Notes under the pieces: generated by a model | Seen by the model: the letters and a program-made list of their open reading frames with translations, nothing else | What the model was told of the DNA's origin: nothing | Databases searched by the model: none | Made by a program: the position numbers and the translations under genes | Shown: positions 1 through 64,000 of the stretch, one piece after another | Numbering within the stretch: position 1 is the stretch's first letter | How the letters are laid out: the number at the start of each line of letters is the position of its first letter | Virus record (IMG/VR): IMGVR_UViG_2671180604_000001 | Coordinates: 10,331-74,330 of that record | DNA length: 64,000 nt | DNA from: a virus | Lineage: Duplodnaviria > Caudoviricetes | Strand: one strand, 5' to 3'

Positions 1-1
1 A

Positions 2-676
2 GTCCTGATAGGGCGAAAACTTGCACTTGCAAGAGAACGCCGTGGAATGCTTCAACATGAAGTCGCAATAGAACTTTTCGGCGTTGAACAAAAGAATCGT
101 ATCTCTGAGATGGAAAATGGCAAAACATTGCCTGATGCAGAACTATTACAAGTCATGTGCAGTATGTACCGTGTGTCAGTTGACTGGGTATTAGGTTTTA
201 CGATTAATCCTGAACTCAATGAAACTGAATCTGTAGCAGGGGTATTGTTCAATAGTGTTGGTGATATTTTGGCTGATAATTTGAATGCAATTACTTCACA
301 GATTTCTTTGTTATGCGCCAAACATATCAACTCATTTCCGAAAGCACTTCAGATACAACTATTAGAGCAATCTAAAGCAGCTGCAAAACAATTTCTCCAA
401 CTTGATCGCAGTCAGCAAGAGAAATTAAAACCGGAGATGATGGATCTAATTCAAACAATTCAAGAGTGTGAAAAGGAACGTGCGGTCCAATTCAATCATA
501 TTGCTAAGGGATTGGAAGATATAACTGAACGAGATGAGGATGAAATTCAAGAGAAAATACTTCAAGACTTAAAGAGTCAGCGTAAATCGCGTTTTACTCA
601 AACGACTTTGAAAGACAAAAAGGGAGATGCGGAAGAACCGCAACTTGATTTCTTATCTGGCACTGGATTGGTTTAA
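2..676 (+). CDS. XRE-family HTH transcriptional regulator (5' end outside the window)
   Basis: Frame is open from base 2: IGRKLALARERRGMLQHEVA...ISEMENGKTLP...YRVSVDWVLG, a typical HTH_3 pattern. Confidence 0.8.
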   Translation, partial: VLIGRKLALARERRGMLQHEVAIELFGVEQKNRISEMENGKTLPDAELLQVMCSMYRVSVDWVLGFTINPELNETESVAGVLFNSVGDILADNLNAITSQISLLCAKHINSFPKALQIQLLEQSKAAAKQFLQLDRSQQEKLKPEMMDLIQTIQECEKERAVQFNHIAKGLEDITERDEDEIQEKILQDLKSQRKSRFTQTTLKDKKGDAEEPQLDFLSGTGLV

Positions 677-678
677 CC

Positions 679-1539
679 ATGGCAGTGCAATCGTATTCTC
701 AAGAAATATGGGATCGACTCAAATTAGTTTATGAGTCATCCCCTAAGATCACCTGGCAAAAACTAGTTGATCAAGTGGGTGAGGAGTTAGGCTGTGAAAT
801 GCCTTCTCCCTCTGTTGTTCGCCGTAAAGCAATCGCTGAAAAGTGGAAAAAGTGCACCAAAAATCTAGTCAAAAAGACTGCGCGTGAACTCAATAATGAA
901 ATTAAAAAATTGACTAGAAAAAAGACTAGTCAAGAAAGTTCACAATCATCTGAAAATAAAGGAGAAAATGATAGTCAAAATAATGTCAAAAATCCGTCAA
1001 ATATTGTCGATATTTGGGGTCAAAAATCCAAGGAAAAAAATGAATTTAGTAAGGCTGATTTAAACCGTCTAACTTCTGCTCAAATCATTCAGAACAATCG
1101 CTATAGGTTAGCTGATTTAGGTCAATTAGCTGGTGACACTATTACCAGCGTGATTCATATCAGAGATGAAGTTTTACAGCTCGATATATCTAATTTGAAT
1201 GCAGAGGATGAAGAAGCTTTAAAAATTATTAATGGTCTTAAATTCAAAATGGGTTTGATCAGTCAGATTGTGGACCTAAATGTTAAGCAAAGTATTACTT
1301 TAGCCAATATCGCTAAATCAGAAGCCTTGTTTTGGGGCTTTGAAATTGAAGAACTCAAAGATCAGTCAGAGGTTCAGTCGAAACGCTCTGCGGTTGTGGC
1401 TGGTGCTGAAGAACGTATGCGGATCGCTAAAGAACAAATGGCCACTGATAAAAAAGCAGCTTTTGCTCGTAAGTTAGCAATGATTGAAGCTGGTGATCCA
1501 GAACCTGATCAAGATGAACAACAAGAGGCTATCGCATGA
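679..1539 (+). CDS. Putative terminase small subunit / HTH DNA-packaging protein
   Basis: N-terminal W..L...YE...S.VRRKA..EKW HTH pattern typical of small terminases, followed by helical region. Confidence 0.5.
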   Translation: MAVQSYSQEIWDRLKLVYESSPKITWQKLVDQVGEELGCEMPSPSVVRRKAIAEKWKKCTKNLVKKTARELNNEIKKLTRKKTSQESSQSSENKGENDSQNNVKNPSNIVDIWGQKSKEKNEFSKADLNRLTSAQIIQNNRYRLADLGQLAGDTITSVIHIRDEVLQLDISNLNAEDEEALKIINGLKFKMGLISQIVDLNVKQSITLANIAKSEALFWGFEIEELKDQSEVQSKRSAVVAGAEERMRIAKEQMATDKKAAFARKLAMIEAGDPEPDQDEQQEAIA

Positions 1540-2204
1540 TTAAAACAAATTTAACTCATAGAGAATTGTGTGAAGTCGGCGCTGCATTATTACGCAAGCC
1601 AGAGTCTGCAAATGGTCATGGATGCCATTTTTCAATTGTAGAGCCTTCATGTTATGGAGAAAATCCCGATGTGTTCGGTGTTCGTCACGGTAATGGATAC
1701 GATGTTGGCACAATTTTATTGGAAGCCAAAACAAGCCGATCTGACTTTTTAGCAGATAAGAAAAAACCGCATCGAATTGAACCAACAATCGGCGTTGGAA
1801 AATGGCGCTATTTCATTTGCCCGACAGACTTAATTCAACCTGAAGAATTACCGGAGCGATGGGGATTGATATACGTTTCGAATGGGAAGCGATGCAAATA
1901 TATCAAAGGTGCTATGGCTGTGCCTAAAGTGAAATATGTCAATGAATGGAATCAAAATTCTCAATATTGGCGAAATGGTAAAGCATTAGAACAAAGCTTT
2001 ATCGATTTTGCTTTCAATGATCGAAATGTACAGAACGAGTTCAATTTATTGACGATGGCATTAGCTCGATTAAGAGATCCTGAAAAGATCCTTTACATGC
2101 AACGAAATTTCACCCGCTTAGAAATGGAATGCCAAAGACAAGCCCATGAAATTCGAAAGCTACAGCAAGATGTAAATATCAATAATTGTATAAAACTTAA
2201 ATAA
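1536..2204 (+). CDS. PD-(D/E)XK nuclease-fold protein, MmcB-like
   Basis: PDVFG...LLEAKTSRSDFLAD...RYFICP...ELPERWGL motifs. Confidence 0.7.
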   Translation: MIKTNLTHRELCEVGAALLRKPESANGHGCHFSIVEPSCYGENPDVFGVRHGNGYDVGTILLEAKTSRSDFLADKKKPHRIEPTIGVGKWRYFICPTDLIQPEELPERWGLIYVSNGKRCKYIKGAMAVPKVKYVNEWNQNSQYWRNGKALEQSFIDFAFNDRNVQNEFNLLTMALARLRDPEKILYMQRNFTRLEMECQRQAHEIRKLQQDVNINNCIKLK

Positions 2205-2386
2205 ATTTAAGGAGAAAATCCAAATAAAAAGTACAAAACAACTATTTCTTAAAGATGGTGGAAGTTTAATTTTTAATCAGTAATATTAATCTTTGTACAA
2301 AAATAAAAAATACAAAATAAATGTACATGTTTTAATTTAATTAAAATATAATATTAATAAATGATTTCTTGGTTTGGTTGTATAGT

Positions 2387-3529
2387 ATGGATATTTATGG
2401 TGAATTTTGTAATGTCTTAAGGCTTTGCTTAAATGGGCAACCTGAGGACATTCGTCTGTATTCTGCCAAATTAGTAAGAAAGTATCGTAAAGAAAATCCC
2501 GAATTTGCCGTAGAAATTGAAAAATTACTAAAGGCCACTCCTACAAGGTCTACAATCAATCCAATAGCAAGGGATTCAGGTGCCTTAGATAAAAAAATTA
2601 TAAAAAATGAATCTGAAGGCTTTTCTTTAAGTTCACCTGTAGATCAAGATACCTACTTATCACTTTTATCCAAAATTGAAACTAATGTTTCAGTATTACT
2701 TATGAATTCGAATTTAAAAAAGGAGCTTGATAATTTTATAAAGGAAAGAGAAAAAGCTAATATTTTAAAAGAATTTGATTTAAAGCCTCTTCAGTCAGCA
2801 ATTTTTATTGGCGAACCTGGTTTAGGTAAAACTCTTAGTGCCAAATATTTAGCACAAGAATTAGGTTTACCACTTTATAAGCTTGATTTAGCTACCATAA
2901 TGAGTAGTTATTTAGGCAAATCGGGAATAAATCTTAAAGCAGCATTCCAATTTGCTAAACAAAGTTCTTGTATATTATTTCTAGATGAAATTGATGCTGT
3001 TGCTAAAACACGGAATGATAGTAGTGATATTGGCGAGCTGAAAAGGGTTGTAACAGTAATTCTTCAAGAGCTTGATTCATGGAAATCTGAAAGCATTATT
3101 GTAGCTGCTACTAATCATCCAGAATTAATTGATCATGCAATTTGGCGCAGATTTGATACGGTAATTAAATTTGAACCACCGACAGGAGAAATGCTAAATA
3201 GAGCAATATCATTTTTTTCGAAGGAATCAAAATGCAAAATTGAAAAATATGAACCATTATTATGTGAATTATACAAAGGCAAATCTTTTGCTTATATTGA
3301 ATCTGAACTCGTAAAAATTAGAAAAACTTTGATTCTTAATGAGGATATTGAACAATACCTAGTTGATTATATTGCAAAATTAATTCAAAGTAATACTATT
3401 GATAAAAATGATCTCAAATTGATTGCCAAAAACTGTATAAAAAGTACAAAGTTGACAATTAATAAGGTATCAATCTTGACGGGATTGCATAGAAACACCT
3501 TAAAAAACTTAACTGAAGGTAGTGAATAA
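2387..3529 (+). CDS. AAA+ ATPase, IetA-like, with C-terminal HTH
   Basis: Walker A GEPGLGKT, Walker B ILFLDEID, RRFD arginine finger; directly upstream of an S8 protease. Confidence 0.85.
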   Translation: MDIYGEFCNVLRLCLNGQPEDIRLYSAKLVRKYRKENPEFAVEIEKLLKATPTRSTINPIARDSGALDKKIIKNESEGFSLSSPVDQDTYLSLLSKIETNVSVLLMNSNLKKELDNFIKEREKANILKEFDLKPLQSAIFIGEPGLGKTLSAKYLAQELGLPLYKLDLATIMSSYLGKSGINLKAAFQFAKQSSCILFLDEIDAVAKTRNDSSDIGELKRVVTVILQELDSWKSESIIVAATNHPELIDHAIWRRFDTVIKFEPPTGEMLNRAISFFSKESKCKIEKYEPLLCELYKGKSFAYIESELVKIRKTLILNEDIEQYLVDYIAKLIQSNTIDKNDLKLIAKNCIKSTKLTINKVSILTGLHRNTLKNLTEGSE

Positions 3530-3531
3530 TT

Positions 3532-5745
3532 ATGGCTAATTTTTTAATTGGTAGGGGTGAATTAATAACTGAAAAAATGGATCCGCCCAACAAATTTAGA
3601 CGCCCTGGTGATGAGGTTTATACCTTTTCAGCAGTTAAGAATAGAATTCTACCGAAGTTAGTAAAGATATCTGAAGGGATGGTTGACAGAAACTCTAGGG
3701 AGTTGCCGGGTAATCTGGATGTAATTAGAGTTGTTATGAATCCTAGTTACACTGCACGTTCGAACTTTCCTACAAGGTTTTTAAAAGAGGCCGGACTAAA
3801 CCCTATTGGAAGTAAAAATACAAGAATAAAGCCTGAAAAGTGGTCTAAAAAAAAACCTGTTGAAGAAACACTAACTACAGAAATTTTTGTATCTGGAACT
3901 AAAGATGTTCTTATTGAGTTGCCGAATTTTATTAAAAGCTTGGATGAAAATTCAAAAGTAGCTAAAGAATTTATTCATATAGAAGAAATTTCTGAAATTC
4001 TTCCAGAGGATAAAATCAAAAAAGGCGTTTTAGATAATCCTAAAGTAATGTTTTTTGAAATTGGACTTCATATCGATGATGACAAAGATCTCATTTATAA
4101 AAAGTTTAAAGAATTAGTAAATGAGTTGCAGGGTACTGTATATGATGATTGTGCTATCTATACAGGGTCATTATGTTTTGTGCCAATAAAAATTGATAAT
4201 AAAAAAATTCTAGATATTGCAAAATTTTCAATGGTAAGACTAATTAGGAATGTTTCATATTTAAGAGAGTTACAGCCCATTAGAAATATCACTTCAATTG
4301 GGGTGAAATGCGAATTACCCGAATTACCACCTTTATCAACTAAGCCAAAAGTTGCTATCCTTGATGGAGGAATACCACATAATCATATTTTAGAAAATTG
4401 GTTAACTAAAGTGCATTTAGGAGATGAGGAAGCGAATGATATTGCTGAGCTTAATCAACATGGTTTGGGGGTAACTTCAGCATTTTTATTTGGATCGCTA
4501 TTACCTAGAACAACCGCTTTACAACCATATTCGTATGTTCATCATATAAGAGTGTTAGATGATAAAACCGCTACAGATGATCCATTTGAGTTATATAGAA
4601 CATTAAAATTAATTCAGGATGTTTTGGTATCTAAAGCTTATGAGTTTATTAATTTAAGTCTAGGACCAAATCTGTGTGTAAGCGATGATGATGTTCATCC
4701 ATGGTCATCTGTAATTGATCAAGAATTAAGTGATGGTAAAACATTATTAACTGTTGCTGCTGGAAATAATGGGGAGTTAGATCCTAACTCAGGTAACAAT
4801 AGAATCCAAATACCTTCTGATTCTGTTAATTCGCTTGTTGTAGGTGCTTCAAATAGCAATAAGCCAAATTGGGAAAAAGCATGTTACAGTGCTGTAGGTC
4901 CTGGTCGCGTACCTGGAAGAGTAAAACCAGATGTAGTAGCTTTCGGAGGGGATGTTGATGAGTATTTTCACGTATTATCACCCGACAGCTCCTCAACGAT
5001 TGCTCCTACATGTGGAACTAGTTTCGCTGCACCTTTAGTACTTCGTCAAGCAGTTGGAATTAGATCAATTCTTGGGGAAGAAATTACACCAATAGCATTA
5101 AAGGCTCTACTAATTCATACCGCTAACACAAATGGACATAATCAAGATTTAGTTGGTTGGGGTAAGATTGAAAATAACATTTCAAAAATTATTCAATGTG
5201 AAGATGGTGAAGCACGGATTTTATATCAAGGTTATTTAGAACCAGGAAAGTATCTTAAAGCAAATATTCCATTACCAGAAACTGTAAAGGACGGAATTGT
5301 AGAAATTACAGCTTCTCTTTGTTTTGCTTGTGATGTAGATTCAGAACATTCATCAGCTTATACTCAATCAGGCTTAGAAATCACTTTTAGACCACACACA
5401 GACAAATTCAATAAAGCCGGCACGGCAATTGAAACAGCTCCATTTTTTAGTAATGGAGGTGCAAGCAATGAGCTTGAACGAAGACTCAAAGAGCACAAAT
5501 GGGAAACCGTTTTGCATAAAAAGAAAAACAAACAAGCAAGTTCGCTTAAGAATCCATTTTTTGAGATTCATCATATAGCTAGAGAGAATGCAACTTTACC
5601 TAAAAAACCTAAAGCAATTCCTTATGCTATGGTAATAACTGTTAAGTCTAGGAAAAACATGAATTTATACAATGATATTCTACAAACATATGTTAATAGA
5701 TTGTCACCATTAAAACCGAAAGTTGATATATCGATCAATTTATAA
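3532..5745 (+). CDS. S8 subtilisin-like serine protease, IetS-like
   Basis: Catalytic motifs AILDGG, HGLGV, AAGN, GTSFAAP; no signal peptide. Confidence 0.88.
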   Translation: MANFLIGRGELITEKMDPPNKFRRPGDEVYTFSAVKNRILPKLVKISEGMVDRNSRELPGNLDVIRVVMNPSYTARSNFPTRFLKEAGLNPIGSKNTRIKPEKWSKKKPVEETLTTEIFVSGTKDVLIELPNFIKSLDENSKVAKEFIHIEEISEILPEDKIKKGVLDNPKVMFFEIGLHIDDDKDLIYKKFKELVNELQGTVYDDCAIYTGSLCFVPIKIDNKKILDIAKFSMVRLIRNVSYLRELQPIRNITSIGVKCELPELPPLSTKPKVAILDGGIPHNHILENWLTKVHLGDEEANDIAELNQHGLGVTSAFLFGSLLPRTTALQPYSYVHHIRVLDDKTATDDPFELYRTLKLIQDVLVSKAYEFINLSLGPNLCVSDDDVHPWSSVIDQELSDGKTLLTVAAGNNGELDPNSGNNRIQIPSDSVNSLVVGASNSNKPNWEKACYSAVGPGRVPGRVKPDVVAFGGDVDEYFHVLSPDSSSTIAPTCGTSFAAPLVLRQAVGIRSILGEEITPIALKALLIHTANTNGHNQDLVGWGKIENNISKIIQCEDGEARILYQGYLEPGKYLKANIPLPETVKDGIVEITASLCFACDVDSEHSSAYTQSGLEITFRPHTDKFNKAGTAIETAPFFSNGGASNELERRLKEHKWETVLHKKKNKQASSLKNPFFEIHHIARENATLPKKPKAIPYAMVITVKSRKNMNLYNDILQTYVNRLSPLKPKVDISINL

Positions 5746-5878
5746 TGAAGAATTTAATTAATTTTAGAGAAGTGTTTGTCAATAAAATATTCTAACTTTA
5801 TTAAATTTTCAAAAAGGTAATTTTTAATTTTATTATAAGATATAGACTTATACCAAATTTCGTATATCTTTTCGTTTA

Positions 5879-5907
5879 AAATCACCCAATTTCTATATGG
5901 GTGATTT
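5879..5907. terminator. Hairpin between convergent genes, probable bidirectional terminator
   Basis: AAATCACCCA-N9-TGGGTGATTT. Confidence 0.6.
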
Positions 5908-5922
5908 AAATGAAAAATCTGT

Positions 5923-6834
5923 CTATTTTTCTGATTTTTTTGAAGTAGTAGACTTGTTTTTTTCTGAGCTTTCTAAGTGAGGGTTTTGTATAGTAATTTC
6001 CTTAATATCATAGGTTTTGATATTTCCTGAGCTATCAGTGACTGCACATATGCCTTTAACGCACAATGGTGTTAAAAAATAACTTGCCCCTGATTTATCC
6101 CCTTTAATTTGAACTTGCGGATATTTAATTGCTTTTGGTTTGTCACCATCTTTTTGCTTCAATTTCCCAGTAGAAACTTGGAAGTCAATTCGCGCTTGTT
6201 CTTCACCAGTATTTGCTAAATTTTCAGCTGTCTTGAACACATATAAAAAGAATACAAGGAATAAAATCATACCTAAATAGTGTAAAAGTGCTGAGACTTC
6301 AAATCTATTCGGGCTTTCATCATATTTCAAAGAAGCATCCATATCTATATGAGTCAGTGTCATTTGGTTCTTGTGAAGAAAATCATATGAACCTGCGTAT
6401 ATCCACTTAAAGGAACCTATAATAAAATTTATTCCTTTTTTGGGTGGATTTACAATTTTCTCAACTTTTTGAAAATCAATTTCTTCTTTGAAAAATTCAT
6501 AAATATTAATGATTAAGAACTTTAGTAGTACAAATACGGGGCGTACTGAAACAATTATTAAAGCTGTAAATATGTTAAGAAAGTAAAACCATTGACGGAG
6601 TGTTATTTTGGATATTAATGAAAAAATAATCATTAAAATAATGACATAAACGAAAACCTCAAATCCTCTTAACAAACCCTCCATAAGCATTAGAGATATT
6701 GGGAAATCAAAGGCATTTAATTTATAGTTAAAATAATAAGCATAGCCGTAGTTGTACCAGTAACCACACCAGAACAGAAGAATAGTAAAAACAGATGTTA
6801 TAAATGCCCAGTCAAAACGGATGTTTATTTTCAT
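5923..6834 (-). CDS. Hypothetical membrane protein (moron)
   Basis: 303-aa ORF with about 4 hydrophobic segments; AT-rich; opposite strand to neighbours. Confidence 0.7.
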   Translation of the reverse strand: MKINIRFDWAFITSVFTILLFWCGYWYNYGYAYYFNYKLNAFDFPISLMLMEGLLRGFEVFVYVIILMIIFSLISKITLRQWFYFLNIFTALIIVSVRPVFVLLKFLIINIYEFFKEEIDFQKVEKIVNPPKKGINFIIGSFKWIYAGSYDFLHKNQMTLTHIDMDASLKYDESPNRFEVSALLHYLGMILFLVFFLYVFKTAENLANTGEEQARIDFQVSTGKLKQKDGDKPKAIKYPQVQIKGDKSGASYFLTPLCVKGICAVTDSSGNIKTYDIKEITIQNPHLESSEKNKSTTSKKSEK

Positions 6835-6902
6835 TTTGGACCCTTCTAATAATTAAAGTTCAATTTAGAAGGTGGGTATTTTAAATACTTAAATTATAAT
6901 TT

Positions 6903-6943
6903 TGGAACTATTCTAAAATTATGTCCTAATTTTATTTGAAAAT
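6903..6943 (+). promoter_or_regulatory. Putative late promoter (TGGAAC box + -10)
   Basis: TGGAAC-N30-AAAAT. Confidence 0.55.
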
Positions 6944-7078
6944 TGTTCTTAAATTTTTATCTTAAAGCTCAAATATGTCTAATTATGCTCAAGATCAGAA
7001 ATTCCTTTATGAGCATATGTGCAACGAAATTTCACTCGTTTAGAAAAGTAAACCCAAATTCAGTGGAGTAGGAATAAA

Positions 7079-7423
7079 ATGCTAGAAAAATTTATTCAAT
7101 ATTGCCATTCAAAACGAGACGGCTTAAGTGATTACTACATCACTCAGACATATAAAAACATGCAAGAGTTGTTATATGTTCAGTTTTTAGAAGCAGAATT
7201 GCAGACTCAATTACAACTAAATGAAAGCTTGGAACAAAAGTTGAGTCAAGATAGTCAAATACTTCACAACATTATTGATATGGAAACCAGAAAAACTCAG
7301 AAATTGCAGAATCGAATCAATCATGTAATGAGTTTATTTGGTTGCCAGCAGGTAGTTAATCCAAACGATATTATTGAAGCTTTATCAGGTGATATAGATC
7401 AATCACTTTATGAGGTAGATTGA
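7079..7423 (+). CDS. Hypothetical phage protein (coiled coil)
   Basis: 114-aa ORF with RBS (TAGGA). Confidence 0.65.
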   Translation: MLEKFIQYCHSKRDGLSDYYITQTYKNMQELLYVQFLEAELQTQLQLNESLEQKLSQDSQILHNIIDMETRKTQKLQNRINHVMSLFGCQQVVNPNDIIEALSGDIDQSLYEVD

Positions 7424-7830
7424 AGATGATTAATGATATGAATCAATTTAGTGTGGGTGAGAAGGTGCTTTATATTGGTTTATGGGGTTCGGATTTTAAC
7501 TTAGTTGATGAAGTGGTAGGTATCGTTTGGGATGGTTTACTTCAGCGAAATAAGTATCTTATTAGAGACTCAGAATCAGGCACTGTAATTCAACAGTATG
7601 GCGATAACTATCGAATTGCTGATGCAGATGAAATTGCCATTGAGCATAGACTACGCTCTAACAATGGTAAGAATATATGTTCAAAAGGCGCACAAGAAAT
7701 TATGAAATCTGAATCCTTTATTGATTATCTACTTCAATGTGAGAAAGTCGTTAAACAGTGGCCTGAATGGAAAGTTAGTAGCTTAAGAGATGCTTTTGAC
7801 ATGAACCCCTTATCTAAAATGAATGGGTAG
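7420..7830 (+). CDS. Hypothetical phage protein
   Basis: 136-aa ORF overlapping the upstream stop; F.VGEKV SH3-like start. Confidence 0.6.
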   Translation: MKMINDMNQFSVGEKVLYIGLWGSDFNLVDEVVGIVWDGLLQRNKYLIRDSESGTVIQQYGDNYRIADADEIAIEHRLRSNNGKNICSKGAQEIMKSESFIDYLLQCEKVVKQWPEWKVSSLRDAFDMNPLSKMNG

Positions 7831-7894
7831 AATGACTTGTCTAATATTATTGATTTGATGTATATTTGATCAATTCAATAATTAGAGATATTTT

Positions 7895-8185
7895 ATGAAA
7901 ACACAAAACATGACATGGGATGCACTGTTGGTTTTAGTGCTTGTACTTGCATTTTCTTTCTCAGTGGTTTGGTCACTTTTTCCCATTTTTATGAAATTTG
8001 TAATGCCAATTTCTGAGATGATGATTTCGATAGCAGCACAGCATCATAGTGATCTTTTATTTGTAATTTTCACATTAATTCATATAGTAGTTGTAATGTC
8101 TTATCTTGTACTTTTACCATTTAAAGTTGCTCAAGCAATTATCGACAAGATTCTTATTTCAAGAACTAAAAATATTACAGCCTAA
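7895..8185 (+). CDS. Small 2-TM membrane protein
   Basis: Two hydrophobic segments. Confidence 0.55.
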   Translation: MKTQNMTWDALLVLVLVLAFSFSVVWSLFPIFMKFVMPISEMMISIAAQHHSDLLFVIFTLIHIVVVMSYLVLLPFKVAQAIIDKILISRTKNITA

Positions 8186-8197
8186 AATAATTTAGGT

Positions 8198-8237
8198 TGG
8201 AACAATCGCTTTTTTCAAATAGCTGTAATGTCAAAAT
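8198..8237 (+). promoter_or_regulatory. Putative late promoter
   Basis: TGGAAC-N29-AAAAT; hairpin 8233-8264 covers the RBS. Confidence 0.7.
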
Positions 8238-8267
8238 CATCCTATGTAAAAATAGGGTGATTTTTTT

Positions 8268-10328
8268 ATGTCTGAATTTAAGAGTGGTCTACAGTACGAC
8301 GAACTTGGTTTTTTAATAGGGCTAAAGCAATCAAGTCGTGACGTATCAAAAATAGATAAGAACGTGGAGCAAATCCGCGATATTTTACTTAGTTTAGGGA
8401 AAGAGATAGAGAGTCAGTACTCAAGAGCTGAGAACGAACCAAGACCAAAATTAAGCGCATTAGAACAAGCACTCATTGATGCCCAGATTAAACCAGCTGA
8501 TTTTTCTGATCTAATCCGTGAACAAGCAAATCCATTGGTTCAATCCTCATTAGCTTTAGATCGAGCTGCTAAATCAATTGAAGACTTGATAGCTGAATCA
8601 AGAAAATCTGACGATAACAATGCTCAACCTAAAGCAAAGCCTAAACGCCGTGCGATTGAAATTAATAGCACTGAAGACGTTATAAGAGAATTTGGTAATA
8701 ACGATCGCCAACGTGATGCAAACGGGCGATATGTTGGTTCTAGTTCCGAACAAACAACTTTGAGTAAAGTTACACAGACTATTGGGACCGCAATTAAGGG
8801 TGTATTACCTTCAAATCCACAGGGTGTTGACCCAACGCTTGACGCTATTAATGAAGTTGCGACTGTACTATCACCAGTGAAGCGAGCAGCTGGATTTATG
8901 CTGCGTCCGCTTACTGGTTGGATGAAGTCGCGAAAACGCAATGAACCATTGCCAAAAGAACAGAGTGACCATAATCGTAAGCTGATCAAAGTACTAGAAA
9001 AGATTGCTGCAAACAATGGAGGTGGATTATTTGGTCTATTGAAAATACTACCATTAGCATTAGCTGGCTTAGGTTCAACTGTGGCTGCTGCTGTTGCTGG
9101 TTTAGGACCAATTTTAGCAACCGCCCTTGCTGGTGCAGTTGGTGCTTATTTGGGTAGTAAAATTCATGATAAGTTAGATGAAACTGAAACTGGGCAAGCC
9201 GTTAATGAATTTATAGGTAATGCAGCAGCTCGAACTCTTGCTTCACTAGGTAATGATGCAGCGAAAGAAGTCGTAGAGGCACATGATAAAGCTGACGATG
9301 CCGAACGTTATAAGTCTAGAAAAGAAAATCCAGCATGGTACTCAAATGATGGCGTATATCGCTTTGCACGTAAACTTGGTGTCCAACGTTACATGAAAGA
9401 AAATACACCTGGTTCGATGCTCTACCAAAAACAATACGGTGGACAGGGTGTTAATGGTAATGAGGTAGCACAGTTTGGAGCTGCTGCAAGTTCAGGAAAA
9501 TTAGTTGGAAACAATACGGCTGAAAAAACTTTGGCTTTAATTCGTAAACATGAAGGTTACAAAGAAAAAGCATATTGGGATGTCAATGCCTATAGAGTTG
9601 GGTATGGAAGTGATACTTTGACTGATAAAAATGGAAAAATTACTTCTGTAAATAAAACTTCGACTACTGATAGGAAAGGTGCTGAAAGAGATTTAGTCCG
9701 CCGATCTAAAATATTTGCTAATGAAGCACGAGAAAAAGTCGGAGCGGAAAATTGGGATAAATTACCCGATGATACAAAGGCAGCCTTAACATCGGTTGCT
9801 TATAACTATGGTTCATTGCCGAAAAAAGTAGTGAAGGCAGTTCAAACAAATGATATCAGTCAAATTTCAGAATCTGTTCGAAGTTTAGAGTCTCACAATG
9901 ATGGGATCAATAAAAATCGTAGAAACGATGAAGCTAATATCATCAAGAACTCAATTATAAGAGAACCCAATAAATATGCAGATTCAAAAGGTAAAAGAAC
10001 AGAATCTCACCCAGAACAAAAAGTAACGCAAATTAGTAATGCTGCTGAACTTTTAAAGCAAAAATCTAAAATGAATCAGCCATTATTAAATTTAAAAACT
10101 CCAGTAACACCAACTGCTACTCGTACAAGTAATTTTGGATCGAGTTATATTCAACCAAAAACTGAAACTACAATCCAGCCTGCAAAAGAGTTTTTAACCT
10201 CACCGAAACCACAGGAAGTAGTTGTTAAGAATCAAAATAATGGTACTATCAATCAAAATGTGAGCAATCGATTGCTTGCTCATGCAATAACTGGCGGCTT
10301 AGGAATGGGGGATAAATGGAACGTTTAA
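8268..10328 (+). CDS. Tape measure / injection protein with lysozyme (GH24-like) domain
   Basis: Helical N-terminus, Gly/Ala-rich hydrophobic middle, IRKHEGY..KAYWD...VGYG and AALTSVAYNYG lysozyme motifs. Confidence 0.75.
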   Translation: MSEFKSGLQYDELGFLIGLKQSSRDVSKIDKNVEQIRDILLSLGKEIESQYSRAENEPRPKLSALEQALIDAQIKPADFSDLIREQANPLVQSSLALDRAAKSIEDLIAESRKSDDNNAQPKAKPKRRAIEINSTEDVIREFGNNDRQRDANGRYVGSSSEQTTLSKVTQTIGTAIKGVLPSNPQGVDPTLDAINEVATVLSPVKRAAGFMLRPLTGWMKSRKRNEPLPKEQSDHNRKLIKVLEKIAANNGGGLFGLLKILPLALAGLGSTVAAAVAGLGPILATALAGAVGAYLGSKIHDKLDETETGQAVNEFIGNAAARTLASLGNDAAKEVVEAHDKADDAERYKSRKENPAWYSNDGVYRFARKLGVQRYMKENTPGSMLYQKQYGGQGVNGNEVAQFGAAASSGKLVGNNTAEKTLALIRKHEGYKEKAYWDVNAYRVGYGSDTLTDKNGKITSVNKTSTTDRKGAERDLVRRSKIFANEAREKVGAENWDKLPDDTKAALTSVAYNYGSLPKKVVKAVQTNDISQISESVRSLESHNDGINKNRRNDEANIIKNSIIREPNKYADSKGKRTESHPEQKVTQISNAAELLKQKSKMNQPLLNLKTPVTPTATRTSNFGSSYIQPKTETTIQPAKEFLTSPKPQEVVVKNQNNGTINQNVSNRLLAHAITGGLGMGDKWNV

Positions 10329-10705
10329 TATTGTGTTTTTTATTCATATTTTTCAGCATTAATGTTCATGCAGATATGGTGGGATGTAAAGGATTATCAA
10401 AACAATCAGATTTGAATAATTGTGCTAATAATTTTTTAGCTAAAACCAATGAAAAGCTTAATAAAGTTTATTCAAATTATTTGTCTGACTTGACACCTGA
10501 TGAGCAATCCAAACTTAAAGAATCTCAAAAAATATGGGGGCAATTTAAAGATAAAGATTGTGCATTTGAATCTTCTCCAGTTAAGAAAGGTTCAATGTAT
10601 CCTTATGTTTTATCTTCGTGTTTAGTAAATCGTAATGAAATAAGAATAGTTGAGCTTGAGAATATGATGTCATGTAAAAACGGGACTGAGCCAAGCTGTA
10701 TATAA
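10316..10705 (+). CDS. lprI: Lysozyme inhibitor LprI family (DUF1311) secreted protein
   Basis: Signal peptide, C....Q.DLN.CA...L...Y...L..SQ..W..F...DC pattern. Confidence 0.8.
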   Translation: MERLILCFLFIFFSINVHADMVGCKGLSKQSDLNNCANNFLAKTNEKLNKVYSNYLSDLTPDEQSKLKESQKIWGQFKDKDCAFESSPVKKGSMYPYVLSSCLVNRNEIRIVELENMMSCKNGTEPSCI

Positions 10706-10707
10706 GT

Positions 10708-10776
10708 ATAGGCAATAAATTATTGGCTCATGCAATATCAGGTGGATTGGGTATGGGGGGGAAATGGAATGGTTAA
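10708..10776 (+). pseudogene. Orphan remnant of the tape-measure gene 3' end
   Basis: Translates IGNKLLAHAISGGLGMGGKWNG* versus VSNRLLAHAITGGLGMGDKWNV* at 10260-10328 (16/22 identical). Confidence 0.85.
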
Positions 10777-11062
10777 AAAAATAATATTTGCAGCAGTAAT
10801 TGTTTCACCAATAATTGCAGTACATGCAGGATTTTTTCCATCTAAGGATATCCAAAAGCTCATTGAAAAAGCAGAGATTCTAAATGATAAGTGTCGTGGC
10901 GGATCTGGTGATGATCCTAAAACTATGAAAGCGTGTGAGGAACGTGATAATTTGATTCTAAAAATTGAATCAAAGGGTTATTGTTGGGGTTCTATGAACA
11001 AAAATGTTTCCACTAATTTATATACCTGGATTCCTTGCAAGAAAGATGTCACAAGGAAATAA
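10769..11062 (+). CDS. Small secreted Cys-containing protein, putative orphan inhibitor/immunity protein
   Basis: Signal peptide MVKKIIFAAVIVSPIIAVHA, 4 Cys; start overlaps the remnant stop as lprI overlaps the tape-measure stop. Confidence 0.65.
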   Translation: MVKKIIFAAVIVSPIIAVHAGFFPSKDIQKLIEKAEILNDKCRGGSGDDPKTMKACEERDNLILKIESKGYCWGSMNKNVSTNLYTWIPCKKDVTRK

Positions 11063-11289
11063 AATATAACTTTAAGAGAGTTAATATCAATTTAAACTTT
11101 AAAAAAATTCATTTTGAAAAGTCTGTTAGATGCTTTTTTTAGAAAGTTTAGGAAAATTATTAAATATTATATAAGTACACTTTTTGAGATGAAATTAATA
11201 GAAATTCTATGAGGAATTTATAATTTATATAGACATATTTTAATGTTTTTAATAAAGTAGCGCATTACTTTCTGTAGCCCTTTGAGTTT

Positions 11290-12063
11290 ATGAAAAATTT
11301 TTATGCTTTCTTGGGGATGTCAATTGCATTAATTATTGAGCTTATCTTGATGACTATACTTGTTAAAAAAATACATCCTAAGTTTTCTATTCCTTTGATT
11401 GGATTAATCACTATTTTAATCTTAATAGCGCTTTCATTTTACTTTCCAAAACATGACTTTGTTGATAACTATCTCACGGTCAATGGTGCCGTTTTTACAA
11501 TGATTGGAGCTGTGTTTACAGTAATAAATACAATTATCGTGATTTATCTAATGATTTGGCTACATAAAAAAGATTCATCATTAGCTTTGATGTCACACTT
11601 TCATGAGTTACAAAAAGAATTGATTATCATTAATAAATTTTTTAAAAGTGAGTTGGAATACTTTGAAACCAAACAATCTGATCTATCAGAAAACCTATAT
11701 TTTATGAGCCATGAAGAAAGTGATCCAGAACATAAAGAATTATATCAACTTGAAATTAGTAATTTAAATACAGTAATTAAAAGTTACAAAGAAGTTTTTA
11801 CTCTGTTTATAGATTTTAGAGATAAATTAAAGTTAATCAAAGATGTTAACTTAACCAAAGTTCAGAAGCTTTCTACTGTTGTTAATTTACTTAATGAAAT
11901 TTTTGCCTTAAAAAGTCCTGAGGCTAGTTATAAAAAGAGTTATTCAGAAGGTGCTGATCTTGATGCAGATCCAAAAGAACAAATTAATGCAGCAAAAGAA
12001 TCAAGTTTGACTATTATAGGTGAATTGAACAATGTTTTTGAAGTAACAGTTGAGACTACATAA
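11290..12063 (+). CDS. Hypothetical membrane protein (3 TM + coiled coil)
   Basis: 257-aa AT-rich ORF. Confidence 0.7.
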   Translation: MKNFYAFLGMSIALIIELILMTILVKKIHPKFSIPLIGLITILILIALSFYFPKHDFVDNYLTVNGAVFTMIGAVFTVINTIIVIYLMIWLHKKDSSLALMSHFHELQKELIIINKFFKSELEYFETKQSDLSENLYFMSHEESDPEHKELYQLEISNLNTVIKSYKEVFTLFIDFRDKLKLIKDVNLTKVQKLSTVVNLLNEIFALKSPEASYKKSYSEGADLDADPKEQINAAKESSLTIIGELNNVFEVTVETT

Positions 12064-12103
12064 CTGAAGAATATTTACTTAATATTTTAATTTGGGGGGA
12101 TAT

Positions 12104-12721
12104 ATGGAAGAAGAACAAAAAGTTGATTCAGACAAATTTGAGTTTCTTTACGACTACAAGTGCTTACATTTGAGTATATTGAGAGATGATTACAAGGAGT
12201 TAGAAAATAAAGCAACTAAATACTTAACTTTTATTACTTTTGTATTGACAATTGTAACCTTTTTATTTCGTTCATATATCATAGAGCCGGATACCACCAA
12301 AGGGATATTATATTACTTATCGTTAGCCCTATTATTTATATACGTTATTTCTGTTTTTCCACCTTTGCGACAGTTGTTCTTATGCATAAAAATAAGTAAG
12401 TTAGGTGATTTACCTGTTGATGGAGTAAGGCAATACTTTCTCGATCATTCAAAGGAAACCGTCTATTTAGGAATGTCAGATAGATTGGACCAAATTATAG
12501 ATATATATAAGAAAATTAATTTGGAAAAAGCAGGTTATTTGAAAAATGCATTCAAAGAGATCAAAACCTGTTCAATCATATTTTTATTATTTATAATTAC
12601 TTTTTTTTTAAACATACTCATAAATCATCCTGATGAAACCAAAAACTCAGACCGAGACTCAGAAACCACCCAAAGAACCACAACCACAACCGCCTTATCA
12701 CCCAGCTCCAGAGATAGGTAA
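12104..12721 (+). CDS. 3-TM membrane protein resembling Pycsar-effector-type domains
   Basis: LENKATKYL-TM-TM...N..K...L..A-TM topology. Confidence 0.5.
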   Translation: MEEEQKVDSDKFEFLYDYKCLHLSILRDDYKELENKATKYLTFITFVLTIVTFLFRSYIIEPDTTKGILYYLSLALLFIYVISVFPPLRQLFLCIKISKLGDLPVDGVRQYFLDHSKETVYLGMSDRLDQIIDIYKKINLEKAGYLKNAFKEIKTCSIIFLLFIITFFLNILINHPDETKNSDRDSETTQRTTTTTALSPSSRDR

Positions 12722-12779
12722 AAGGGTAGGTAGTTTAGATAAACCAAGAGATAAAGGTATTAGAAATGAATACAAATAA
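12633..12779 (+). CDS. Putative 48-aa proline-rich peptide (not in ORF track)
   Basis: MKPKTQTETQKPPKEPQPQPPYHPAPEIGKRVGSLDKPRDKGIRNEYK*. Confidence 0.35.
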   Translation: MKPKTQTETQKPPKEPQPQPPYHPAPEIGKRVGSLDKPRDKGIRNEYK

Positions 12780-12852
12780 CCCCAAACCACCAGCTCCGCC
12801 AGAAGTACCTGCACCAAATATTTCTTACGAAGAAAAAAGTGTAAAGCGCTAA
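12766..12852 (+). CDS. Putative 28-aa proline-rich peptide (not in ORF track)
   Basis: MNTNNPKPPAPPEVPAPNISYEEKSVKR*, AAAGG upstream. Confidence 0.4.
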   Translation: MNTNNPKPPAPPEVPAPNISYEEKSVKR

Positions 12853-12863
12853 TTTCCTTTCAT

Positions 12864-12889
12864 ACAAAGTCTTGTATACAAGACTTTGT
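12864..12889. terminator. Perfect 26-bp palindrome (terminator or operator)
   Basis: ACAAAGTCTTGTATACAAGACTTTGT. Confidence 0.55.
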
Positions 12890-12941
12890 TTATTCTCAAT
12901 TTTAATAGTATCAATTTTACAAAAATATTTCGAATATCTTT

Positions 12942-13280
12942 ATGAAAACAAAAATCTTACTTCTAACCATTCTTACTACTGGTCTTGTTGGTTGTGATAA
13001 ACAACCTGAACCGAAGCCAACTAAGAGTGAAATACAATCACAATATGATGTTGCTGATCAAAAAATCGAAAAGTTCCTTGATGTGTTAGATGATCCTAAT
13101 GCTGATAAAGAACAGCAGACAAAGATACTTTGTGAGGACTATCCTAAAGTATATGAATTGGATTACATGCCAGCTTTATTGAAAATTTCTCCTCAAGATT
13201 ATACAAAGGAAAAACTACTATCTGATTTCAAAGTGGCATCCGATTATTACAAAGAAAAGTTAGGGATTAAATGTAGCTAA
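12942..13280 (+). CDS. Lipoprotein
   Basis: Signal peptide with lipobox LVGC. Confidence 0.8.
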   Translation: MKTKILLLTILTTGLVGCDKQPEPKPTKSEIQSQYDVADQKIEKFLDVLDDPNADKEQQTKILCEDYPKVYELDYMPALLKISPQDYTKEKLLSDFKVASDYYKEKLGIKCS

Positions 13281-13302
13281 AGTATGAAAGGATGATAACT
13301 TC

Positions 13303-13560
13303 ATGAAGTTAAGTAAAAATTGTCAATTAGATATTAGTAATCATAAAACTCAAAATTTAAGCGAGTTATTGGATGGATATAAAAGATATTTAGAAGAGTT
13401 CAAATTTAAGAACACTTATCTAAAGCAACTTATGTATGTCAGAAAAAATATACCGCAGGTTTATTATTCCTTGTATGACGTGAAAAATGAAAGTGAGTTG
13501 ATTAATAAATTTGTTCAATTGTATGAAGCACACGAGAACTTAGGGGATGAACTGATTTAA
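13303..13560 (+). CDS. Hypothetical protein
   Basis: 85-aa ORF with AAGGA RBS. Confidence 0.55.
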   Translation: MKLSKNCQLDISNHKTQNLSELLDGYKRYLEEFKFKNTYLKQLMYVRKNIPQVYYSLYDVKNESELINKFVQLYEAHENLGDELI

Positions 13561-13566
13561 GTTGGA
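13544..13566 (+). repeat. 23-bp direct repeat, copy 1
   Basis: GGGATGAACTGATTTAAGTTGGA, identical at 16944-16966. Confidence 0.9.
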
Positions 13567-13680
13567 TAATATTCAATATTAATTAAATATAATTCAGCAT
13601 AATGATACATCTACTTAAGTAGAAAAAATTAAAAATACTATTGAGTTTTTTACTCCAAATGTTCTTCTCGTATTTATAAA

Positions 13681-14637
13681 CTAATCTATGTTTAAAAAAA
13701 CTTTAACAGGTGCAACAGACTTTAAAGGATCCTCCTCTTGCGGAACATGCCCCAAATTTTCAAATTTCACAAGTTGACTTTCATTAATGTCTTTGTGGAA
13801 TTGATCTGCATACGCAACTGGGATCAAATTATCCTTTTCTCCCCAAAGAATTAAAGTAGGTTGGTTAATCAATTTAATCAGTTTGGAGTCTTTACTGCTA
13901 TTAGGTATTTGTTTAAAGCGTTGTATCAATGCATGACGATTCCCAGCACGCAATGTAAGGTCATAATAACGATCTACTAATTCAACAGTAACTTTATTCG
14001 GATCAGCGTAAACATTTCGTACGCTAGATTCAACCATCTTACGTGGCAAGGTGTACTCCATTATTTTGTTCAATAATGGGATTTTGGCAATTCTAAAACC
14101 AATTGGCATCGACTTAGAATTATCAGGATATCCTACCGCATCTACTAAAATGAGCTTATTTATTCGTAATGGTTGTTTAAGAGCCGTATGCCACGCTAAT
14201 GCTCCTCCGAATGAATTTCCTACTAATACGTATTGTTGAATTTCCATAATATCCAAAAATTCTTCTAAAAATTCGACATAGTGATCCATTGTATAATTGT
14301 CATCGGGAAATGGACCTGTGAGTCCAAAACCAGGTAAATCCAAGCGAATGATCCGCCGTTGATGTTTGAGATTTTGAGTCCAACCTTCCCAAGTGTGTAG
14401 GCTAGAAGATGTTCCATGCAATAACACAATGGGATTCGGATCGTCACGAGGACCTTCATCACGGAAGTGTACATTCATTTTATCTACCATGACGAAATTT
14501 GATGGAGGGGTTCCCCATTTTGATTTTAGGTCGGTTAATGGTATGTCACTCGTACAACCCGTCATTGTAATAATTAGAACCATTGAGAGCATCATAGTAA
14601 TACCCGATCCGAAATAGTATCGTTTGAGTGCTTGCAT
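13681..14637 (-). CDS. Alpha/beta hydrolase, probable lipoprotein
   Basis: LLHG, DLPGFG, GNSFGG nucleophile elbow, GHVPQEE; TMTGC lipobox-like sequence. Confidence 0.9.
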   Translation of the reverse strand: MQALKRYYFGSGITMMLSMVLIITMTGCTSDIPLTDLKSKWGTPPSNFVMVDKMNVHFRDEGPRDDPNPIVLLHGTSSSLHTWEGWTQNLKHQRRIIRLDLPGFGLTGPFPDDNYTMDHYVEFLEEFLDIMEIQQYVLVGNSFGGALAWHTALKQPLRINKLILVDAVGYPDNSKSMPIGFRIAKIPLLNKIMEYTLPRKMVESSVRNVYADPNKVTVELVDRYYDLTLRAGNRHALIQRFKQIPNSSKDSKLIKLINQPTLILWGEKDNLIPVAYADQFHKDINESQLVKFENLGHVPQEEDPLKSVAPVKVFLNID

Positions 14638-14679
14638 GACTATACTCCGTGTGATTTAGGTGAAATTAACTAGGTTGGT

Positions 14680-15492
14680 TTAATTCATTTGATTAGCTCG
14701 ATGACTAATGGAAAACTTACGCGCGATTTTAGTTGCACCTGTCAATTTTTGAGCTAAAAAGTTCATAGTTGGCGAGAAGTACGCTAGATGTATCCCCAAA
14801 TCGAGAATAAAGCTCATTACATTAACAGATGCTAGATTTTTTTTGATAGCTCGAACAACCGCTAGAGCTACTTCATTTGAGGTGCTGCTAGGTGTACCAA
14901 ATGGTAAAATGACACCACTATCGGCAATCATGCCTGCATCACGAATAGGTCCTGGATAGATGGTGGATACGCCCACACCAGTTCCATGTAAATCCATTCG
15001 AATACAATCAGCAAATCCGCGTAAACCATATTTGCTAGAACTATATAAAGATGACAATGAAGAAGGCATTTTCCCTGAGATTGAACTAACAAAAAGTAAA
15101 TGTCCATGTCCACGTTCAACCATTTGTGGCATCAATCCTCTTGCTAATAAAATAGGTGCTCTTAAATTAACAGTCAGGCAATTATCAATTTCTTGCTTTG
15201 AACAAGCTGTAATATCGTCGATACCAGGTAAGCCTGCATTGGCAATTAGAATGTCTACTTTACCCACTTCAGATAAAAGTCTTTCTAAATCTTCATCGCA
15301 ACTTAAATCAGCAGCAATGAAAGATACGTCGTCAGCTGTACCACCTAGTTCCTTAGCAAATTGGGATAAGTTGGTTGTATTTCGACCACTTAAGATCAGT
15401 TGTGCTCCTTGAATCTTTAATTCGCGTGCGATCGCCATTCCAATCCCACCTGTAGCTCCAGTAAGTAATACTCGTTTACCATTAATATCCAT
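14680..15492 (-). CDS. Short-chain dehydrogenase/reductase
   Basis: TGATGGIG, ANAG, YSSSK motifs. Confidence 0.92.
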   Translation of the reverse strand: MDINGKRVLLTGATGGIGMAIARELKIQGAQLILSGRNTTNLSQFAKELGGTADDVSFIAADLSCDEDLERLLSEVGKVDILIANAGLPGIDDITACSKQEIDNCLTVNLRAPILLARGLMPQMVERGHGHLLFVSSISGKMPSSLSSLYSSSKYGLRGFADCIRMDLHGTGVGVSTIYPGPIRDAGMIADSGVILPFGTPSSTSNEVALAVVRAIKKNLASVNVMSFILDLGIHLAYFSPTMNFLAQKLTGATKIARKFSISHRANQMN

Positions 15493-15812
15493 ATATGACT
15501 CCTACGTGTTCATATTTCGGGTTGTGCTAAAAATTATTATTTACCTTCGTCTTTTTAATCGTTGAATTCTCAAGAATGTTTGTCAGATCAAGAAAATTCA
15601 AGAAAGGAATTATCTTTAATCTTATGAATCTTAGAATTGATTCAATAGTGATGGCGATAAGTCTCATTTCTTTAGATAGATACTCTAGGAATAAATTAAA
15701 CGAGTCGTTAGAATGTCAAACAGCGTAAAAGTTGTATTGTTCTAAAATGCATTTTGATTGTGATTTCACGCAAAGGTGTTAGGAAATTAAAACTCAAATT
15801 AGTAAAGGAAGT

Positions 15813-16799
15813 GTGAGCTCAGTCTATGTAAGAGCTTTGCTGGACTATCTGATAAATATTGGAATTGATCCAAAAAATCTTTTTGATAATGATCTCATCT
15901 CAGCCATCCATGCTCAAGATCGACGTATTTCTATTCCTGATTGGCAAAGGATGTTTGAAAAATCGATTGCGTTTACTAATGATTCGAATCTCCCGCTTAA
16001 AGTTGCTGAAATTCAAGAACCACGTTATTTAGGTATGCTTGGATTTGCCGCTATGAGTAGCCGAACACTCGGAGATGCAATTTCGATACTTGTCCGATTT
16101 GAACAATTGGTAGATGATGTTAATAGCGTACATTTAGTTGAAAAAAATCACCTTATAGAACTGCATTGGATACCACTATCTGCATCCTCACCGATTTTTA
16201 TGCAACTTTCTTTAGCTTGCTGGATAATTTTAGCCAGAATATTAACCAAACAGCCTACACTAGAGTGTGAAGCACATTTTAGCTTTAAAAAACCATTGAA
16301 TCTTGAAGCCTATTATAGAATATTTGGAGATGCAGTGAGTTTTGAAGCAGAATCAACAAAATTAGTTTTCGATAAATCTTGGTTGAATTTACCTATTACT
16401 CTTTTTGATTCAGTGACCAATCATTTGTTAATAGGTCAAGCTGAAGAAATGCTACGAACAAAGAATCAACCAGATTTTTTAAAAGACTTAAATCGCTATC
16501 TTTCTGCAAACCTAGCAACTAATCAGGTAACAATTTCCGAAGCTGCGAATGCTTTAAACCTTACCCCGCGAACACTGCAATTTAAACTACATGAACTAGG
16601 TTTAGGTTATAGAACACTCCTTGAAAAAATTCGACATGAACATGCAGAACGTTATCTCAAACATACGGATTTAACGTTAAATGAAATTTCTTTTTTATTA
16701 GGTTACTTAGAGCAAAGTTCTTTTCAAAATGCCTTTAAACGTTGGACTGGTAAATCTCCAGGAAGCTTTCGTAAAAGTTTTGAGATATTTAAGCAATAA
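15813..16799 (+). CDS. AraC-family transcriptional regulator
   Basis: C-terminal double HTH (ISFLLGY.EQSSF..AFKRWTG.SP); divergent from the SDR/hydrolase genes. Confidence 0.92.
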   Translation: MSSVYVRALLDYLINIGIDPKNLFDNDLISAIHAQDRRISIPDWQRMFEKSIAFTNDSNLPLKVAEIQEPRYLGMLGFAAMSSRTLGDAISILVRFEQLVDDVNSVHLVEKNHLIELHWIPLSASSPIFMQLSLACWIILARILTKQPTLECEAHFSFKKPLNLEAYYRIFGDAVSFEAESTKLVFDKSWLNLPITLFDSVTNHLLIGQAEEMLRTKNQPDFLKDLNRYLSANLATNQVTISEAANALNLTPRTLQFKLHELGLGYRTLLEKIRHEHAERYLKHTDLTLNEISFLLGYLEQSSFQNAFKRWTGKSPGSFRKSFEIFKQ

Positions 16800-16943
16800 T
16801 GAGAAAGGTACTTCTAATAAAATATCTAATGATATGAGTAAAATAAGTGAATAATATTGGCTATTCATAAATTCAATAAAAAGCTTTTAAAATTAAATAA
16901 GTTAGCATGTTAAATAGCCATTCTGAGCCAAATATGAAGTTAA

Positions 16944-16966
16944 GGGATGAACTGATTTAAGTTGGA
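16944..16966 (+). repeat. 23-bp direct repeat, copy 2
   Basis: Identical to 13544-13566; runs into the TGGAAC box. Confidence 0.9.
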
Positions 16967-17003
16967 ACAGCCATACTTAAAAGAGATTATATTACTTCAA
17001 AAT
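16963..17003 (+). promoter_or_regulatory. Putative late promoter
   Basis: TGGAAC-N30-AAAAT. Confidence 0.65.
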
Positions 17004-17031
17004 ATCCTTATAGAAACACAAGGCTTTTATT

Positions 17032-17547
17032 ATGGGTATTTTAAATTTAATAGCAATTACACCAGATTCGCCGTATATCAAAAAAATCAAATCAGCTTTG
17101 GAGAAGGCAACAGGTCAAAGCATTCCTTTGGTTGAAATTAAAAAGGTCCAACGTAAAGGCGGTGTAAGTATTGTACCTGTATTTTTAGTTTTTGCTGGTG
17201 GGCAAGAGCTAACACTTTTCGCTCGAGCAAGCGCGGATGTGTTTAAAGCTGAATTGAATGGAAAAGAGATCGTTTTACCAGGTGATTTTAGTGACGATTA
17301 TAAGCAGACTTTTGATAACGCCGTTTCAGGAATTGCAAAGTTGATTCGCGATTCACAAGCCAAAGTAGAGCAACAAAACCAAAAAGGAAAGGTTAAATTG
17401 CCACCACGAAAAAATCGTAGTATCCAACAGCAAATCAGTGATAAGCGCGAAGAAGAAACACTACTCGATCTAGAGCTTTCGAATCTGACAGCACAACGAG
17501 ACCAGCTTCTTGAACAACTAAAACAAGCACAGACGAATGCAGCGTAA
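17032..17547 (+). CDS. Hdf-like / DarA N-terminal-domain head protein
   Basis: Resembles the central domain of 45130-47031 (K..R..GV...V...F..GQ..T); C-terminal coiled coil. Confidence 0.65.
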   Translation: MGILNLIAITPDSPYIKKIKSALEKATGQSIPLVEIKKVQRKGGVSIVPVFLVFAGGQELTLFARASADVFKAELNGKEIVLPGDFSDDYKQTFDNAVSGIAKLIRDSQAKVEQQNQKGKVKLPPRKNRSIQQQISDKREEETLLDLELSNLTAQRDQLLEQLKQAQTNAA

Positions 17548-17558
17548 TACTTAAAGAT

Positions 17559-17585
17559 AAAAAGACTACTTCGGTAGTCTTTTTT
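17559..17585 (+). terminator. Rho-independent terminator
   Basis: AAAAAGACTAC-TTCG-GTAGTCTTTTTT. Confidence 0.85.
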
Positions 17586-17587
17586 AA

Positions 17588-17628
17588 TGGAACAAGAATA
17601 AAAAGTAACAGGTTCAAAGCAATAACCT
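17588..17628 (+). promoter_or_regulatory. Putative late promoter
   Basis: TGGAAC-N29-TAACCT. Confidence 0.5.
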
Positions 17629-17652
17629 TAGCTAATAGCTTTGGAGTTTGCC

Positions 17653-18018
17653 ATGTATCTTAACTATCAATCTGTTATCGTCGATATTTTCATTATTACT
17701 TCATTCATTTTGCACGTATATCTTGCATTTGGCAGTATTAAAACAATGTCTGGCCCTTTATCGGCTTTATTAAATAAGGGTGTAACGGATGTTATTTATA
17801 AGAAAGTAAAACGATTGATTTTTGGTTTGTCCTTTCTTTGTCTTTCCCTTACTTGTCTTGTTACTTGGCGAAGCTATGAATTGCTTTTATTCCTGAATGT
17901 GAATGGTTATGGACTTTATATTCTTTTAGCTACTTTTCTTCTGTATAGCTTTGCAATTTTAGCAGCTTTTACTTTCTGTAAATTGTTGCTGATGACAGCA
18001 CAAAGGTCAGGCTTATGA
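17653..18018 (+). CDS. 3-TM membrane protein
   Basis: Three hydrophobic segments; GGAG RBS. Confidence 0.7.
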   Translation: MYLNYQSVIVDIFIITSFILHVYLAFGSIKTMSGPLSALLNKGVTDVIYKKVKRLIFGLSFLCLSLTCLVTWRSYELLLFLNVNGYGLYILLATFLLYSFAILAAFTFCKLLLMTAQRSGL

Positions 18019-18353
18019 TTGATTCAAACAAGATCATGGCAATGCTTGCGCATTGGTTAGAGTCTGAGATCAATGGATATATAGGTTCAGATTATGGCCC
18101 AGACTTTAATAGCTTATTTTTGGCACCACTCAGCGCACCAGTGGCAAATACTTTCATTGAGAAGATGAAAAGCGATATTCCTATTCTAAAACAGTTAAGT
18201 GCAGATCAATTTCAGATATGGGCTCAAGATGAGGGTTTTGAGACCAAGATTATCTATTTAAGAATTGGTCAACAGATCGTAATTAATTTAAATGAAGTGC
18301 GCGATTTGCAATTAGCGCGAAATGGAGAAACCTTCGATGTTGACGCAAGCTGA
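18015..18353 (+). CDS. Baseplate protein, gp25/GpW-like
   Basis: Size, NGYIGSDYG motif, position before wedge genes. Confidence 0.55.
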   Translation: MIDSNKIMAMLAHWLESEINGYIGSDYGPDFNSLFLAPLSAPVANTFIEKMKSDIPILKQLSADQFQIWAQDEGFETKIIYLRIGQQIVINLNEVRDLQLARNGETFDVDAS

Positions 18354-19779
18354 TTTTGAAGCACGGCTAGTTGCTAATTTAGATGATTTTGAAATACTCG
18401 AACGTTATAACGCCCAAGATCCTATCGTCTTAAAATACTTACGTTCACTTGGAGCTTATTTAACATTATTTGGTCAAGAATTTGAAATATCTGAGTTAGA
18501 ACCATTCACAAAAACAAGAGATCGTTCCATTATCGCTGATGCTTCTAACAAGGGCATTTTACCTATTGGAATGCCTACACAGCATATTTTGGAAGTCATT
18601 AATCGATCTACAAATATTATTAGCTTAAGCCAAGGTCGCTTAATTGAGGACAATAGTGGAGGTCGCTATTGGAGATTATTGCAGTCTGTCACTGTTGCAG
18701 CTGGTTCAATGGCCGAAGTTTTAGTAGAGCAAAGTGAATACCGTGAGATTCAATATACTGTAACTAATACAGAGAATTTTCATCGCGTCGAACTTCAACT
18801 ACAAGATGATTTGGCATTAGCTGGATTAACAGTTCGGGATAACACGAACCAAGTTTATCAATTAAAAAAACGCTGGATGAATGTCGCACCTTTAGATTAC
18901 GCATTTAATCTCACTACAGATAGTTTGCGCCGTATATTTGTTGAGTTCGGGGATGATAATAGAGCTGGGCGAACAGCTGAAGCAAATCAGACTTTTACTT
19001 TTGGCATTCTTGAGACCTTTGGAGAGGTAGACATTTCACGTCTAAAAGATGCTTCATTAGTCGAAGTATTAACTACAGATGAAACCAAAGTATCAGTACG
19101 TTTTAAGCAGGGCGGTGTAGTTCGAAACGGTGCAGACCCTTTAAATATTTCTCAGTTAAAAGTCCTTTCGACTTATCCAGCACTCTACGATGAAGATGCC
19201 GTTTTTTTAGGGAATTTTGATCAAGCTGTAAGAAAAAAGTTTATGGCTCGTTGTCACTATATCGCGGTGTGGAATGAGAACGAACAAGATCGATATTACG
19301 GGGCAACATACCAGGATATAAACCATTTACATATCGCCGTAGTTGCAAAGGATATTGCTGAGCAAGCAAGCTTAGAACAAGAAATCATTCAGTACATTGG
19401 GCAAATTGATAATTTGTACAAAGATCGAGTCCGTGTACATGCGGTTGTTGAAAAACCTTTTGTCGTTACATTTAAAGGGAGCTTAGCAGCGGTACATGCC
19501 GTTGATGTGGTAAATGCTCAAATTAAAGAACTATTTTTAGAAAGATACGGAAAGACTCAGCTGAGTTCTAGTCGTTGGTTAGTCACTGGATTTAATTCGC
19601 AAGAAATATCAACGCAAGTAAGAAATAGAATTACAGCCTTTCAGGACAATATTAGTGACTTTTCGTTAATGGTTCCTAATGTGCTGAATAAACCGCATGA
19701 ATGGGTTTATATGTCACCAGATAGCATCACTATTAATTTAGAACGGTCCGCAGAAATGGGGGCAGCATGGATTCTATAA
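18337..19779 (+). CDS. Baseplate wedge protein (J/gp6-like)
   Basis: R.SIIA.A...G, IFVEFGD..RAG, GG..RNGADP motifs. Confidence 0.7.
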   Translation: MLTQADFEARLVANLDDFEILERYNAQDPIVLKYLRSLGAYLTLFGQEFEISELEPFTKTRDRSIIADASNKGILPIGMPTQHILEVINRSTNIISLSQGRLIEDNSGGRYWRLLQSVTVAAGSMAEVLVEQSEYREIQYTVTNTENFHRVELQLQDDLALAGLTVRDNTNQVYQLKKRWMNVAPLDYAFNLTTDSLRRIFVEFGDDNRAGRTAEANQTFTFGILETFGEVDISRLKDASLVEVLTTDETKVSVRFKQGGVVRNGADPLNISQLKVLSTYPALYDEDAVFLGNFDQAVRKKFMARCHYIAVWNENEQDRYYGATYQDINHLHIAVVAKDIAEQASLEQEIIQYIGQIDNLYKDRVRVHAVVEKPFVVTFKGSLAAVHAVDVVNAQIKELFLERYGKTQLSSSRWLVTGFNSQEISTQVRNRITAFQDNISDFSLMVPNVLNKPHEWVYMSPDSITINLERSAEMGAAWIL

Positions 19780-20906
19780 GTTTCACACGTCCGATAGATG
19801 AGCAGCCAAACAACCACACAGGTTTAGAAACAGCCATGGCAAAAGCTTTTAAACAAGTCTTTGCCGAAGAATTTCAACAACGTATTCAAGATATTTTAGA
19901 TTATGGAGCACCACATTTAGGCAGTCGTACAGTCGTTGAAAGGTTTACGAAACAAGATGGATTAGTTGTTTTACGTCGTCCTCAAACCTCAGATACCTTA
20001 ATGCGCGTAATCTATGCAAATTGGTCGAGTATGGCGAACAAAAGAGGCTTAGGGTTTCTTGAATTTGTATTGCGTATGCTTTGGACTGATCAATGGCAAA
20101 TTAAGCGTATGTGGCATCCAATCAGTACATATACAAATTATCCACAATTTCTAGTTGATGAAGAAAAGCCTAATCACTTTTTAACGAGTCGTATCCGCAT
20201 ATCTATAGATGAATCAGTAGATTTAGCAGAATTAATTGAGCTGTCACCAATTTTAAGGAAATTAGTACCAGCCAATATCGTGGTCAAAGTTCATGCAAAG
20301 GCTTTAGATACTGAATTAGGAGATACAGAAATAGGCGCAGCAGTCATTGCTAAAAGCTATATGGTTTATGATGAAAGTAATGGAATAACTCATAATAAGC
20401 CGACCAATCAAACGACTATTCAAGATTTTGATTTTGCGGTTATACGCTACATATGGGACAGTAACGGGGGCACTGATTTAGACACACGTACCAGAATCAT
20501 TAATCCAGCACGTAACGTTGACGTAGGATGGAGTAGAGGTTCAACGGATGGAGCGTACTTGAACTGGAATGGCGACAATACGGGAAGTGGTGTTGAGTGC
20601 GTTTTGTTAAATCTAAATCAATTGAAGCTTGATTTTCCAAACATTAATAATTTTGAAATATCATTAAGAGCATATTGGTATTCGCAAAAGAACACAGGCA
20701 ATTTTAGTCTGCAATTTGAATCATTCAAGGGTGGAACGATGCAGCCCAATGGGTTTGATTTTATTAATGTAGGTGGTACTTCAATTCAAAGTATTACTTT
20801 AAGCACAAATTCTCAACTTCAACAAAGCGCTAATGTTGATGGCGTAGAGGTTGGGCGACTCACTTATCACAGCTCAATTCTCGAAGGTAGTTTGACACTC
20901 GTTTAA
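19767..20906 (+). CDS. Baseplate wedge protein (I/gp7-like) with C-terminal beta-rich extension
   Basis: KRGL.FL..VL and L..LVPANIV motifs; extra ~170-aa domain. Confidence 0.6.
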   Translation: MDSISFTRPIDEQPNNHTGLETAMAKAFKQVFAEEFQQRIQDILDYGAPHLGSRTVVERFTKQDGLVVLRRPQTSDTLMRVIYANWSSMANKRGLGFLEFVLRMLWTDQWQIKRMWHPISTYTNYPQFLVDEEKPNHFLTSRIRISIDESVDLAELIELSPILRKLVPANIVVKVHAKALDTELGDTEIGAAVIAKSYMVYDESNGITHNKPTNQTTIQDFDFAVIRYIWDSNGGTDLDTRTRIINPARNVDVGWSRGSTDGAYLNWNGDNTGSGVECVLLNLNQLKLDFPNINNFEISLRAYWYSQKNTGNFSLQFESFKGGTMQPNGFDFINVGGTSIQSITLSTNSQLQQSANVDGVEVGRLTYHSSILEGSLTLV

Positions 20907-20910
20907 AGAT

Positions 20911-20951
20911 TGGAACTCAAGAAAACTAAGTGAACTTAGCAATGGTTTTAT
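20911..20951 (+). promoter_or_regulatory. Putative late promoter (weak -10)
   Basis: TGGAAC box followed by long hairpin 20940-20983. Confidence 0.45.
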
Positions 20952-20996
20952 GTAGTTGTTTGATGAAACAACATAAACCATTGTTAGGATTTATAC

Positions 20997-21407
20997 ATGA
21001 CTCAAGATAATACTGAGGAATTTGCATTAACAACAAATGTTGGTAGTGATGGTGATCTTCTAGTAGAGCAGTTCTTAGGCTTTGCAAAACACGATATTAG
21101 CGATGAAGATTTCGAAAAACTACTCGCTGGTCAATCTGTAGAAGACGTAACAGCCTATAAACCTGCAACCTATTACAAGATTTCAGCCGATCCAAATTCA
21201 CCAGACTACAACGAACCATTCGACATTCACATCCACTTCCAAGATGGACCAACATTGATCGACGGTGTAAACGGTGCAACTAATGAATCGTTATTAAAGA
21301 TCCTGATTCATCGCACTCAATACCTAGACAGTAAATTCCCATCAGACCAGTACAAACAAGCCATTGCATCTATGGAATCGGCTTTAAGTAACTTAAAAAG
21401 TATTTAA
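20997..21407 (+). CDS. Tad1/Acb2-hairpin-like protein, divergent
   Basis: IHFQDGP...GVNG..NE.LL.ILI.R...L...FP......AI...E.AL pattern. Confidence 0.55.
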   Translation: MTQDNTEEFALTTNVGSDGDLLVEQFLGFAKHDISDEDFEKLLAGQSVEDVTAYKPATYYKISADPNSPDYNEPFDIHIHFQDGPTLIDGVNGATNESLLKILIHRTQYLDSKFPSDQYKQAIASMESALSNLKSI

Positions 21408-21610
21408 TTACTGCAATTGAGGTAAAGTAATAAGCTTAAAATACTTATTGCTTTACTTAAATATACATGCAAAAATTTTTTGCAGTAATTTTTAAAATAA
21501 TTTAAAAAAAATAAATCTAATCGAAGTTTTAAATTTGTAAATGATTTTTAAATCGTTAATATTAATATTTCGTATGACAAATAATTAGAATTCAATCAGA
21601 AGGTGGAAAT

Positions 21611-22918
21611 ATGAAAAAAATTTCAATATGTATTTTATTAACTTTGATAACTATTAATCCAGTAAAAACTAACAGTGAGCCTGTGACAATTATCACATCT
21701 ATTGTTGGTTCTGCATCTGTTGGGGCTACTTTGCAAGGTATATCTGGTTTAGTGGAAGATTCAATTGATAAAGCACAGAATACAGGTGATTATTTATTAT
21801 TTAAAAGTGCTACAGAGCTGAAAAGCGTGATATCAACATGGGAAAGTGCTAACCAGAATTTGTTAGATAAAACTTTTAATGAGTTAAATGAATCACAAAG
21901 AATATTTTTTAATAACATCAATGCCACTGCTAATCAATTAAACTCAAATGTTGAGAATCACTTGGAAACAGCAACAAGAATTGCTGAACTCGCAAATCAA
22001 AGTGTGCAAGATATTAGAATTTTTGATGGAGGATTAGGACTTTTTAGATATTCGCCCAGAATTGTATATTCAGGTATACCAGAGGATGTTACTTTTATAA
22101 TTAGAGGAGTTAACTTTGATAAAGCTGATCCAAAACTGATACTACCCTCTGGTGGTAATGCAAACAGAGTTTCATTAACTAGGCAAGAAGCAGTATTTGT
22201 ATTTAGCAAAGATGAATTTAAGTTTAATGATATTAAAGCTGAATTCACAAATTTGAAACTTGAATATTTAGCACCATCAGATTCGGTATTCGGAAAAATT
22301 AAGGATACTTTTAGGGGAAGAAAAACCATTAAGTCCGCTAATATCTCTATTTTACAGTTACCAAATAATCTTGGTAATTATTCACTAACTTATAAAACTA
22401 AAGAAAGTCATAAAGAAATTTGGAGTGGCGAGAGACAATTTCATCATTCTGGAAGAAACTCAAGCGCTACTTTCAACCAAGGACCTCATGATAATAATTG
22501 GAAAATGATAATTTCATCTTTAGGGAAAGCTAGAGAATGGGGACGTGCTGGTAAAGGTTGTAGTGTAGTTACAAATAATGAATATGGATTTTCAATAAAA
22601 ATTCAAGTTGGAGTAATTAGAGAGTTGTTCAATCCTAATGCACCTGGCTATCAACATTGTATTTATAGATGGCAAGAATTTAGGGAGTATCAACAGGAAA
22701 AGGAATTTCCTGAATTAAATGGTAGATTGAAATGGGAAATTGATTCAGCTATAGCGTTACCTGAAAATTTAAAGTCTTTTAAACTCAATATTAGCACTTG
22801 GGATGGAAAGACTAGGGTATTTAACGGTTCTGCGAGCGAAACATTTTATAAAATTGATGAATCAAAGGATTTATTAATTATCAAACCCCAAATTCCTAAA
22901 GATTTAAATTCCTTTTAG
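21611..22918 (+). CDS. Hypothetical exported protein (moron)
   Basis: Signal-peptide-like N-terminus, helical then beta-rich; AT-rich with its own upstream region. Confidence 0.7.
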   Translation: MKKISICILLTLITINPVKTNSEPVTIITSIVGSASVGATLQGISGLVEDSIDKAQNTGDYLLFKSATELKSVISTWESANQNLLDKTFNELNESQRIFFNNINATANQLNSNVENHLETATRIAELANQSVQDIRIFDGGLGLFRYSPRIVYSGIPEDVTFIIRGVNFDKADPKLILPSGGNANRVSLTRQEAVFVFSKDEFKFNDIKAEFTNLKLEYLAPSDSVFGKIKDTFRGRKTIKSANISILQLPNNLGNYSLTYKTKESHKEIWSGERQFHHSGRNSSATFNQGPHDNNWKMIISSLGKAREWGRAGKGCSVVTNNEYGFSIKIQVGVIRELFNPNAPGYQHCIYRWQEFREYQQEKEFPELNGRLKWEIDSAIALPENLKSFKLNISTWDGKTRVFNGSASETFYKIDESKDLLIIKPQIPKDLNSF

Positions 22919-22924
22919 TTTGAA

Positions 22925-22964
22925 TGGAACATATAGAAATAAGAATATTTTAATTTGCAAAAAT
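22925..22964 (+). promoter_or_regulatory. Putative late promoter
   Basis: TGGAAC-N29-AAAAT; hairpin 22965-22991. Confidence 0.7.
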
Positions 22965-22996
22965 AGCCCTAATACACAATCTATTGGGGCTTTTTC

Positions 22997-23920
22997 ATGT
23001 CTGAAACAGGTCGAAAAACGAAAAGAATTACATACAATCTGCATGAACGTGGTCGCTCTCACTTAGGTAAGGACCGCAGCAATGTTGATATGAATGAAAT
23101 GATCAAACAGATCAATAGTCCTCAAGTACAAGAAATGGTAAAGACAGGGACTTTGTACGGTTATAACGGACATGAAATTCGTAAGCGTTATGGGATGAAT
23201 CCGCCTGATTCCGTCATCATTGATGGAAAGGTAGTTTATCTTGAGCGCTCATTTAGAACAATCGAAGCTTATGCAGATAAAGAGGGGAATGTAACGCATG
23301 TCACTGAGTTTTTAGATAATGAATCTGGTGAATATGCACGAACTCAATATCAAGCACGAGTAGGCGGTTTTAGTTCAGCACAAAACTATAAGAAAGCAGG
23401 ATTAGGACTTATTCCAGTAGGTTTCTACGGCTTTGATTATGTGACTCAACCTAACTACACAACCAATGTTGGAGATGGGCAATTATTTGATGGCTTAGCC
23501 ATTCCAGTTGATCAAGATGGATTGATTGCATCCTTTGATAGCAGTACGGACGTAACTTTGCTTTCGCCGTCAGAAGCAATGATTGCTCATTTACTTGAAC
23601 AGCAAATTATTCGTGACTTTGACAATATTCATGCTCAGTTACAGCTTTTACAAATGAATGGTCAATCATTAGACCAGATTGATGAATTAGCGAATCAAAT
23701 TGCACGAAAAGATAAGCGAGAAGCGATTCAATCACAGCGTATGCAAGACCTTTGTTCTGGATTAGTTGGTGAAGTTCGTTCATTTGATTCTGTATGTGCT
23801 GAAGCAGAGGAACGATTAACTGAAAGTGATCTAGCGCGAATGCGTATAAGTGGTGAAACCACTAAAAATAACAAAGCTAGACCACGCATTTTTAAGAGTA
23901 TGTTCGGATTTGGAGGGTAA
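22997..23920 (+). CDS. Prohead maturation protease (T4 gp21 / herpes-fold type)
   Basis: YGYNGH, GGFSS, GFDYV.QP catalytic-type motifs; C-terminal scaffold-like tail. Confidence 0.7.
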   Translation: MSETGRKTKRITYNLHERGRSHLGKDRSNVDMNEMIKQINSPQVQEMVKTGTLYGYNGHEIRKRYGMNPPDSVIIDGKVVYLERSFRTIEAYADKEGNVTHVTEFLDNESGEYARTQYQARVGGFSSAQNYKKAGLGLIPVGFYGFDYVTQPNYTTNVGDGQLFDGLAIPVDQDGLIASFDSSTDVTLLSPSEAMIAHLLEQQIIRDFDNIHAQLQLLQMNGQSLDQIDELANQIARKDKREAIQSQRMQDLCSGLVGEVRSFDSVCAEAEERLTESDLARMRISGETTKNNKARPRIFKSMFGFGG

Positions 23921-23926
23921 ATACTT

Positions 23927-24733
23927 ATGTCTTTACCTAAAGATTCACTTAAATGCATACAAGATGCCTGGTACAAACTACTAGTCGATTTTAGATCGTG
24001 GTATATGCCAGAAACCATTCAGACAGATGAATGGAAAAAGCGTGATATTCGAACCGCAATTAAAAGTTGTCCTTCACGTATGATGGATGATTCTGAAGCA
24101 ATGCTTGCAGAATATCGTAAAAGTCAAAATGCAGAAGTTGATGGTGGTGCAACGGCATTCATACCAATTATGTTGACTGCTACAGCAATGTTAGATCAAC
24201 CGCCTGATACGATGCAGCTATTACCGATGCCTTACTTTGTGCCTGTAGTAATAGGCGATAAGCAAGTTCAAATTCGATTGATAGCTAAAACGGTCAGAGC
24301 ACAATTAGCGTTCTATGCAACCAATTCGCATGATGCACGTTCCGTATGCGACCAGTTCTGTACTTTTGTACAAAATGAAGATAAACGCCGTTTCCAAGTA
24401 CCATTTGACATGGGCATGAACCATATTCAAAAAAGTACTTTTACCATAGTAGAGAATCAGTTATTTCCATCACCTGTACCAAGTGAAGCCATTAACCTTT
24501 CTATTTTCACTATTGATGTGCAATTGGTCGGTTATGCTCCTCAAATCATAGGACTTGGTGGACCAAACGACAATACAACCGGAAATGGATATAACCCTGA
24601 TGGTTCAGTGGTTGATAAACCAATTCAGGATCTTGTAGTCATTCAAGCTGATCAGTTCACTGTAGATGGTCATACTCGTGTTTTAGCAGATCGTGAAACT
24701 GGAGAAATCACAGTGGAGCGTTTCGATGACTGA
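23927..24733 (+). CDS. Virion structural protein (tail completion-like)
   Basis: Position in late unit; alpha/beta composition. Confidence 0.4.
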   Translation: MSLPKDSLKCIQDAWYKLLVDFRSWYMPETIQTDEWKKRDIRTAIKSCPSRMMDDSEAMLAEYRKSQNAEVDGGATAFIPIMLTATAMLDQPPDTMQLLPMPYFVPVVIGDKQVQIRLIAKTVRAQLAFYATNSHDARSVCDQFCTFVQNEDKRRFQVPFDMGMNHIQKSTFTIVENQLFPSPVPSEAINLSIFTIDVQLVGYAPQIIGLGGPNDNTTGNGYNPDGSVVDKPIQDLVVIQADQFTVDGHTRVLADRETGEITVERFDD

Positions 24734-25235
24734 AATTATTAAGATTGATGCGCGAGTAACTGGATTTTCTAATGATGAAATAAGATTGATCAGTCTTTGT
24801 TTTGCGGATTCTGGTCAAATCCTTGTCCAAAAAACAGATATTTTCACGGCTTTACCTGTACGTCCTGATCAGCAAGCCGATACGATTGTTGTGACGGATT
24901 CACCGAATGTAATCCAAAATTGGCAATTAAAATTTGATGCACAGCAGCATTTAGAAGAAGTCATTAGAGTTTATCAAGCAAGCTTTAGAGCTGGATTAGT
25001 TGAGTTCGAAAAATCGCTTGAACGCTACAATCCTATGAACATTCTTCAGGTTCGGAAAATTGATAAAAATGGATTACAGCAAGAGTTCGATAGTAGTTCA
25101 TTAGATAACGGTCATATCGCAGCATTAATTTCTATTTGGGCAAGTCATAAAATAGCAATTTCACATGCAGTCACTTCAAAAGAGGAAGTTAAAGAAGAAT
25201 ACATCGATAGAACTATGTTGCCGTTTAGTATTTAA
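24726..25235 (+). CDS. Hypothetical phage protein upstream of terminase
   Basis: ORF coupled to both neighbours. Confidence 0.6.
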   Translation: MTEIIKIDARVTGFSNDEIRLISLCFADSGQILVQKTDIFTALPVRPDQQADTIVVTDSPNVIQNWQLKFDAQQHLEEVIRVYQASFRAGLVEFEKSLERYNPMNILQVRKIDKNGLQQEFDSSSLDNGHIAALISIWASHKIAISHAVTSKEEVKEEYIDRTMLPFSI

Positions 25236-25246
25236 AGCGGTGATGT

Positions 25247-27235
25247 ATGGCTCTAAAACCACTTAAAGATATCCCCGAATGGTGGGAACTTTGCGCACGT
25301 TATCGTTATGATATCTATGCCTTTGCAGTAGAGGCTTTAGGTGTTACACCGACTTGGCAGCAAGAACTACTATTTGAGTCAATCCAGTTTGATGGTAGCC
25401 GTACATCGGTTGCATCTGGGCATGGTTGCTTTGGTAAAGGTACGAAAATCCGTTTAGCCAACGGGAAGTGGAAACGTGTTGAAAAAATAACAATAAATGA
25501 TGCAGTAATGGGAACAGATGGCTTTTCACCGCGAGAAGTGATCAAAGTTGTACAGGGATACCAAGAGCTATATCAATTTGAATATGCCAATGGTTCAAAG
25601 CATGTCTATAACAAATCTCACATTCTTTGTTTAGTCTCACTCGAAACAAAAAACGGTTGGAAAGCTGGCGATACCATTGAAGTCCTGGTATCGAAATACC
25701 TTGAATGGCCTGAAGAAACCAAGTGCCAATTTGCAGCATATGAACTGAAACATAGAAAATTCCAGCCTGTAAAAATTAATAGCGTCACAGCCTTGGGAGA
25801 GGGTGATTATTACGGCTTTGTCCTCGATGGTGATGCAACTTTTCTAACAGCTGATGGCATGGTTCACCATAACACTGGTAAAACTGCATCGGCTGGTATC
25901 GTTGCTTTATGGCATCTATTGTTCTTTGTTGAATCCATTACGATGTTCACTGCTCCGCAAATCGGGCAGTTAAAGAAACAAGTCTGGAAAGAAATCAGTA
26001 TTAACCTGTCACGTCTAAAAGCTGGACCATTGGGATGGCTTGCTGATTATATCGGTTATCAGTCTGAATTAGTCTATATCAAAGGCTATAAAGAAAAGTG
26101 GTATGTCTTTGCAAAAACAGCACCTAAGCACCAGCCAACGAACTTGGCAGGGAACCATGCAGATAATTACTTGCTATGGGGTGATGAGGCAAGTGGTATT
26201 CCTGATGAGGTTATGGATGTTGTCCTAGGTGCTTTGACGCATGAAGATAACAGAGCTGTTTTAACTTCACAGCCGACACGTAACGCAGGATTATTCTATG
26301 AGACACATCATAAATTAAGTCACAGAGCCGGTGGTATTTGGATTGCTTTAACGTTCAATGGAGAAGAATCTCCATTAGTAAGTAAGCAATCATTAGAAGA
26401 ACAACGTCAGAAATACGGTAGCCGTGACGATCCTCAATACCAAATCCGTGTTTTAGGTCGCTTTCCAGACCGTGCTGATGAGTTCTTAATCACGAAACGA
26501 CAATCCGAAGAAATGTATGTCGGTGCATCGATTTTCGAAGAACACGTTTTTGGTTATGTGATTACAGTCGATGTAGGCGGTGGCGTTGGGCGAGATGATT
26601 CTGTAATTGCTGTATCGAAAGTTTGGGGTGAAGCTCAATGGGGAGATCGAGCACGCCGTGTTGAAGTTGTTGATATTCCACTTTGTAAGAATAGAGATGA
26701 CATCACAGAGCTTTTTGCCAAGATTAATGAATGCATTTTGAAATATCCTAATGCAACTTTGGTTGTTGATGATAATGGCGCTGGTAAAGGTTTAGGACAA
26801 CTGCTTAAGAAACATGGTATTTGGTTTATGCCTGTTTATTGGGGAGGTGCATGCTTCAATAATGACAATCGTAAAGAGTATGTAAATAAACGTGCCTTGG
26901 CTTATGTTTGTCTTAAACGTGCAATTGAATCGGGTCGTTTCAAAGTTAAAACGAAAAAATTCTTAGTCAAGATTCAAGATCAAATAATCAAGATCCCTTA
27001 TACATTTGATGAGCACAGCCGTTACAAGATTCTAAGTAAAGATGAAATGAAGCGGAAAGGGATTAAATCTCCCGATCTTGGTGACGTTTTCGCATTCTTA
27101 TTCTTAGAAAATGTGTTCTATACAGAAGCATATGAGAATGTTGTTATTGCAGATGATAGTCCAGAAGCACAGGAACGGGCAGAGCGTAAATCTAGGTTTG
27201 ATCAACTTAAAGAAGCAGCAAAGAACATTGATTGA
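25247..27235 (+). CDS. Terminase large subunit containing an intein
   Basis: Walker A SGHG/TGKT split by intein, Walker B WGDEASG, nuclease VDVGGG..RDDS and KSPDLGD. Confidence 0.92.
   Translation: MALKPLKDIPEWWELCARYRYDIYAFAVEALGVTPTWQQELLFESIQFDGSRTSVASGHGCFGKGTKIRLANGKWKRVEKITINDAVMGTDGFSPREVIKVVQGYQELYQFEYANGSKHVYNKSHILCLVSLETKNGWKAGDTIEVLVSKYLEWPEETKCQFAAYELKHRKFQPVKINSVTALGEGDYYGFVLDGDATFLTADGMVHHNTGKTASAGIVALWHLLFFVESITMFTAPQIGQLKKQVWKEISINLSRLKAGPLGWLADYIGYQSELVYIKGYKEKWYVFAKTAPKHQPTNLAGNHADNYLLWGDEASGIPDEVMDVVLGALTHEDNRAVLTSQPTRNAGLFYETHHKLSHRAGGIWIALTFNGEESPLVSKQSLEEQRQKYGSRDDPQYQIRVLGRFPDRADEFLITKRQSEEMYVGASIFEEHVFGYVITVDVGGGVGRDDSVIAVSKVWGEAQWGDRARRVEVVDIPLCKNRDDITELFAKINECILKYPNATLVVDDNGAGKGLGQLLKKHGIWFMPVYWGGACFNNDNRKEYVNKRALAYVCLKRAIESGRFKVKTKKFLVKIQDQIIKIPYTFDEHSRYKILSKDEMKRKGIKSPDLGDVFAFLFLENVFYTEAYENVVIADDSPEAQERAERKSRFDQLKEAAKNID
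25427..25873 (+). mobile_element. Mini-intein (149 aa, no homing endonuclease)
   Basis: Starts CFGKGT.I.LANG, ends YYGF.LDG...FL.ADG.V.HN, followed by Thr. Confidence 0.92.
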
Positions 27236-27236
27236 T

Positions 27237-27277
27237 TGGAACTGAACGCTTAAGAAGCGGTTCTAAAATACCAAAAT
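27237..27277 (+). promoter_or_regulatory. Putative late promoter
   Basis: TGGAAC-N30-AAAAT; 11-bp perfect stem 27275-27311 pairs with the start codon. Confidence 0.72.
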
Positions 27278-27302
27278 AGCCATAGTGATAAATAGGTGAT
27301 CT

Positions 27303-28850
27303 ATGGCTATTCAGTTTTACTTAACCAGTGCAGGGAAAAATGCAGCACTCAATGCTGCTAGTCTCGGTTTAAATGTTTCATTGACGCATATCGCCGTTGG
27401 TACAGGTAAATATGATCCATCAAATGCAATGACTCTAACTAATACTTCACTAGTTTCAGAACTTGAGCGATATCCGCTAAATGGTGGGAGTGTTGAACCT
27501 ATTTCACATACATTAAGATTTGTTGCGAATTTAGAACCGAGTCTAACAGCAGATGCTTTTGAAATAGGACTTATCACTGATCAAGGTGTTTTATTTGCTG
27601 TCGCTGCGACAACTTCAAATACACCATTGATTCGATTGGTTGCGAATATTGTTGCAATCGTCACTTTTGGGATGATCTTATCAAATCTCAATCTTAGTAA
27701 TTTAATTATTAATGTTGATCCAAATACGCCTATATCAGTTGCCTTGATGAATCAGCATCTTGACTCTGTTGATCCACATCCACAATACGCAACGAAATCA
27801 CTGGTTCATAGTCTTATAGATTTGAATGTGGATAACGCAGTTGACTATTTAGTCTCTTTATTAAACCTACATCAGACTGGAATAAATCCACATCCTCAAT
27901 ACTTGTTAGCTTCAACTTTTGGCGTTGATTTGCAAATGAAAGCAAGTGTAAACACGCCAATTACAGAAGAAAACTGTGTTTTCGGGTGGAATGGAGAAAG
28001 TGGTGCGACGGCTGCATTTCATAAAACACCGAAATGGTGGGTAACTCATGATGAAACGGTAACATTTAAGCCATTCCGTGCGTATGGTCAGTTTTTATTA
28101 AACATCCAATTTCAACCAGAGGGTGACGGCACTTTAGCAATTGCGATCTTCAATAAAGATGACGTTAAGATTGCAGAGGACACAATATTAAGTGTTAGCT
28201 CCACTAGTTTTAATCAATTGGTGAAGCATGTTTTCTATCTCAATAAGGGTGAATATGCAAAAGTTAGAATTTATGGACGAGTATGGAATGAGAATTGGGC
28301 ACACTTTAGTGGGTCAATATATGTTGATGATCGAGTAAAAGTCTTTAGTCCAGTCGGTTTTCAATCTACCGTTGATTTTGCAAATACGATAGAAGATGGC
28401 TCAGTATCTGTTGAAACACCACTTGATTACTCAACCTTTTCAAGTTCTGAATGGTCATATTTCGATAGTGGTTCAGAGCTGAATGTGGCACTTAGTGCTA
28501 GTACAACATTTGCAACACCTGAATCTCATACTCCACATTATCACCGTGCACTATTTACTACTAATCCAAATACAGAATTATGGATTGTTATCGAAGTCGG
28601 AAAACAATTAGTCGAAACACCAAGTGATTATGCAGCTGTAGAAGCGAAAGTGATTCGTGGTTCTACTGATGTAAGTGGCAATATCGTCATTCAAATACCA
28701 TTTTCGATGCGTACTGTTGCTACTCCGAATAATGAAACGTTGATTTATCGCGTTGCTTACTATTTAGCAGCAGTTACTAAAACACTCGCTGATCCTTTTC
28801 CTTCCGGCAATATTGATGGAATTCATGAGTTCTTTGCGGAGTTGTCGTGA
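27303..28850 (+). CDS. Tail fibre protein (tail-collar N-terminal domain)
   Basis: LT.AG..A...THIAVG.G, EIGL...G.LFA, two (D/N)PHPQY motifs. Confidence 0.8.
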   Translation: MAIQFYLTSAGKNAALNAASLGLNVSLTHIAVGTGKYDPSNAMTLTNTSLVSELERYPLNGGSVEPISHTLRFVANLEPSLTADAFEIGLITDQGVLFAVAATTSNTPLIRLVANIVAIVTFGMILSNLNLSNLIINVDPNTPISVALMNQHLDSVDPHPQYATKSLVHSLIDLNVDNAVDYLVSLLNLHQTGINPHPQYLLASTFGVDLQMKASVNTPITEENCVFGWNGESGATAAFHKTPKWWVTHDETVTFKPFRAYGQFLLNIQFQPEGDGTLAIAIFNKDDVKIAEDTILSVSSTSFNQLVKHVFYLNKGEYAKVRIYGRVWNENWAHFSGSIYVDDRVKVFSPVGFQSTVDFANTIEDGSVSVETPLDYSTFSSSEWSYFDSGSELNVALSASTTFATPESHTPHYHRALFTTNPNTELWIVIEVGKQLVETPSDYAAVEAKVIRGSTDVSGNIVIQIPFSMRTVATPNNETLIYRVAYYLAAVTKTLADPFPSGNIDGIHEFFAELS

Positions 28851-29122
28851 TGATTAATGAATACCGCAACGCAATTCGAGACCTCATCAATAAAAATATG
28901 CAGCTGGGAAAGTTGAATAGTTTAATTGTATGGGATGTTAAATCTGATGAGGCTCAAGATCCTACTTTACTAAGTTTGAGAATATATGGTTCTCGTACTC
29001 ATACGGATGTGATTCAGGTTGCATGTGGTGTTTCTGGGATTTGGGAAAAGTTACCTGAAAAACGAATAGCAGTGCCTTTAATCTCTGACGTAATGCGCTT
29101 ACGCCGTGAATATCTGGTTTAG
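28847..29122 (+). CDS. Small baseplate protein, LysM-like (GpX/gp53-like)
   Basis: D..LLS.RIYG......I....G pattern. Confidence 0.55.
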   Translation: MMINEYRNAIRDLINKNMQLGKLNSLIVWDVKSDEAQDPTLLSLRIYGSRTHTDVIQVACGVSGIWEKLPEKRIAVPLISDVMRLRREYLV

Positions 29123-29130
29123 GAGTCATC

Positions 29131-30303
29131 ATGTCTAATAATGATTCCTTTAAAAATGCATATCAACAAATGCAAGAATCACTTAAAAGTGGGCGATTGC
29201 GTAGAGATTTGCAGGGGCGTAGGAGTGCTGATAATCAGCAGCGTGCATTTGCTGAACGTGAAATTGAATATGATGAGTTTGGCAAGAAAATCCCAAAGCC
29301 TAGATTCTTACGCCCTGAGGATATTGCTCAGGGTGAAGAATATGATGCTGAACGTGCGCTTTATACTACGCTGGGTCTAAGAAAAGGGGAGCCAGTTAGA
29401 AAAATTACTCGTGATGATATTTTAGCGTTTCAAGACAATATCCTTTTGCTGAAGGATCAATATAAAAAAGGCATTACAGTACAAAATATTATCAATTTAA
29501 GTATGCAAGATGATATTGATCGTGCAAACCAGCAAATTCACATGGCTGTTCCTCTTAGTCGTAAAAGTGGTTTAGTTCACTTTCTCACGAATGCAGGTCC
29601 AGATAGTAAAGTTCAAAACCATCATGTAGAAGTTGAGTTTTCTAATTTCAATTCAGTCGTTTTTGATGTTCAAAAAGAAGCAATTAGTACTGTTAAAAAC
29701 AGACTTGCTAACGGGAAGATCAAATTTGAATGCGATTGTGAACGGCATACATTCTGGTATCGATATATGGCGACTATTGGCGGATATGGCTTAGGTCGCC
29801 AAGAGGGTGGATTTCCTAAGGTGCGTAATCCACATTTATCTGGTGTGGCTTGTAAGCATGTTTTACGAGTAGCGCAATGGATTATTTCACCAGCTGGTAT
29901 CCAATATCTCAAAAAACAAGTTGAAGCTGACCGAAAAAAACAAGTTGGTGCACGATATAAACTGTCAGATGCTCAAATTATTGAGCAACTTAATAAACAA
30001 AAAGCTGATTTAGAAACAGGTACCACAAAACAAATTGTTGGCAATATTCAAAAAGCTGAACAAGAAATGATGCGCCGTGCCGAAAAAGTCGCTAAAAAGC
30101 ACTTTGCTAAGCAATTGAAAGAGTTAAAAGCATTAGAAAACAAGATGCATAAATTAACAGTACAAGCCCAACTAGAGGCTGTGCTTCAAACACTGAGTAA
30201 AGATAAACAGACTCAAGCCAAACGTATGGCTGATCTATGGGTGAGAAATGAAATTACTCAAGTTGATTTTGATATTTACATGCGAGGTCTAAATGCTAAA
30301 TAG
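29131..30303 (+). CDS. SWIM zinc-finger phage protein
   Basis: FECDC...ACKHV motif. Confidence 0.65.
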   Translation: MSNNDSFKNAYQQMQESLKSGRLRRDLQGRRSADNQQRAFAEREIEYDEFGKKIPKPRFLRPEDIAQGEEYDAERALYTTLGLRKGEPVRKITRDDILAFQDNILLLKDQYKKGITVQNIINLSMQDDIDRANQQIHMAVPLSRKSGLVHFLTNAGPDSKVQNHHVEVEFSNFNSVVFDVQKEAISTVKNRLANGKIKFECDCERHTFWYRYMATIGGYGLGRQEGGFPKVRNPHLSGVACKHVLRVAQWIISPAGIQYLKKQVEADRKKQVGARYKLSDAQIIEQLNKQKADLETGTTKQIVGNIQKAEQEMMRRAEKVAKKHFAKQLKELKALENKMHKLTVQAQLEAVLQTLSKDKQTQAKRMADLWVRNEITQVDFDIYMRGLNAK

Positions 30304-31165
30304 TGCAGTCAATCGAGTAGCAAATGGCCGTCATTTAGCTGCAAGACGAGTTGTCATGAATACGCTAGGGAGTATTCCATGCCAAATATGGCGCAAAAGA
30401 ATTGTATACAGCAATCCAGCAGATGCTCATTCACCAATTGATCCACTTTCATTTGAGGCAAACGCTTTATCAATCCAAGATGAACCTAACTATGAATATG
30501 ATCATTTAGGTTTCGCGTATGTTCTAGCAGACAAATTTAACGGAGGTATGATTCATAAAAATAACAGTATGAATAACCCAAGTGACTTGACCTTGATTGT
30601 TCAAATCGCTGCTTACAATGCTGATTTAGACACTTTAACAGAGCAGATTAATGAAATACCTGATACCCAATTTCAAGAAGGTGACTTGCTTGCTTTGATG
30701 ATCTATCAAGGATTCATTGTTTGGTTTGAAATCGTTGGAATCACAGGGCAAACGTTGATGTCAGACTTTGGTAAAAAGTATGTATTAAACAGACGAGATG
30801 AGTTGGGAGTTGATCCAGTTCTAAGCGAAGTAAAGTTAAGGGTGGCCATCAAAGTGTTAAGTGATCTAATAGAGTTCAAACGTGGCGAAGTTTTTAATAC
30901 AGCAATAAGTTTTACAGACAAAGAAAATAACCAAATCCTTGAGCTCACAGATGATATGCAGATTACAGCTCAAGTTAAATCAAAAGACGGTCAAATCATA
31001 TCTGCTTTACAGGTCCAAAAAGATGAAGATCAAGTAGGACGCGTTTGGGTGGAATCTATAGCAGATAGTAGCCTATGGCAGTCAGGCTATGCCCAATTAG
31101 AAGTCATTATTAAGCAAAATGAAATCGTAATAGGTGAACACATATTGCCTTTCAAGGTGGTGTAA
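30293..31165 (+). CDS. Virion protein (neck-like N-terminus, BppU-like C-terminus)
   Basis: C-terminal KRGE.F...I.F.D.....DL...I.AQV pattern. Confidence 0.45.
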   Translation: MLNSAVNRVANGRHLAARRVVMNTLGSIPCQIWRKRIVYSNPADAHSPIDPLSFEANALSIQDEPNYEYDHLGFAYVLADKFNGGMIHKNNSMNNPSDLTLIVQIAAYNADLDTLTEQINEIPDTQFQEGDLLALMIYQGFIVWFEIVGITGQTLMSDFGKKYVLNRRDELGVDPVLSEVKLRVAIKVLSDLIEFKRGEVFNTAISFTDKENNQILELTDDMQITAQVKSKDGQIISALQVQKDEDQVGRVWVESIADSSLWQSGYAQLEVIIKQNEIVIGEHILPFKVV

Positions 31166-31167
31166 CA

Positions 31168-32394
31168 ATGAAAACTTTAGCACGTATTAATTTATCTGGT
31201 GATCGTCCAAATCGTTGGGGTAAAGTTCAAGGTAACCTATCTGATCAGACAGATTTAAATGAAGCATTACAAGGAAAAACAAATAAAGAAGAAACGGCTG
31301 TATTGGTTGAAAATATAAATCAAGTGCAGGTTTTGGCTCAAACTAATGAGTTAAAGCTAAGTAACAAGGCTGATCAAATTGATTTCGAAAATGCCCAAAT
31401 TCAAGTCGAAGTAAACCGCCTTTCAATTCTCACGAAAGCTGATATTCAAGCTTTAGCGTTATTGACTCAATTAGTTGATACAAAAGCAGACCAAGCATAT
31501 GTTAATCAGCAGATTGCTGATCTAGTTGGTTCAGCTCCAGAGGCTTTAAATACAATTTATGAGCTTGCAGCTGCTATCCAAAATGATCAGAGTATCATTG
31601 GTACACTCAATCAATCGGTTGCTAATCGTGTTCGTTTTGATGTTGCTACACAAGCGCTTACAGAGCTTCAAAAGCAAAATGCCCGTACAAATATCGGTGC
31701 TGAAAAGTTAGGGACAGCGCAAGAACTTGTGAGTCAAATCACTGCTCAAAGCTTAGGAGCAGCAACGGCTGCGCAAGGTTTAAAAGCTGATACAGCATTA
31801 CAAAGTGTGGATGTTGCGCCAGTTGCCTTAACGGGACTTTTTTCGAGTTTGGCAAATCAAAACAAAATCTTTGATGTAATCTTTAATAATTATTCCATTG
31901 GTTCTAATACAGTTATATCTGCTACTGATTCATTGGGACAAATGCTTGCAAAACTTCAAGCTCAAATAAGTAATTTCAACGCTGGCAGCAACAGCTTTGA
32001 TTGGGTAAAAGCTGAAGACATTGCAGGCTTTACTATCCAAAGTCCAATCGTCCACAAGTCTCTTAAATTTGCAAAAAAAGATGGTTTGTTGTGGATTAGT
32101 GGTTGTTTACAAGCAACAGGATTTTTCGGAGCTGGACTCAAACTTTTTAATATTTCAAATCCAGCTTACATGATTGAACAACATGTAACGAATACCTATG
32201 GTGCCGAGTCTCAAGTCTCAATCATGCGAGCTAATTACTACACAGTTCAATACTTTGCTGCACCAACAAATGGTAATGGACTTGCAACTTTTTACGTGCT
32301 TGGTAATAACTTGTACGTCAAGATGCAATATCAAATACCTAGCGAAGGTGGGTGGATTGCTTTTGATCCAACACCTATTGGCAAGCTTTTATGA
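31168..32394 (+). CDS. Fibre protein
   Basis: WG...G.LSDQTDL, KAD repeats, LVGSAPEALNT..ELA.A, Q.QNAR.NIGA. Confidence 0.75.
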   Translation: MKTLARINLSGDRPNRWGKVQGNLSDQTDLNEALQGKTNKEETAVLVENINQVQVLAQTNELKLSNKADQIDFENAQIQVEVNRLSILTKADIQALALLTQLVDTKADQAYVNQQIADLVGSAPEALNTIYELAAAIQNDQSIIGTLNQSVANRVRFDVATQALTELQKQNARTNIGAEKLGTAQELVSQITAQSLGAATAAQGLKADTALQSVDVAPVALTGLFSSLANQNKIFDVIFNNYSIGSNTVISATDSLGQMLAKLQAQISNFNAGSNSFDWVKAEDIAGFTIQSPIVHKSLKFAKKDGLLWISGCLQATGFFGAGLKLFNISNPAYMIEQHVTNTYGAESQVSIMRANYYTVQYFAAPTNGNGLATFYVLGNNLYVKMQYQIPSEGGWIAFDPTPIGKLL

Positions 32395-32412
32395 AAATGT
32401 CCAAAGTGGTTT

Positions 32413-32452
32413 TGGAACCTTAGAGAATAAAAATAGTATTTTCTTTAAGAAT
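32413..32452 (+). promoter_or_regulatory. Putative late promoter
   Basis: TGGAAC-N29-AGAAT. Confidence 0.6.
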
Positions 32453-32485
32453 GTCTATATCAAATTAAGTGAAGTAATAAAGTTA

Positions 32486-32788
32486 ATGACTTATTTAGTT
32501 TTCAAAGAAAAAGGCAAGAATATAGGTGATAAAGGCATGGTTGCTCAATGCACTTCTGCTATTTTTAATTACCAGGTGATCGGTGCAGGGGCAGTGGTTG
32601 AATTCTTTGGTAGTAATCATCCTTCTCCCGATATTAGCGATGAAGATCATTGGATCACTATTGCGACAATCACCGCTGGTATTCCTGACACAGAACCATT
32701 TCGACAACATGCGTGGGATAAATTGCGCTATGTTGTAACCGCAGGTAATGATGTTGAAATCTATGTTTCAAGTGGTGTATCTGGCTAA
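32486..32788 (+). CDS. Small beta-sandwich virion/decoration protein
   Basis: 100-aa ORF from ATG 32486 behind its own TGGAAC box; terminator follows. Confidence 0.55.
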   Translation: MTYLVFKEKGKNIGDKGMVAQCTSAIFNYQVIGAGAVVEFFGSNHPSPDISDEDHWITIATITAGIPDTEPFRQHAWDKLRYVVTAGNDVEIYVSSGVSG

Positions 32789-32864
32789 ACTTTAATTTTT
32801 TTTAAGAAAGCTCATCGATGTATGGGCTTTTTTTACATCTGAATAAGTCAAATTAAATAGCAAT

Positions 32865-32904
32865 TGGAACTGAACAAAATCAGGAATTTTCTACATGCGA
32901 AATT
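32865..32904 (+). promoter_or_regulatory. Putative late promoter (capsid)
   Basis: TGGAAC-N28-GAAATT. Confidence 0.6.
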
Positions 32905-32943
32905 AGGTTATCAATTTTCATAAACCTATTTGCAGGTGAAAAA

Positions 32944-34698
32944 ATGTCAGTTTTATCTGATCCACAAAATGCACAATACCAGACGCAATTGTCCTCAACT
33001 GCTGAGTGTCAAAAATATTTCTACCAGAATGAAGATGCAGCTGGTTTTGATAGTGCAAATAATATGGTTGAAACTAGACCTAGTGCATTAAATAAAATTT
33101 TAGAAATCGTCGGCTTTGATAGTGCATCTGATATTGATAAAGCAATCAATGTTGGTTTATCTCAATATCAATACTGTCACGGTGGTGAATTACCTCATGC
33201 GTCAGTGTTAGCAACTGCTTTAGATGCAGGTTTAACTATTGCAAGCAAAATTAAACCTTTGGCTGATTCATTTCAAAAATTTGAAGATGGTTTTGATGAT
33301 GTAAGTAATACTCATCAAGAATCTGTCAGTATCGTACCAGCAATAACAGTAGCAACTATTGCAACTTTAATTGCTTTCGCAACACCGATCATTGCGTATA
33401 TTCCTAACAGTAATGGTTCAAATGAAGTGCCAATTGTTGCAGTTCGATTTACTACTGACCGTTCATTTGGTGCAATGAACAAAGGTGAATATTTAGATGG
33501 TGTGAATGCGTCTAAACCATACACAGAAGGGCGCTTCCGCTTTGTTCTTAACAATGGTGGTGCTGGTACCACATATACTGCAACTGCTCATACAAAGTAT
33601 GCAGACTTTGCAGCTAAGACTGCTGACACAACTGCACCATTGTTGCCATTCATCGGTGGGAATATTTCGATTCGTATCAATGGCAAAGAAGTAGCGCATA
33701 CCCGTAATCGTAGTAAATCGAAACTATCTGGTCAAATTTCAGCGATTGCTGAAAAATCTGCAAAAATTGCAGGTGTTGAATACAAAGTAACTGCAAGCAC
33801 AATTAATTTAGACACAAGTGCAATTTCAGTAACTTTAGATCAAGCCTTACCAAATGGGGCGAAATTAGAAGTGTTCTTGGTTGCTGACTATGATGCACGA
33901 GATAACTCAAATAAATTTAAGCTTGATCCTGTTGGCGTAAGCATCGCTACAGATTATGAAACCTTGGTGAGCTCTCCAATTGTTACGCAAATTCGAGCTT
34001 CAAAACTATTGGTCAATCAGATTACCAATGAATTGAATGTTGGTTTTGTGGGAACAGCACTGTCATTGATGCAGGGCAAAATTTACCTTGAACAAACAGT
34101 ACGTTTGTTAGGTGAAGGAAAAGAACGTGCTATCTACAATGAACGGGAATTTACTTTTGATGCTAGCCGTGGTGTCACAGGTAATTTAGCTGCTGCTTAC
34201 AATACATCTGGTGACTTGTTCGGTGAGTTCATGAAGTATCTTGAAGCTGCCAAAATCGGCATTGTACAGGATACTGGCGGTGCATCAGTCGGCTTTGATT
34301 TGTACGTGGGTGATAATGCGAAAGTGTTTTTTGCTCAACTATCATCTGACAAAATGCCGACTAAAACAGGTGCAACTGCTGGACATGGTCAAATTGTTCG
34401 TATCGGCACATTAGCAGATGGAACCAACGTTTATCATATTCCAAGTTCTGCTGATGTTCTGGTTGAAGCAGATCAAGCATTTGAAATGTTATTGGTTGGA
34501 CGTGGTAGTGAACCAGTACGAAATCCACTCGTTGGCTTTATTGAGATGCCATTAACGGTTAGTGAAGCCACACCTGATCCGCGAGAAAGCTTGCTTGGAT
34601 TAATGGGTTCACAAGCTGCTGAACTCAATCCTATTGATCGTTATTCAGATCAGTTTGCTTTACTCAACGCGATCAACATGCCAAGACTCAAAAGTTAA
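32944..34698 (+). CDS. Major capsid protein precursor
   Basis: 584 aa, strong RBS and terminator, IGTL.DG..VY motif near the C-terminus, N-terminal propeptide-like region. Confidence 0.7.
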   Translation: MSVLSDPQNAQYQTQLSSTAECQKYFYQNEDAAGFDSANNMVETRPSALNKILEIVGFDSASDIDKAINVGLSQYQYCHGGELPHASVLATALDAGLTIASKIKPLADSFQKFEDGFDDVSNTHQESVSIVPAITVATIATLIAFATPIIAYIPNSNGSNEVPIVAVRFTTDRSFGAMNKGEYLDGVNASKPYTEGRFRFVLNNGGAGTTYTATAHTKYADFAAKTADTTAPLLPFIGGNISIRINGKEVAHTRNRSKSKLSGQISAIAEKSAKIAGVEYKVTASTINLDTSAISVTLDQALPNGAKLEVFLVADYDARDNSNKFKLDPVGVSIATDYETLVSSPIVTQIRASKLLVNQITNELNVGFVGTALSLMQGKIYLEQTVRLLGEGKERAIYNEREFTFDASRGVTGNLAAAYNTSGDLFGEFMKYLEAAKIGIVQDTGGASVGFDLYVGDNAKVFFAQLSSDKMPTKTGATAGHGQIVRIGTLADGTNVYHIPSSADVLVEADQAFEMLLVGRGSEPVRNPLVGFIEMPLTVSEATPDPRESLLGLMGSQAAELNPIDRYSDQFALLNAINMPRLKS

Positions 34699-34709
34699 TT
34701 GAAGAAAAT

Positions 34710-34734
34710 AAAAGGCGCTTAAATGCGCCTTTTT
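34710..34734 (+). terminator. Rho-independent terminator
   Basis: AAAAGGCGC-TTAAAT-GCGCCTTTTT. Confidence 0.8.
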
Positions 34735-34752
34735 GTTACCTAATAATATTAA

Positions 34753-35370
34753 TTGGTGAAGAAGATGACAGAAACAAATGATGTAGTGAAACCAAAACGT
34801 GGACCAAAACCTAAAAATGCTCAAATTGAATCAAAACAACAGGAACAAGGACAAGCGCCGTCAATTGATCCTGAAACTAAAAAAGACGACGAAACTATCG
34901 TTGTTGAAAAAATAGTTGAAAAAGACAATTCTGACGTTTCAGTTAAAAGCAGTGATGCAGATCAAAAAGGCGATGAAACTAGCAATTCTGATCTTGCCTT
35001 GAAAACAGCTGAAAATGGTACTGTGAAATCTGATCTTTCTTCATCTCAAGTTGAAATTGCTCAAGATGAATCAAAAGAACAACAACAAGCACAAACGCCG
35101 TCAATTGATCCTGAAACTAAAAATGACGACGAAACTATCGTTGTTGAAAAAGTAGCTGAATCTAATTCAAGCCAGATAAATGCATTGGTTATAGAAGTTA
35201 GAAATTTGGGGTTAAGAGCGATCTTTGAACCGATTTCAAAAACAACTATTGCACCAGGTCAAACCTTAAAAATTGAATGTTCAACACTTTCAGTTAAGCA
35301 ATCTGTTCTCAATAACCTGAAACAGTTTATTGATTTAGGCAAAAATTTAGAGGTTGTACAGAATGACTGA
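34753..35370 (+). CDS. Hypothetical protein with disordered repeat N-terminus
   Basis: Acidic low-complexity region with internal duplication, small folded C-terminal domain. Confidence 0.7.
   Translation: MVKKMTETNDVVKPKRGPKPKNAQIESKQQEQGQAPSIDPETKKDDETIVVEKIVEKDNSDVSVKSSDADQKGDETSNSDLALKTAENGTVKSDLSSSQVEIAQDESKEQQQAQTPSIDPETKNDDETIVVEKVAESNSSQINALVIEVRNLGLRAIFEPISKTTIAPGQTLKIECSTLSVKQSVLNNLKQFIDLGKNLEVVQND
34818..35160 (+). repeat. Intragenic ~100-bp imperfect direct repeat, 240-bp period
   Basis: PSIDPETK.DDETIVVEK encoded at ~34818-34920 and ~35058-35160. Confidence 0.9.
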
Positions 35371-35638
35371 GTATAACGGCACAAATCCTTTACTTGATGC
35401 TTTAGGTGATGAACATATTATTCGTGATGTCACATTTTTAAATAACGATCCATCAAAGATCATTGAACCTTTAACAGGCATTCATTTAGTCTACCTTCAG
35501 GAAATCACAATTCGTGTGATAGGTGATGCAGCTTTTGAGCAAATTAAAAATAACATTGATCAATTGAATAGCTTGAAAGGTGATGTTATTGAACTCGATT
35601 TTGAGTTAGTAGATGACGTTGTAGATCCTGAAGAATAA
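35363..35638 (+). CDS. Hypothetical protein, paralogous to the C-terminal domain of the upstream gene
   Basis: Shared N...I.EP...I...Q..NN..Q pattern. Confidence 0.6.
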   Translation: MTEYNGTNPLLDALGDEHIIRDVTFLNNDPSKIIEPLTGIHLVYLQEITIRVIGDAAFEQIKNNIDQLNSLKGDVIELDFELVDDVVDPEE

Positions 35639-35656
35639 CTTTTGAAAACTAAATTC

Positions 35657-35683
35657 AAAACTCTGCTAAATGCAGAGTTTTTT
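35657..35683 (+). terminator. Rho-independent terminator
   Basis: AAAACTCTGC-TAAAT-GCAGAGTTTTTT. Confidence 0.75.
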
Positions 35684-35688
35684 CATAT

Positions 35689-35728
35689 TGGAACATAAGA
35701 GATTTTAAATAAACCACAAGTGCAAAAT
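35689..35728 (+). promoter_or_regulatory. Putative late promoter
   Basis: TGGAAC-N29-AAAAT. Confidence 0.7.
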
Positions 35729-35758
35729 AACTAAAACGTTTAGCCAAAGGCAAACAAA

Positions 35759-36061
35759 GTGAACACAACAAAGATATTAGGTGAGGCGGTCGGGATTCAA
35801 AGCCAAGGCACCATCGACAAAACTGAAACACAAACGAATGAAGGGCTAACTTCAGCATTAATTATAGGTCGGTTTCTGCGCGGTCGAGTCGATAAGCCGA
35901 TGACCATTCATCAAGGCAATATACGCGGTCAATTGGGTTATCAGCCAGACAACATCGATTATATCGCCGTCCAAGACTGCTTAGATACAGGCGTGCCCAG
36001 CGTCCAAGTGTTACGGGTTGGTCAAACCTTAGATTCTGAAGAAGCTGAACAGCCTCAATAA
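35759..36061 (+). CDS. Stand-alone sheath-N-terminus-like protein
   Basis: IIGRF.RG.VDKP..I...V.VLRV resembles tail sheath N-termini; 84/88 aa identical to the start of 54208-55215. Confidence 0.65.
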   Translation: MNTTKILGEAVGIQSQGTIDKTETQTNEGLTSALIIGRFLRGRVDKPMTIHQGNIRGQLGYQPDNIDYIAVQDCLDTGVPSVQVLRVGQTLDSEEAEQPQ

Positions 36062-36071
36062 TGGAGTAGCT

Positions 36072-37355
36072 ATGACAAACTTAAAATTAGCCAGTAACGG
36101 GACATTGTCTACTGGTGGAAATGGAGCTGCTGTATTAAGCCTATTCTTGAGCACTTACAGTTTTTTAGAAAATACTGAACTTGAAGTTGCATTTTTCAGT
36201 AAGAAAAATATTCCGACAGTGTTGTCAGACATCAACCTTCGGTTACGAATTATTGATTCAACAACGGGTGATGAAGTAATTAAAATACAGGGCACAATCG
36301 ATAATGATCCTGATAATTTAGCTTCAATTGTCGCTGTAGCTGATGCAACTGAGGAATTTGAGCAATTCGACTTACAATTTGATGATGCTTTAAGCTCAAT
36401 TTTATTAAGTAGTGCTTACAATCCACCAAATAGTCTTGGTCGAAATAAAGAAGTTTTAGCATTATTTGATGAAATGCCTCCTCCTTTTGATGCAGATGCA
36501 ACTTATACATTGATTGCCAATTTAGTTGATACGCCAAGTTATTTGGTTTTACCTTCAACTGATCAATTAAGTATTTATGTCGCGATATTGCGTGCAGCTG
36601 AAAAATTAAATATCCCTTTGGATATTGAAGTTGATTCTACTCTGACACCTGAACAAGTTGCCCAATTTGCTGAAAGCTTGGATGCTCAATCGCATCAAGT
36701 TCAACTGATATGGTCGCCTAACGTATGTCGTCCACGTGACGCAGTTTCACTACGGGGTCGTAAAGTACCTGCTACTTATATAGGTCAATACATTGGTGAC
36801 AAACTGCTTCGCAATGCGCGTACAAATGCGCAAGGTTTTGCGCCCATTCACTATGCAGTAGCTTGGAAAGACTATCCGTTTAAGAAAAAAGCATTAGAAC
36901 TTCGTCCAGATGTTGTACTCGATGAACCAACATTGGAAATACTTGCTCAAGCAAAAGTAAATGTAGTTCGTCCAATTAAATTTGAGCGAGTCCTATACGT
37001 GCTTAGTGATGTTCTTACACAACGTCAAAGTAAAAACAGTGCATTACGTTTAGTCAATGCAGCTGAAATTGCGATGCGCACTAAAAATGATGCTGTGAAT
37101 ATTCTTAAAAATCATATGTTGAAACCAACTGAAGATTATTTAGAAAAAGCCAGCAAAGAAATTGAGAAATACTTATCGACTGCTGCTACTTCAGGATGGT
37201 TAAAACCTGCTGAAGATTTGAATGGCAAGCCTTACGCATTCCGTTTGACTCCTGACAATGATTTCCCTTTTGAGAGAGTGCGATTGTATTTAGCACGCCG
37301 ACCAGAAGGTGCAACTCGTTCCGTAGTCTTTGATGAAGATGTTTTAGTTAAATAA
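36072..37355 (+). CDS. Tail sheath protein
   Basis: C-terminal L....VN.V, SAL..VN, I..YL......GWL, V.L...P pattern. Confidence 0.7.
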   Translation: MTNLKLASNGTLSTGGNGAAVLSLFLSTYSFLENTELEVAFFSKKNIPTVLSDINLRLRIIDSTTGDEVIKIQGTIDNDPDNLASIVAVADATEEFEQFDLQFDDALSSILLSSAYNPPNSLGRNKEVLALFDEMPPPFDADATYTLIANLVDTPSYLVLPSTDQLSIYVAILRAAEKLNIPLDIEVDSTLTPEQVAQFAESLDAQSHQVQLIWSPNVCRPRDAVSLRGRKVPATYIGQYIGDKLLRNARTNAQGFAPIHYAVAWKDYPFKKKALELRPDVVLDEPTLEILAQAKVNVVRPIKFERVLYVLSDVLTQRQSKNSALRLVNAAEIAMRTKNDAVNILKNHMLKPTEDYLEKASKEIEKYLSTAATSGWLKPAEDLNGKPYAFRLTPDNDFPFERVRLYLARRPEGATRSVVFDEDVLVK

Positions 37356-37367
37356 ATAGGTGATGAA

Positions 37368-38144
37368 ATGTTAGGTGCAAATAATCCGTTTAATCAAAAA
37401 CCGCAAAAAAATGTATTGAGAGCATTTGATTCTGCTGCTGCAGAAATTAGTAGCAGTGTTAAAACACTGACAAGTTCAATAAGAGAAGAACTTTCATTTA
37501 TCGAACATGTTCGAGAATTAGCTTTGAATATTGTTTCTGATCTTGTTGACGCGGTCACAGACAATACTTTAGATGAAGAAGAGTTGCCGACTGATCGACT
37601 TGATTTTCTAATTCTTGATGCGCTAGATGGTGCAGATGATGAAAATAGCACATTAGAAAATGCATTAGTTTCTTCTATTGATGATGCATTATCTAGCTTT
37701 GGAGTAGATGACTCAGTGATTGCTGAAATCTTTAGTGATAATGTTGAAGCTGCTGATGCTGCTATTGAAGCTGCTGCAAGCACAGTGATTGCCAATATGC
37801 CAGATGATGGTGATCCGTTAGATGAACTTGTACGAGAGTTTATCTATGGAGAACCCGATGAGGAAGAAGGTTTTGACTCGGTTGGGGGTAAGAAAAAGCT
37901 TTCACGCGGTCAGATGTCTACGAAATCAGTTGGTGGTCGTAAAGTACGTTATAAGGCGATTGCAGCAATCCGTAACGGTGTAAAAAAGATTGTGAATAAG
38001 CGTTTACCCGGTCAACGTATTCGTCTTTCAAGTGAACAAAAAGCTGGGCTTAAAAAGGCAAGTTTAAAATCGCGTTCAGCGAATTCATTGAGAAAACGTA
38101 TGAAGTCTTTGCTCAAAGGTAAAAAGATTGGTTTGTATAAATAA
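37368..38144 (+). CDS. Prohead core-like protein (acidic middle, very basic C-terminus)
   Basis: D/E-rich residues ~20-170, K/R-rich last ~85 aa. Confidence 0.55.
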   Translation: MLGANNPFNQKPQKNVLRAFDSAAAEISSSVKTLTSSIREELSFIEHVRELALNIVSDLVDAVTDNTLDEEELPTDRLDFLILDALDGADDENSTLENALVSSIDDALSSFGVDDSVIAEIFSDNVEAADAAIEAAASTVIANMPDDGDPLDELVREFIYGEPDEEEGFDSVGGKKKLSRGQMSTKSVGGRKVRYKAIAAIRNGVKKIVNKRLPGQRIRLSSEQKAGLKKASLKSRSANSLRKRMKSLLKGKKIGLYK

Positions 38145-38154
38145 AAGCATCCAG

Positions 38155-38214
38155 TTGACATTCTAATTAATCATACTAATATAAGTGTATTACAAAATAG
38201 TTTGTAATACACTT
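38155..38214 (+). promoter_or_regulatory. Sigma70 promoter with 14-bp inverted-repeat operator
   Basis: TTGACA-N16-TAATAT, then AAGTGTATTACAAA-ATAG-TTTGTAATACACTT. Confidence 0.7.
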
Positions 38215-38903
38215 TGGTGCGTACTATGGTTATGAAAAAGCAAAATCGTCCATTAAGTTTACGAATTGACGATTCACAGCAACCTTATATCGATCTTTTA
38301 AACCGAGCAAGCTTGTCTACAAGTGAGGGTATTCGAATGTTAATTGAGCGTTCTTTAAATCAAATTAATCAAATTGATTTATCAAATTTTAATGTAAATA
38401 TCGAATTTAATTGGAATAAAACTTCCAATAATTCATTTCCAGAAAATGTTGGGTGTTTGCGCGTTAATGTTACACCACCGCAAAATCTGAGTAATGAAGA
38501 CTTACACAGAATCGTTTTTTTGATTCCTGAGTTTTTAAAAAGTAATGCCACCAATAGCAGTGAATATGAGCCGTTTCGTATAGATTCATATTATTTTCAT
38601 AGAGCAACTAATGGAAGAGTTGGATTCGAAAGTACGAAAGTACGTAGAAATACACTGGGATTTAGATTAATTGATAACAAATGGAGAGCTGGAATTTTTT
38701 ATTATGATTTCAATGAAATTGATTTAAAAGCTTTAGAAACTGAAATAACGCAACGCTTAAAAGAGCATATTGAATCATCGATTATTCTTTTTATGATTGG
38801 GCAATTATCTGTAGAAAGGGTTCTAAAGGATGATGAACTAAAAACTTTTAATTCGATTACATATAAACACAATATTGAAGCAAGTGATCTGTCTTTTGAA
38901 TAA
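38214..38903 (+). CDS. Ribbon-helix-helix protein with uncharacterised C-terminal domain (moron; true start probably a few codons downstream)
   Basis: LSLRIDD...STSEGIRMLI RHH pattern. Confidence 0.6.
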   Translation: MVRTMVMKKQNRPLSLRIDDSQQPYIDLLNRASLSTSEGIRMLIERSLNQINQIDLSNFNVNIEFNWNKTSNNSFPENVGCLRVNVTPPQNLSNEDLHRIVFLIPEFLKSNATNSSEYEPFRIDSYYFHRATNGRVGFESTKVRRNTLGFRLIDNKWRAGIFYYDFNEIDLKALETEITQRLKEHIESSIILFMIGQLSVERVLKDDELKTFNSITYKHNIEASDLSFE

Positions 38904-38957
38904 AATTTTAATGATGGTTTAGAATAAAATTTGCTAAACCATCGCCTTTTAATAATT

Positions 38958-38997
38958 CGGAACACTTTAATTTTTGAAATTATTTAGCATTCATAAT
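38958..38997 (+). promoter_or_regulatory. Putative late promoter
   Basis: CGGAAC-N28-CATAAT; CATAATT pairs with AATTATG at the start codon. Confidence 0.62.
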
Positions 38998-39024
38998 TGA
39001 TGTATCTATTAAGATTTGAGAATT

Positions 39025-39675
39025 ATGATGCGTCAAGTCAATCCAATGCTTTTAAATCAAATGAAAGCTGACTCAATAGCTATTCAGCAACTTGGTTCAC
39101 CGATATTGTCCTGTCAAGGTATGTTGGTTCCTCGTGGTTTGGAAGATTACCGTTTTTTAATTAAAAGCTGCCCACGCCCGATTATAAGCAATGAAGATCC
39201 AGCTGAAGTTCAATTCCCTGGTGGATTTACTGGGATTGTGGCTGGACCTCCAAAAACACATTACACAGGGAATTTACAACTCTTGGTCACTGAAGCTGGC
39301 CATGATCAACTTTTCGCTGAATATGTAGTAGCTAGTAAGGGAATAATTGATTGCGATTATTATGATGGGCATTTAAAAAGTTTTACACGAGCTTATGCGC
39401 TTGAAAACTGTGCTATTCGTTTTGAAATGGCTGAGTATGATACAGATAGTCGTTCGCAAGTCATGACTGTTTCTTGTCCTATCGATTTTAACTTTTTTGG
39501 TGGCTTCGCAAATATTGGTAGTAATGGCACTGTATTACCAGGTCTAAAACAAATTGAAGGGGTAGAAGATTTAATTAGCAGAGTTCAAAGTGTAGTGAAT
39601 ACTGCTCAAGCTGTTACTGGTTTAGCTGGGGCAGCTACAGGTCTTACTCGTCAAATTGGTTCGTTATTTGGGTAA
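39025..39675 (+). CDS. Tail tube-like protein
   Basis: Beta-rich, size and context. Confidence 0.5.
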   Translation: MMRQVNPMLLNQMKADSIAIQQLGSPILSCQGMLVPRGLEDYRFLIKSCPRPIISNEDPAEVQFPGGFTGIVAGPPKTHYTGNLQLLVTEAGHDQLFAEYVVASKGIIDCDYYDGHLKSFTRAYALENCAIRFEMAEYDTDSRSQVMTVSCPIDFNFFGGFANIGSNGTVLPGLKQIEGVEDLISRVQSVVNTAQAVTGLAGAATGLTRQIGSLFG

Positions 39676-39680
39676 CTGCT

Positions 39681-40127
39681 ATGCAATTGCTACCTGATGA
39701 TGGCTCTCTTTATCCAAAGGTAATTGCTGGTTCAATAGAAGAACTAGCAATGATCTTTTATCAAAAACTACAAATGAAAGGCTATTCACTTCTAGCTGAA
39801 GACGTGACAAATGCTTTAATTGAAGAAACAAAGCGTTATGCTGGTTGTGCTACCTTGAGATGTCATCGTGGCTCTACAGCTGTAATCACGATTGATAAAA
39901 ACATAGTTCTTGAAGGATTTGAATGGTTCATCATCGAATCTTGCTTTAGTGCAAACTGCGATTTAATCCAAGCTCAGCTTGTTGAAGCATCACGAAGTAT
40001 GGGTGGTGATGGTTTTGGCATGTCAGTGAGTGAAGCTGAACAAGCATTTAATCAAGCCAAAGAGTTAATGCCTAAAAATGCATTTGTGGAACCTCCGTTT
40101 AGTTTTAAAACGTTAGGGGGGAATTGA
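39681..40127 (+). CDS. Putative head-tail adaptor
   Basis: Small helical late protein. Confidence 0.35.
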   Translation: MQLLPDDGSLYPKVIAGSIEELAMIFYQKLQMKGYSLLAEDVTNALIEETKRYAGCATLRCHRGSTAVITIDKNIVLEGFEWFIIESCFSANCDLIQAQLVEASRSMGGDGFGMSVSEAEQAFNQAKELMPKNAFVEPPFSFKTLGGN

Positions 40128-41023
40128 TGCGAATCGCGATATTGGCAACTAACAAACTTATCTCTGCATCTGAATTGATGATTGCAACATTGAGAACTGA
40201 TCTAGTTCCTGTGCCTGTTAGTATCGAATTCGCGGTCAAATATACAAAAGAACTCAATGATCAATTGGTAGATGGCGCGGAAATTATCGTGAATGATATT
40301 CCATATCCATTCGAGATCGTTTATTCACATCCTGTTAAGTCTCAAACGATTAAAGATAATTCTCGAATTGGTGCGATTTCATGTATCGCAGTGTTTAAGG
40401 GTTGTAAAAATATTCTGGAGCAAGCTAAAAAGGCTGTAATTTTGGAGCAGACCTCTTTTAATGCTGTATATCGTGCATGTGGTGCCTCAAATATCCGCTT
40501 AGGTGATGATATTCCTTTACCTGAATTTATTTGTCTCAACGGTAGCTTGATTTCAGAACGTATAGCACTTTATTTACAACAAGAAGCTGCGGTGATTTGT
40601 TTTAAAGATAATAAGATTTGTGTTCTAAAACTGGATTCACTTTTTAAACAAGAAGCCGTACTTAAATTAGATCCTAGTGAAATCCAGTGGTTTAACAGTG
40701 ATCAAATAGAGAAGTTTCAAAAATCCTCATACGTCTCAGTTGATCAAGATGGATCGACAGTAATTGGAGATGATACGACTACAAAAGGGCAATCTGTTAT
40801 TCAGAAAGCTGGTCTTGACTCTCGACAATTGAAGAATCTAGAAAAAGTATTAATACCGCGTGGTGTCGTAAATCGATCAATGAGTTTACAAGTGAATGGC
40901 GGTGATCTAGTCGAAGTCGATAAAAAGAAATATGTCATTTTGACAGCAGCACATGAAGTAGAAACAGGTGCTATAGGTGGCAATGTCGGTTCAACAACAA
41001 AACTTTGGTTAGCAAGTTTATAG
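40127..41023 (+). CDS. Baseplate hub protein (GpD/gp27-like)
   Basis: Directly upstream of the spike gene; C-terminal GD.V....Y.I....H pattern. Confidence 0.55.
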   Translation: MRIAILATNKLISASELMIATLRTDLVPVPVSIEFAVKYTKELNDQLVDGAEIIVNDIPYPFEIVYSHPVKSQTIKDNSRIGAISCIAVFKGCKNILEQAKKAVILEQTSFNAVYRACGASNIRLGDDIPLPEFICLNGSLISERIALYLQQEAAVICFKDNKICVLKLDSLFKQEAVLKLDPSEIQWFNSDQIEKFQKSSYVSVDQDGSTVIGDDTTTKGQSVIQKAGLDSRQLKNLEKVLIPRGVVNRSMSLQVNGGDLVEVDKKKYVILTAAHEVETGAIGGNVGSTTKLWLASL

Positions 41024-41545
41024 GTGGCGATGATGAATGGTTTCAAAAAAGCCAAAATCTTGAGTTACGATGCGCAAGGCAGAACTGCAAAGATTCATAT
41101 ACCAGGTCTTACAGATGGAGCTAGTAATGGATTAACAGCTACTTTTGCCTATCCCGTAGGTGATAGCGACAAAGATACTGAACGCGAAATCTTAGAGGGT
41201 GAGGATGTATATATCTTCTTTGAAAATAATGAACAATCGCGTCCTGTCATCGCCTTTTACAGTAGTCATAGCAAAGAAGCTGTAGTTGACATTCGCCGTA
41301 TTAGACAAGAAAACATTGAAATATTGGCAAGAACAGAAATTACTATGGATGCACCAACTATCCATTTAAAAGGAAAAGTGATAATTGACGGGGATATTGT
41401 CCACACAGGTGATCAAACTACGACAGGGACTATTTCAGCGACTGATGATGTTATTGCAGCAGGTATTTCAGGTAAATCGCATCCTCATACTGGTGTTAGA
41501 GGCGGAACAGATAATAGTGGTCCGCCGTTACCATCTGGAACTTGA
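41024..41545 (+). CDS. Baseplate spike (GpV/gp45-like)
   Basis: OB-fold N-terminus, beta-helix, apex motif GIS...HPHTGV. Confidence 0.8.
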   Translation: MAMMNGFKKAKILSYDAQGRTAKIHIPGLTDGASNGLTATFAYPVGDSDKDTEREILEGEDVYIFFENNEQSRPVIAFYSSHSKEAVVDIRRIRQENIEILARTEITMDAPTIHLKGKVIIDGDIVHTGDQTTTGTISATDDVIAAGISGKSHPHTGVRGGTDNSGPPLPSGT

Positions 41546-41576
41546 TTGATATATCAAACTTATAACAAGCCAAAAT
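41536..41576 (+). promoter_or_regulatory. Putative late promoter (portal)
   Basis: TGGAAC-N30-AAAAT. Confidence 0.65.
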
Positions 41577-41605
41577 AGTTGTAATTGTTAATCTTTGGCG
41601 AATAT

Positions 41606-43147
41606 ATGGCTGCTTCAGACATTTTATCCCTTTTGTTAGGACCAAGTGCGAATAGCATCCCTCAGCAATTGGTTGATGCTAACCAAGAAGTCATGGCGCA
41701 AATGTATGATTCAGTAGCTCCATTTTCACTTGGCACGCATACTACACCTGAAAATAAAAAAAGAACCCGTAAAGAGATTTTGACCAAGTGGGAGCAAATG
41801 CTAAAGTTTGCCCCCGTACCAGAAGGCATCGGTATACATGTCATGGCTGCGCTTGGGGGTGATACGCACAGTGGTCAACAAATTTTTATCACACCAACAG
41901 AGCGATTACGTGGAGAAATTGGAGCAACGGAAAAAGCCCAATTAGAAAAACTAAAAAAGCGAATTAAACCTGTAGAAACCATTATTAATAAATACATTAC
42001 TAAATTATGTTCGGAAGGTATTTCCTTTGGGGATGCCTATGCCCGTGTATATGGCAAAAAGGGAGTAGGTGTTACTGACTTACTTAGTAATGAATATACC
42101 TATGCACCTCAAATACAGGCATTCGAGCAGGGCAGTAAGACAGTCGCTTACTTTGCTCTGAATCCAAAGAACTGGTCCAAAGTCATTACGAAATTAAATG
42201 CCACACAGATGGTACGGATGAAATTGCCACGGATTCAAAATGTACCGCAATTTGATCCAGTAGAAGCTAGTTTAATTTCTCAAATGCTGGAAGGTGACGA
42301 TCCTGAAGAACTACCGATTTTACCAGCGCAAGTTGGTGGCTCTTTTTTGATTGCCATAGAGAAAACCTATGATGATGTCATTCTTGCCTTAACCACGATG
42401 AACAGTCAGCAAGTCGCTGATGCTGTTAATCAAATGTTTCTGACGCTGAACATGGCAGGTATGCCTCCAGCACAACGAGATGCTTATATCCGTGGTCTAG
42501 AGGGAATGCTCAAAGATCATGAGAAGTTCGTAAAAAATGCAATGGAAGGTGGTGAAGGTATTTGGAATACTAAATATCACGTATTACCGACTTGGGATGA
42601 AAAACAGATTCTTAATCCCGTTGGAGATATCAAAGGGCAACGTAATTCACCGGTTAATATTGAAACTTTTATGATTAATGTTCGCTTGCTAATGGGGGGA
42701 ATTGGTCTTGACCCTTCAATGGTTGGGTGGGCTGATATGCTTTCTGGTGGAATTGGAGATGGGGCAGCCTTTCATACGTCAAGTCAGATTATGCGCCGTT
42801 CCATGTATATCAGACAATCAGCCGTTCAATTCGCCAATGATATTATGCACATCGATTGGGGCTATTGTTACAACGAACAATTTGAAGCAGGTGAGCTTGA
42901 TTTTCCATGGCAAATTGAATTTTCTAGTACCCAGTCAGCAGCTGTGACTGAAGAAAATACCAATAAGCAAACTCAAATGAATACATCGCTGCTTAAAATC
43001 CAAGTCATTACCTCCCTTAAAGAATCGGAATTAAGCGAAGAAACCATGCAATATATATTAGAAAAAGATGCTGGTTTTAATTATGACGATTCATGTCGCA
43101 TCGCTGCGGATATTGCGAAATCTCGTAAAAATGCTGGGAGTGAATAA
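41606..43147 (+). CDS. Portal protein
   Basis: ~513 aa; FGDAYARV, GGSFL, G.DPSM.G and W.IEF motifs in portal-like order. Confidence 0.7.
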   Translation: MAASDILSLLLGPSANSIPQQLVDANQEVMAQMYDSVAPFSLGTHTTPENKKRTRKEILTKWEQMLKFAPVPEGIGIHVMAALGGDTHSGQQIFITPTERLRGEIGATEKAQLEKLKKRIKPVETIINKYITKLCSEGISFGDAYARVYGKKGVGVTDLLSNEYTYAPQIQAFEQGSKTVAYFALNPKNWSKVITKLNATQMVRMKLPRIQNVPQFDPVEASLISQMLEGDDPEELPILPAQVGGSFLIAIEKTYDDVILALTTMNSQQVADAVNQMFLTLNMAGMPPAQRDAYIRGLEGMLKDHEKFVKNAMEGGEGIWNTKYHVLPTWDEKQILNPVGDIKGQRNSPVNIETFMINVRLLMGGIGLDPSMVGWADMLSGGIGDGAAFHTSSQIMRRSMYIRQSAVQFANDIMHIDWGYCYNEQFEAGELDFPWQIEFSSTQSAAVTEENTNKQTQMNTSLLKIQVITSLKESELSEETMQYILEKDAGFNYDDSCRIAADIAKSRKNAGSE

Positions 43148-43150
43148 TAG

Positions 43151-43864
43151 ATGGCTATGCACTTAAATATTTCCAAAGGTCGTAATACAAGTGGTGTATG
43201 GACTGGAATGCCAATTGATGAAGCTTTAACGCAATACCAGAAAATTTACAGTTGGGGGACGTTATCCTCATTACATTATGGTGTATGGCTTGAACCATTC
43301 GACGAGGAAGGGAAAATAGCAAAAGAGTCAATCGAGCTGATTGACTCTTACGATTTAACACATCATGAGGCAGGAAATTTCAATGCTTTTGAAAAAGGAG
43401 AAAAAGGATTTTTACCTGGAACTAAAATCGAAAGTATTCCATTGATGGACAACACAAAATTGCCTTGGCTTTGTCAGAGTTTAGATTTATCCGTTTTAGA
43501 TGCTCAAACAGATAGCGTACAAATTGGTACATTCCAACTCAATCACATCACTGGAAATAGTTCGGGTGAAATATCAATTCCCTTCATTGAAACACGTAAT
43601 GCATCAATTCTGAATAGTGCTTTGGCAATAAAAGCGATCATGTTTCCTGAAGGTGAGGATGGAGGGACACAAGCCTTACCAAATGATTATTTGATGCGGT
43701 TGACAATTTACATTTACGACAGACATAGTATTTCTACGCGAGTTTTTGAGATCAAGCATTTAGTAGCTTTGCAAACTGGAAGTATTCCACTAGACGCAAC
43801 TAACAAAAATGGTGTTGGGATCGTTACTTTGAATTTTATTAAGATGTTCCCGATGTTGAAGTAA
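43151..43864 (+). CDS. Tail tube initiator / baseplate tube-like protein
   Basis: Beta-rich tube-fold-like sequence. Confidence 0.4.
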   Translation: MAMHLNISKGRNTSGVWTGMPIDEALTQYQKIYSWGTLSSLHYGVWLEPFDEEGKIAKESIELIDSYDLTHHEAGNFNAFEKGEKGFLPGTKIESIPLMDNTKLPWLCQSLDLSVLDAQTDSVQIGTFQLNHITGNSSGEISIPFIETRNASILNSALAIKAIMFPEGEDGGTQALPNDYLMRLTIYIYDRHSISTRVFEIKHLVALQTGSIPLDATNKNGVGIVTLNFIKMFPMLK

Positions 43865-43979
43865 TAACATAGTAAATAAACACAAATGTTTACAACTAAA
43901 GCTATTAATAATCATAATTGTAATTTATATTTTTAGGTAAGAGTTTTTATTATATAATTTTTTTTAAAAGGATAATTAA

Positions 43980-45038
43980 ATGAAAGTAATAAATATAAAT
44001 GAATTGTCTAATATTTTAGAGCATTCTGATGATTTTACTAAGGAGTTAAGTAAGTATGTAGATGTTGTATATACAGATGATGGTTTTGATTTTGTACCTA
44101 AGGGAAATTTGAAAGTAATTGATGATGATGGTACAGAAATATATAATTTTGAAAATTCACTAATGTTGAAGGACAGAAGAGGATTCGTTTTAAATACTAA
44201 TTCTCAATGGACCTTGGCATCAAAAAGTATATTTAAAAATTCAGCATTTAAAGGAGTATTTAATCCTTTTAAAGATTTTATTATAGATATAGAAAGAAAA
44301 AATAGAATTAAAAAATTCTACTCAAAGAAAAAAAGCGGTAATTACAATAGGATAGTAATTTCATGTGGTGATTCTTGGCTACAGCATCCTTTAAATAAAG
44401 ATATTATCGATGCATTGGAAGAATCCGATAATGATTATGCAATATACTGCATAGCACGTGCTGGAAAAGAGTTACGAGAAATAATTAACGAAAAAGAGTT
44501 TATTTCTCCTCTAAAAACTGAAAAAGCTAGTGCATTTATATTTAGTGCAGGAGGTAATGATATATTAGATGATGTATCCCTATTTGTTCATAATTTTGAT
44601 GTAAATAAATCACCTAGAGAACATTTAAATCAAGACTATTTTAATAAACTTGATCAGTTGAAATATTGGTATAAAGAGGTTTTCTTGAGTGTCATTCAAT
44701 ACAGTAAATCAATCGATAAAATAATTGTACATAGTTATGATTATCCAATACCTGTAAGCCACAATGATGGGCGATCTGGAAATTGGATTGGAAAAAAGTT
44801 AGACGAAAAGCGTAATATTAAAGATAGATCTTTACAAAAGAAAATTATTACAGAGGTGATTAATGATATTTATGCAATATTGCATGAATTATCTACATCG
44901 AAAGAGTTTTTGGATAAAATAATTCTATTAGATTTTAGAGGGAAATTCACTAAAGCATCAGAATGGTTTGATGAAATTCACCCGAATAAGTCTAGTAATA
45001 AAATTCTGGCTAATATTATTGCAAATCAAATTTCTTAA
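43980..45038 (+). CDS. SGNH/GDSL hydrolase (moron)
   Basis: GDSW, SAGGND, DEIHP blocks; no signal peptide. Confidence 0.85.
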   Translation: MKVININELSNILEHSDDFTKELSKYVDVVYTDDGFDFVPKGNLKVIDDDGTEIYNFENSLMLKDRRGFVLNTNSQWTLASKSIFKNSAFKGVFNPFKDFIIDIERKNRIKKFYSKKKSGNYNRIVISCGDSWLQHPLNKDIIDALEESDNDYAIYCIARAGKELREIINEKEFISPLKTEKASAFIFSAGGNDILDDVSLFVHNFDVNKSPREHLNQDYFNKLDQLKYWYKEVFLSVIQYSKSIDKIIVHSYDYPIPVSHNDGRSGNWIGKKLDEKRNIKDRSLQKKIITEVINDIYAILHELSTSKEFLDKIILLDFRGKFTKASEWFDEIHPNKSSNKILANIIANQIS

Positions 45039-45053
45039 AAATTAGTTTAGTGA

Positions 45054-45094
45054 TGGAACTAGTCAGGTTTCTTAAACTTTCATAATGAAATAAT
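45054..45094 (+). promoter_or_regulatory. Putative late promoter
   Basis: TGGAAC-N30-ATAAT; hairpin 45095-45121 covers the GAGG RBS. Confidence 0.7.
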
Positions 45095-45129
45095 TGCCTC
45101 AATCAGAAAAATATTGAGGCATTTTTTAA

Positions 45130-47031
45130 ATGCGAAATATCGACATATTTACTTTATTACATGAACCACATACCAGTCGTTTAGTACAGGGATTTGATTC
45201 TGTAAATAGTGGTGCTTGTTCAATTGGATTGATCAAAGGGCAATATCGTCAGCTCAATGCGATTGTTGCAGAGTCTGCAACGGAAGAAGATCAGTGGCGT
45301 ATTGTCAATTTAAAGGGTTCAATCAATAGCATTGCAGCGTTTGATTCAGTTGCCGTTTTAGGTGCAGTTGATAATGACCATGCAAGTGCATTAGCACAAA
45401 TGCAGTTTGGACGTATGTTCGATGCCATTGAAAATGATGTAATTGAAACCAATACAAATGGTCTCTTACGCCATTTAGCCACATCACAATTTCATAAGAA
45501 TATGCAACTTATTCATCGAGATCATTTAGTCGCATTGCAAGACATTCCATGTGCTGTATTACCAGGTTGGGACAGTATTGAACTTACAACACATGAAGGA
45601 AAAACAGCAAATCTGCTATTAGACATGCAACTTCATGATGACAATACAGAACTATTATCTAGTTTTGATGGTTTAGCCAATTTGCTTGAATCAATTGGAG
45701 CAGAACACCCTGATTTTGATTCAATCATTGTTGAGTATCAATATCTCGATAAATTAATGAATATGCTGCATACAGCCATGCAAACAGCGTCTAAAGGCGG
45801 TGTAAAGGTTCTAAATGTAGATCGTAGTGAAAAGCCATTTCGACACAAAAAAGTGCTGAATGTCGCCGTTTCATATGATTTTGAAGATGGGCAATCCATT
45901 ACGATTCTATTCCATAATCCTGATCGTGACGCAAAACGGATTTCGCCACAAGACACTTTATTGTCGTGGAAGATTCTCATGAATAAGCGTGATGTAACAG
46001 GCGTGATTCAGCCAAACCAAGGTGAGGGTATTGCATTACCTGTACTTGCTGGGCGTGTTGTTAAATTGATTAATCAGAACAGCGCACGGTTTAAACGTAC
46101 TCAGGCTAAGAAAGCCGAAAGTGCGCAAACTTTAGCTGATACCGAACAACGTATTGCAGATAAGCAAAATCAAAAGACGGCATTATCTTCAGAAATTCAG
46201 GGGCTACTTGATCAAATTGATGGATTAAATAAGCAAAATAATGGTCAAGCTCCAAATGTTGATACTGGTGCGGTGGATAATGCTGCACAATCTGTAAATA
46301 CAAAAGCTGTGACCAAAGCTGAAGCTCGTCAAATTTATGATGTTTTAAGTACAAGTCACCGTTGGTTGACTGGTGGTACCACTGAAGAATTCTATAACCA
46401 GAATTATCCTACTGGAATAGATGAAGCGCTTATAGATGCAAAAAACCTTCTTGAACGTCCATTTGGAAAAGTTGCTTTGGCAAATGGATTAAAAGATTCA
46501 ATTGAACGAATGATTGCAACTGTAGAAAATACAATTGAACGCTGGAATAAAGGTTTAAGTGAAGATTCATCAAAAGCCAAAACCTATCCGCCTATTGAGG
46601 ACTTAGGTGATGGTTATTACAAAGCCTTCAAAAATGATAAAAAACTTGATGATTGGACAGCCCATATCAATACATATGGCGAATGGCAAGTATCAGCAAA
46701 TAATGCTTCATCTCGTGCTTGGAACAATGGCTATGGGGCACCTCGATTCTTTAAAACACTTGATGAAATGATTGCTAAGTATCCAGCATTTGCTGCATTA
46801 CCTGCAATGTTACCAACAGAGGATAATGCAAACGATAATAGCAATAATGATGATGCAGAATATTTGAATAAAGTCATTAAAGGTGAGGTTGATTTCTCAA
46901 ATGCAAGTGAAGTTGAAACTCAACTAGAAACTATTGGTGGGCGTTTAACGTCTGAAACAAATGATTTATTTGAACAAGCTGTTTCAGCTTATTCGATGTA
47001 TCAAGTAAACCAAGCTGCATCGGTCAATTAA
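45130..47031 (+). CDS. DarA-like internal head protein
   Basis: F.DGQSITI.FHNPD...W...NKRDVT..I.P..G...NS.RF.R DarA_N-type domain followed by coiled coil. Confidence 0.75.
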   Translation: MRNIDIFTLLHEPHTSRLVQGFDSVNSGACSIGLIKGQYRQLNAIVAESATEEDQWRIVNLKGSINSIAAFDSVAVLGAVDNDHASALAQMQFGRMFDAIENDVIETNTNGLLRHLATSQFHKNMQLIHRDHLVALQDIPCAVLPGWDSIELTTHEGKTANLLLDMQLHDDNTELLSSFDGLANLLESIGAEHPDFDSIIVEYQYLDKLMNMLHTAMQTASKGGVKVLNVDRSEKPFRHKKVLNVAVSYDFEDGQSITILFHNPDRDAKRISPQDTLLSWKILMNKRDVTGVIQPNQGEGIALPVLAGRVVKLINQNSARFKRTQAKKAESAQTLADTEQRIADKQNQKTALSSEIQGLLDQIDGLNKQNNGQAPNVDTGAVDNAAQSVNTKAVTKAEARQIYDVLSTSHRWLTGGTTEEFYNQNYPTGIDEALIDAKNLLERPFGKVALANGLKDSIERMIATVENTIERWNKGLSEDSSKAKTYPPIEDLGDGYYKAFKNDKKLDDWTAHINTYGEWQVSANNASSRAWNNGYGAPRFFKTLDEMIAKYPAFAALPAMLPTEDNANDNSNNDDAEYLNKVIKGEVDFSNASEVETQLETIGGRLTSETNDLFEQAVSAYSMYQVNQAASVN

Positions 47032-47044
47032 GGAAAAGCTTTAA

Positions 47045-47362
47045 ATGAATGGCTTAGAGAAGTTAAAACTTACGAAAGAATTACGTACTTTACTTGAGCA
47101 GATCCCGAATCTAAAAGGAATGGAGAAACTTCAAAGCGCTAAGCGATTACGTGAACTGCTTGAGTTGCTTGGTGGAAAGTCTAATGAGGCCGTGAATAAG
47201 CTGTTTCAGTCTATCATTGACGGTGATGTCAAAGTTTCTGTTGAGCTACTACAAAATGTTCGTAGTGAAGCCGAGAAAAACTTAGATGACCCACTATTAC
47301 TTGAGGCGGTAAATGTCTTGATAGCTCAAGTTAATGAGATAGTTGGAACTGAGCAAGCTTAG
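47045..47362 (+). CDS. Small helical protein of the Dar-like cluster
   Basis: Internal repeat GLEKL..TK.LR.LL / GMEKL..AK.LR.LL. Confidence 0.65.
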   Translation: MNGLEKLKLTKELRTLLEQIPNLKGMEKLQSAKRLRELLELLGGKSNEAVNKLFQSIIDGDVKVSVELLQNVRSEAEKNLDDPLLLEAVNVLIAQVNEIVGTEQA

Positions 47363-47384
47363 ACAAGCAATAAGCTTTCAAAAT
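47344..47384 (+). promoter_or_regulatory. Putative late promoter
   Basis: TGGAAC-N30-AAAAT; hairpin 47380-47405. Confidence 0.68.
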
Positions 47385-47419
47385 AGTCCTTAAATGGGCT
47401 ATTTTTTTGAGTTTTATCT

Positions 47420-50248
47420 ATGAAGAAGATCGATAATATTTCCAAATATACGGATGTTTTGGCTGCTATTGATTCAATGGTTACAGCATTAGGCAATCAA
47501 GTCATTGTTGAGTGGGATGGTGAACAGGAGAGTAAAATATATCAGGAATATTTAGATAATCTTGATCAATATGATGGTAAATCAATTACAGCATCAAAGG
47601 CTTATTTTAATGAGCATTTAAATGGAAAGTTGATTAAAACCAAAATTGGTTTAGTTCGTATTAACTCTAAATCTCGTGGAAAAATTCATGACCGTATGCG
47701 AGATGCAAAGTATCTTGCATTACCTTATATTCCAGAAGTTTTGATGACGGGTGATGTAAGTGATTTAGTACCGCTAAATAAAGATCGTGATGATAGTGCG
47801 GTAGGTTACTATGTATTTAATAAATTAAAGGAATTGGAAAATTACAGTCTGAATATTACATTAAAAGTGGCTTTGGATTCTGATGGGAATTTATTGTATT
47901 ACTTAGGAGCAGCAAAAGAAAAAGCCAACTTACGGACTGTCTCACAGGTCATTAACCCCACAGGCTCTAAAGCTGGCTTTGATTCTATTGAATCATATGA
48001 TGATGATGAAATCAATCTATATGTACAAGTTTTAGACAAAAACGGTAATGTACTGGCAGAGGATGATGCTGAAAAATTAATATGGGGAGATAGTCCAAAA
48101 GCTGCATCTTTAATTCTTAAAGGCAGATTAAACAACGTCAAAACAGCTAAAGGCACTAAGGTATCAACAGTATTTGCAGTATTGGAAGTTGATAAGGTTA
48201 TTGCCTCACATACTGCAACTGGCAGCGAAAATCCTAATTATCCTCAAGAACTACAACCACGAGATCGTAGTCGAGAGTCTTCTCAAGCGTGGGTGCAAAA
48301 AACTTCAAATACTTTAGATCCAGAAAGCTTGGGACGTTCAGGTCGTGCAGATACGGGTGCGCCTATTGTCGGTGATGATTTGGTAGTTGAGTCTGGTAAT
48401 GGCCGTACTATGGCAATCCAGCTTGCATATGAGCGCGGAAATGCTGATGAGTACAAAGAATGGTTGATTGATGAAGCAGAATATTTTGGCTTTAGTGCGG
48501 ATCAAATCAACCAATTTAAACAGCCTATCCTTGTGCGTATTCGTACCTCTGAAATTGATCGTATTCAATTCACAGTAGAAGCCAATCAAGATGATAAGTT
48601 GTCCTTTAGTGCTACTGAACGAGCAAAAACAGATGCAAGACGATTAGATGAGAACCTATTGTCACTGTTTACACCTGGTGAAGATGGCGACCTAATCACT
48701 GCAAGTAATCAGAAGTTTATCCAAGGATTTTTAAAGTCTTTAGGTGAAACGGAAGCAGCTCAATATATCGGGACAGATGGAAAGCCAACACAAGCATTAG
48801 TCACACGTATGAAAGCTGCAATATTCAGCAAAGCTTATAATGATGACCGACTTCTTGAAATGATGGCAGACCAAACAAAACCAGACTTGCAAAATATGCT
48901 AAATGCACTGGGAGCAGCTGCTCCAAAATTTATTGAAGCGCAATCTGTCAGCCGTGGTGACGTGCAGGATGTATCAAGTTCTATCGTTGATGGTATTGAG
49001 CAAGCACTTGATAAGCGAGTGACAAATGCAATTATTGATGCAGCGAATACGATCTTGGCAGCAAAGCAAAATGATCAAGATATTGTTGAATTTGTAAAAC
49101 AACAGGGGTTATTTGGTGATCTAGGCGAAGGCGTGCCAGAGCTTGCAGTATTCTTATCTAAGAATAGTCGCAGCGCCAAAAAGATGAGTTTGCTATTCAA
49201 AGCAATGGCAGAGTTTGCAGAAAAAGAAGCGATTGATGGGAAAAACATGGGGCTTTTTGGTGAACCTGAACCTGTCAACATCAAAGATGCAATCAATTAC
49301 GCCGTGAAAGTGATTGAGGATAATTATGGTGATAATGCCAATCTGAGCATGTTTGATTCTATTGATTCACTTACGACAATAGATGAAAAAGCACATGATG
49401 CAGCTACATCACCTCATAATGATTTAGACTTTCCAACAGCAGAACAAAAGCAAACTGGTGAATACCCAAAAGGGCAATTATCAATTGGTGATTTACAGAT
49501 TGCAATTGAGAATCCAGCAGGTTCAACGCGCTCTGGTGTTGACCCCAATGGAAATGATTGGGAAATCAAACTTTGTCATCATTATGGATACATAGAGAAT
49601 ACTACTGGTGCCGATGGTGACGAAATTGATGTATTTGTTAAGAATCATCTAGAGCATGTACCAGAGTTCGCTTATATCATCAATCAGCTAAATTTAGATG
49701 GTACTTTTGACGAACAGAAAGTGATTTTAGGAGCTGAGACAGAAGAAGAAGCCAAAGCGATCTATATGTCTAATTATTCTGAGAGGTGGCAGGGTTTTGG
49801 CGGAATCAAAAAGATTTCAATGAAGGAACTACTTACTAAGATTCAGCATACGTGGTCTGAGTTTGATTCTTGGGTAATGGATGGAAATTATGAGCATATT
49901 CCAGTTGATAAAATCAATATGGAAAATGCCCCTAAGATTCATGAAAGTAATATTAGTAAAGAAGATCCAATTGTAGTAATAGAAAAGAATGGGACATACT
50001 TTCTTGTTGCTGGCTTAGAACGCATTGCGTTTGCAAAACAAAGAAGTGAAAAACTCATTCCAGCGATCATTTTTGATGATAAAGAAGTGAAAACATCAAT
50101 TATTCAAAAAGCTATTAAAAAAGCAGGTTCAAGCGTGGACCCTGTTGCATTGGCTGCGCTTATTGTTGATGAATTAGATAAAAGTGTATTGAAAGAATTC
50201 GATGATATTTCAAATACAGTATTAGACTTCCTACATAGATTTGAGTGA
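47420..50248 (+). CDS. Polyvalent protein: LPD3-like + DdrB-ParB + inorganic-pyrophosphatase-like + ParB-like domains
   Basis: QPRDR, GAPIV...VESGNGR (DdrB-ParB); IEN..GS.RSG...YGYI..T.GADGD.IDVF (InPase); PIVV...LVAG.ER. Confidence 0.8.
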   Translation: MKKIDNISKYTDVLAAIDSMVTALGNQVIVEWDGEQESKIYQEYLDNLDQYDGKSITASKAYFNEHLNGKLIKTKIGLVRINSKSRGKIHDRMRDAKYLALPYIPEVLMTGDVSDLVPLNKDRDDSAVGYYVFNKLKELENYSLNITLKVALDSDGNLLYYLGAAKEKANLRTVSQVINPTGSKAGFDSIESYDDDEINLYVQVLDKNGNVLAEDDAEKLIWGDSPKAASLILKGRLNNVKTAKGTKVSTVFAVLEVDKVIASHTATGSENPNYPQELQPRDRSRESSQAWVQKTSNTLDPESLGRSGRADTGAPIVGDDLVVESGNGRTMAIQLAYERGNADEYKEWLIDEAEYFGFSADQINQFKQPILVRIRTSEIDRIQFTVEANQDDKLSFSATERAKTDARRLDENLLSLFTPGEDGDLITASNQKFIQGFLKSLGETEAAQYIGTDGKPTQALVTRMKAAIFSKAYNDDRLLEMMADQTKPDLQNMLNALGAAAPKFIEAQSVSRGDVQDVSSSIVDGIEQALDKRVTNAIIDAANTILAAKQNDQDIVEFVKQQGLFGDLGEGVPELAVFLSKNSRSAKKMSLLFKAMAEFAEKEAIDGKNMGLFGEPEPVNIKDAINYAVKVIEDNYGDNANLSMFDSIDSLTTIDEKAHDAATSPHNDLDFPTAEQKQTGEYPKGQLSIGDLQIAIENPAGSTRSGVDPNGNDWEIKLCHHYGYIENTTGADGDEIDVFVKNHLEHVPEFAYIINQLNLDGTFDEQKVILGAETEEEAKAIYMSNYSERWQGFGGIKKISMKELLTKIQHTWSEFDSWVMDGNYEHIPVDKINMENAPKIHESNISKEDPIVVIEKNGTYFLVAGLERIAFAKQRSEKLIPAIIFDDKEVKTSIIQKAIKKAGSSVDPVALAALIVDELDKSVLKEFDDISNTVLDFLHRFE

Positions 50249-50274
50249 TCAAAAAATATTGTAGCAATCTTCAT

Positions 50275-50326
50275 TATGTTTTAGATCAACATTGGGGGGA
50301 TTTCTCCCATGTTGATCTAAAACATA
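50275..50326. other. Long hairpin, 18-bp perfect arms
   Basis: TATGTTTTAGATCAACAT-N16-ATGTTGATCTAAAACATA with inner GGGA-TTTC-TCCC. Confidence 0.8.
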
Positions 50327-50415
50327 CTTATTATAGCTAAATATTATTTAAAATATTGAATTGAAACAATATGTTCTGATATATTCTTGATGTATGTAAA
50401 TAGGTTAAATTTTTT

Positions 50416-51579
50416 ATGAAATTAATGTCGAGAAAACAAAGGAAATATTTTAAAAATATTCGCCATTATCGTTTCTTAGCTATTCAAAAGCCAAATAAAC
50501 AAAAAAGAAGAGAAAGAGATGTATCAAAAGCTAGAAAAAAAAGAAATAAGCTGAAACTAGCTTCTGAACGTATTAATATTTATTTAAAAATGCCTACAAA
50601 TGTAACGATTATCACGAGAAAAATACGTGGTGAGTTGATTAAAATTACAAGAAGGTTTAGAGAGTTTTATCATCGTACTAATATTTGCCTGAATTTAGAT
50701 TTTTCAGATACCAAGAAGATGTTTGCTGATGGCACTCTATACTTCTTAGCAGAACTTGACTCATTAATTATTCTGAATAAAGACATTACTTTTAAAATCA
50801 CATTTTCTAATGAAAAAATTGTAAATCAAGTTCTTGAACAAACAGGAATTCTTAAACTATTAAATAAAAAAATGAAATTTGATGATGAAGAGTTTGACGA
50901 TACTGTGAAGTATTGGAATTATGCTTCTGGACACAATTCTGAAATTGATTCAGCAGATTCTATGTTAGATGATTTCGATCAAATTCTTGCTTCTACAACG
51001 AGTCGAGATGTATTTACTGTATTAACTGAAGCTTTAACTAATTGTCATCAACATGCTTATATTGAAAAACGTTTTCCAACTGCTCCAAAATCAATAAAAA
51101 AATGGTGGCTCTTTTCTGAGATTAGAGAAGATAAGTTAACAGTATGTGTATGTGATTTAGGGGTGGGGATTCCTAACTCTTTAAAAGTTGACTCACCAGA
51201 CGTACAGCAAAATTGGTTTCAGGTACTCAAAGATTTCTTAGCTAAACATAAAGTTAAGAATGATTTTGATGGAGCAGCAATCAAGGCAGCTATTGAAATT
51301 TCTAATACAAGGACCAATTTACCAAATAGAGGTAAAGGGCTTAATCAGATCATCAACAAAGTTAATACAATTAGTGACGAAAAGGTGTCTGTGGCAATTT
51401 ACAGCAATAAAGGTTCCTATATAATTAATAGAGGACTTGTGACAGACTTGGAAAAAACAGGTATTGTTGACGGAATTTCTATTCCGTACAAGGAATCTAT
51501 TGAAGGTACGTTAATTGTTTGGAGTATACCTTTAGATAAGCAACCAAATAACCAAGATTTGGTGGTGTCAGATGAGTAA
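50416..51579 (+). CDS. STAS-like + histidine-kinase-like ATPase protein
   Basis: EALTNC..HAY (N box), DLGVGIP (G1), RGKGL (G2); basic N-terminus. Confidence 0.8.
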   Translation: MKLMSRKQRKYFKNIRHYRFLAIQKPNKQKRRERDVSKARKKRNKLKLASERINIYLKMPTNVTIITRKIRGELIKITRRFREFYHRTNICLNLDFSDTKKMFADGTLYFLAELDSLIILNKDITFKITFSNEKIVNQVLEQTGILKLLNKKMKFDDEEFDDTVKYWNYASGHNSEIDSADSMLDDFDQILASTTSRDVFTVLTEALTNCHQHAYIEKRFPTAPKSIKKWWLFSEIREDKLTVCVCDLGVGIPNSLKVDSPDVQQNWFQVLKDFLAKHKVKNDFDGAAIKAAIEISNTRTNLPNRGKGLNQIINKVNTISDEKVSVAIYSNKGSYIINRGLVTDLEKTGIVDGISIPYKESIEGTLIVWSIPLDKQPNNQDLVVSDE

Positions 51580-51910
51580 AAATGTAATGAAAATCAATGT
51601 AGCATCAGATTTCTCGAAGAATCCGTCTGGGCGTTATATTTTAGATGGTAAAACATCTGGCGAAGCATTTTTAAAAAATGTTTTGTTACCTGCCGTGAAA
51701 ACGCATGATTTTGTCGAAATAAATTTTGATGGTGTACGTGGATATGGTTCATCCTTTCTAGAAGAGGCGTTCGGTGGTTTTATTCGTGAAACCAAGATGT
51801 CTGTTGCAGATTTTTTTAAGAAAATTAAAATTATTTCTCAAGACCCTTTTTTATTAATCGAAATTAAGGAATATCTTGAGGATGAGTCTAAAAGGATATT
51901 GTCTGCTTAA
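51572..51910 (+). CDS. STAS-like domain protein (DUF4325-type)
   Basis: P.GR...DG..SGE.F, I.FDG..GYGSSFLEEAFGG. Confidence 0.85.
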   Translation: MSKNVMKINVASDFSKNPSGRYILDGKTSGEAFLKNVLLPAVKTHDFVEINFDGVRGYGSSFLEEAFGGFIRETKMSVADFFKKIKIISQDPFLLIEIKEYLEDESKRILSA

Positions 51911-52374
51911 TGGCTCCTTGGATTAAAGACTCTATATTACCTTTTCTACCTTCACTACTCACTATCTTAGGGTGGTGGATAGTTGGTAGAAGGGATGGTA
52001 TTGGTAAGAAAAAAGAAGCCCATAATCGAAGAGTAAACTTAGCTATTGAGCAGTCTCAAAAAATTTATGAATCTGCAAAAAAATTCTATCTTTTATCTGG
52101 TTCAGCTCCAGAAGCTTCTGCGTTAGAAGATATGTTAAATTGCGACTTTAGAAGACTGAGCACGATCCTTGGTCTTGTAAACAAAAGCTTAATTTCTGAA
52201 AATCAAAAGCAATCGATAGGTAATTCATTCATCGAATATAAAAAAGTAGTTACTGGTGGGCAATTTGGTACAAGATCTAGAAATGCATACCCCTTGAACC
52301 ATCTGCTTTTTGTAGAAATAGATAATACTTATAATGATTTTTTTCTAGAACTTGAAAAAATTATGCAGATTTAG
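51910..52374 (+). CDS. Hypothetical protein with N-terminal TM segment
   Basis: Translationally coupled to the STAS gene. Confidence 0.7.
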   Translation: MAPWIKDSILPFLPSLLTILGWWIVGRRDGIGKKKEAHNRRVNLAIEQSQKIYESAKKFYLLSGSAPEASALEDMLNCDFRRLSTILGLVNKSLISENQKQSIGNSFIEYKKVVTGGQFGTRSRNAYPLNHLLFVEIDNTYNDFFLELEKIMQI

Positions 52375-52384
52375 TGATTATCAT

Positions 52385-52423
52385 TGGAACTCAGAAATAG
52401 TTCACTTTTAAAATATTTAAAAT
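52385..52423 (+). promoter_or_regulatory. Putative late promoter
   Basis: TGGAAC-N28-AAAAT; hairpin 52419-52448. Confidence 0.68.
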
Positions 52424-52454
52424 AGCTCTATTAACCTAGGGCTATTTTCATTTC

Positions 52455-53294
52455 ATGGCAGACTTATCAAGAGCTCAGGCAGCAAATGCAGATCAAACAA
52501 CTCAACCGATGGATTATAGCTCTGATCCATTTTGGGGTTATGTTTCCAAACATAAATTCGCTGAATTTAATCTGTGTACTATGGGCCGTAATCCTGATAA
52601 CAACGAGCCATTTTTTTCATATGATACTTCTCAACCAACCATTCGAGCATTTCTAACAGACGGTGATATTAGTTTTGAAAGTCAGTGGCAAACGCCGTTT
52701 GAGAACTCTAATCCTGAATTGAAAATGCCAATGATGATGGCTGCTCTACAAACTGGGCAAGCTTTGGCTTCAGGTGGTGCTGCTGGTACAGCGATTCGTA
52801 ACAATTTTGGTGATGCAACAGCTGATCTGATTAGCAAAGGATTTCAACCATTAGCTGAATTTGCAAAAGGTGTTGAAGGAAAAACTAATCTTAATAAAGT
52901 CAACACAACTCAAGTCTTTCTTTCTACAGCTTCAGTTCATCTTAACTTAAGTGTTTTCTTTATCGCATTAAAAGATGCACGAGCAGAGGTGGAGAATAAG
53001 TTGATGTATCTACAGTCTTGGTCATTACCAACAAAATTATCTCAAGGGACTGTTCTGACAGATTTAATTTCAGAGGGTGGAGACGGTTTATTTTCAGGGC
53101 TAATTCCTCCCTACATCACTGTCACCACACACGGCAAAACTTATATCCCTTTTATTCTTCAAAGTGTTTCAGCACCTATTGTCACACCTATTGATAAAGA
53201 TGGTAATCGACTCAGCCTAACTGTGAATTTAAGTCTCATTAGTCGAACAGCTTGGGATGCTCAAGATGTTCGTAATTTATATACAGTCAAATAA
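52455..53294 (+). CDS. Baseplate tube-like protein (gp48/gp54-like)
   Basis: PP.I...G..Y....LQSVS.P...D..GN...V.L pattern. Confidence 0.5.
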   Translation: MADLSRAQAANADQTTQPMDYSSDPFWGYVSKHKFAEFNLCTMGRNPDNNEPFFSYDTSQPTIRAFLTDGDISFESQWQTPFENSNPELKMPMMMAALQTGQALASGGAAGTAIRNNFGDATADLISKGFQPLAEFAKGVEGKTNLNKVNTTQVFLSTASVHLNLSVFFIALKDARAEVENKLMYLQSWSLPTKLSQGTVLTDLISEGGDGLFSGLIPPYITVTTHGKTYIPFILQSVSAPIVTPIDKDGNRLSLTVNLSLISRTAWDAQDVRNLYTVK

Positions 53295-53304
53295 AGGACA
53301 GAAA

Positions 53305-54003
53305 ATGCTAAATTTTGATCCTATTCCTATTGGTGAAAATACTTATCAATTAAATGAAGTCACATTCAATGAAGCGTTAAAAGTCGCAGCAATTGATCAT
53401 AAATTAAATGAAAAGCGGATAACCTCATTTTTAGGTCATGCTTTGGGTAATTTTCAATTGCCATTAACAATGTCTGCTCAAGAACGTTATTTCCTAATGA
53501 TCAAGTATGTTCAAAACCAAACAAATACGTTGTTTTCGACCGATACAGATTTATCAAATTGCTTTAAAGAGCAAGTGGGTTGGAAATCTGAAGTTTCCGA
53601 TGTCGGTGTAACTGTGCGTCAAGTGAATGGTAAGGAGACTGAATATTTAGAAGAACACTGTATGAATGCAGCAGAATGGATTGCCTGTTTACTCGCATTT
53701 CAGATTAAGTATGAAAATCATGAGCAATTGGGACAACTCCCAGACCGTAATGCAATTGATCAAGTTTATAAACAACAATTTACGCAACGGTTAAGCTACT
53801 TAAAAGCTCTGCCACAAAGTGAGTTTAATCTGATCTATCTTGATTACTTAAAGCTAAATAGCCAGCTTTTCACTCATATTGATTTAAGTGTGAACAACGA
53901 AGGTTTCGTAGTGCAAAGAGGTGCAGATGACGCGCCAATTCGATTTCGAGCCTCTACCTGTTTTATTGGAATCATCAAAGAGCTGGACAAGTCATTTACT
54001 TAG
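53305..54003 (+). CDS. Putative tail/baseplate assembly chaperone
   Basis: Context and overlap with a short downstream ORF. Confidence 0.4.
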   Translation: MLNFDPIPIGENTYQLNEVTFNEALKVAAIDHKLNEKRITSFLGHALGNFQLPLTMSAQERYFLMIKYVQNQTNTLFSTDTDLSNCFKEQVGWKSEVSDVGVTVRQVNGKETEYLEEHCMNAAEWIACLLAFQIKYENHEQLGQLPDRNAIDQVYKQQFTQRLSYLKALPQSEFNLIYLDYLKLNSQLFTHIDLSVNNEGFVVQRGADDAPIRFRASTCFIGIIKELDKSFT

Positions 54004-54211
54004 TACAGCTCAAAATCTATCGACTCATTGCAAGATGTCTTTATTCGATGCATTACGTTTACCTGTGAGCTTTGAAGCGGATTATTACGCTTCAGATGCT
54101 TGGGATGAGCGAAAGAAAGAAATTGAAAATGAAGTTCAAAGACAAAATGCTTTGTTCAAACTTGGTAATGAAGTCATTAAAAGTATCAATAACTTAGGTG
54201 CGAGAAGATGA
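53921..54211 (+). CDS. Short ORF overlapping the chaperone, possible frameshift extension
   Basis: 83-bp overlap in the +1 frame. Confidence 0.45.
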   Translation: MQMTRQFDFEPLPVLLESSKSWTSHLLSTAQNLSTHCKMSLFDALRLPVSFEADYYASDAWDERKKEIENEVQRQNALFKLGNEVIKSINNLGARR

Positions 54212-55215
54212 ATACAACAAAGATATTAGGTGAGGCAGTCGGGATTCAAAGCCAAGGCACCGTGGACAAAACCGAAACACCAACAAATGAAGGGCTAACT
54301 TCAGCATTAATTATAGGTCGATTTATGCGCGGTCGAGTGGATAAGCCGATGACAATTCATCAAGGTAACATTCGAGGTCAATTGGGCTATCAGCCAGACA
54401 ACTTCGATTATATCGCCGTGCAAGATTGTTTAGATACTGGTGTGCCTAGTGTTCAGGTGTTAAGAGTTGGTCCTGAAAGTAATAGTCCGTTAATTAGCTG
54501 TGCTGGCGCAACAAGTATGATTAATTTCCCCTCAATACGAGGTAATTGGAGATTTTATATTGATGATTTTGAAAGTTTTGTATTGAGTGGCTTAGCTAAT
54601 GATTTTACATATTATTTGAATACTGAGATGTCTGGCAAATTGACGGGTGACTTTGACGGATTTTTTTGGATCGAAAATTTAGAAATGCAACCTCACAGAT
54701 TCAAAATGGTTCCCTTAGATGGTGAAGTTGTACCAGATTTTACAGCCCCAACTGATAATCCAACTTTTATTGCTCACGAAGATGGTAGTTTAACCTTCTG
54801 TTTATCAGCAAGTTTAAATATTCAAGAGTGTAATCCAACTGTATTAACTATCCCAGATTTTGTAATACCTGATGTTATGGCAGTTTACACCTATTCATAC
54901 CGTATCAATGGTGGTGAAATCATAACGACTACAGAAAATGCTGGTGGTGCGCCTTCTCAAACTGTATTCACAAATATTATGGCTTACTACGGCTTATTTA
55001 GTGAATTAGTAACGAATGACATAGGTCAAAAGGCATTTAGAGCTAAATATGGCGAACCGATTAGAGGCGGTTCTATAACTGATCCTAATTTTATTCAAAC
55101 TCAATCTAATACAATTGAATTTCTATTAACTGAAAATGCTGAACATGATCTTATTGAAACTATTTTTGGTCATTCAATTACCCTTCATTCATGCGCAATA
55201 GTCAATTGGGTTTAA
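54208..55215 (+). CDS. Sheath-N-terminus-like domain fused to a beta-rich cargo region
   Basis: First 88 aa near-identical to 35759-36022. Confidence 0.7.
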   Translation: MNTTKILGEAVGIQSQGTVDKTETPTNEGLTSALIIGRFMRGRVDKPMTIHQGNIRGQLGYQPDNFDYIAVQDCLDTGVPSVQVLRVGPESNSPLISCAGATSMINFPSIRGNWRFYIDDFESFVLSGLANDFTYYLNTEMSGKLTGDFDGFFWIENLEMQPHRFKMVPLDGEVVPDFTAPTDNPTFIAHEDGSLTFCLSASLNIQECNPTVLTIPDFVIPDVMAVYTYSYRINGGEIITTTENAGGAPSQTVFTNIMAYYGLFSELVTNDIGQKAFRAKYGEPIRGGSITDPNFIQTQSNTIEFLLTENAEHDLIETIFGHSITLHSCAIVNWV

Positions 55216-55264
55216 TGTTCTATTTCTATCAGATTGAGAACTAAGTTAATCAAATATTCAATCT

Positions 55265-55289
55265 AACCGTCTATTAAGGCGGTTTTTTT
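55265..55289 (+). terminator. Rho-independent terminator
   Basis: AACCGTC-TATTAA-GGCGGTTTTTTT. Confidence 0.7.
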
Positions 55290-55294
55290 GTTAT

Positions 55295-55334
55295 TGGAAC
55301 ACAGCCTAATTGTCTCAATCATTTCCGACAAAAT
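55295..55334 (+). promoter_or_regulatory. Putative late promoter (lysis)
   Basis: TGGAAC-N29-AAAAT. Confidence 0.7.
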
Positions 55335-55363
55335 AAGACTAAATATTTATAGGTAAACACAAA

Positions 55364-55759
55364 ATGGCTGAACCAGTAAGCAGTGGGGTCGGTGCAGCAG
55401 CGTTAGTAAAGTTATACGGTTTGATCACCATTTTGGCTGTAGCTGCTTTTCTTTCGTATTTGATTGTTGTAATGACTCGTGAGCCTCGATCCCGAAAAGA
55501 ATGGGTCATTTCATTAGTCACGACTTTAGTTGGAAGCATTGCAGGTGGTTCACTTGTTGTTCAGCGATTTGGGCTACATGACTGGTCATCAAACTGGTTC
55601 GGCATGTGTGCACTGGGTGGAATCATCTTTTCATGTGGATTGCCATTTTGGGCAATTGTGCGCTGGACTTTTAACTACATTAATTCGCATGAAGGTTCAA
55701 CGATTATTGATGTTTTCAAAGAAGTTAAAAAAGAAGTAAAAGGGGGTAATGAAGAATGA
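55364..55759 (+). CDS. Holin
   Basis: 3 TM segments, charged C-terminus, overlaps the endolysin start. Confidence 0.75.
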   Translation: MAEPVSSGVGAAALVKLYGLITILAVAAFLSYLIVVMTREPRSRKEWVISLVTTLVGSIAGGSLVVQRFGLHDWSSNWFGMCALGGIIFSCGLPFWAIVRWTFNYINSHEGSTIIDVFKEVKKEVKGGNEE

Positions 55760-56379
55760 GTATCGATCAATCTCAACAAATAGCACAAGCATTTTCATGG
55801 CTTCGCGCAATGTCAGGCGGAAAACTTACTCAAGATCAAGTTGAGGCAGGTGATGCGGTTATTGCAGTAAATGGCCTTACAACATTTGCAAAACTAATTG
55901 GTTTTACACTAGATGCTCGAATTAATAATGGGAAATTTGATATTTCAGAGAATGGATATCAATTAATACGCGAATTTGAAGGGTTTCGAGCTCAAGCTTA
56001 TCTAGATACCGGTGGGGTTTGGACCATTGGATACGGAACAATTAAATATCCAAATGGTGTACGAGTTAAAAAGGGTGATACATGTACACAAGGTCAAGCA
56101 GAGGTTTGGCTCAAAAATGATTGTGCCTGGGTTGATGCTTGTCTTGATAAATATGTTAAAGCAACTATTAATCAAAACCAATTCGATGCTTTAGCCTCTT
56201 TTGTATATAACGTTGGAGAATCTGCATTTATAAAAAGTACGATGCTTACCTTTATCAATAAAGGTGAACTTCAGAATTCAGCAACACAATTTGATCGTTG
56301 GATTTTTGATAATGGGAAAAAAATAGATGGTTTAGCTAACCGTCGTGCTAAAGAGAAGGCTTTATTTCTAAAAAAGTAA
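55756..56379 (+). CDS. Endolysin, GH24 lysozyme
   Basis: EFEG...AY.D..GVWTIGYG, NQFDAL.SF.YNVG, GL.NRR..E. Confidence 0.93.
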   Translation: MSIDQSQQIAQAFSWLRAMSGGKLTQDQVEAGDAVIAVNGLTTFAKLIGFTLDARINNGKFDISENGYQLIREFEGFRAQAYLDTGGVWTIGYGTIKYPNGVRVKKGDTCTQGQAEVWLKNDCAWVDACLDKYVKATINQNQFDALASFVYNVGESAFIKSTMLTFINKGELQNSATQFDRWIFDNGKKIDGLANRRAKEKALFLKK

Positions 56380-56507
56380 TTCATCATTGCAAACGCTCTT
56401 TATCATCACTGATTCTGAGCGTTTTTGTTCTTTGTGTTATACCTGGTTGCACAGCTCACACGATCAATAGCAATGTTCATGTTGGGGTTTGTGTTAGAGC
56501 TCTTTAA
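56364..56507 (+). CDS. Small lipoprotein after endolysin (spanin-like); no canonical start codon
   Basis: KKVIHHCKRSLSSLILSVFVLCVIPG-CTAHTINSNVHVGVCVRAL*. Confidence 0.45.
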   Translation: MSKKVIHHCKRSLSSLILSVFVLCVIPGCTAHTINSNVHVGVCVRAL

Positions 56508-56604
56508 TGAGTGCTCTCAACTTTTGAGAAAATATATGCACATAAGTTGAGTAATATTTTTTAATTGTGCAAATATATTCTCAAAATATGCTTGTGTACA
56601 TATA

Positions 56605-56626
56605 AAAGCCCTCTAAAGAGGGCTTT
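56605..56626. terminator. Bidirectional terminator
   Basis: AAAGCCCTC-TAAA-GAGGGCTTT. Confidence 0.7.
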
Positions 56627-56858
56627 ATTCTAATTCAATTTGGTTGTCGTCTTTGGTGACTTTAATTTTTAACTTCTTGTATTTCCGCTTATTTGGATCT
56701 AAAGCAGAATTGGTAACTTCTTTATGAAATTTAGAATCATTCATTAAAGTGGTATAGGCTTTATACCCCAATATAATCCTACTAGGCTGGTAACCATTCC
56801 TTTTTACATAATAATCAATCATTGAATTTAATTCGCTTAGGAGGTTATCTTCGCTCAT
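56625..56858 (-). CDS. Hypothetical protein
   Basis: 77-aa ORF ending in the terminator. Confidence 0.6.
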   Translation of the reverse strand: MSEDNLLSELNSMIDYYVKRNGYQPSRIILGYKAYTTLMNDSKFHKEVTNSALDPNKRKYKKLKIKVTKDDNQIELE

Positions 56859-57094
56859 CTCAAGAAATTCCTACTGATAGAAAATTTTTAAGTAATATAT
56901 ATTATGTGGTTAGTTATATCTATCTGAAATAAAATATATTTTAAATACATTTATTGTAATAAAAACTTAACATTTACTCACTATATTGAAGTTACAATAA
57001 TAAAAATAGTATAAGAATTAAACAATGTCTTGAAATTCTCCAAAGACCTCTAATTGATTAATTTTGGAGGTCTTTTTAATTAGGAGTAGTTGGT

Positions 57095-57367
57095 ATGCAA
57101 AATAGATTAAGAAGACTAAATAATTTCAATGGAAAAAATCAGCGAATCAAAAGTCTGGTAATAAATTACAAATACTTCTTAGCTGAACGTAACTTAGAAA
57201 ATTGTGAACTCAGCAGAATGATATTTGTAGAAAATTACATCAATGCTTTAAAATTTAATATTTATGACGATGATTCAAAAATGAAACTATCCAAGGAAAT
57301 TGAAAAATTTTATCCTCAATCAGTAGAATTGACTAGTGATGAGGATTTAAGTATTCAAGCAATTTAA
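57095..57367 (+). CDS. Hypothetical protein
   Basis: 90-aa ORF, AGGAG RBS. Confidence 0.6.
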   Translation: MQNRLRRLNNFNGKNQRIKSLVINYKYFLAERNLENCELSRMIFVENYINALKFNIYDDDSKMKLSKEIEKFYPQSVELTSDEDLSIQAI

Positions 57368-57428
57368 TTTCAAACTACTTATTTACTTATCTGAGGATTA
57401 ACAAGGACAAGTCAAAAAATGAATTCAA

Positions 57429-58073
57429 CTAATGAGTTTTTGGTCGGAATTTATGCATATCAGATTTGGGAGCAGCTGTGAAATCATTAGCAGAAAACTC
57501 ATGCATAAATTCAGCAACATCTTGATATTCACAGCTTAGCCAACTGTTTCTTCTATCTTGTGAAATAACTACAACAGAACGTTTTTCTTCGTCTGGCGCA
57601 TGAAACTGATTCATGAGTGGATGTGATTCTGAATTAATTGTTAGCATACTCATAGAGAGGATTTGTTCACCATTAATTGTTGCGTATTCATAGATACCAG
57701 CAACGGTGAAAGGCATTCCATCACAACGATATATTCCATACCAGTGTGGTTTTCCATCAATATATTTGGGCTCAAATATGGTTTCCACTGGTATTAAACA
57801 GAATTGATTATTCTTCCATGCATGCCTAAAATTTGGTTTCGTTGCAACGGTTTCAGATATTGCGTTATGAGTATCTTTTACTTTGTCTAAAGTATCAGCC
57901 CAATTCGGGACTAAGCCGAATCGTGCAGACCGCCATTCAATGCTTTCATTTTTTGCAATAATTATTGGGCTATTGTAGGCAGGATAAATTTCATTCTTAT
58001 AATCAAATGTGGGCTCAGACAGATCTAGTAATTGAGCGCGATTCTTGAAGATTGGTTCGTAATTAGCGCACAT
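57429..58073 (-). CDS. SOS response-associated peptidase (SRAP/YedK family)
   Basis: N-terminal MCANY, FGLVP.W, NA..ET, F.E, H....KR motifs. Confidence 0.9.
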   Translation of the reverse strand: MCANYEPIFKNRAQLLDLSEPTFDYKNEIYPAYNSPIIIAKNESIEWRSARFGLVPNWADTLDKVKDTHNAISETVATKPNFRHAWKNNQFCLIPVETIFEPKYIDGKPHWYGIYRCDGMPFTVAGIYEYATINGEQILSMSMLTINSESHPLMNQFHAPDEEKRSVVVISQDRRNSWLSCEYQDVAEFMHEFSANDFTAAPKSDMHKFRPKTH

Positions 58074-58286
58074 GGTGTTCTCCTTATTTCAAAACACTAT
58101 GGACTCAATTTCATTTTATTAGGGTGTGCTTTTGTAATTTTAGATAAAGATCAACTGCACGAATATAACAATAGAACAATAAGATATTGAAATAGTGATC
58201 TTATTAATCCTATTCTCAAATATCAAAGTACATACAGTACCCAATAATAAAAATGTTAGACTGAATCTTTAGAAGAGTATAAAGAA

Positions 58287-58508
58287 ATGAATATTTTTAT
58301 TTCTGGTGCTTTAGATGGTCAAATACTACCAATAGAAAAATACGAATCTGATATTTTTAAAGTTTCAAATATTGATACCTTAGAATCGATTGAATATGTT
58401 CGTAATGTATTTGAAAAGCATCATCTTACACATATTTTTTGGATACCTGAAAGTCTCGATAGAAAATATGTATATGAGAGAATTTCAGCTTATTTAATTG
58501 ATAAATAA
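58287..58508 (+). CDS. Small protein, G(G)xxDG family paralog 1
   Basis: MNIFISGALDGQ...Y.RN..EK.....FWIPE. Confidence 0.65.
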   Translation: MNIFISGALDGQILPIEKYESDIFKVSNIDTLESIEYVRNVFEKHHLTHIFWIPESLDRKYVYERISAYLIDK

Positions 58509-58656
58509 TGAAGTTCTTTATAAAGTCATAATAAAAAACCATAGCTACGAAATAAATGTGCTAAGGTTTTTTATTTTATTCAATTAAATAATTTTATTAC
58601 AAAATAAACGCTGTGAGCAAAGTAAAAAATTATGATATGGTTAAGAATCAAATAGA

Positions 58657-58884
58657 GTGGTGATAATTTTGAAATTGTGTATAGGTGGCGATCTAGATGG
58701 AATGAAAATTGATTTAAATAAAAAAAGATTTAATGCTGGTGAGATTGAAGCAGGTAAGTCTTCACAATATTATAAACAAATTTATGTTAAAAACGATAAA
58801 ATTTATAGTTTTTGGATTTGTGAGGATTCTGATATTCTTGAAATTAGTAAGCGTATCGAACAAATCCTTTCAAATCCGCAATAG
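58657..58884 (+). CDS. Small protein, GGxxDG family paralog 2
   Basis: LCIGGDLDG...Y.K......Y.FWI.E. Confidence 0.6.
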   Translation: MVIILKLCIGGDLDGMKIDLNKKRFNAGEIEAGKSSQYYKQIYVKNDKIYSFWICEDSDILEISKRIEQILSNPQ

Positions 58885-58945
58885 GATAAAATTTTAAATA
58901 TTAATATAATAGTTTTTTAAATTTTAAGAACAGATAATTTTGTTA

Positions 58946-58981
58946 AAAAAGAGCCCTATAGTTTCCTATAGGGCTCTTTTT
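58946..58981. terminator. Bidirectional terminator
   Basis: AAAAAGAGCCCTATAG-TTTC-CTATAGGGCTCTTTTT. Confidence 0.8.
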
Positions 58982-58999
58982 AAATGAAAAAATTTAATT

Positions 59000-59188
59000 T
59001 CAGCTTGGCTTGCTGGTATTGTGATCTGGTTGCACACCTTTATCTTTTTGATCTGCATCAGGCACAGGTGTAACGTCTGGATTAGGTTTGGTTGGAGTGC
59101 TTACTTCTGTATGCTCATTAGATTGTACTTCATTAGCAGCTTCATTATCTTTAGTTGCTTTTTTTGAAAAATCTTTAAAATCAGACAT
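59000..59188 (-). CDS. Small hydrophilic disordered protein
   Basis: 62 aa, no hydrophobic core, AAGG upstream. Confidence 0.6.
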   Translation of the reverse strand: MSDFKDFSKKATKDNEAANEVQSNEHTEVSTPTKPNPDVTPVPDADQKDKGVQPDHNTSKPS

Positions 59189-59485
59189 TTTAATCTTCTT
59201 ACCTTTGTTGTTGAGAGCCCATAGTACACTTATAGACCAGATACACTAAGGTTGTTGTAAGATAGCTATGTTGAAATTTGTGCTAAAAATTATGAATATA
59301 TCGATGAAATATTTCACCAGAAAAATCAGTTATATATTACTCCTTGAGTCATATCATTTAATATCTTAAATAGGCTAAATTTAATTCAAGTCCTTCTACA
59401 GAAAGAGCACATATTTAATTATTTAGACCCAATAATTTTGTTTTATGTGTTAAGGTGCATTTTTAAAAGATCAAGTGAATAATAA

Positions 59486-59707
59486 ATGAATATTTTTATT
59501 GGCGGTCCTTTCGACGGGCAGCATTTTCAAAATGAAAATTATACAGGAAATGAATTTAAGGTTAGTGATTTGAACTCATACATTTCAACTGTATATCAAA
59601 GAAATGAAATTGAAAAAAATGGATTGAAATATACTTTTTGGATTCCAGAGATTGCAGAAAAGGAATATGCTTTTTCAAGGATTTCCGATATTTTATGGAA
59701 TAAATGA
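59486..59707 (+). CDS. Small protein, GGxxDG family paralog 3
   Basis: MNIFIGGPFDGQ...Y.RN..EK...Y.FWIPE. Confidence 0.65.
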   Translation: MNIFIGGPFDGQHFQNENYTGNEFKVSDLNSYISTVYQRNEIEKNGLKYTFWIPEIAEKEYAFSRISDILWNK

Positions 59708-59782
59708 AAAATTAATATAGCTAGAAAGCTATTAGTCTCTGTTTTAATGTGTCTTAATCTATACGATGAAATCAAGGTTTAA

Positions 59783-59965
59783 ATGATGAATATTATTCCA
59801 AATGGTACACAAGTAATTCACCATTCGAAAGATGGTGGAGAAAATTACTACAAGGAGTTAAATGGAAAACTAATGCTCTGGGCAAAGGAGAAATGGCAGA
59901 TATCATGTATACCTGAAATTGAAATGATGAAAAAACATGGTTTTAAACTTACTTTTATAAATTAA
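59783..59965 (+). CDS. Hypothetical protein
   Basis: 60-aa ORF with AAGG RBS. Confidence 0.5.
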   Translation: MMNIIPNGTQVIHHSKDGGENYYKELNGKLMLWAKEKWQISCIPEIEMMKKHGFKLTFIN

Positions 59966-59993
59966 ATCGGTTTTACATTAACTTTTTGACATT

Positions 59994-60404
59994 TTAGAAG
60001 TAATTCTCATAAAAACAATGTTTAAATTTTACTAGTAGATCCTTAGCTTCATCTGAAATTACATCAAGATGCAGTTGTTCATTATTTAGAAAATAATCAA
60101 AATTTAGCATGAAATCATTTCTATGTACTAAAAATGAAAAAATATCATTTTTGAAATCAATCATATATGATTCAGACTCTAACCAAAAATGTAGGTGTTG
60201 TTTTATGTTAACACCTTTCATTATTTTAAACTCTAAGTAATTATGTTCGTTTAAAATACTTAATAAAATTATATAGAAATTTTTATTGTAATTTCCATCA
60301 ACTTGATTTTTATAGTGGTTGGATTTGAAATTATCACTGAAGCAATTTAAAACACAAATAATTAAGATGTGCATTTTTAATGTTTGGTGCTCTTTAGGTA
60401 ACAT
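59994..60404 (-). CDS. Hypothetical protein (true start probably internal)
   Basis: Very AT-rich ORF. Confidence 0.3.
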   Translation of the reverse strand: MLPKEHQTLKMHILIICVLNCFSDNFKSNHYKNQVDGNYNKNFYIILLSILNEHNYLEFKIMKGVNIKQHLHFWLESESYMIDFKNDIFSFLVHRNDFMLNFDYFLNNEQLHLDVISDEAKDLLVKFKHCFYENYF

Positions 60405-60653
60405 TGATTTTCCTTAAATCTATAATTATTCTTAAATATAAAATTAATTTATAAAGTATTAAAAAGATACAATTATAAAATTAAAATTGTAAAATCATAA
60501 ATATAATAGTCATATGTTTCTGTCAGTTTTAATTTAAGTTGTTATTTTTGATATTTAATTTTATTCTAAATATTACAATTTATATTTTTAATGGAAACAA
60601 TAAACGCTCATGATGATGAAACTATATTTTTAATGATAAAAGGATTGTTTTTT

Positions 60654-60980
60654 ATGAAAAATGGTATTTATTCATTAACTTTTCAAAGTGATGGAAAAGG
60701 TTTTGGAAGTGGAATTCTAGTCATTGAAGATGATTTCGCTAATGGTGGTGACGATACATACACTTACAATGGGGTGATCGAGGAAGATCGGCTCATTCTC
60801 AGTTTGAAAAAACATAATATGGATGTACATTCTTTCTTTGGTAATTTTAGTCTAATAAAGTTAAATCTAAATTTTATTGAGAGTAATCATAGTTATATAT
60901 TGAAAGGTAATGTTGAGAATTTACAGTCTATTCAACTGATAGTTCAATCAAAATTTATTGGTGAACTAAATAAATTATAG
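60654..60980 (+). CDS. GrlR-family beta-barrel protein
   Basis: MKNGIY...F......G.G........NGGD..Y.Y.G. Confidence 0.7.
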   Translation: MKNGIYSLTFQSDGKGFGSGILVIEDDFANGGDDTYTYNGVIEEDRLILSLKKHNMDVHSFFGNFSLIKLNLNFIESNHSYILKGNVENLQSIQLIVQSKFIGELNKL

Positions 60981-61160
60981 AAATTAATTTATTTAACTCT
61001 TTGTTAAGTATTATTTTATCAAAGAATATCGAATATTTTTTAATAAAAACTCAATTTATTGGGTTTTTATAATTTAAAGGCATTAATAATATTAAATTCT
61101 AAAGATAGTTGTTTAATGTTATTTAGCGTATACTTGAGTAAGTTTAATAGAGTAGAACTT

Positions 61161-61544
61161 ATGGAAAATTGTCTAACCTTAGCTGAAAGACTATATTTAT
61201 CATTTTATGATAAGAAAAAATTCTCGGCGGTAGCTACTGATTGGCTAAACTCATTAGTAAAAGAAATTAAGAAAGAAATAGTTGGAACTGATTTGGAAAT
61301 TTTTTTTAGTAATATCTATTTTAAACAGGGGTTTAAGAATGATATTAATGATAATTTATCAAAATTAGATATAAGTTTAATTCCTAATTATGAATGCGAA
61401 TATGAATTTATTTTGTGGTTGGCTTGCTTTATAGAGAAAATAACAATTAGTAGTAAACATACGCCACCTCCTATTAAGGCTTATATTCCTGATGAATATA
61501 CATATTCATACAAGTTAAATAAGAATTTTAAAAGTCATAACTAA
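61161..61544 (+). CDS. Hypothetical protein
   Basis: ORF from ATG 61161. Confidence 0.5.
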   Translation: MENCLTLAERLYLSFYDKKKFSAVATDWLNSLVKEIKKEIVGTDLEIFFSNIYFKQGFKNDINDNLSKLDISLIPNYECEYEFILWLACFIEKITISSKHTPPPIKAYIPDEYTYSYKLNKNFKSHN

Positions 61545-61784
61545 AGGTTTTTTGTTTTATTTTTTTTGAGTGTGAATTTTATTAATTACAAAAATATTGA
61601 AATTAATTTAAAGTATATTAATTCATTAAATTTATATTTATTAGTATTTTAAATTTAAGTCTAATAATTAATTTAATATATTTACAACTGGATACATATT
61701 ATAGGTATCTATGTCAAGATTATAGGCCTATGGTGAGTTGGTGTTAGATAATTATCTGCACATCATTATAAAGGAGAGACACTC

Positions 61785-61946
61785 ATGTCTCAGAATCAAG
61801 ATAATTCAAAACAACAGCCGAATCAGCAAAACCCATCTCCTGGGCAGCAACAGCAGTCTGAACCACCAAAAAAATCACCTGAGCAATCTGATTCTCAACA
61901 ACCCAGTACAAAACAACCTAAAGAAAGTAATGAGCAACATAAATAA
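61785..61946 (+). CDS. 53-aa Gln/Pro/Ser-rich disordered protein (not in ORF track)
   Basis: AAGGAG RBS; MSQNQDNSKQQPNQQNPSPGQQQQSEPPKKSPEQSDSQQPSTKQPKESNEQHK*. Confidence 0.6.
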   Translation: MSQNQDNSKQQPNQQNPSPGQQQQSEPPKKSPEQSDSQQPSTKQPKESNEQHK

Positions 61947-62099
61947 TCGCTCTTATTTTTATGATTGTTTTGCTGTAGGTAATTGATACTAAGGCACAAA
62001 GAGTAATCTGAAAAATACTCTTTGTGTCTCTTATATTTTGTTTTGATTATTTTTAAAGTGAGTGAATTGATTTTATGTTTTTATGAAGAGTATCTAATT

Positions 62100-62585
62100 A
62101 TGATCTGGGTTTTTATTATTGTTGTCATATGGGTTATATATATAATTTTTGAAAAGAAATTAAAAAAAATTAAAATAAATAATAGAATCCATGAATTGCC
62201 AGAATCGAGTTTAAGAGTTGTAGGTAAAATATTCTATGAAGAGGGTGAAGAATATGAACATGAGGTCATTGTTGTTCTTTACCAGAATGAACTGAAAACA
62301 GTTATTGGTATCGAAAGTGAAAAATTTATAAAAGTTCAGAAGAATGCAATTATTGCTCAAGAGGCTACTGGTGAAGTTGGTGTTTATATAGATGTTATGA
62401 GAGTTGGTTATTTAAATGCAGATAGTGCTATCGAATTTTGCAATTTCATTAAATCAAAAGGATTTTCTAAGCGCGATGCATTTGAAGTTGAAGCAATTGT
62501 TATGGGAAATCCCAAAGGCGATAAGTGGTTTGTGAAACTTAATATGCCATGTGAAATGCAAAAATTTAGATATAAAATTTATTAA
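62100..62585 (+). CDS. Membrane-anchored HIRAN-like domain protein
   Basis: N-terminal TM; V.V.ID...VGYL pattern. Confidence 0.5.
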   Translation: MIWVFIIVVIWVIYIIFEKKLKKIKINNRIHELPESSLRVVGKIFYEEGEEYEHEVIVVLYQNELKTVIGIESEKFIKVQKNAIIAQEATGEVGVYIDVMRVGYLNADSAIEFCNFIKSKGFSKRDAFEVEAIVMGNPKGDKWFVKLNMPCEMQKFRYKIY

Positions 62586-62773
62586 ATAAAATTATTTGAG
62601 TTTCATTTTCAATTGTCCTCCTTATGATTAAGCTTTTTTTGAATCATCTATGTTGAATAAATTTATCGAATTAAGCAGATCACATACCGAAATTGTGATA
62701 TGAGGTTTTATGGGTTAGACACAGTTCAAATTATCAAACTTTGTGTAACTATGTCTTTGGATTCTGGGTTTTA

Positions 62774-64000
62774 TTAGTCTTTCCAACTATCAACTATATC
62801 AGCCCAGTCTTGAAGCATTTCTCTACGATTATCTAAGTATTTGGCATGGTTATAAGATGCCCTAGTCTTGTTGTCATCAGCATGAGCCAATTGTTTTTCA
62901 ATCCAATTTTCATCATAACCTTTTTCATTTAATAAAGTAGAAGCTGTCGCTCTGAAATCATGTGCAGAAACATTATCAAGACCAATATACTTGAAGGCCT
63001 TATTTAAAGTTGAGCCTGACAACATTCCAGAGTTACTTTTGTTCTTATAGATCGTGGGAAATACTAAATCGCCGCCTCCTGAAATTTCAAACTGCTCTTT
63101 TAAAAGTTTGAAAAGTTGATCTGACATTGGGACTAAGTGAATTCTGTTTTTCTTAGTGGTTCTAGTTTGTCCTGTACGTTTGGATGCAATAGGAAAAGTT
63201 ATCAACTTTGCATCAAAATCTACAAAAGACCACTGCATTCGTCTTACTTCGACTCCACGTAACATAGAGTACATCAAAACTAGAATGGCATTTTTTACCG
63301 TAGTGGTACCAACATAGTTATCTAGCTTTACTCTTAAAAGCTTGGTTTCATGGAGTTCAAGTGGTCTAGCATGTTCGATTTCAGGACAATCAATAGCACC
63401 TCTGACTGCGAAAGTAGGATCGTAATCAGCACGAAGGGTAACTATTGCATATCTAATAACAGCACCAATGAATTTTCGATTATTAGTCGCAGTAAATTCA
63501 CCTGTACCATGATTATCTTGGCTTTGAACTCTCTTGATGGTGTTTTGCATTATTTGCAAAATATCAGCAGATGTAATTTTGGTAATCTCTTTATCACCAA
63601 TTACTTTGTAAGCGTCACGTTCTAGTGATTCTTTAAATTGATTTTGATACTTTTCAGAACGATCTTTGAGTCTTTTTTCAATATATTCTTCAGCAATAGT
63701 TCTGAAGGTATTTTTAGAAGCTATCTCTTTAGCTTTTATTTCCTTTCTTTTCTGCTCAACTGGATTAATTCCCTTAGCTAGTTTTTCTTTAGCATCATCT
63801 TTTAATCTTCGTGCATCAGATAACGAAACAGCAGGGTATTCTCCAAAACTAATTGATCCCTCTTTACCTTCATAAATAAATTTGAGTCGCCAAATTTTCT
63901 TCCCACTGGGACGAACCTCTATATATAAACGCTCACCATCGAGTACACGATATAGTTTTTCTTTTGGCTTTAATGATTTTACTCTGGTATCAGAAAGCAT
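62774..64000 (-). CDS. int: Tyrosine integrase, P4-like with Arm-DNA-binding domain
   Basis: MLSD..V...KP..K.Y...DG.RL; R (LRGVE), HDFR, QLAH, YNHA.Y catalytic residues. Confidence 0.95.
   Translation of the reverse strand: MLSDTRVKSLKPKEKLYRVLDGERLYIEVRPSGKKIWRLKFIYEGKEGSISFGEYPAVSLSDARRLKDDAKEKLAKGINPVEQKRKEIKAKEIASKNTFRTIAEEYIEKRLKDRSEKYQNQFKESLERDAYKVIGDKEITKITSADILQIMQNTIKRVQSQDNHGTGEFTATNNRKFIGAVIRYAIVTLRADYDPTFAVRGAIDCPEIEHARPLELHETKLLRVKLDNYVGTTTVKNAILVLMYSMLRGVEVRRMQWSFVDFDAKLITFPIASKRTGQTRTTKKNRIHLVPMSDQLFKLLKEQFEISGGGDLVFPTIYKNKSNSGMLSGSTLNKAFKYIGLDNVSAHDFRATASTLLNEKGYDENWIEKQLAHADDNKTRASYNHAKYLDNRREMLQDWADIVDSWKD

Follow-up and report, generated by a model that had tools for sequence, protein, structure and literature searches.

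Whether the domains of a phage polyvalent protein are set free, and by which protease, is the question raised by a 942-aa protein of a temperate Acinetobacter myophage. The window, the 64,000-nt stretch of DNA that was analyzed, makes up most of the 74-kb genome of this phage. Polyvalent proteins hold at least two conflict-related domains in one polypeptide, and are encoded by phages or conjugative elements. The LPD3, DdrB-ParB and InPase domains found in the 942-aa protein were defined by Iyer, Burroughs, Anand, de Souza and Aravind (2017). That paper proposes, in the available text, that polyvalent proteins enter the host at the time of invasion, an embedded zincin-like metallopeptidase (MPTase) splitting them into single units. 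The initial annotation of the locus shared the idea of processing into units, but assigned the task to a different enzyme, the prohead protease, cutting at F-D-S (FDS) motifs placed at every domain junction. The available text of Iyer et al. (2017) describes neither a linker motif nor a role of a prohead protease for polyvalent proteins, the term 'prohead protease' occurring once, in the title of a reference. Domain-separating cleavage of a polyvalent protein by a prohead protease was not found among the literature matches listed.

Modular organization of the 942-aa protein

Features analyzed are listed in Table 1. LPD3 (aa 60-160, E 1.3e-8, 35.4 bits, cutoff 27), ddrB-ParB (aa 244-375, E 1.1e-34) and InPase (aa 675-807, E 4.1e-42) all exceed the Pfam cutoffs, and the protein belongs by its domain content to the polyvalent class. 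The initial annotation had named these three domains and a fourth, ParB-like one. The latter label comes from a single weak match of the C-terminal module, to phrog_3264 (E 0.0011, aa 849-894).

The head module is distantly P1-like. Genes for the portal protein, DarA, DdrA and DdrB follow each other in this order, and the genes for the P1 Pro-type protease and the capsid protein lie elsewhere. P1 features the same darA-ddrA-ddrB order, and homologous portal and Pro protease. Residues 27-443 of P1 DdrB are 41% identical to the 942-aa protein over 418 residues. The latter resembles a P1 DdrB orthologue in having a DdrB-type ParB module encoded downstream of darA and ddrA, but not in the C-terminal zincin-like metallopeptidase half, as no alignment extends past P1 residue 443. 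The C-terminal half of P1 DdrB is of another kind, and holds the MPTase according to the available literature; LPD3 and InPase are absent from P1 DdrB. Peptidase families searched in Pfam at E up to 0.1 gave no match at cutoff in the 942-aa protein, the only row being Peptidase_M9_N (13.5 bits versus 23.9). PADLOC gave no matches on six neighbouring ORFs.

Table 1. Coordinates of modules, motifs and head-related genes in the window
Feature	Position	Strand	Evidence
Polyvalent protein gene, DdrB homologue, 942 aa	47420..50248	+	ORF; Pfam; P1 DdrB identity
Module 1, LPD3, aa 1-188, ends F187-D188	47420..47983	+	Pfam; homologue junctions; low-pLDDT linker 164-198
Module 2, aa 189-646: variable lead-in (189-231) and DdrB-ParB core (232-646)	47984..49357	+	Pfam; P1 DdrB alignment; breakpoints
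Module 3, InPase, aa 647-816	49358..49867	+	Pfam
Module 4, weakly ParB-like, aa 817-928; low model confidence	49868..50203	+	PHROG E 0.0011
F187-D-S, predicted cleavage site, cut after D188	47978..47986	+	Homologue junctions; pLDDT <50 linker
F645-D-S, predicted cleavage site, aligned with P1 DdrB L-F-E-S 440-442	49352..49360	+	Homologues; pLDDT <50 linker
F815-D-S, predicted cleavage site	49862..49870	+	Homologues; pLDDT <50 linker
F927-D-D, possible last site ahead of conserved 14-residue tail	50198..50206	+	Aligned homologue column
Prohead protease, P1 Pro homologue, 307 aa, own FDS at aa 180, 263	22997..23920	+	phmmer; alignment; fold
180-aa ORF beside terminase gene, conserved FDS at aa 132	24693..25235	+	Motif tally
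Major capsid protein, 584 aa, FDS at aa 35, 58; FDD at 117 before conserved core	32944..34698	+	Homologue alignment
258-aa ORF, acidic 1-169, basic 170-258, FDS at aa 20, 169	37368..38144	+	Motif tally
Portal protein	41585..43147	+	phrog_1497 E 1.2e-184; P1 Prt E 1.7e-34
DarA homologue, 633 aa, FDS at aa 22, 71, 196	45130..47031	+	Pfam DarA_N; motif conservation
DdrA-like small protein, no motif	47045..47362	+	PHROG E 4.2e-6

FDS motifs in the linkers

FDS occurs exactly three times in the 942-aa protein, at aa 187, 645 and 815, at the places read by the initial annotation; FDD is found at 885 and 927, WDG at 32. Composition predicts 0.20 FDS, and three or more, for this picked tripeptide, were observed in 0.155% of 20,000 shuffles. 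The count alone is weak statistics, because the tripeptide was chosen, and nine tripeptides are present at least three times in the same protein. In the AlphaFold2 model (35-sequence alignment, mean pLDDT 65), segments with pLDDT <50 include 164-198, 638-649 and 811-824, each of which holds one FDS. None falls within the Pfam domains, as had been stated. The claim that the motif sits at every junction holds in that all three lie in such linkers, but is less exact on the left side of the second module, since homology breakpoints place the boundary of the DdrB-ParB core at aa 232, 44 residues past FDS187.

In the homologue column aligned to F927-D-D (n=49), FDD was found in 25 sequences, FDS in 12, FDG in 4, FDE in 3, and the site resembles the capsid site G-F-D-D-V-S-N of the same phage. 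FDD885 is part of a predicted strand (879-885) inside module 4; the corresponding column reads FDS in 5/49 homologues. W32-D-G, viewed at first as the initial site of the chain, was discarded, as its surroundings in the LPD3 region are structured and modelled with moderate confidence, its third position varies, and it is outside the motif family.

Conserved protease-type sites mark the linkers between functional units of one translation product, as in polyproteins of RNA viruses. The latter yield replication proteins; here cutting is proposed to occur inside the assembling capsid of a DNA phage, and the products would be cargo for the next host.

Motifs and module junctions in homologues

Coincidence of motif and junction was examined in 120 homologues differing in domain content, and the outcome favours the initial annotation. 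At least one FDS is present in 116 of the 120, none in 4. Homologues of 941-949 aa share the four-module organization of the window protein. LPD3 modules end with FDS in 52/57 homologues, DdrB-ParB modules with [FY]D plus any residue in 115/118. InPase modules (n=104) end with FDS (86), YDS (3) or FDD (1), hence with a motif in 90/104. InPase is the last module in nine proteins, all of which lack the end motif, suggesting that a module requires the motif only when further sequence comes after it. A second polyvalent family (InPase-DarA_N) departs from the rule, because [FLMYIV]DS is missing in 4/8 homologues, one of these 4 being truncated by the locus end.

Segments produced in silico by cutting at [FY]D↓S (the arrow denotes the cut) recur whole, in varying orders, and cassettes have been swapped or inserted exactly between motifs. 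Segment families ending in the motif are 34, of which 26 measure at least 60 aa, and 22 different segments are found directly to the right of the DdrB-ParB segment. Homology breakpoints (n=869) map within 3 residues of a motif in 22% of cases, random positions in 1.9%. Conservation of the motif at module ends partly reflects shared ancestry.

FDS motifs in other head-related proteins

All ORFs together (22,793 aa) contain 16 FDS, and 13 of these reside in six head-related proteins totalling 2,904 aa: capsid protein, prohead protease, DarA, the 942-aa protein and two small ORFs (258 and 180 aa). Only 0.56 were expected in the six (Poisson 1.6e-13), where FDS is the most over-represented of all tripeptides. 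No enrichment is seen in the remaining proteome (3 versus 3.82 expected). Motif positions in the six proteins are preserved in phage ABMM1, the capsid protein of which is 62% identical; six gel bands only were identified according to the available text of the ABMM1 paper. Serines at the 13 sites are encoded by AGC, AGT, TCT, TCA and TCG, which belong to both serine codon families, and this argues for selection at the protein level.

In the capsid protein, FDS at site 1 is nearly invariant within an otherwise variable N-terminus (59 homologues, down to 33% identity), and G-F-D-[DS] directly precedes the conserved core in the same set. Edman sequencing mapped the cut of the P1 capsid protein gp23 between E120 and S121 (PMC9024508, available text), and the sequence there is M-L-E↓S-V. 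Compared with the window phage, P1 has Glu in place of Asp, and Leu in place of Phe (L-E↓S). By its position just ahead of the mature core, the capsid motif may correspond to the gp23 site. The equivalence is approximate, as the two capsid proteins are barely alignable (phmmer E 4.6e-4) and tblastn of the window protein against P1 gave nothing at E up to 10. The third FDS of DarA falls on the first residue pair of DarA_N, where it may be of structural importance. P1 DarA differs from its window homologue in lacking [FYWLM]-[DE]-S altogether.

The prohead protease

The product of the ORF starting at 22997 is similar to P1 Pro (phmmer E 3.9e-20). Its model matches T4 gp21 (5jbl; VIA Z 10.5, rmsd 3.0 A over 130/165 residues), followed by herpesvirus proteases (Z 5-7), and Foldseek supports the fold (E 2.9e-3, probability 1.00); phmmer against PDB sequences returned chance-level rows only. 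H59 and S126 are conserved in 100%, H101 in 94% of 129 relatives. The protein has, on these grounds, the assemblin/T4 gp21 fold, and an invariant His and Ser as putative catalytic residues. Two other ORFs were considered as protease genes and set aside: 43151..43864, which adjoins the portal gene and has neither similarity to P1 Pro nor a Pfam match, and the ORF at 37368, for which no similarity was found.

The family is large: 284 cluster representatives were retrieved at E up to 1e-3. The tails of the relatives themselves contain two to four hydrophobic-D-S motifs. At least one [FYLM]-[DE]-S is found past the protease domain in 120/129 representatives, and motifs in these tails are LDS (175), FDS (100), YDS (25), MDS (19) and LES (14). 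FDS180 aligns with F-E-S169 of P1 Pro. The motifs ending the DdrB modules of the two phages also align, F-D-S here corresponding to F-E-S in P1 in both proteins. In 80 more distant viral loci, retrieved by an alignment query, LDS accounts for 136/162 protease-tail motifs, and 37/47 loci have LDS at the late capsid site. The hydrophobic residue hence changes together in the two substrates. A search of viral contigs for loci of one LDS-type protease (P0329) returned none, and no DdrB-ParB module was found in five distant viral records. Motif statistics suggest that the protease encoded at 22997 is specific for hydrophobic-D↓S.

Discussion

Sequence data make it fairly probable that hydrophobic-D↓S is the site of the prohead protease, and that the 942-aa protein is made as a polyprotein whose processing takes place inside the prohead. 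The protease would cut after the Asp of hydrophobic-Asp-Ser, F-D↓S in the window phage. The DdrB-like protein would enter the prohead uncut, as a single chain, to be cleaved in the three disordered linkers, perhaps also at F927-D↓D. Predicted products are LPD3 (~21 kDa), DdrB-ParB (~50 kDa), InPase (~19 kDa), a C-terminal piece (~12.5 kDa) and the 14-residue tail. The larger pieces would be retained in the capsid, and exit with the DNA; in the initial annotation, cutting was supposed to make the effectors small enough for ejection. Such processing differs from the published idea of self-processing by an MPTase.

We infer packaging of the 942-aa protein, a cleavage role of the motif, and cutting at all three junctions. 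The cleavage role is suggested by the presence of a prohead protease gene in the genome, by the motif in the capsid N-terminus, in the protease tail and in DarA, and by the likeness to the P1 Pro-type site. The same data speak for the enzyme named by the initial annotation, but the size of processed P1 DdrB does not fit a cut at the aligned junction. Delivery of the protein with the DNA into the host is likewise proposed from the late-gene context, and by analogy with P1. According to the available texts of PMC9024508 and PMC12810830, P1 DdrB and DarA reside in the head, and Pro cleaves the latter; LC-MS/MS had identified the Dar proteins in the virion head (PMC9024508).

It is unlikely, though worth serious attention, that the motif is a protease site at which only some occurrences are cut, for a terminal trim or at a single junction, the virion protein remaining mostly multi-domain, as P1 DdrB. 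Iyer et al. (2017) quote a single processed P1 DdrB of 76 kDa, and processing is ascribed in the available text to its own MPTase, not to Pro. Cutting P1 DdrB at D-I-E708↓A would give 77.2 kDa, cutting at the aligned F-E-S442 48 and 61 kDa. The size fits a single cut, I-E↓A at 708, with F-E-S442 left intact, so that a junction motif is not necessarily cut. In phage SPN3US, moreover, 13/14 mapped cuts remove N-terminal propeptides, and do not separate domains (PMC10052503, available text). FD[DS] at aa 885, in a predicted strand, is a further motif-like sequence pointing the same way. Against partial cutting, all three FDS are in low-confidence linkers of the model, and should be accessible, and the motif is lost when a module comes last.

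FDS might otherwise be an uncleaved motif, present once per module for packaging, which docks proteins to the capsid interior, the scaffold region or the protease. Confinement of FDS to head-associated proteins fits such a role, as does the need of P1 Dar proteins for targeting signals, among which no common one was found (PMC9024508, available text). Docking as the sole function is nevertheless improbable, because location between the N-terminal region and the mature core of the capsid protein, where P1 is cut, and recurrence in the tail of the protease itself across the family, are typical of cleavage sites. The two roles are not exclusive.

Exchange of cassettes exactly between motifs could denote a DNA-level hot spot of recombination, or mere inheritance of the motif with each module, with no function in the protein, and much of the conservation is indeed within homologous modules. 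This is very improbable given the five serine codons at the 13 sites, the 26 unrelated segment families of at least 60 aa that end in the motif, its presence in capsid protein, protease and DarA, which are not shuffled, and the lack of enrichment in the rest of the proteome. Self-processing by a zincin-like MPTase domain, proposed for P1 DdrB and polyvalent proteins generally (Iyer et al. 2017, available text), is hardly tenable for the 942-aa protein, in which no Pfam peptidase family reaches cutoff at E up to 0.1, and with which the C-terminal part of P1 DdrB does not align.

Cutting of the 942-aa protein by the prohead protease would add a variant to known systems. T4, phiKZ-like phages and SPN3US have, in the available descriptions, proteases of the assemblin or gp21 fold with an acidic P1 residue, and one short motif common to capsid protein, protease and internal proteins. 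Long propeptides are cut several times. The SPN3US protease gp245 recognizes A-X-E↓, with Ser preferred at P1' (PMC10052503, available text). SPN3US removes propeptides; the sites described here lie between whole enzyme domains that belong to a single chain and are shuffled independently.

T4 gp21 cuts at L/I-x-E. In P1 Pro-type phages hydrophobic-Asp/Glu↓Ser may, as a tentative and somewhat doubtful extension, serve as a standard connector, so that effector domains flanked by it could be added, removed or reordered, and still be freed in the capsid. If true, the free shuffling of domains in polyvalent proteins would follow from cassettes bounded by protease sites, and the 76-kDa P1 DdrB would result from processing by Pro at I-E↓A (708), not by its own metallopeptidase.

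P1 Pro is, to our knowledge, the only studied member of its prohead protease family. If the sites are cut, a recognition rule would become available for this large, uncharacterized family, and mature cargo proteins of such phages could be predicted from sequence only. The motif would, in addition, be of practical use for getting foreign proteins packed into P1-like capsids. Maturation of some polyvalent anti-defence proteins of phages would then fall to the capsid protease, acting on a polyprotein, and not to an embedded peptidase. This would account for the joint transport, in one gene product, of domains that differ in cellular target, and for their shuffling as whole cassettes.

Motifs and domains of the polyvalent protein

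The tripeptide FDS, placed by the initial annotation at residues 187, 645 and 815 of the polyvalent protein (nt 47978, 49352 and 49862), occurs exactly there in ORF 47420..50248, in these three copies. FDD is found at 885 and 927, WDG at 32. Three of the four domains named, LPD3, DdrB-ParB and InPase, match Pfam above cutoff; the ParB-like label of the last module is weak (PHROG, E 0.0011). Low-confidence stretches of the AlphaFold2 model (mean pLDDT 65, from a 35-sequence alignment) include residues 164–198, 638–649 and 811–824; each hosts one FDS, and the motif thus resides at domain junctions, as claimed, in all three linkers.

Composition predicts 0.20 FDS in the protein, and three or more copies were obtained in 0.155% of 20,000 shuffles. 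Nine tripeptides reach at least three copies, so the count in this single protein would fail correction for tripeptide choice. Ser codons at FDS sites of the window vary (AGC, AGT, TCT, TCA, TCG), which argues for conservation at the protein level.

FDD885 (window 50072–50080, aa 885–887) falls on a predicted strand of the last module. Of 49 homologues, 47 have FD plus any residue in this column, 5 of them FDS; either the motif is structural, or two units make up what is counted as the last module. At F927-D-D the 49 homologues have FDD (25), FDS (12), FDG (4) or FDE (3). A conserved tail of 13–14 residues follows, and the motif resembles the capsid site F-D-D-V-S-N.

Features of the phage genome and of the polyvalent protein
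Feature	Position	Strand	FDS (aa)	Remarks
Prohead protease	22997..23920		180, 263	FDS-bearing set
180-aa ORF	24693-25235	+	132	FDS-bearing set
Major capsid protein	32944..34698		35, 58	FDS-bearing set; F-D-D at 117
258-aa ORF	37368-38144	+	20, 169	FDS-bearing set
Portal	41585..43147			upstream of polyvalent gene
352-aa ORF	43980-45038	+		
DarA (DarA_N protein)	45130..47031		22, 71, 196	FDS-bearing set; upstream of polyvalent gene
DdrA-like protein				upstream of polyvalent gene
Polyvalent protein gene	47420..50248	+	187, 645, 815	FDS-bearing set; 942 residues
LPD3	aa 60-160			Pfam, above cutoff
ddrB-ParB	aa 244-375			Pfam, above cutoff
InPase	aa 675-807			Pfam, above cutoff
Three-gene cassette	50416-52374	+		directly 3' of polyvalent gene

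Genome context

The window spans bases 10331–74330 of one 74,330-base phage record. Among named phages the closest is vB_AbaM_ABMM1, a temperate Acinetobacter myophage (capsid protein 62% identical, DdrB-ParB part 78%). The order darA-ddrA-ddrB is the same as in P1. Residues 235–648 of the polyvalent protein align to residues 27–443 of P1 DdrB (41% identity), and at the alignment end S-M-F-D-S-I falls exactly opposite G-L-F-E-S-V. DdrB, DarA and DdrA are reported as P1 head proteins by LC-MS/MS (PMC9024508).

The 352-aa ORF resides between the portal-adjacent gene and darA, where ABMM1 has no counterpart. It has no match in Pfam (E up to 0.01) or PADLOC (E up to 0.001), and features a G-D-S-W block which we take to be reminiscent of SGNH/GDSL hydrolases. 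The cassette next to the polyvalent gene may be a moron. Its first ORF (387 aa) matches HATPase_c_2 below threshold (E 7.7e-4), and none of the three genes matches PADLOC.

Module ends in homologous proteins

Among 270 matches at E up to 1e-10, the 120 listed homologues were analyzed. They combine LPD3, LPD1, DdrB-ParB, InPase, MuF-C, DarA_N and unnamed modules, and the module ends of the window protein were projected onto them. The LPD3 end is FDS in 52 of 57 homologues. The DdrB-ParB end (n=118) is FDS in 92, YDS in 13, FDD in 4, FDH in 3, FDA in 2, FDN in 1, and other in 3; the InPase end (n=104) is FDS in 86, YDS in 3, FDD in 1, and a slightly shifted M-M-F-D-x in 4. In 9 proteins InPase is the last module, and the chain ends without the motif. 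Coincidence of motif and junction therefore extends to homologues of differing domain content, most module ends being [FY]DS.

Cutting each homologue after [FY]D of [FY]DS yielded 442 segments, sorted into 66 families. Whole segments are exchanged or inserted between motifs, as in the family strings 2-0-1-3, 2-0-1-5, 4-0-1-3, 4-0-11-1-3, 0-11-1, 2-0-23-1-3 and 1-49-0-50. The motif closes the segments of 34 families (26 measure at least 60 aa), and 22 different neighbours occur to the right of the DdrB-ParB segment. Homology breakpoints fall within 3 residues of a motif in 22% of 869 cases, versus 1.9% of random positions. Chief among the exceptions, the DdrB-ParB core has its left edge at aa 232, 44 residues past FDS187; the motif therefore moves together with the C-terminal end of the preceding module. 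FDS is missing in 4 of the 120 listed homologues, and [FLMYIV]DS in 4 of 8 members of an InPase-DarA_N family of distant phages (one ended by the locus boundary), so the rule is not general for polyvalent proteins.

FDS across the phage proteome

In 95 non-nested ORFs (22,793 aa) 16 FDS were counted. Thirteen reside in six proteins (2,904 aa; 0.56 expected, Poisson 1.6e-13), in which no tripeptide is more over-represented than FDS; the other 19,889 aa host 3, versus 3.82 expected. The motif is a property of the head, beyond the polyvalent protein alone, and the observation of FDS at junctions is confirmed and far stronger in this context. All six orthologues in ABMM1 keep the motif at the same places, as FDS or YDS. 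ABMM1 also encodes, in the tail-gene region (16609–26964), a 3,451-aa protein with no counterpart in the window phage; it has one YDS and no FDS, and processing by the prohead protease is therefore not predicted.

DarA homologues (n=120) keep three N-terminal sites: site 1 is FDS in 90 and F-D in 113, and [FY]D[SA] is found in 114 at site 2 and 119 at site 3. FDS196 opens the DarA_N domain, and some F-D-[DS], such as this and the one in the strand at aa 885, may be structural. In the 258-aa ORF residues 1–169 are strongly acidic, the last 89 Lys/Arg-rich, and the border reads E-E-G-F-D-S; ABMM1 retains both FDS. The product resembles an internal head protein in which the prohead protease would release the basic, perhaps DNA-binding, part from an acidic pro-region. 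The 180-aa ORF sits right before the large terminase gene and carries a conserved Q-Q-E-F-D-S-S-S; it has no Pfam match. A homologue is encoded by ABMM1 and by 79 of 80 related viral loci.

Prohead protease and capsid protein

ORF 22997..23920 matches P1 Pro (phmmer E 3.9e-20, BLASTP 5e-22); an ORF beside the portal, tried as protease, does not. Among 1.84 billion cluster representatives 284 relatives were detected, and H59 and S126 are invariant in 129 full-length ones. The model (pLDDT 80) matches the T4 gp21 capsid protease best (Z 10.5, 130 residues, 3.0 A); herpesvirus proteases come next (Z 5–7). RefSeq names the P1 pro product (NC_005856, 19014–20033) "tail fiber protein", as does phrog_1801, matched by the window protease too; fold and homology denote a capsid maturation protease, and the label is wrong.

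FDS180 lies just past the catalytic domain, aligned to M-F-E-S169 of P1 Pro. At least one [FYLM]-[DE]-S, usually two to four, marks the tail in 120 of the 129 representatives (LDS 175, FDS 100, YDS 25, MDS 19, LES 14, FES 3, MES 1). In 80 more distant viral loci LDS makes up 136 of 162 protease-tail motifs, at least one being found in 77 of the 80 proteases. Ordering all 3,615 ORFs of these loci (at least 100 aa) by motif count puts 27 proteases, 10 capsid proteins and 3 other ORFs in the first 40 places; two of these 3 are polyvalent proteins (PBECR1/InPase/DarA_N/LPD3).

The N-terminal 120 residues vary in 59 capsid-protein homologues (identity down to 33%). The first FDS is nearly invariant, a second follows about 20 residues later, and G-F-D-[DS] directly precedes the conserved core. 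In distant loci (n=47) the early site is FDS in 43, the late site LDS in 37, FDS in 5, MDS in 1, LDD in 1 and absent in 3. Mature P1 gp23 is reported to start at S121 by Edman degradation (PMC9024508), and the sequence there is A-M-L-E/S-V-A-A (slash, cut). Both capsid proteins thus have hydrophobic-acidic-Ser at the border of a scaffold-like N-terminus and the shell domain, an equivalence by position and pattern rather than firm alignment, since similarity is marginal (E 4.6e-4).

Proposed processing

Cutting of internal head proteins by prohead proteases at a short shared motif is established. SPN3US gp245 is described as cutting after A-X-E, with a preference for Ser in the following position; 14 sites in 9 proteins are cut, and 13 of these cuts remove N-terminal propeptides (PMC10052503). 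On sequence grounds, the most economical reading is that the P1 Pro-type family recognizes hydrophobic-Asp/Ser, Glu taking the place of Asp in P1. The enzyme would cut the polyvalent precursor at three exposed linkers and clip short N-terminal peptides off DarA and the 258-aa protein; it would also trim itself and break down the N-terminal region of the capsid protein. Predicted products measure 21.1, 50.2, 19.0 and 12.5 kDa, plus a 1.7-kDa tail. By analogy with P1, the precursor would be packaged, and fragments of these sizes would be retained in the head and exit together with the DNA.

Iyer 2017 proposes processing of polyvalent proteins into functional units by an embedded MPTase, a zincin-like metallopeptidase. 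In contrast, the window protein has no MPTase domain by Pfam or by the P1 DdrB alignment. The same source describes P1 DdrB as processed to a single 76-kDa polypeptide, ascribed in the literature to self-cleavage by its MPTase. Residues 1–708 weigh 77.2 kDa, and a cut at D-I-E708/A (aa 706–709) fits; a cut at the aligned F-E-S442 gives 48.0 and 60.8 kDa, incompatible with 76 kDa. Either P1 Pro favours Leu or Ile in front of the acidic residue, or cutting skips some junction motifs. P1 DarA is reported to be cut by Pro (PMC12810830). Its L-L-E/A (aa 66–69) matches the 1–69 stretch absent from the cryo-EM map, leaving 61.7 kDa. P1 Pro may make both cuts, in DarA and at E708 of DdrB. The ABMM1 paper identifies six bands by LC-MS/MS, its main text giving no sizes.

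The proposed cutting of one precursor by the prohead protease is the best available interpretation. Three points, of which no earlier statement was found in the main texts of the literature consulted, are new: a cleavage specificity proposed for the P1 Pro family, sites separating complete enzyme domains of one chain, and the coincidence of these sites with units of domain shuffling.
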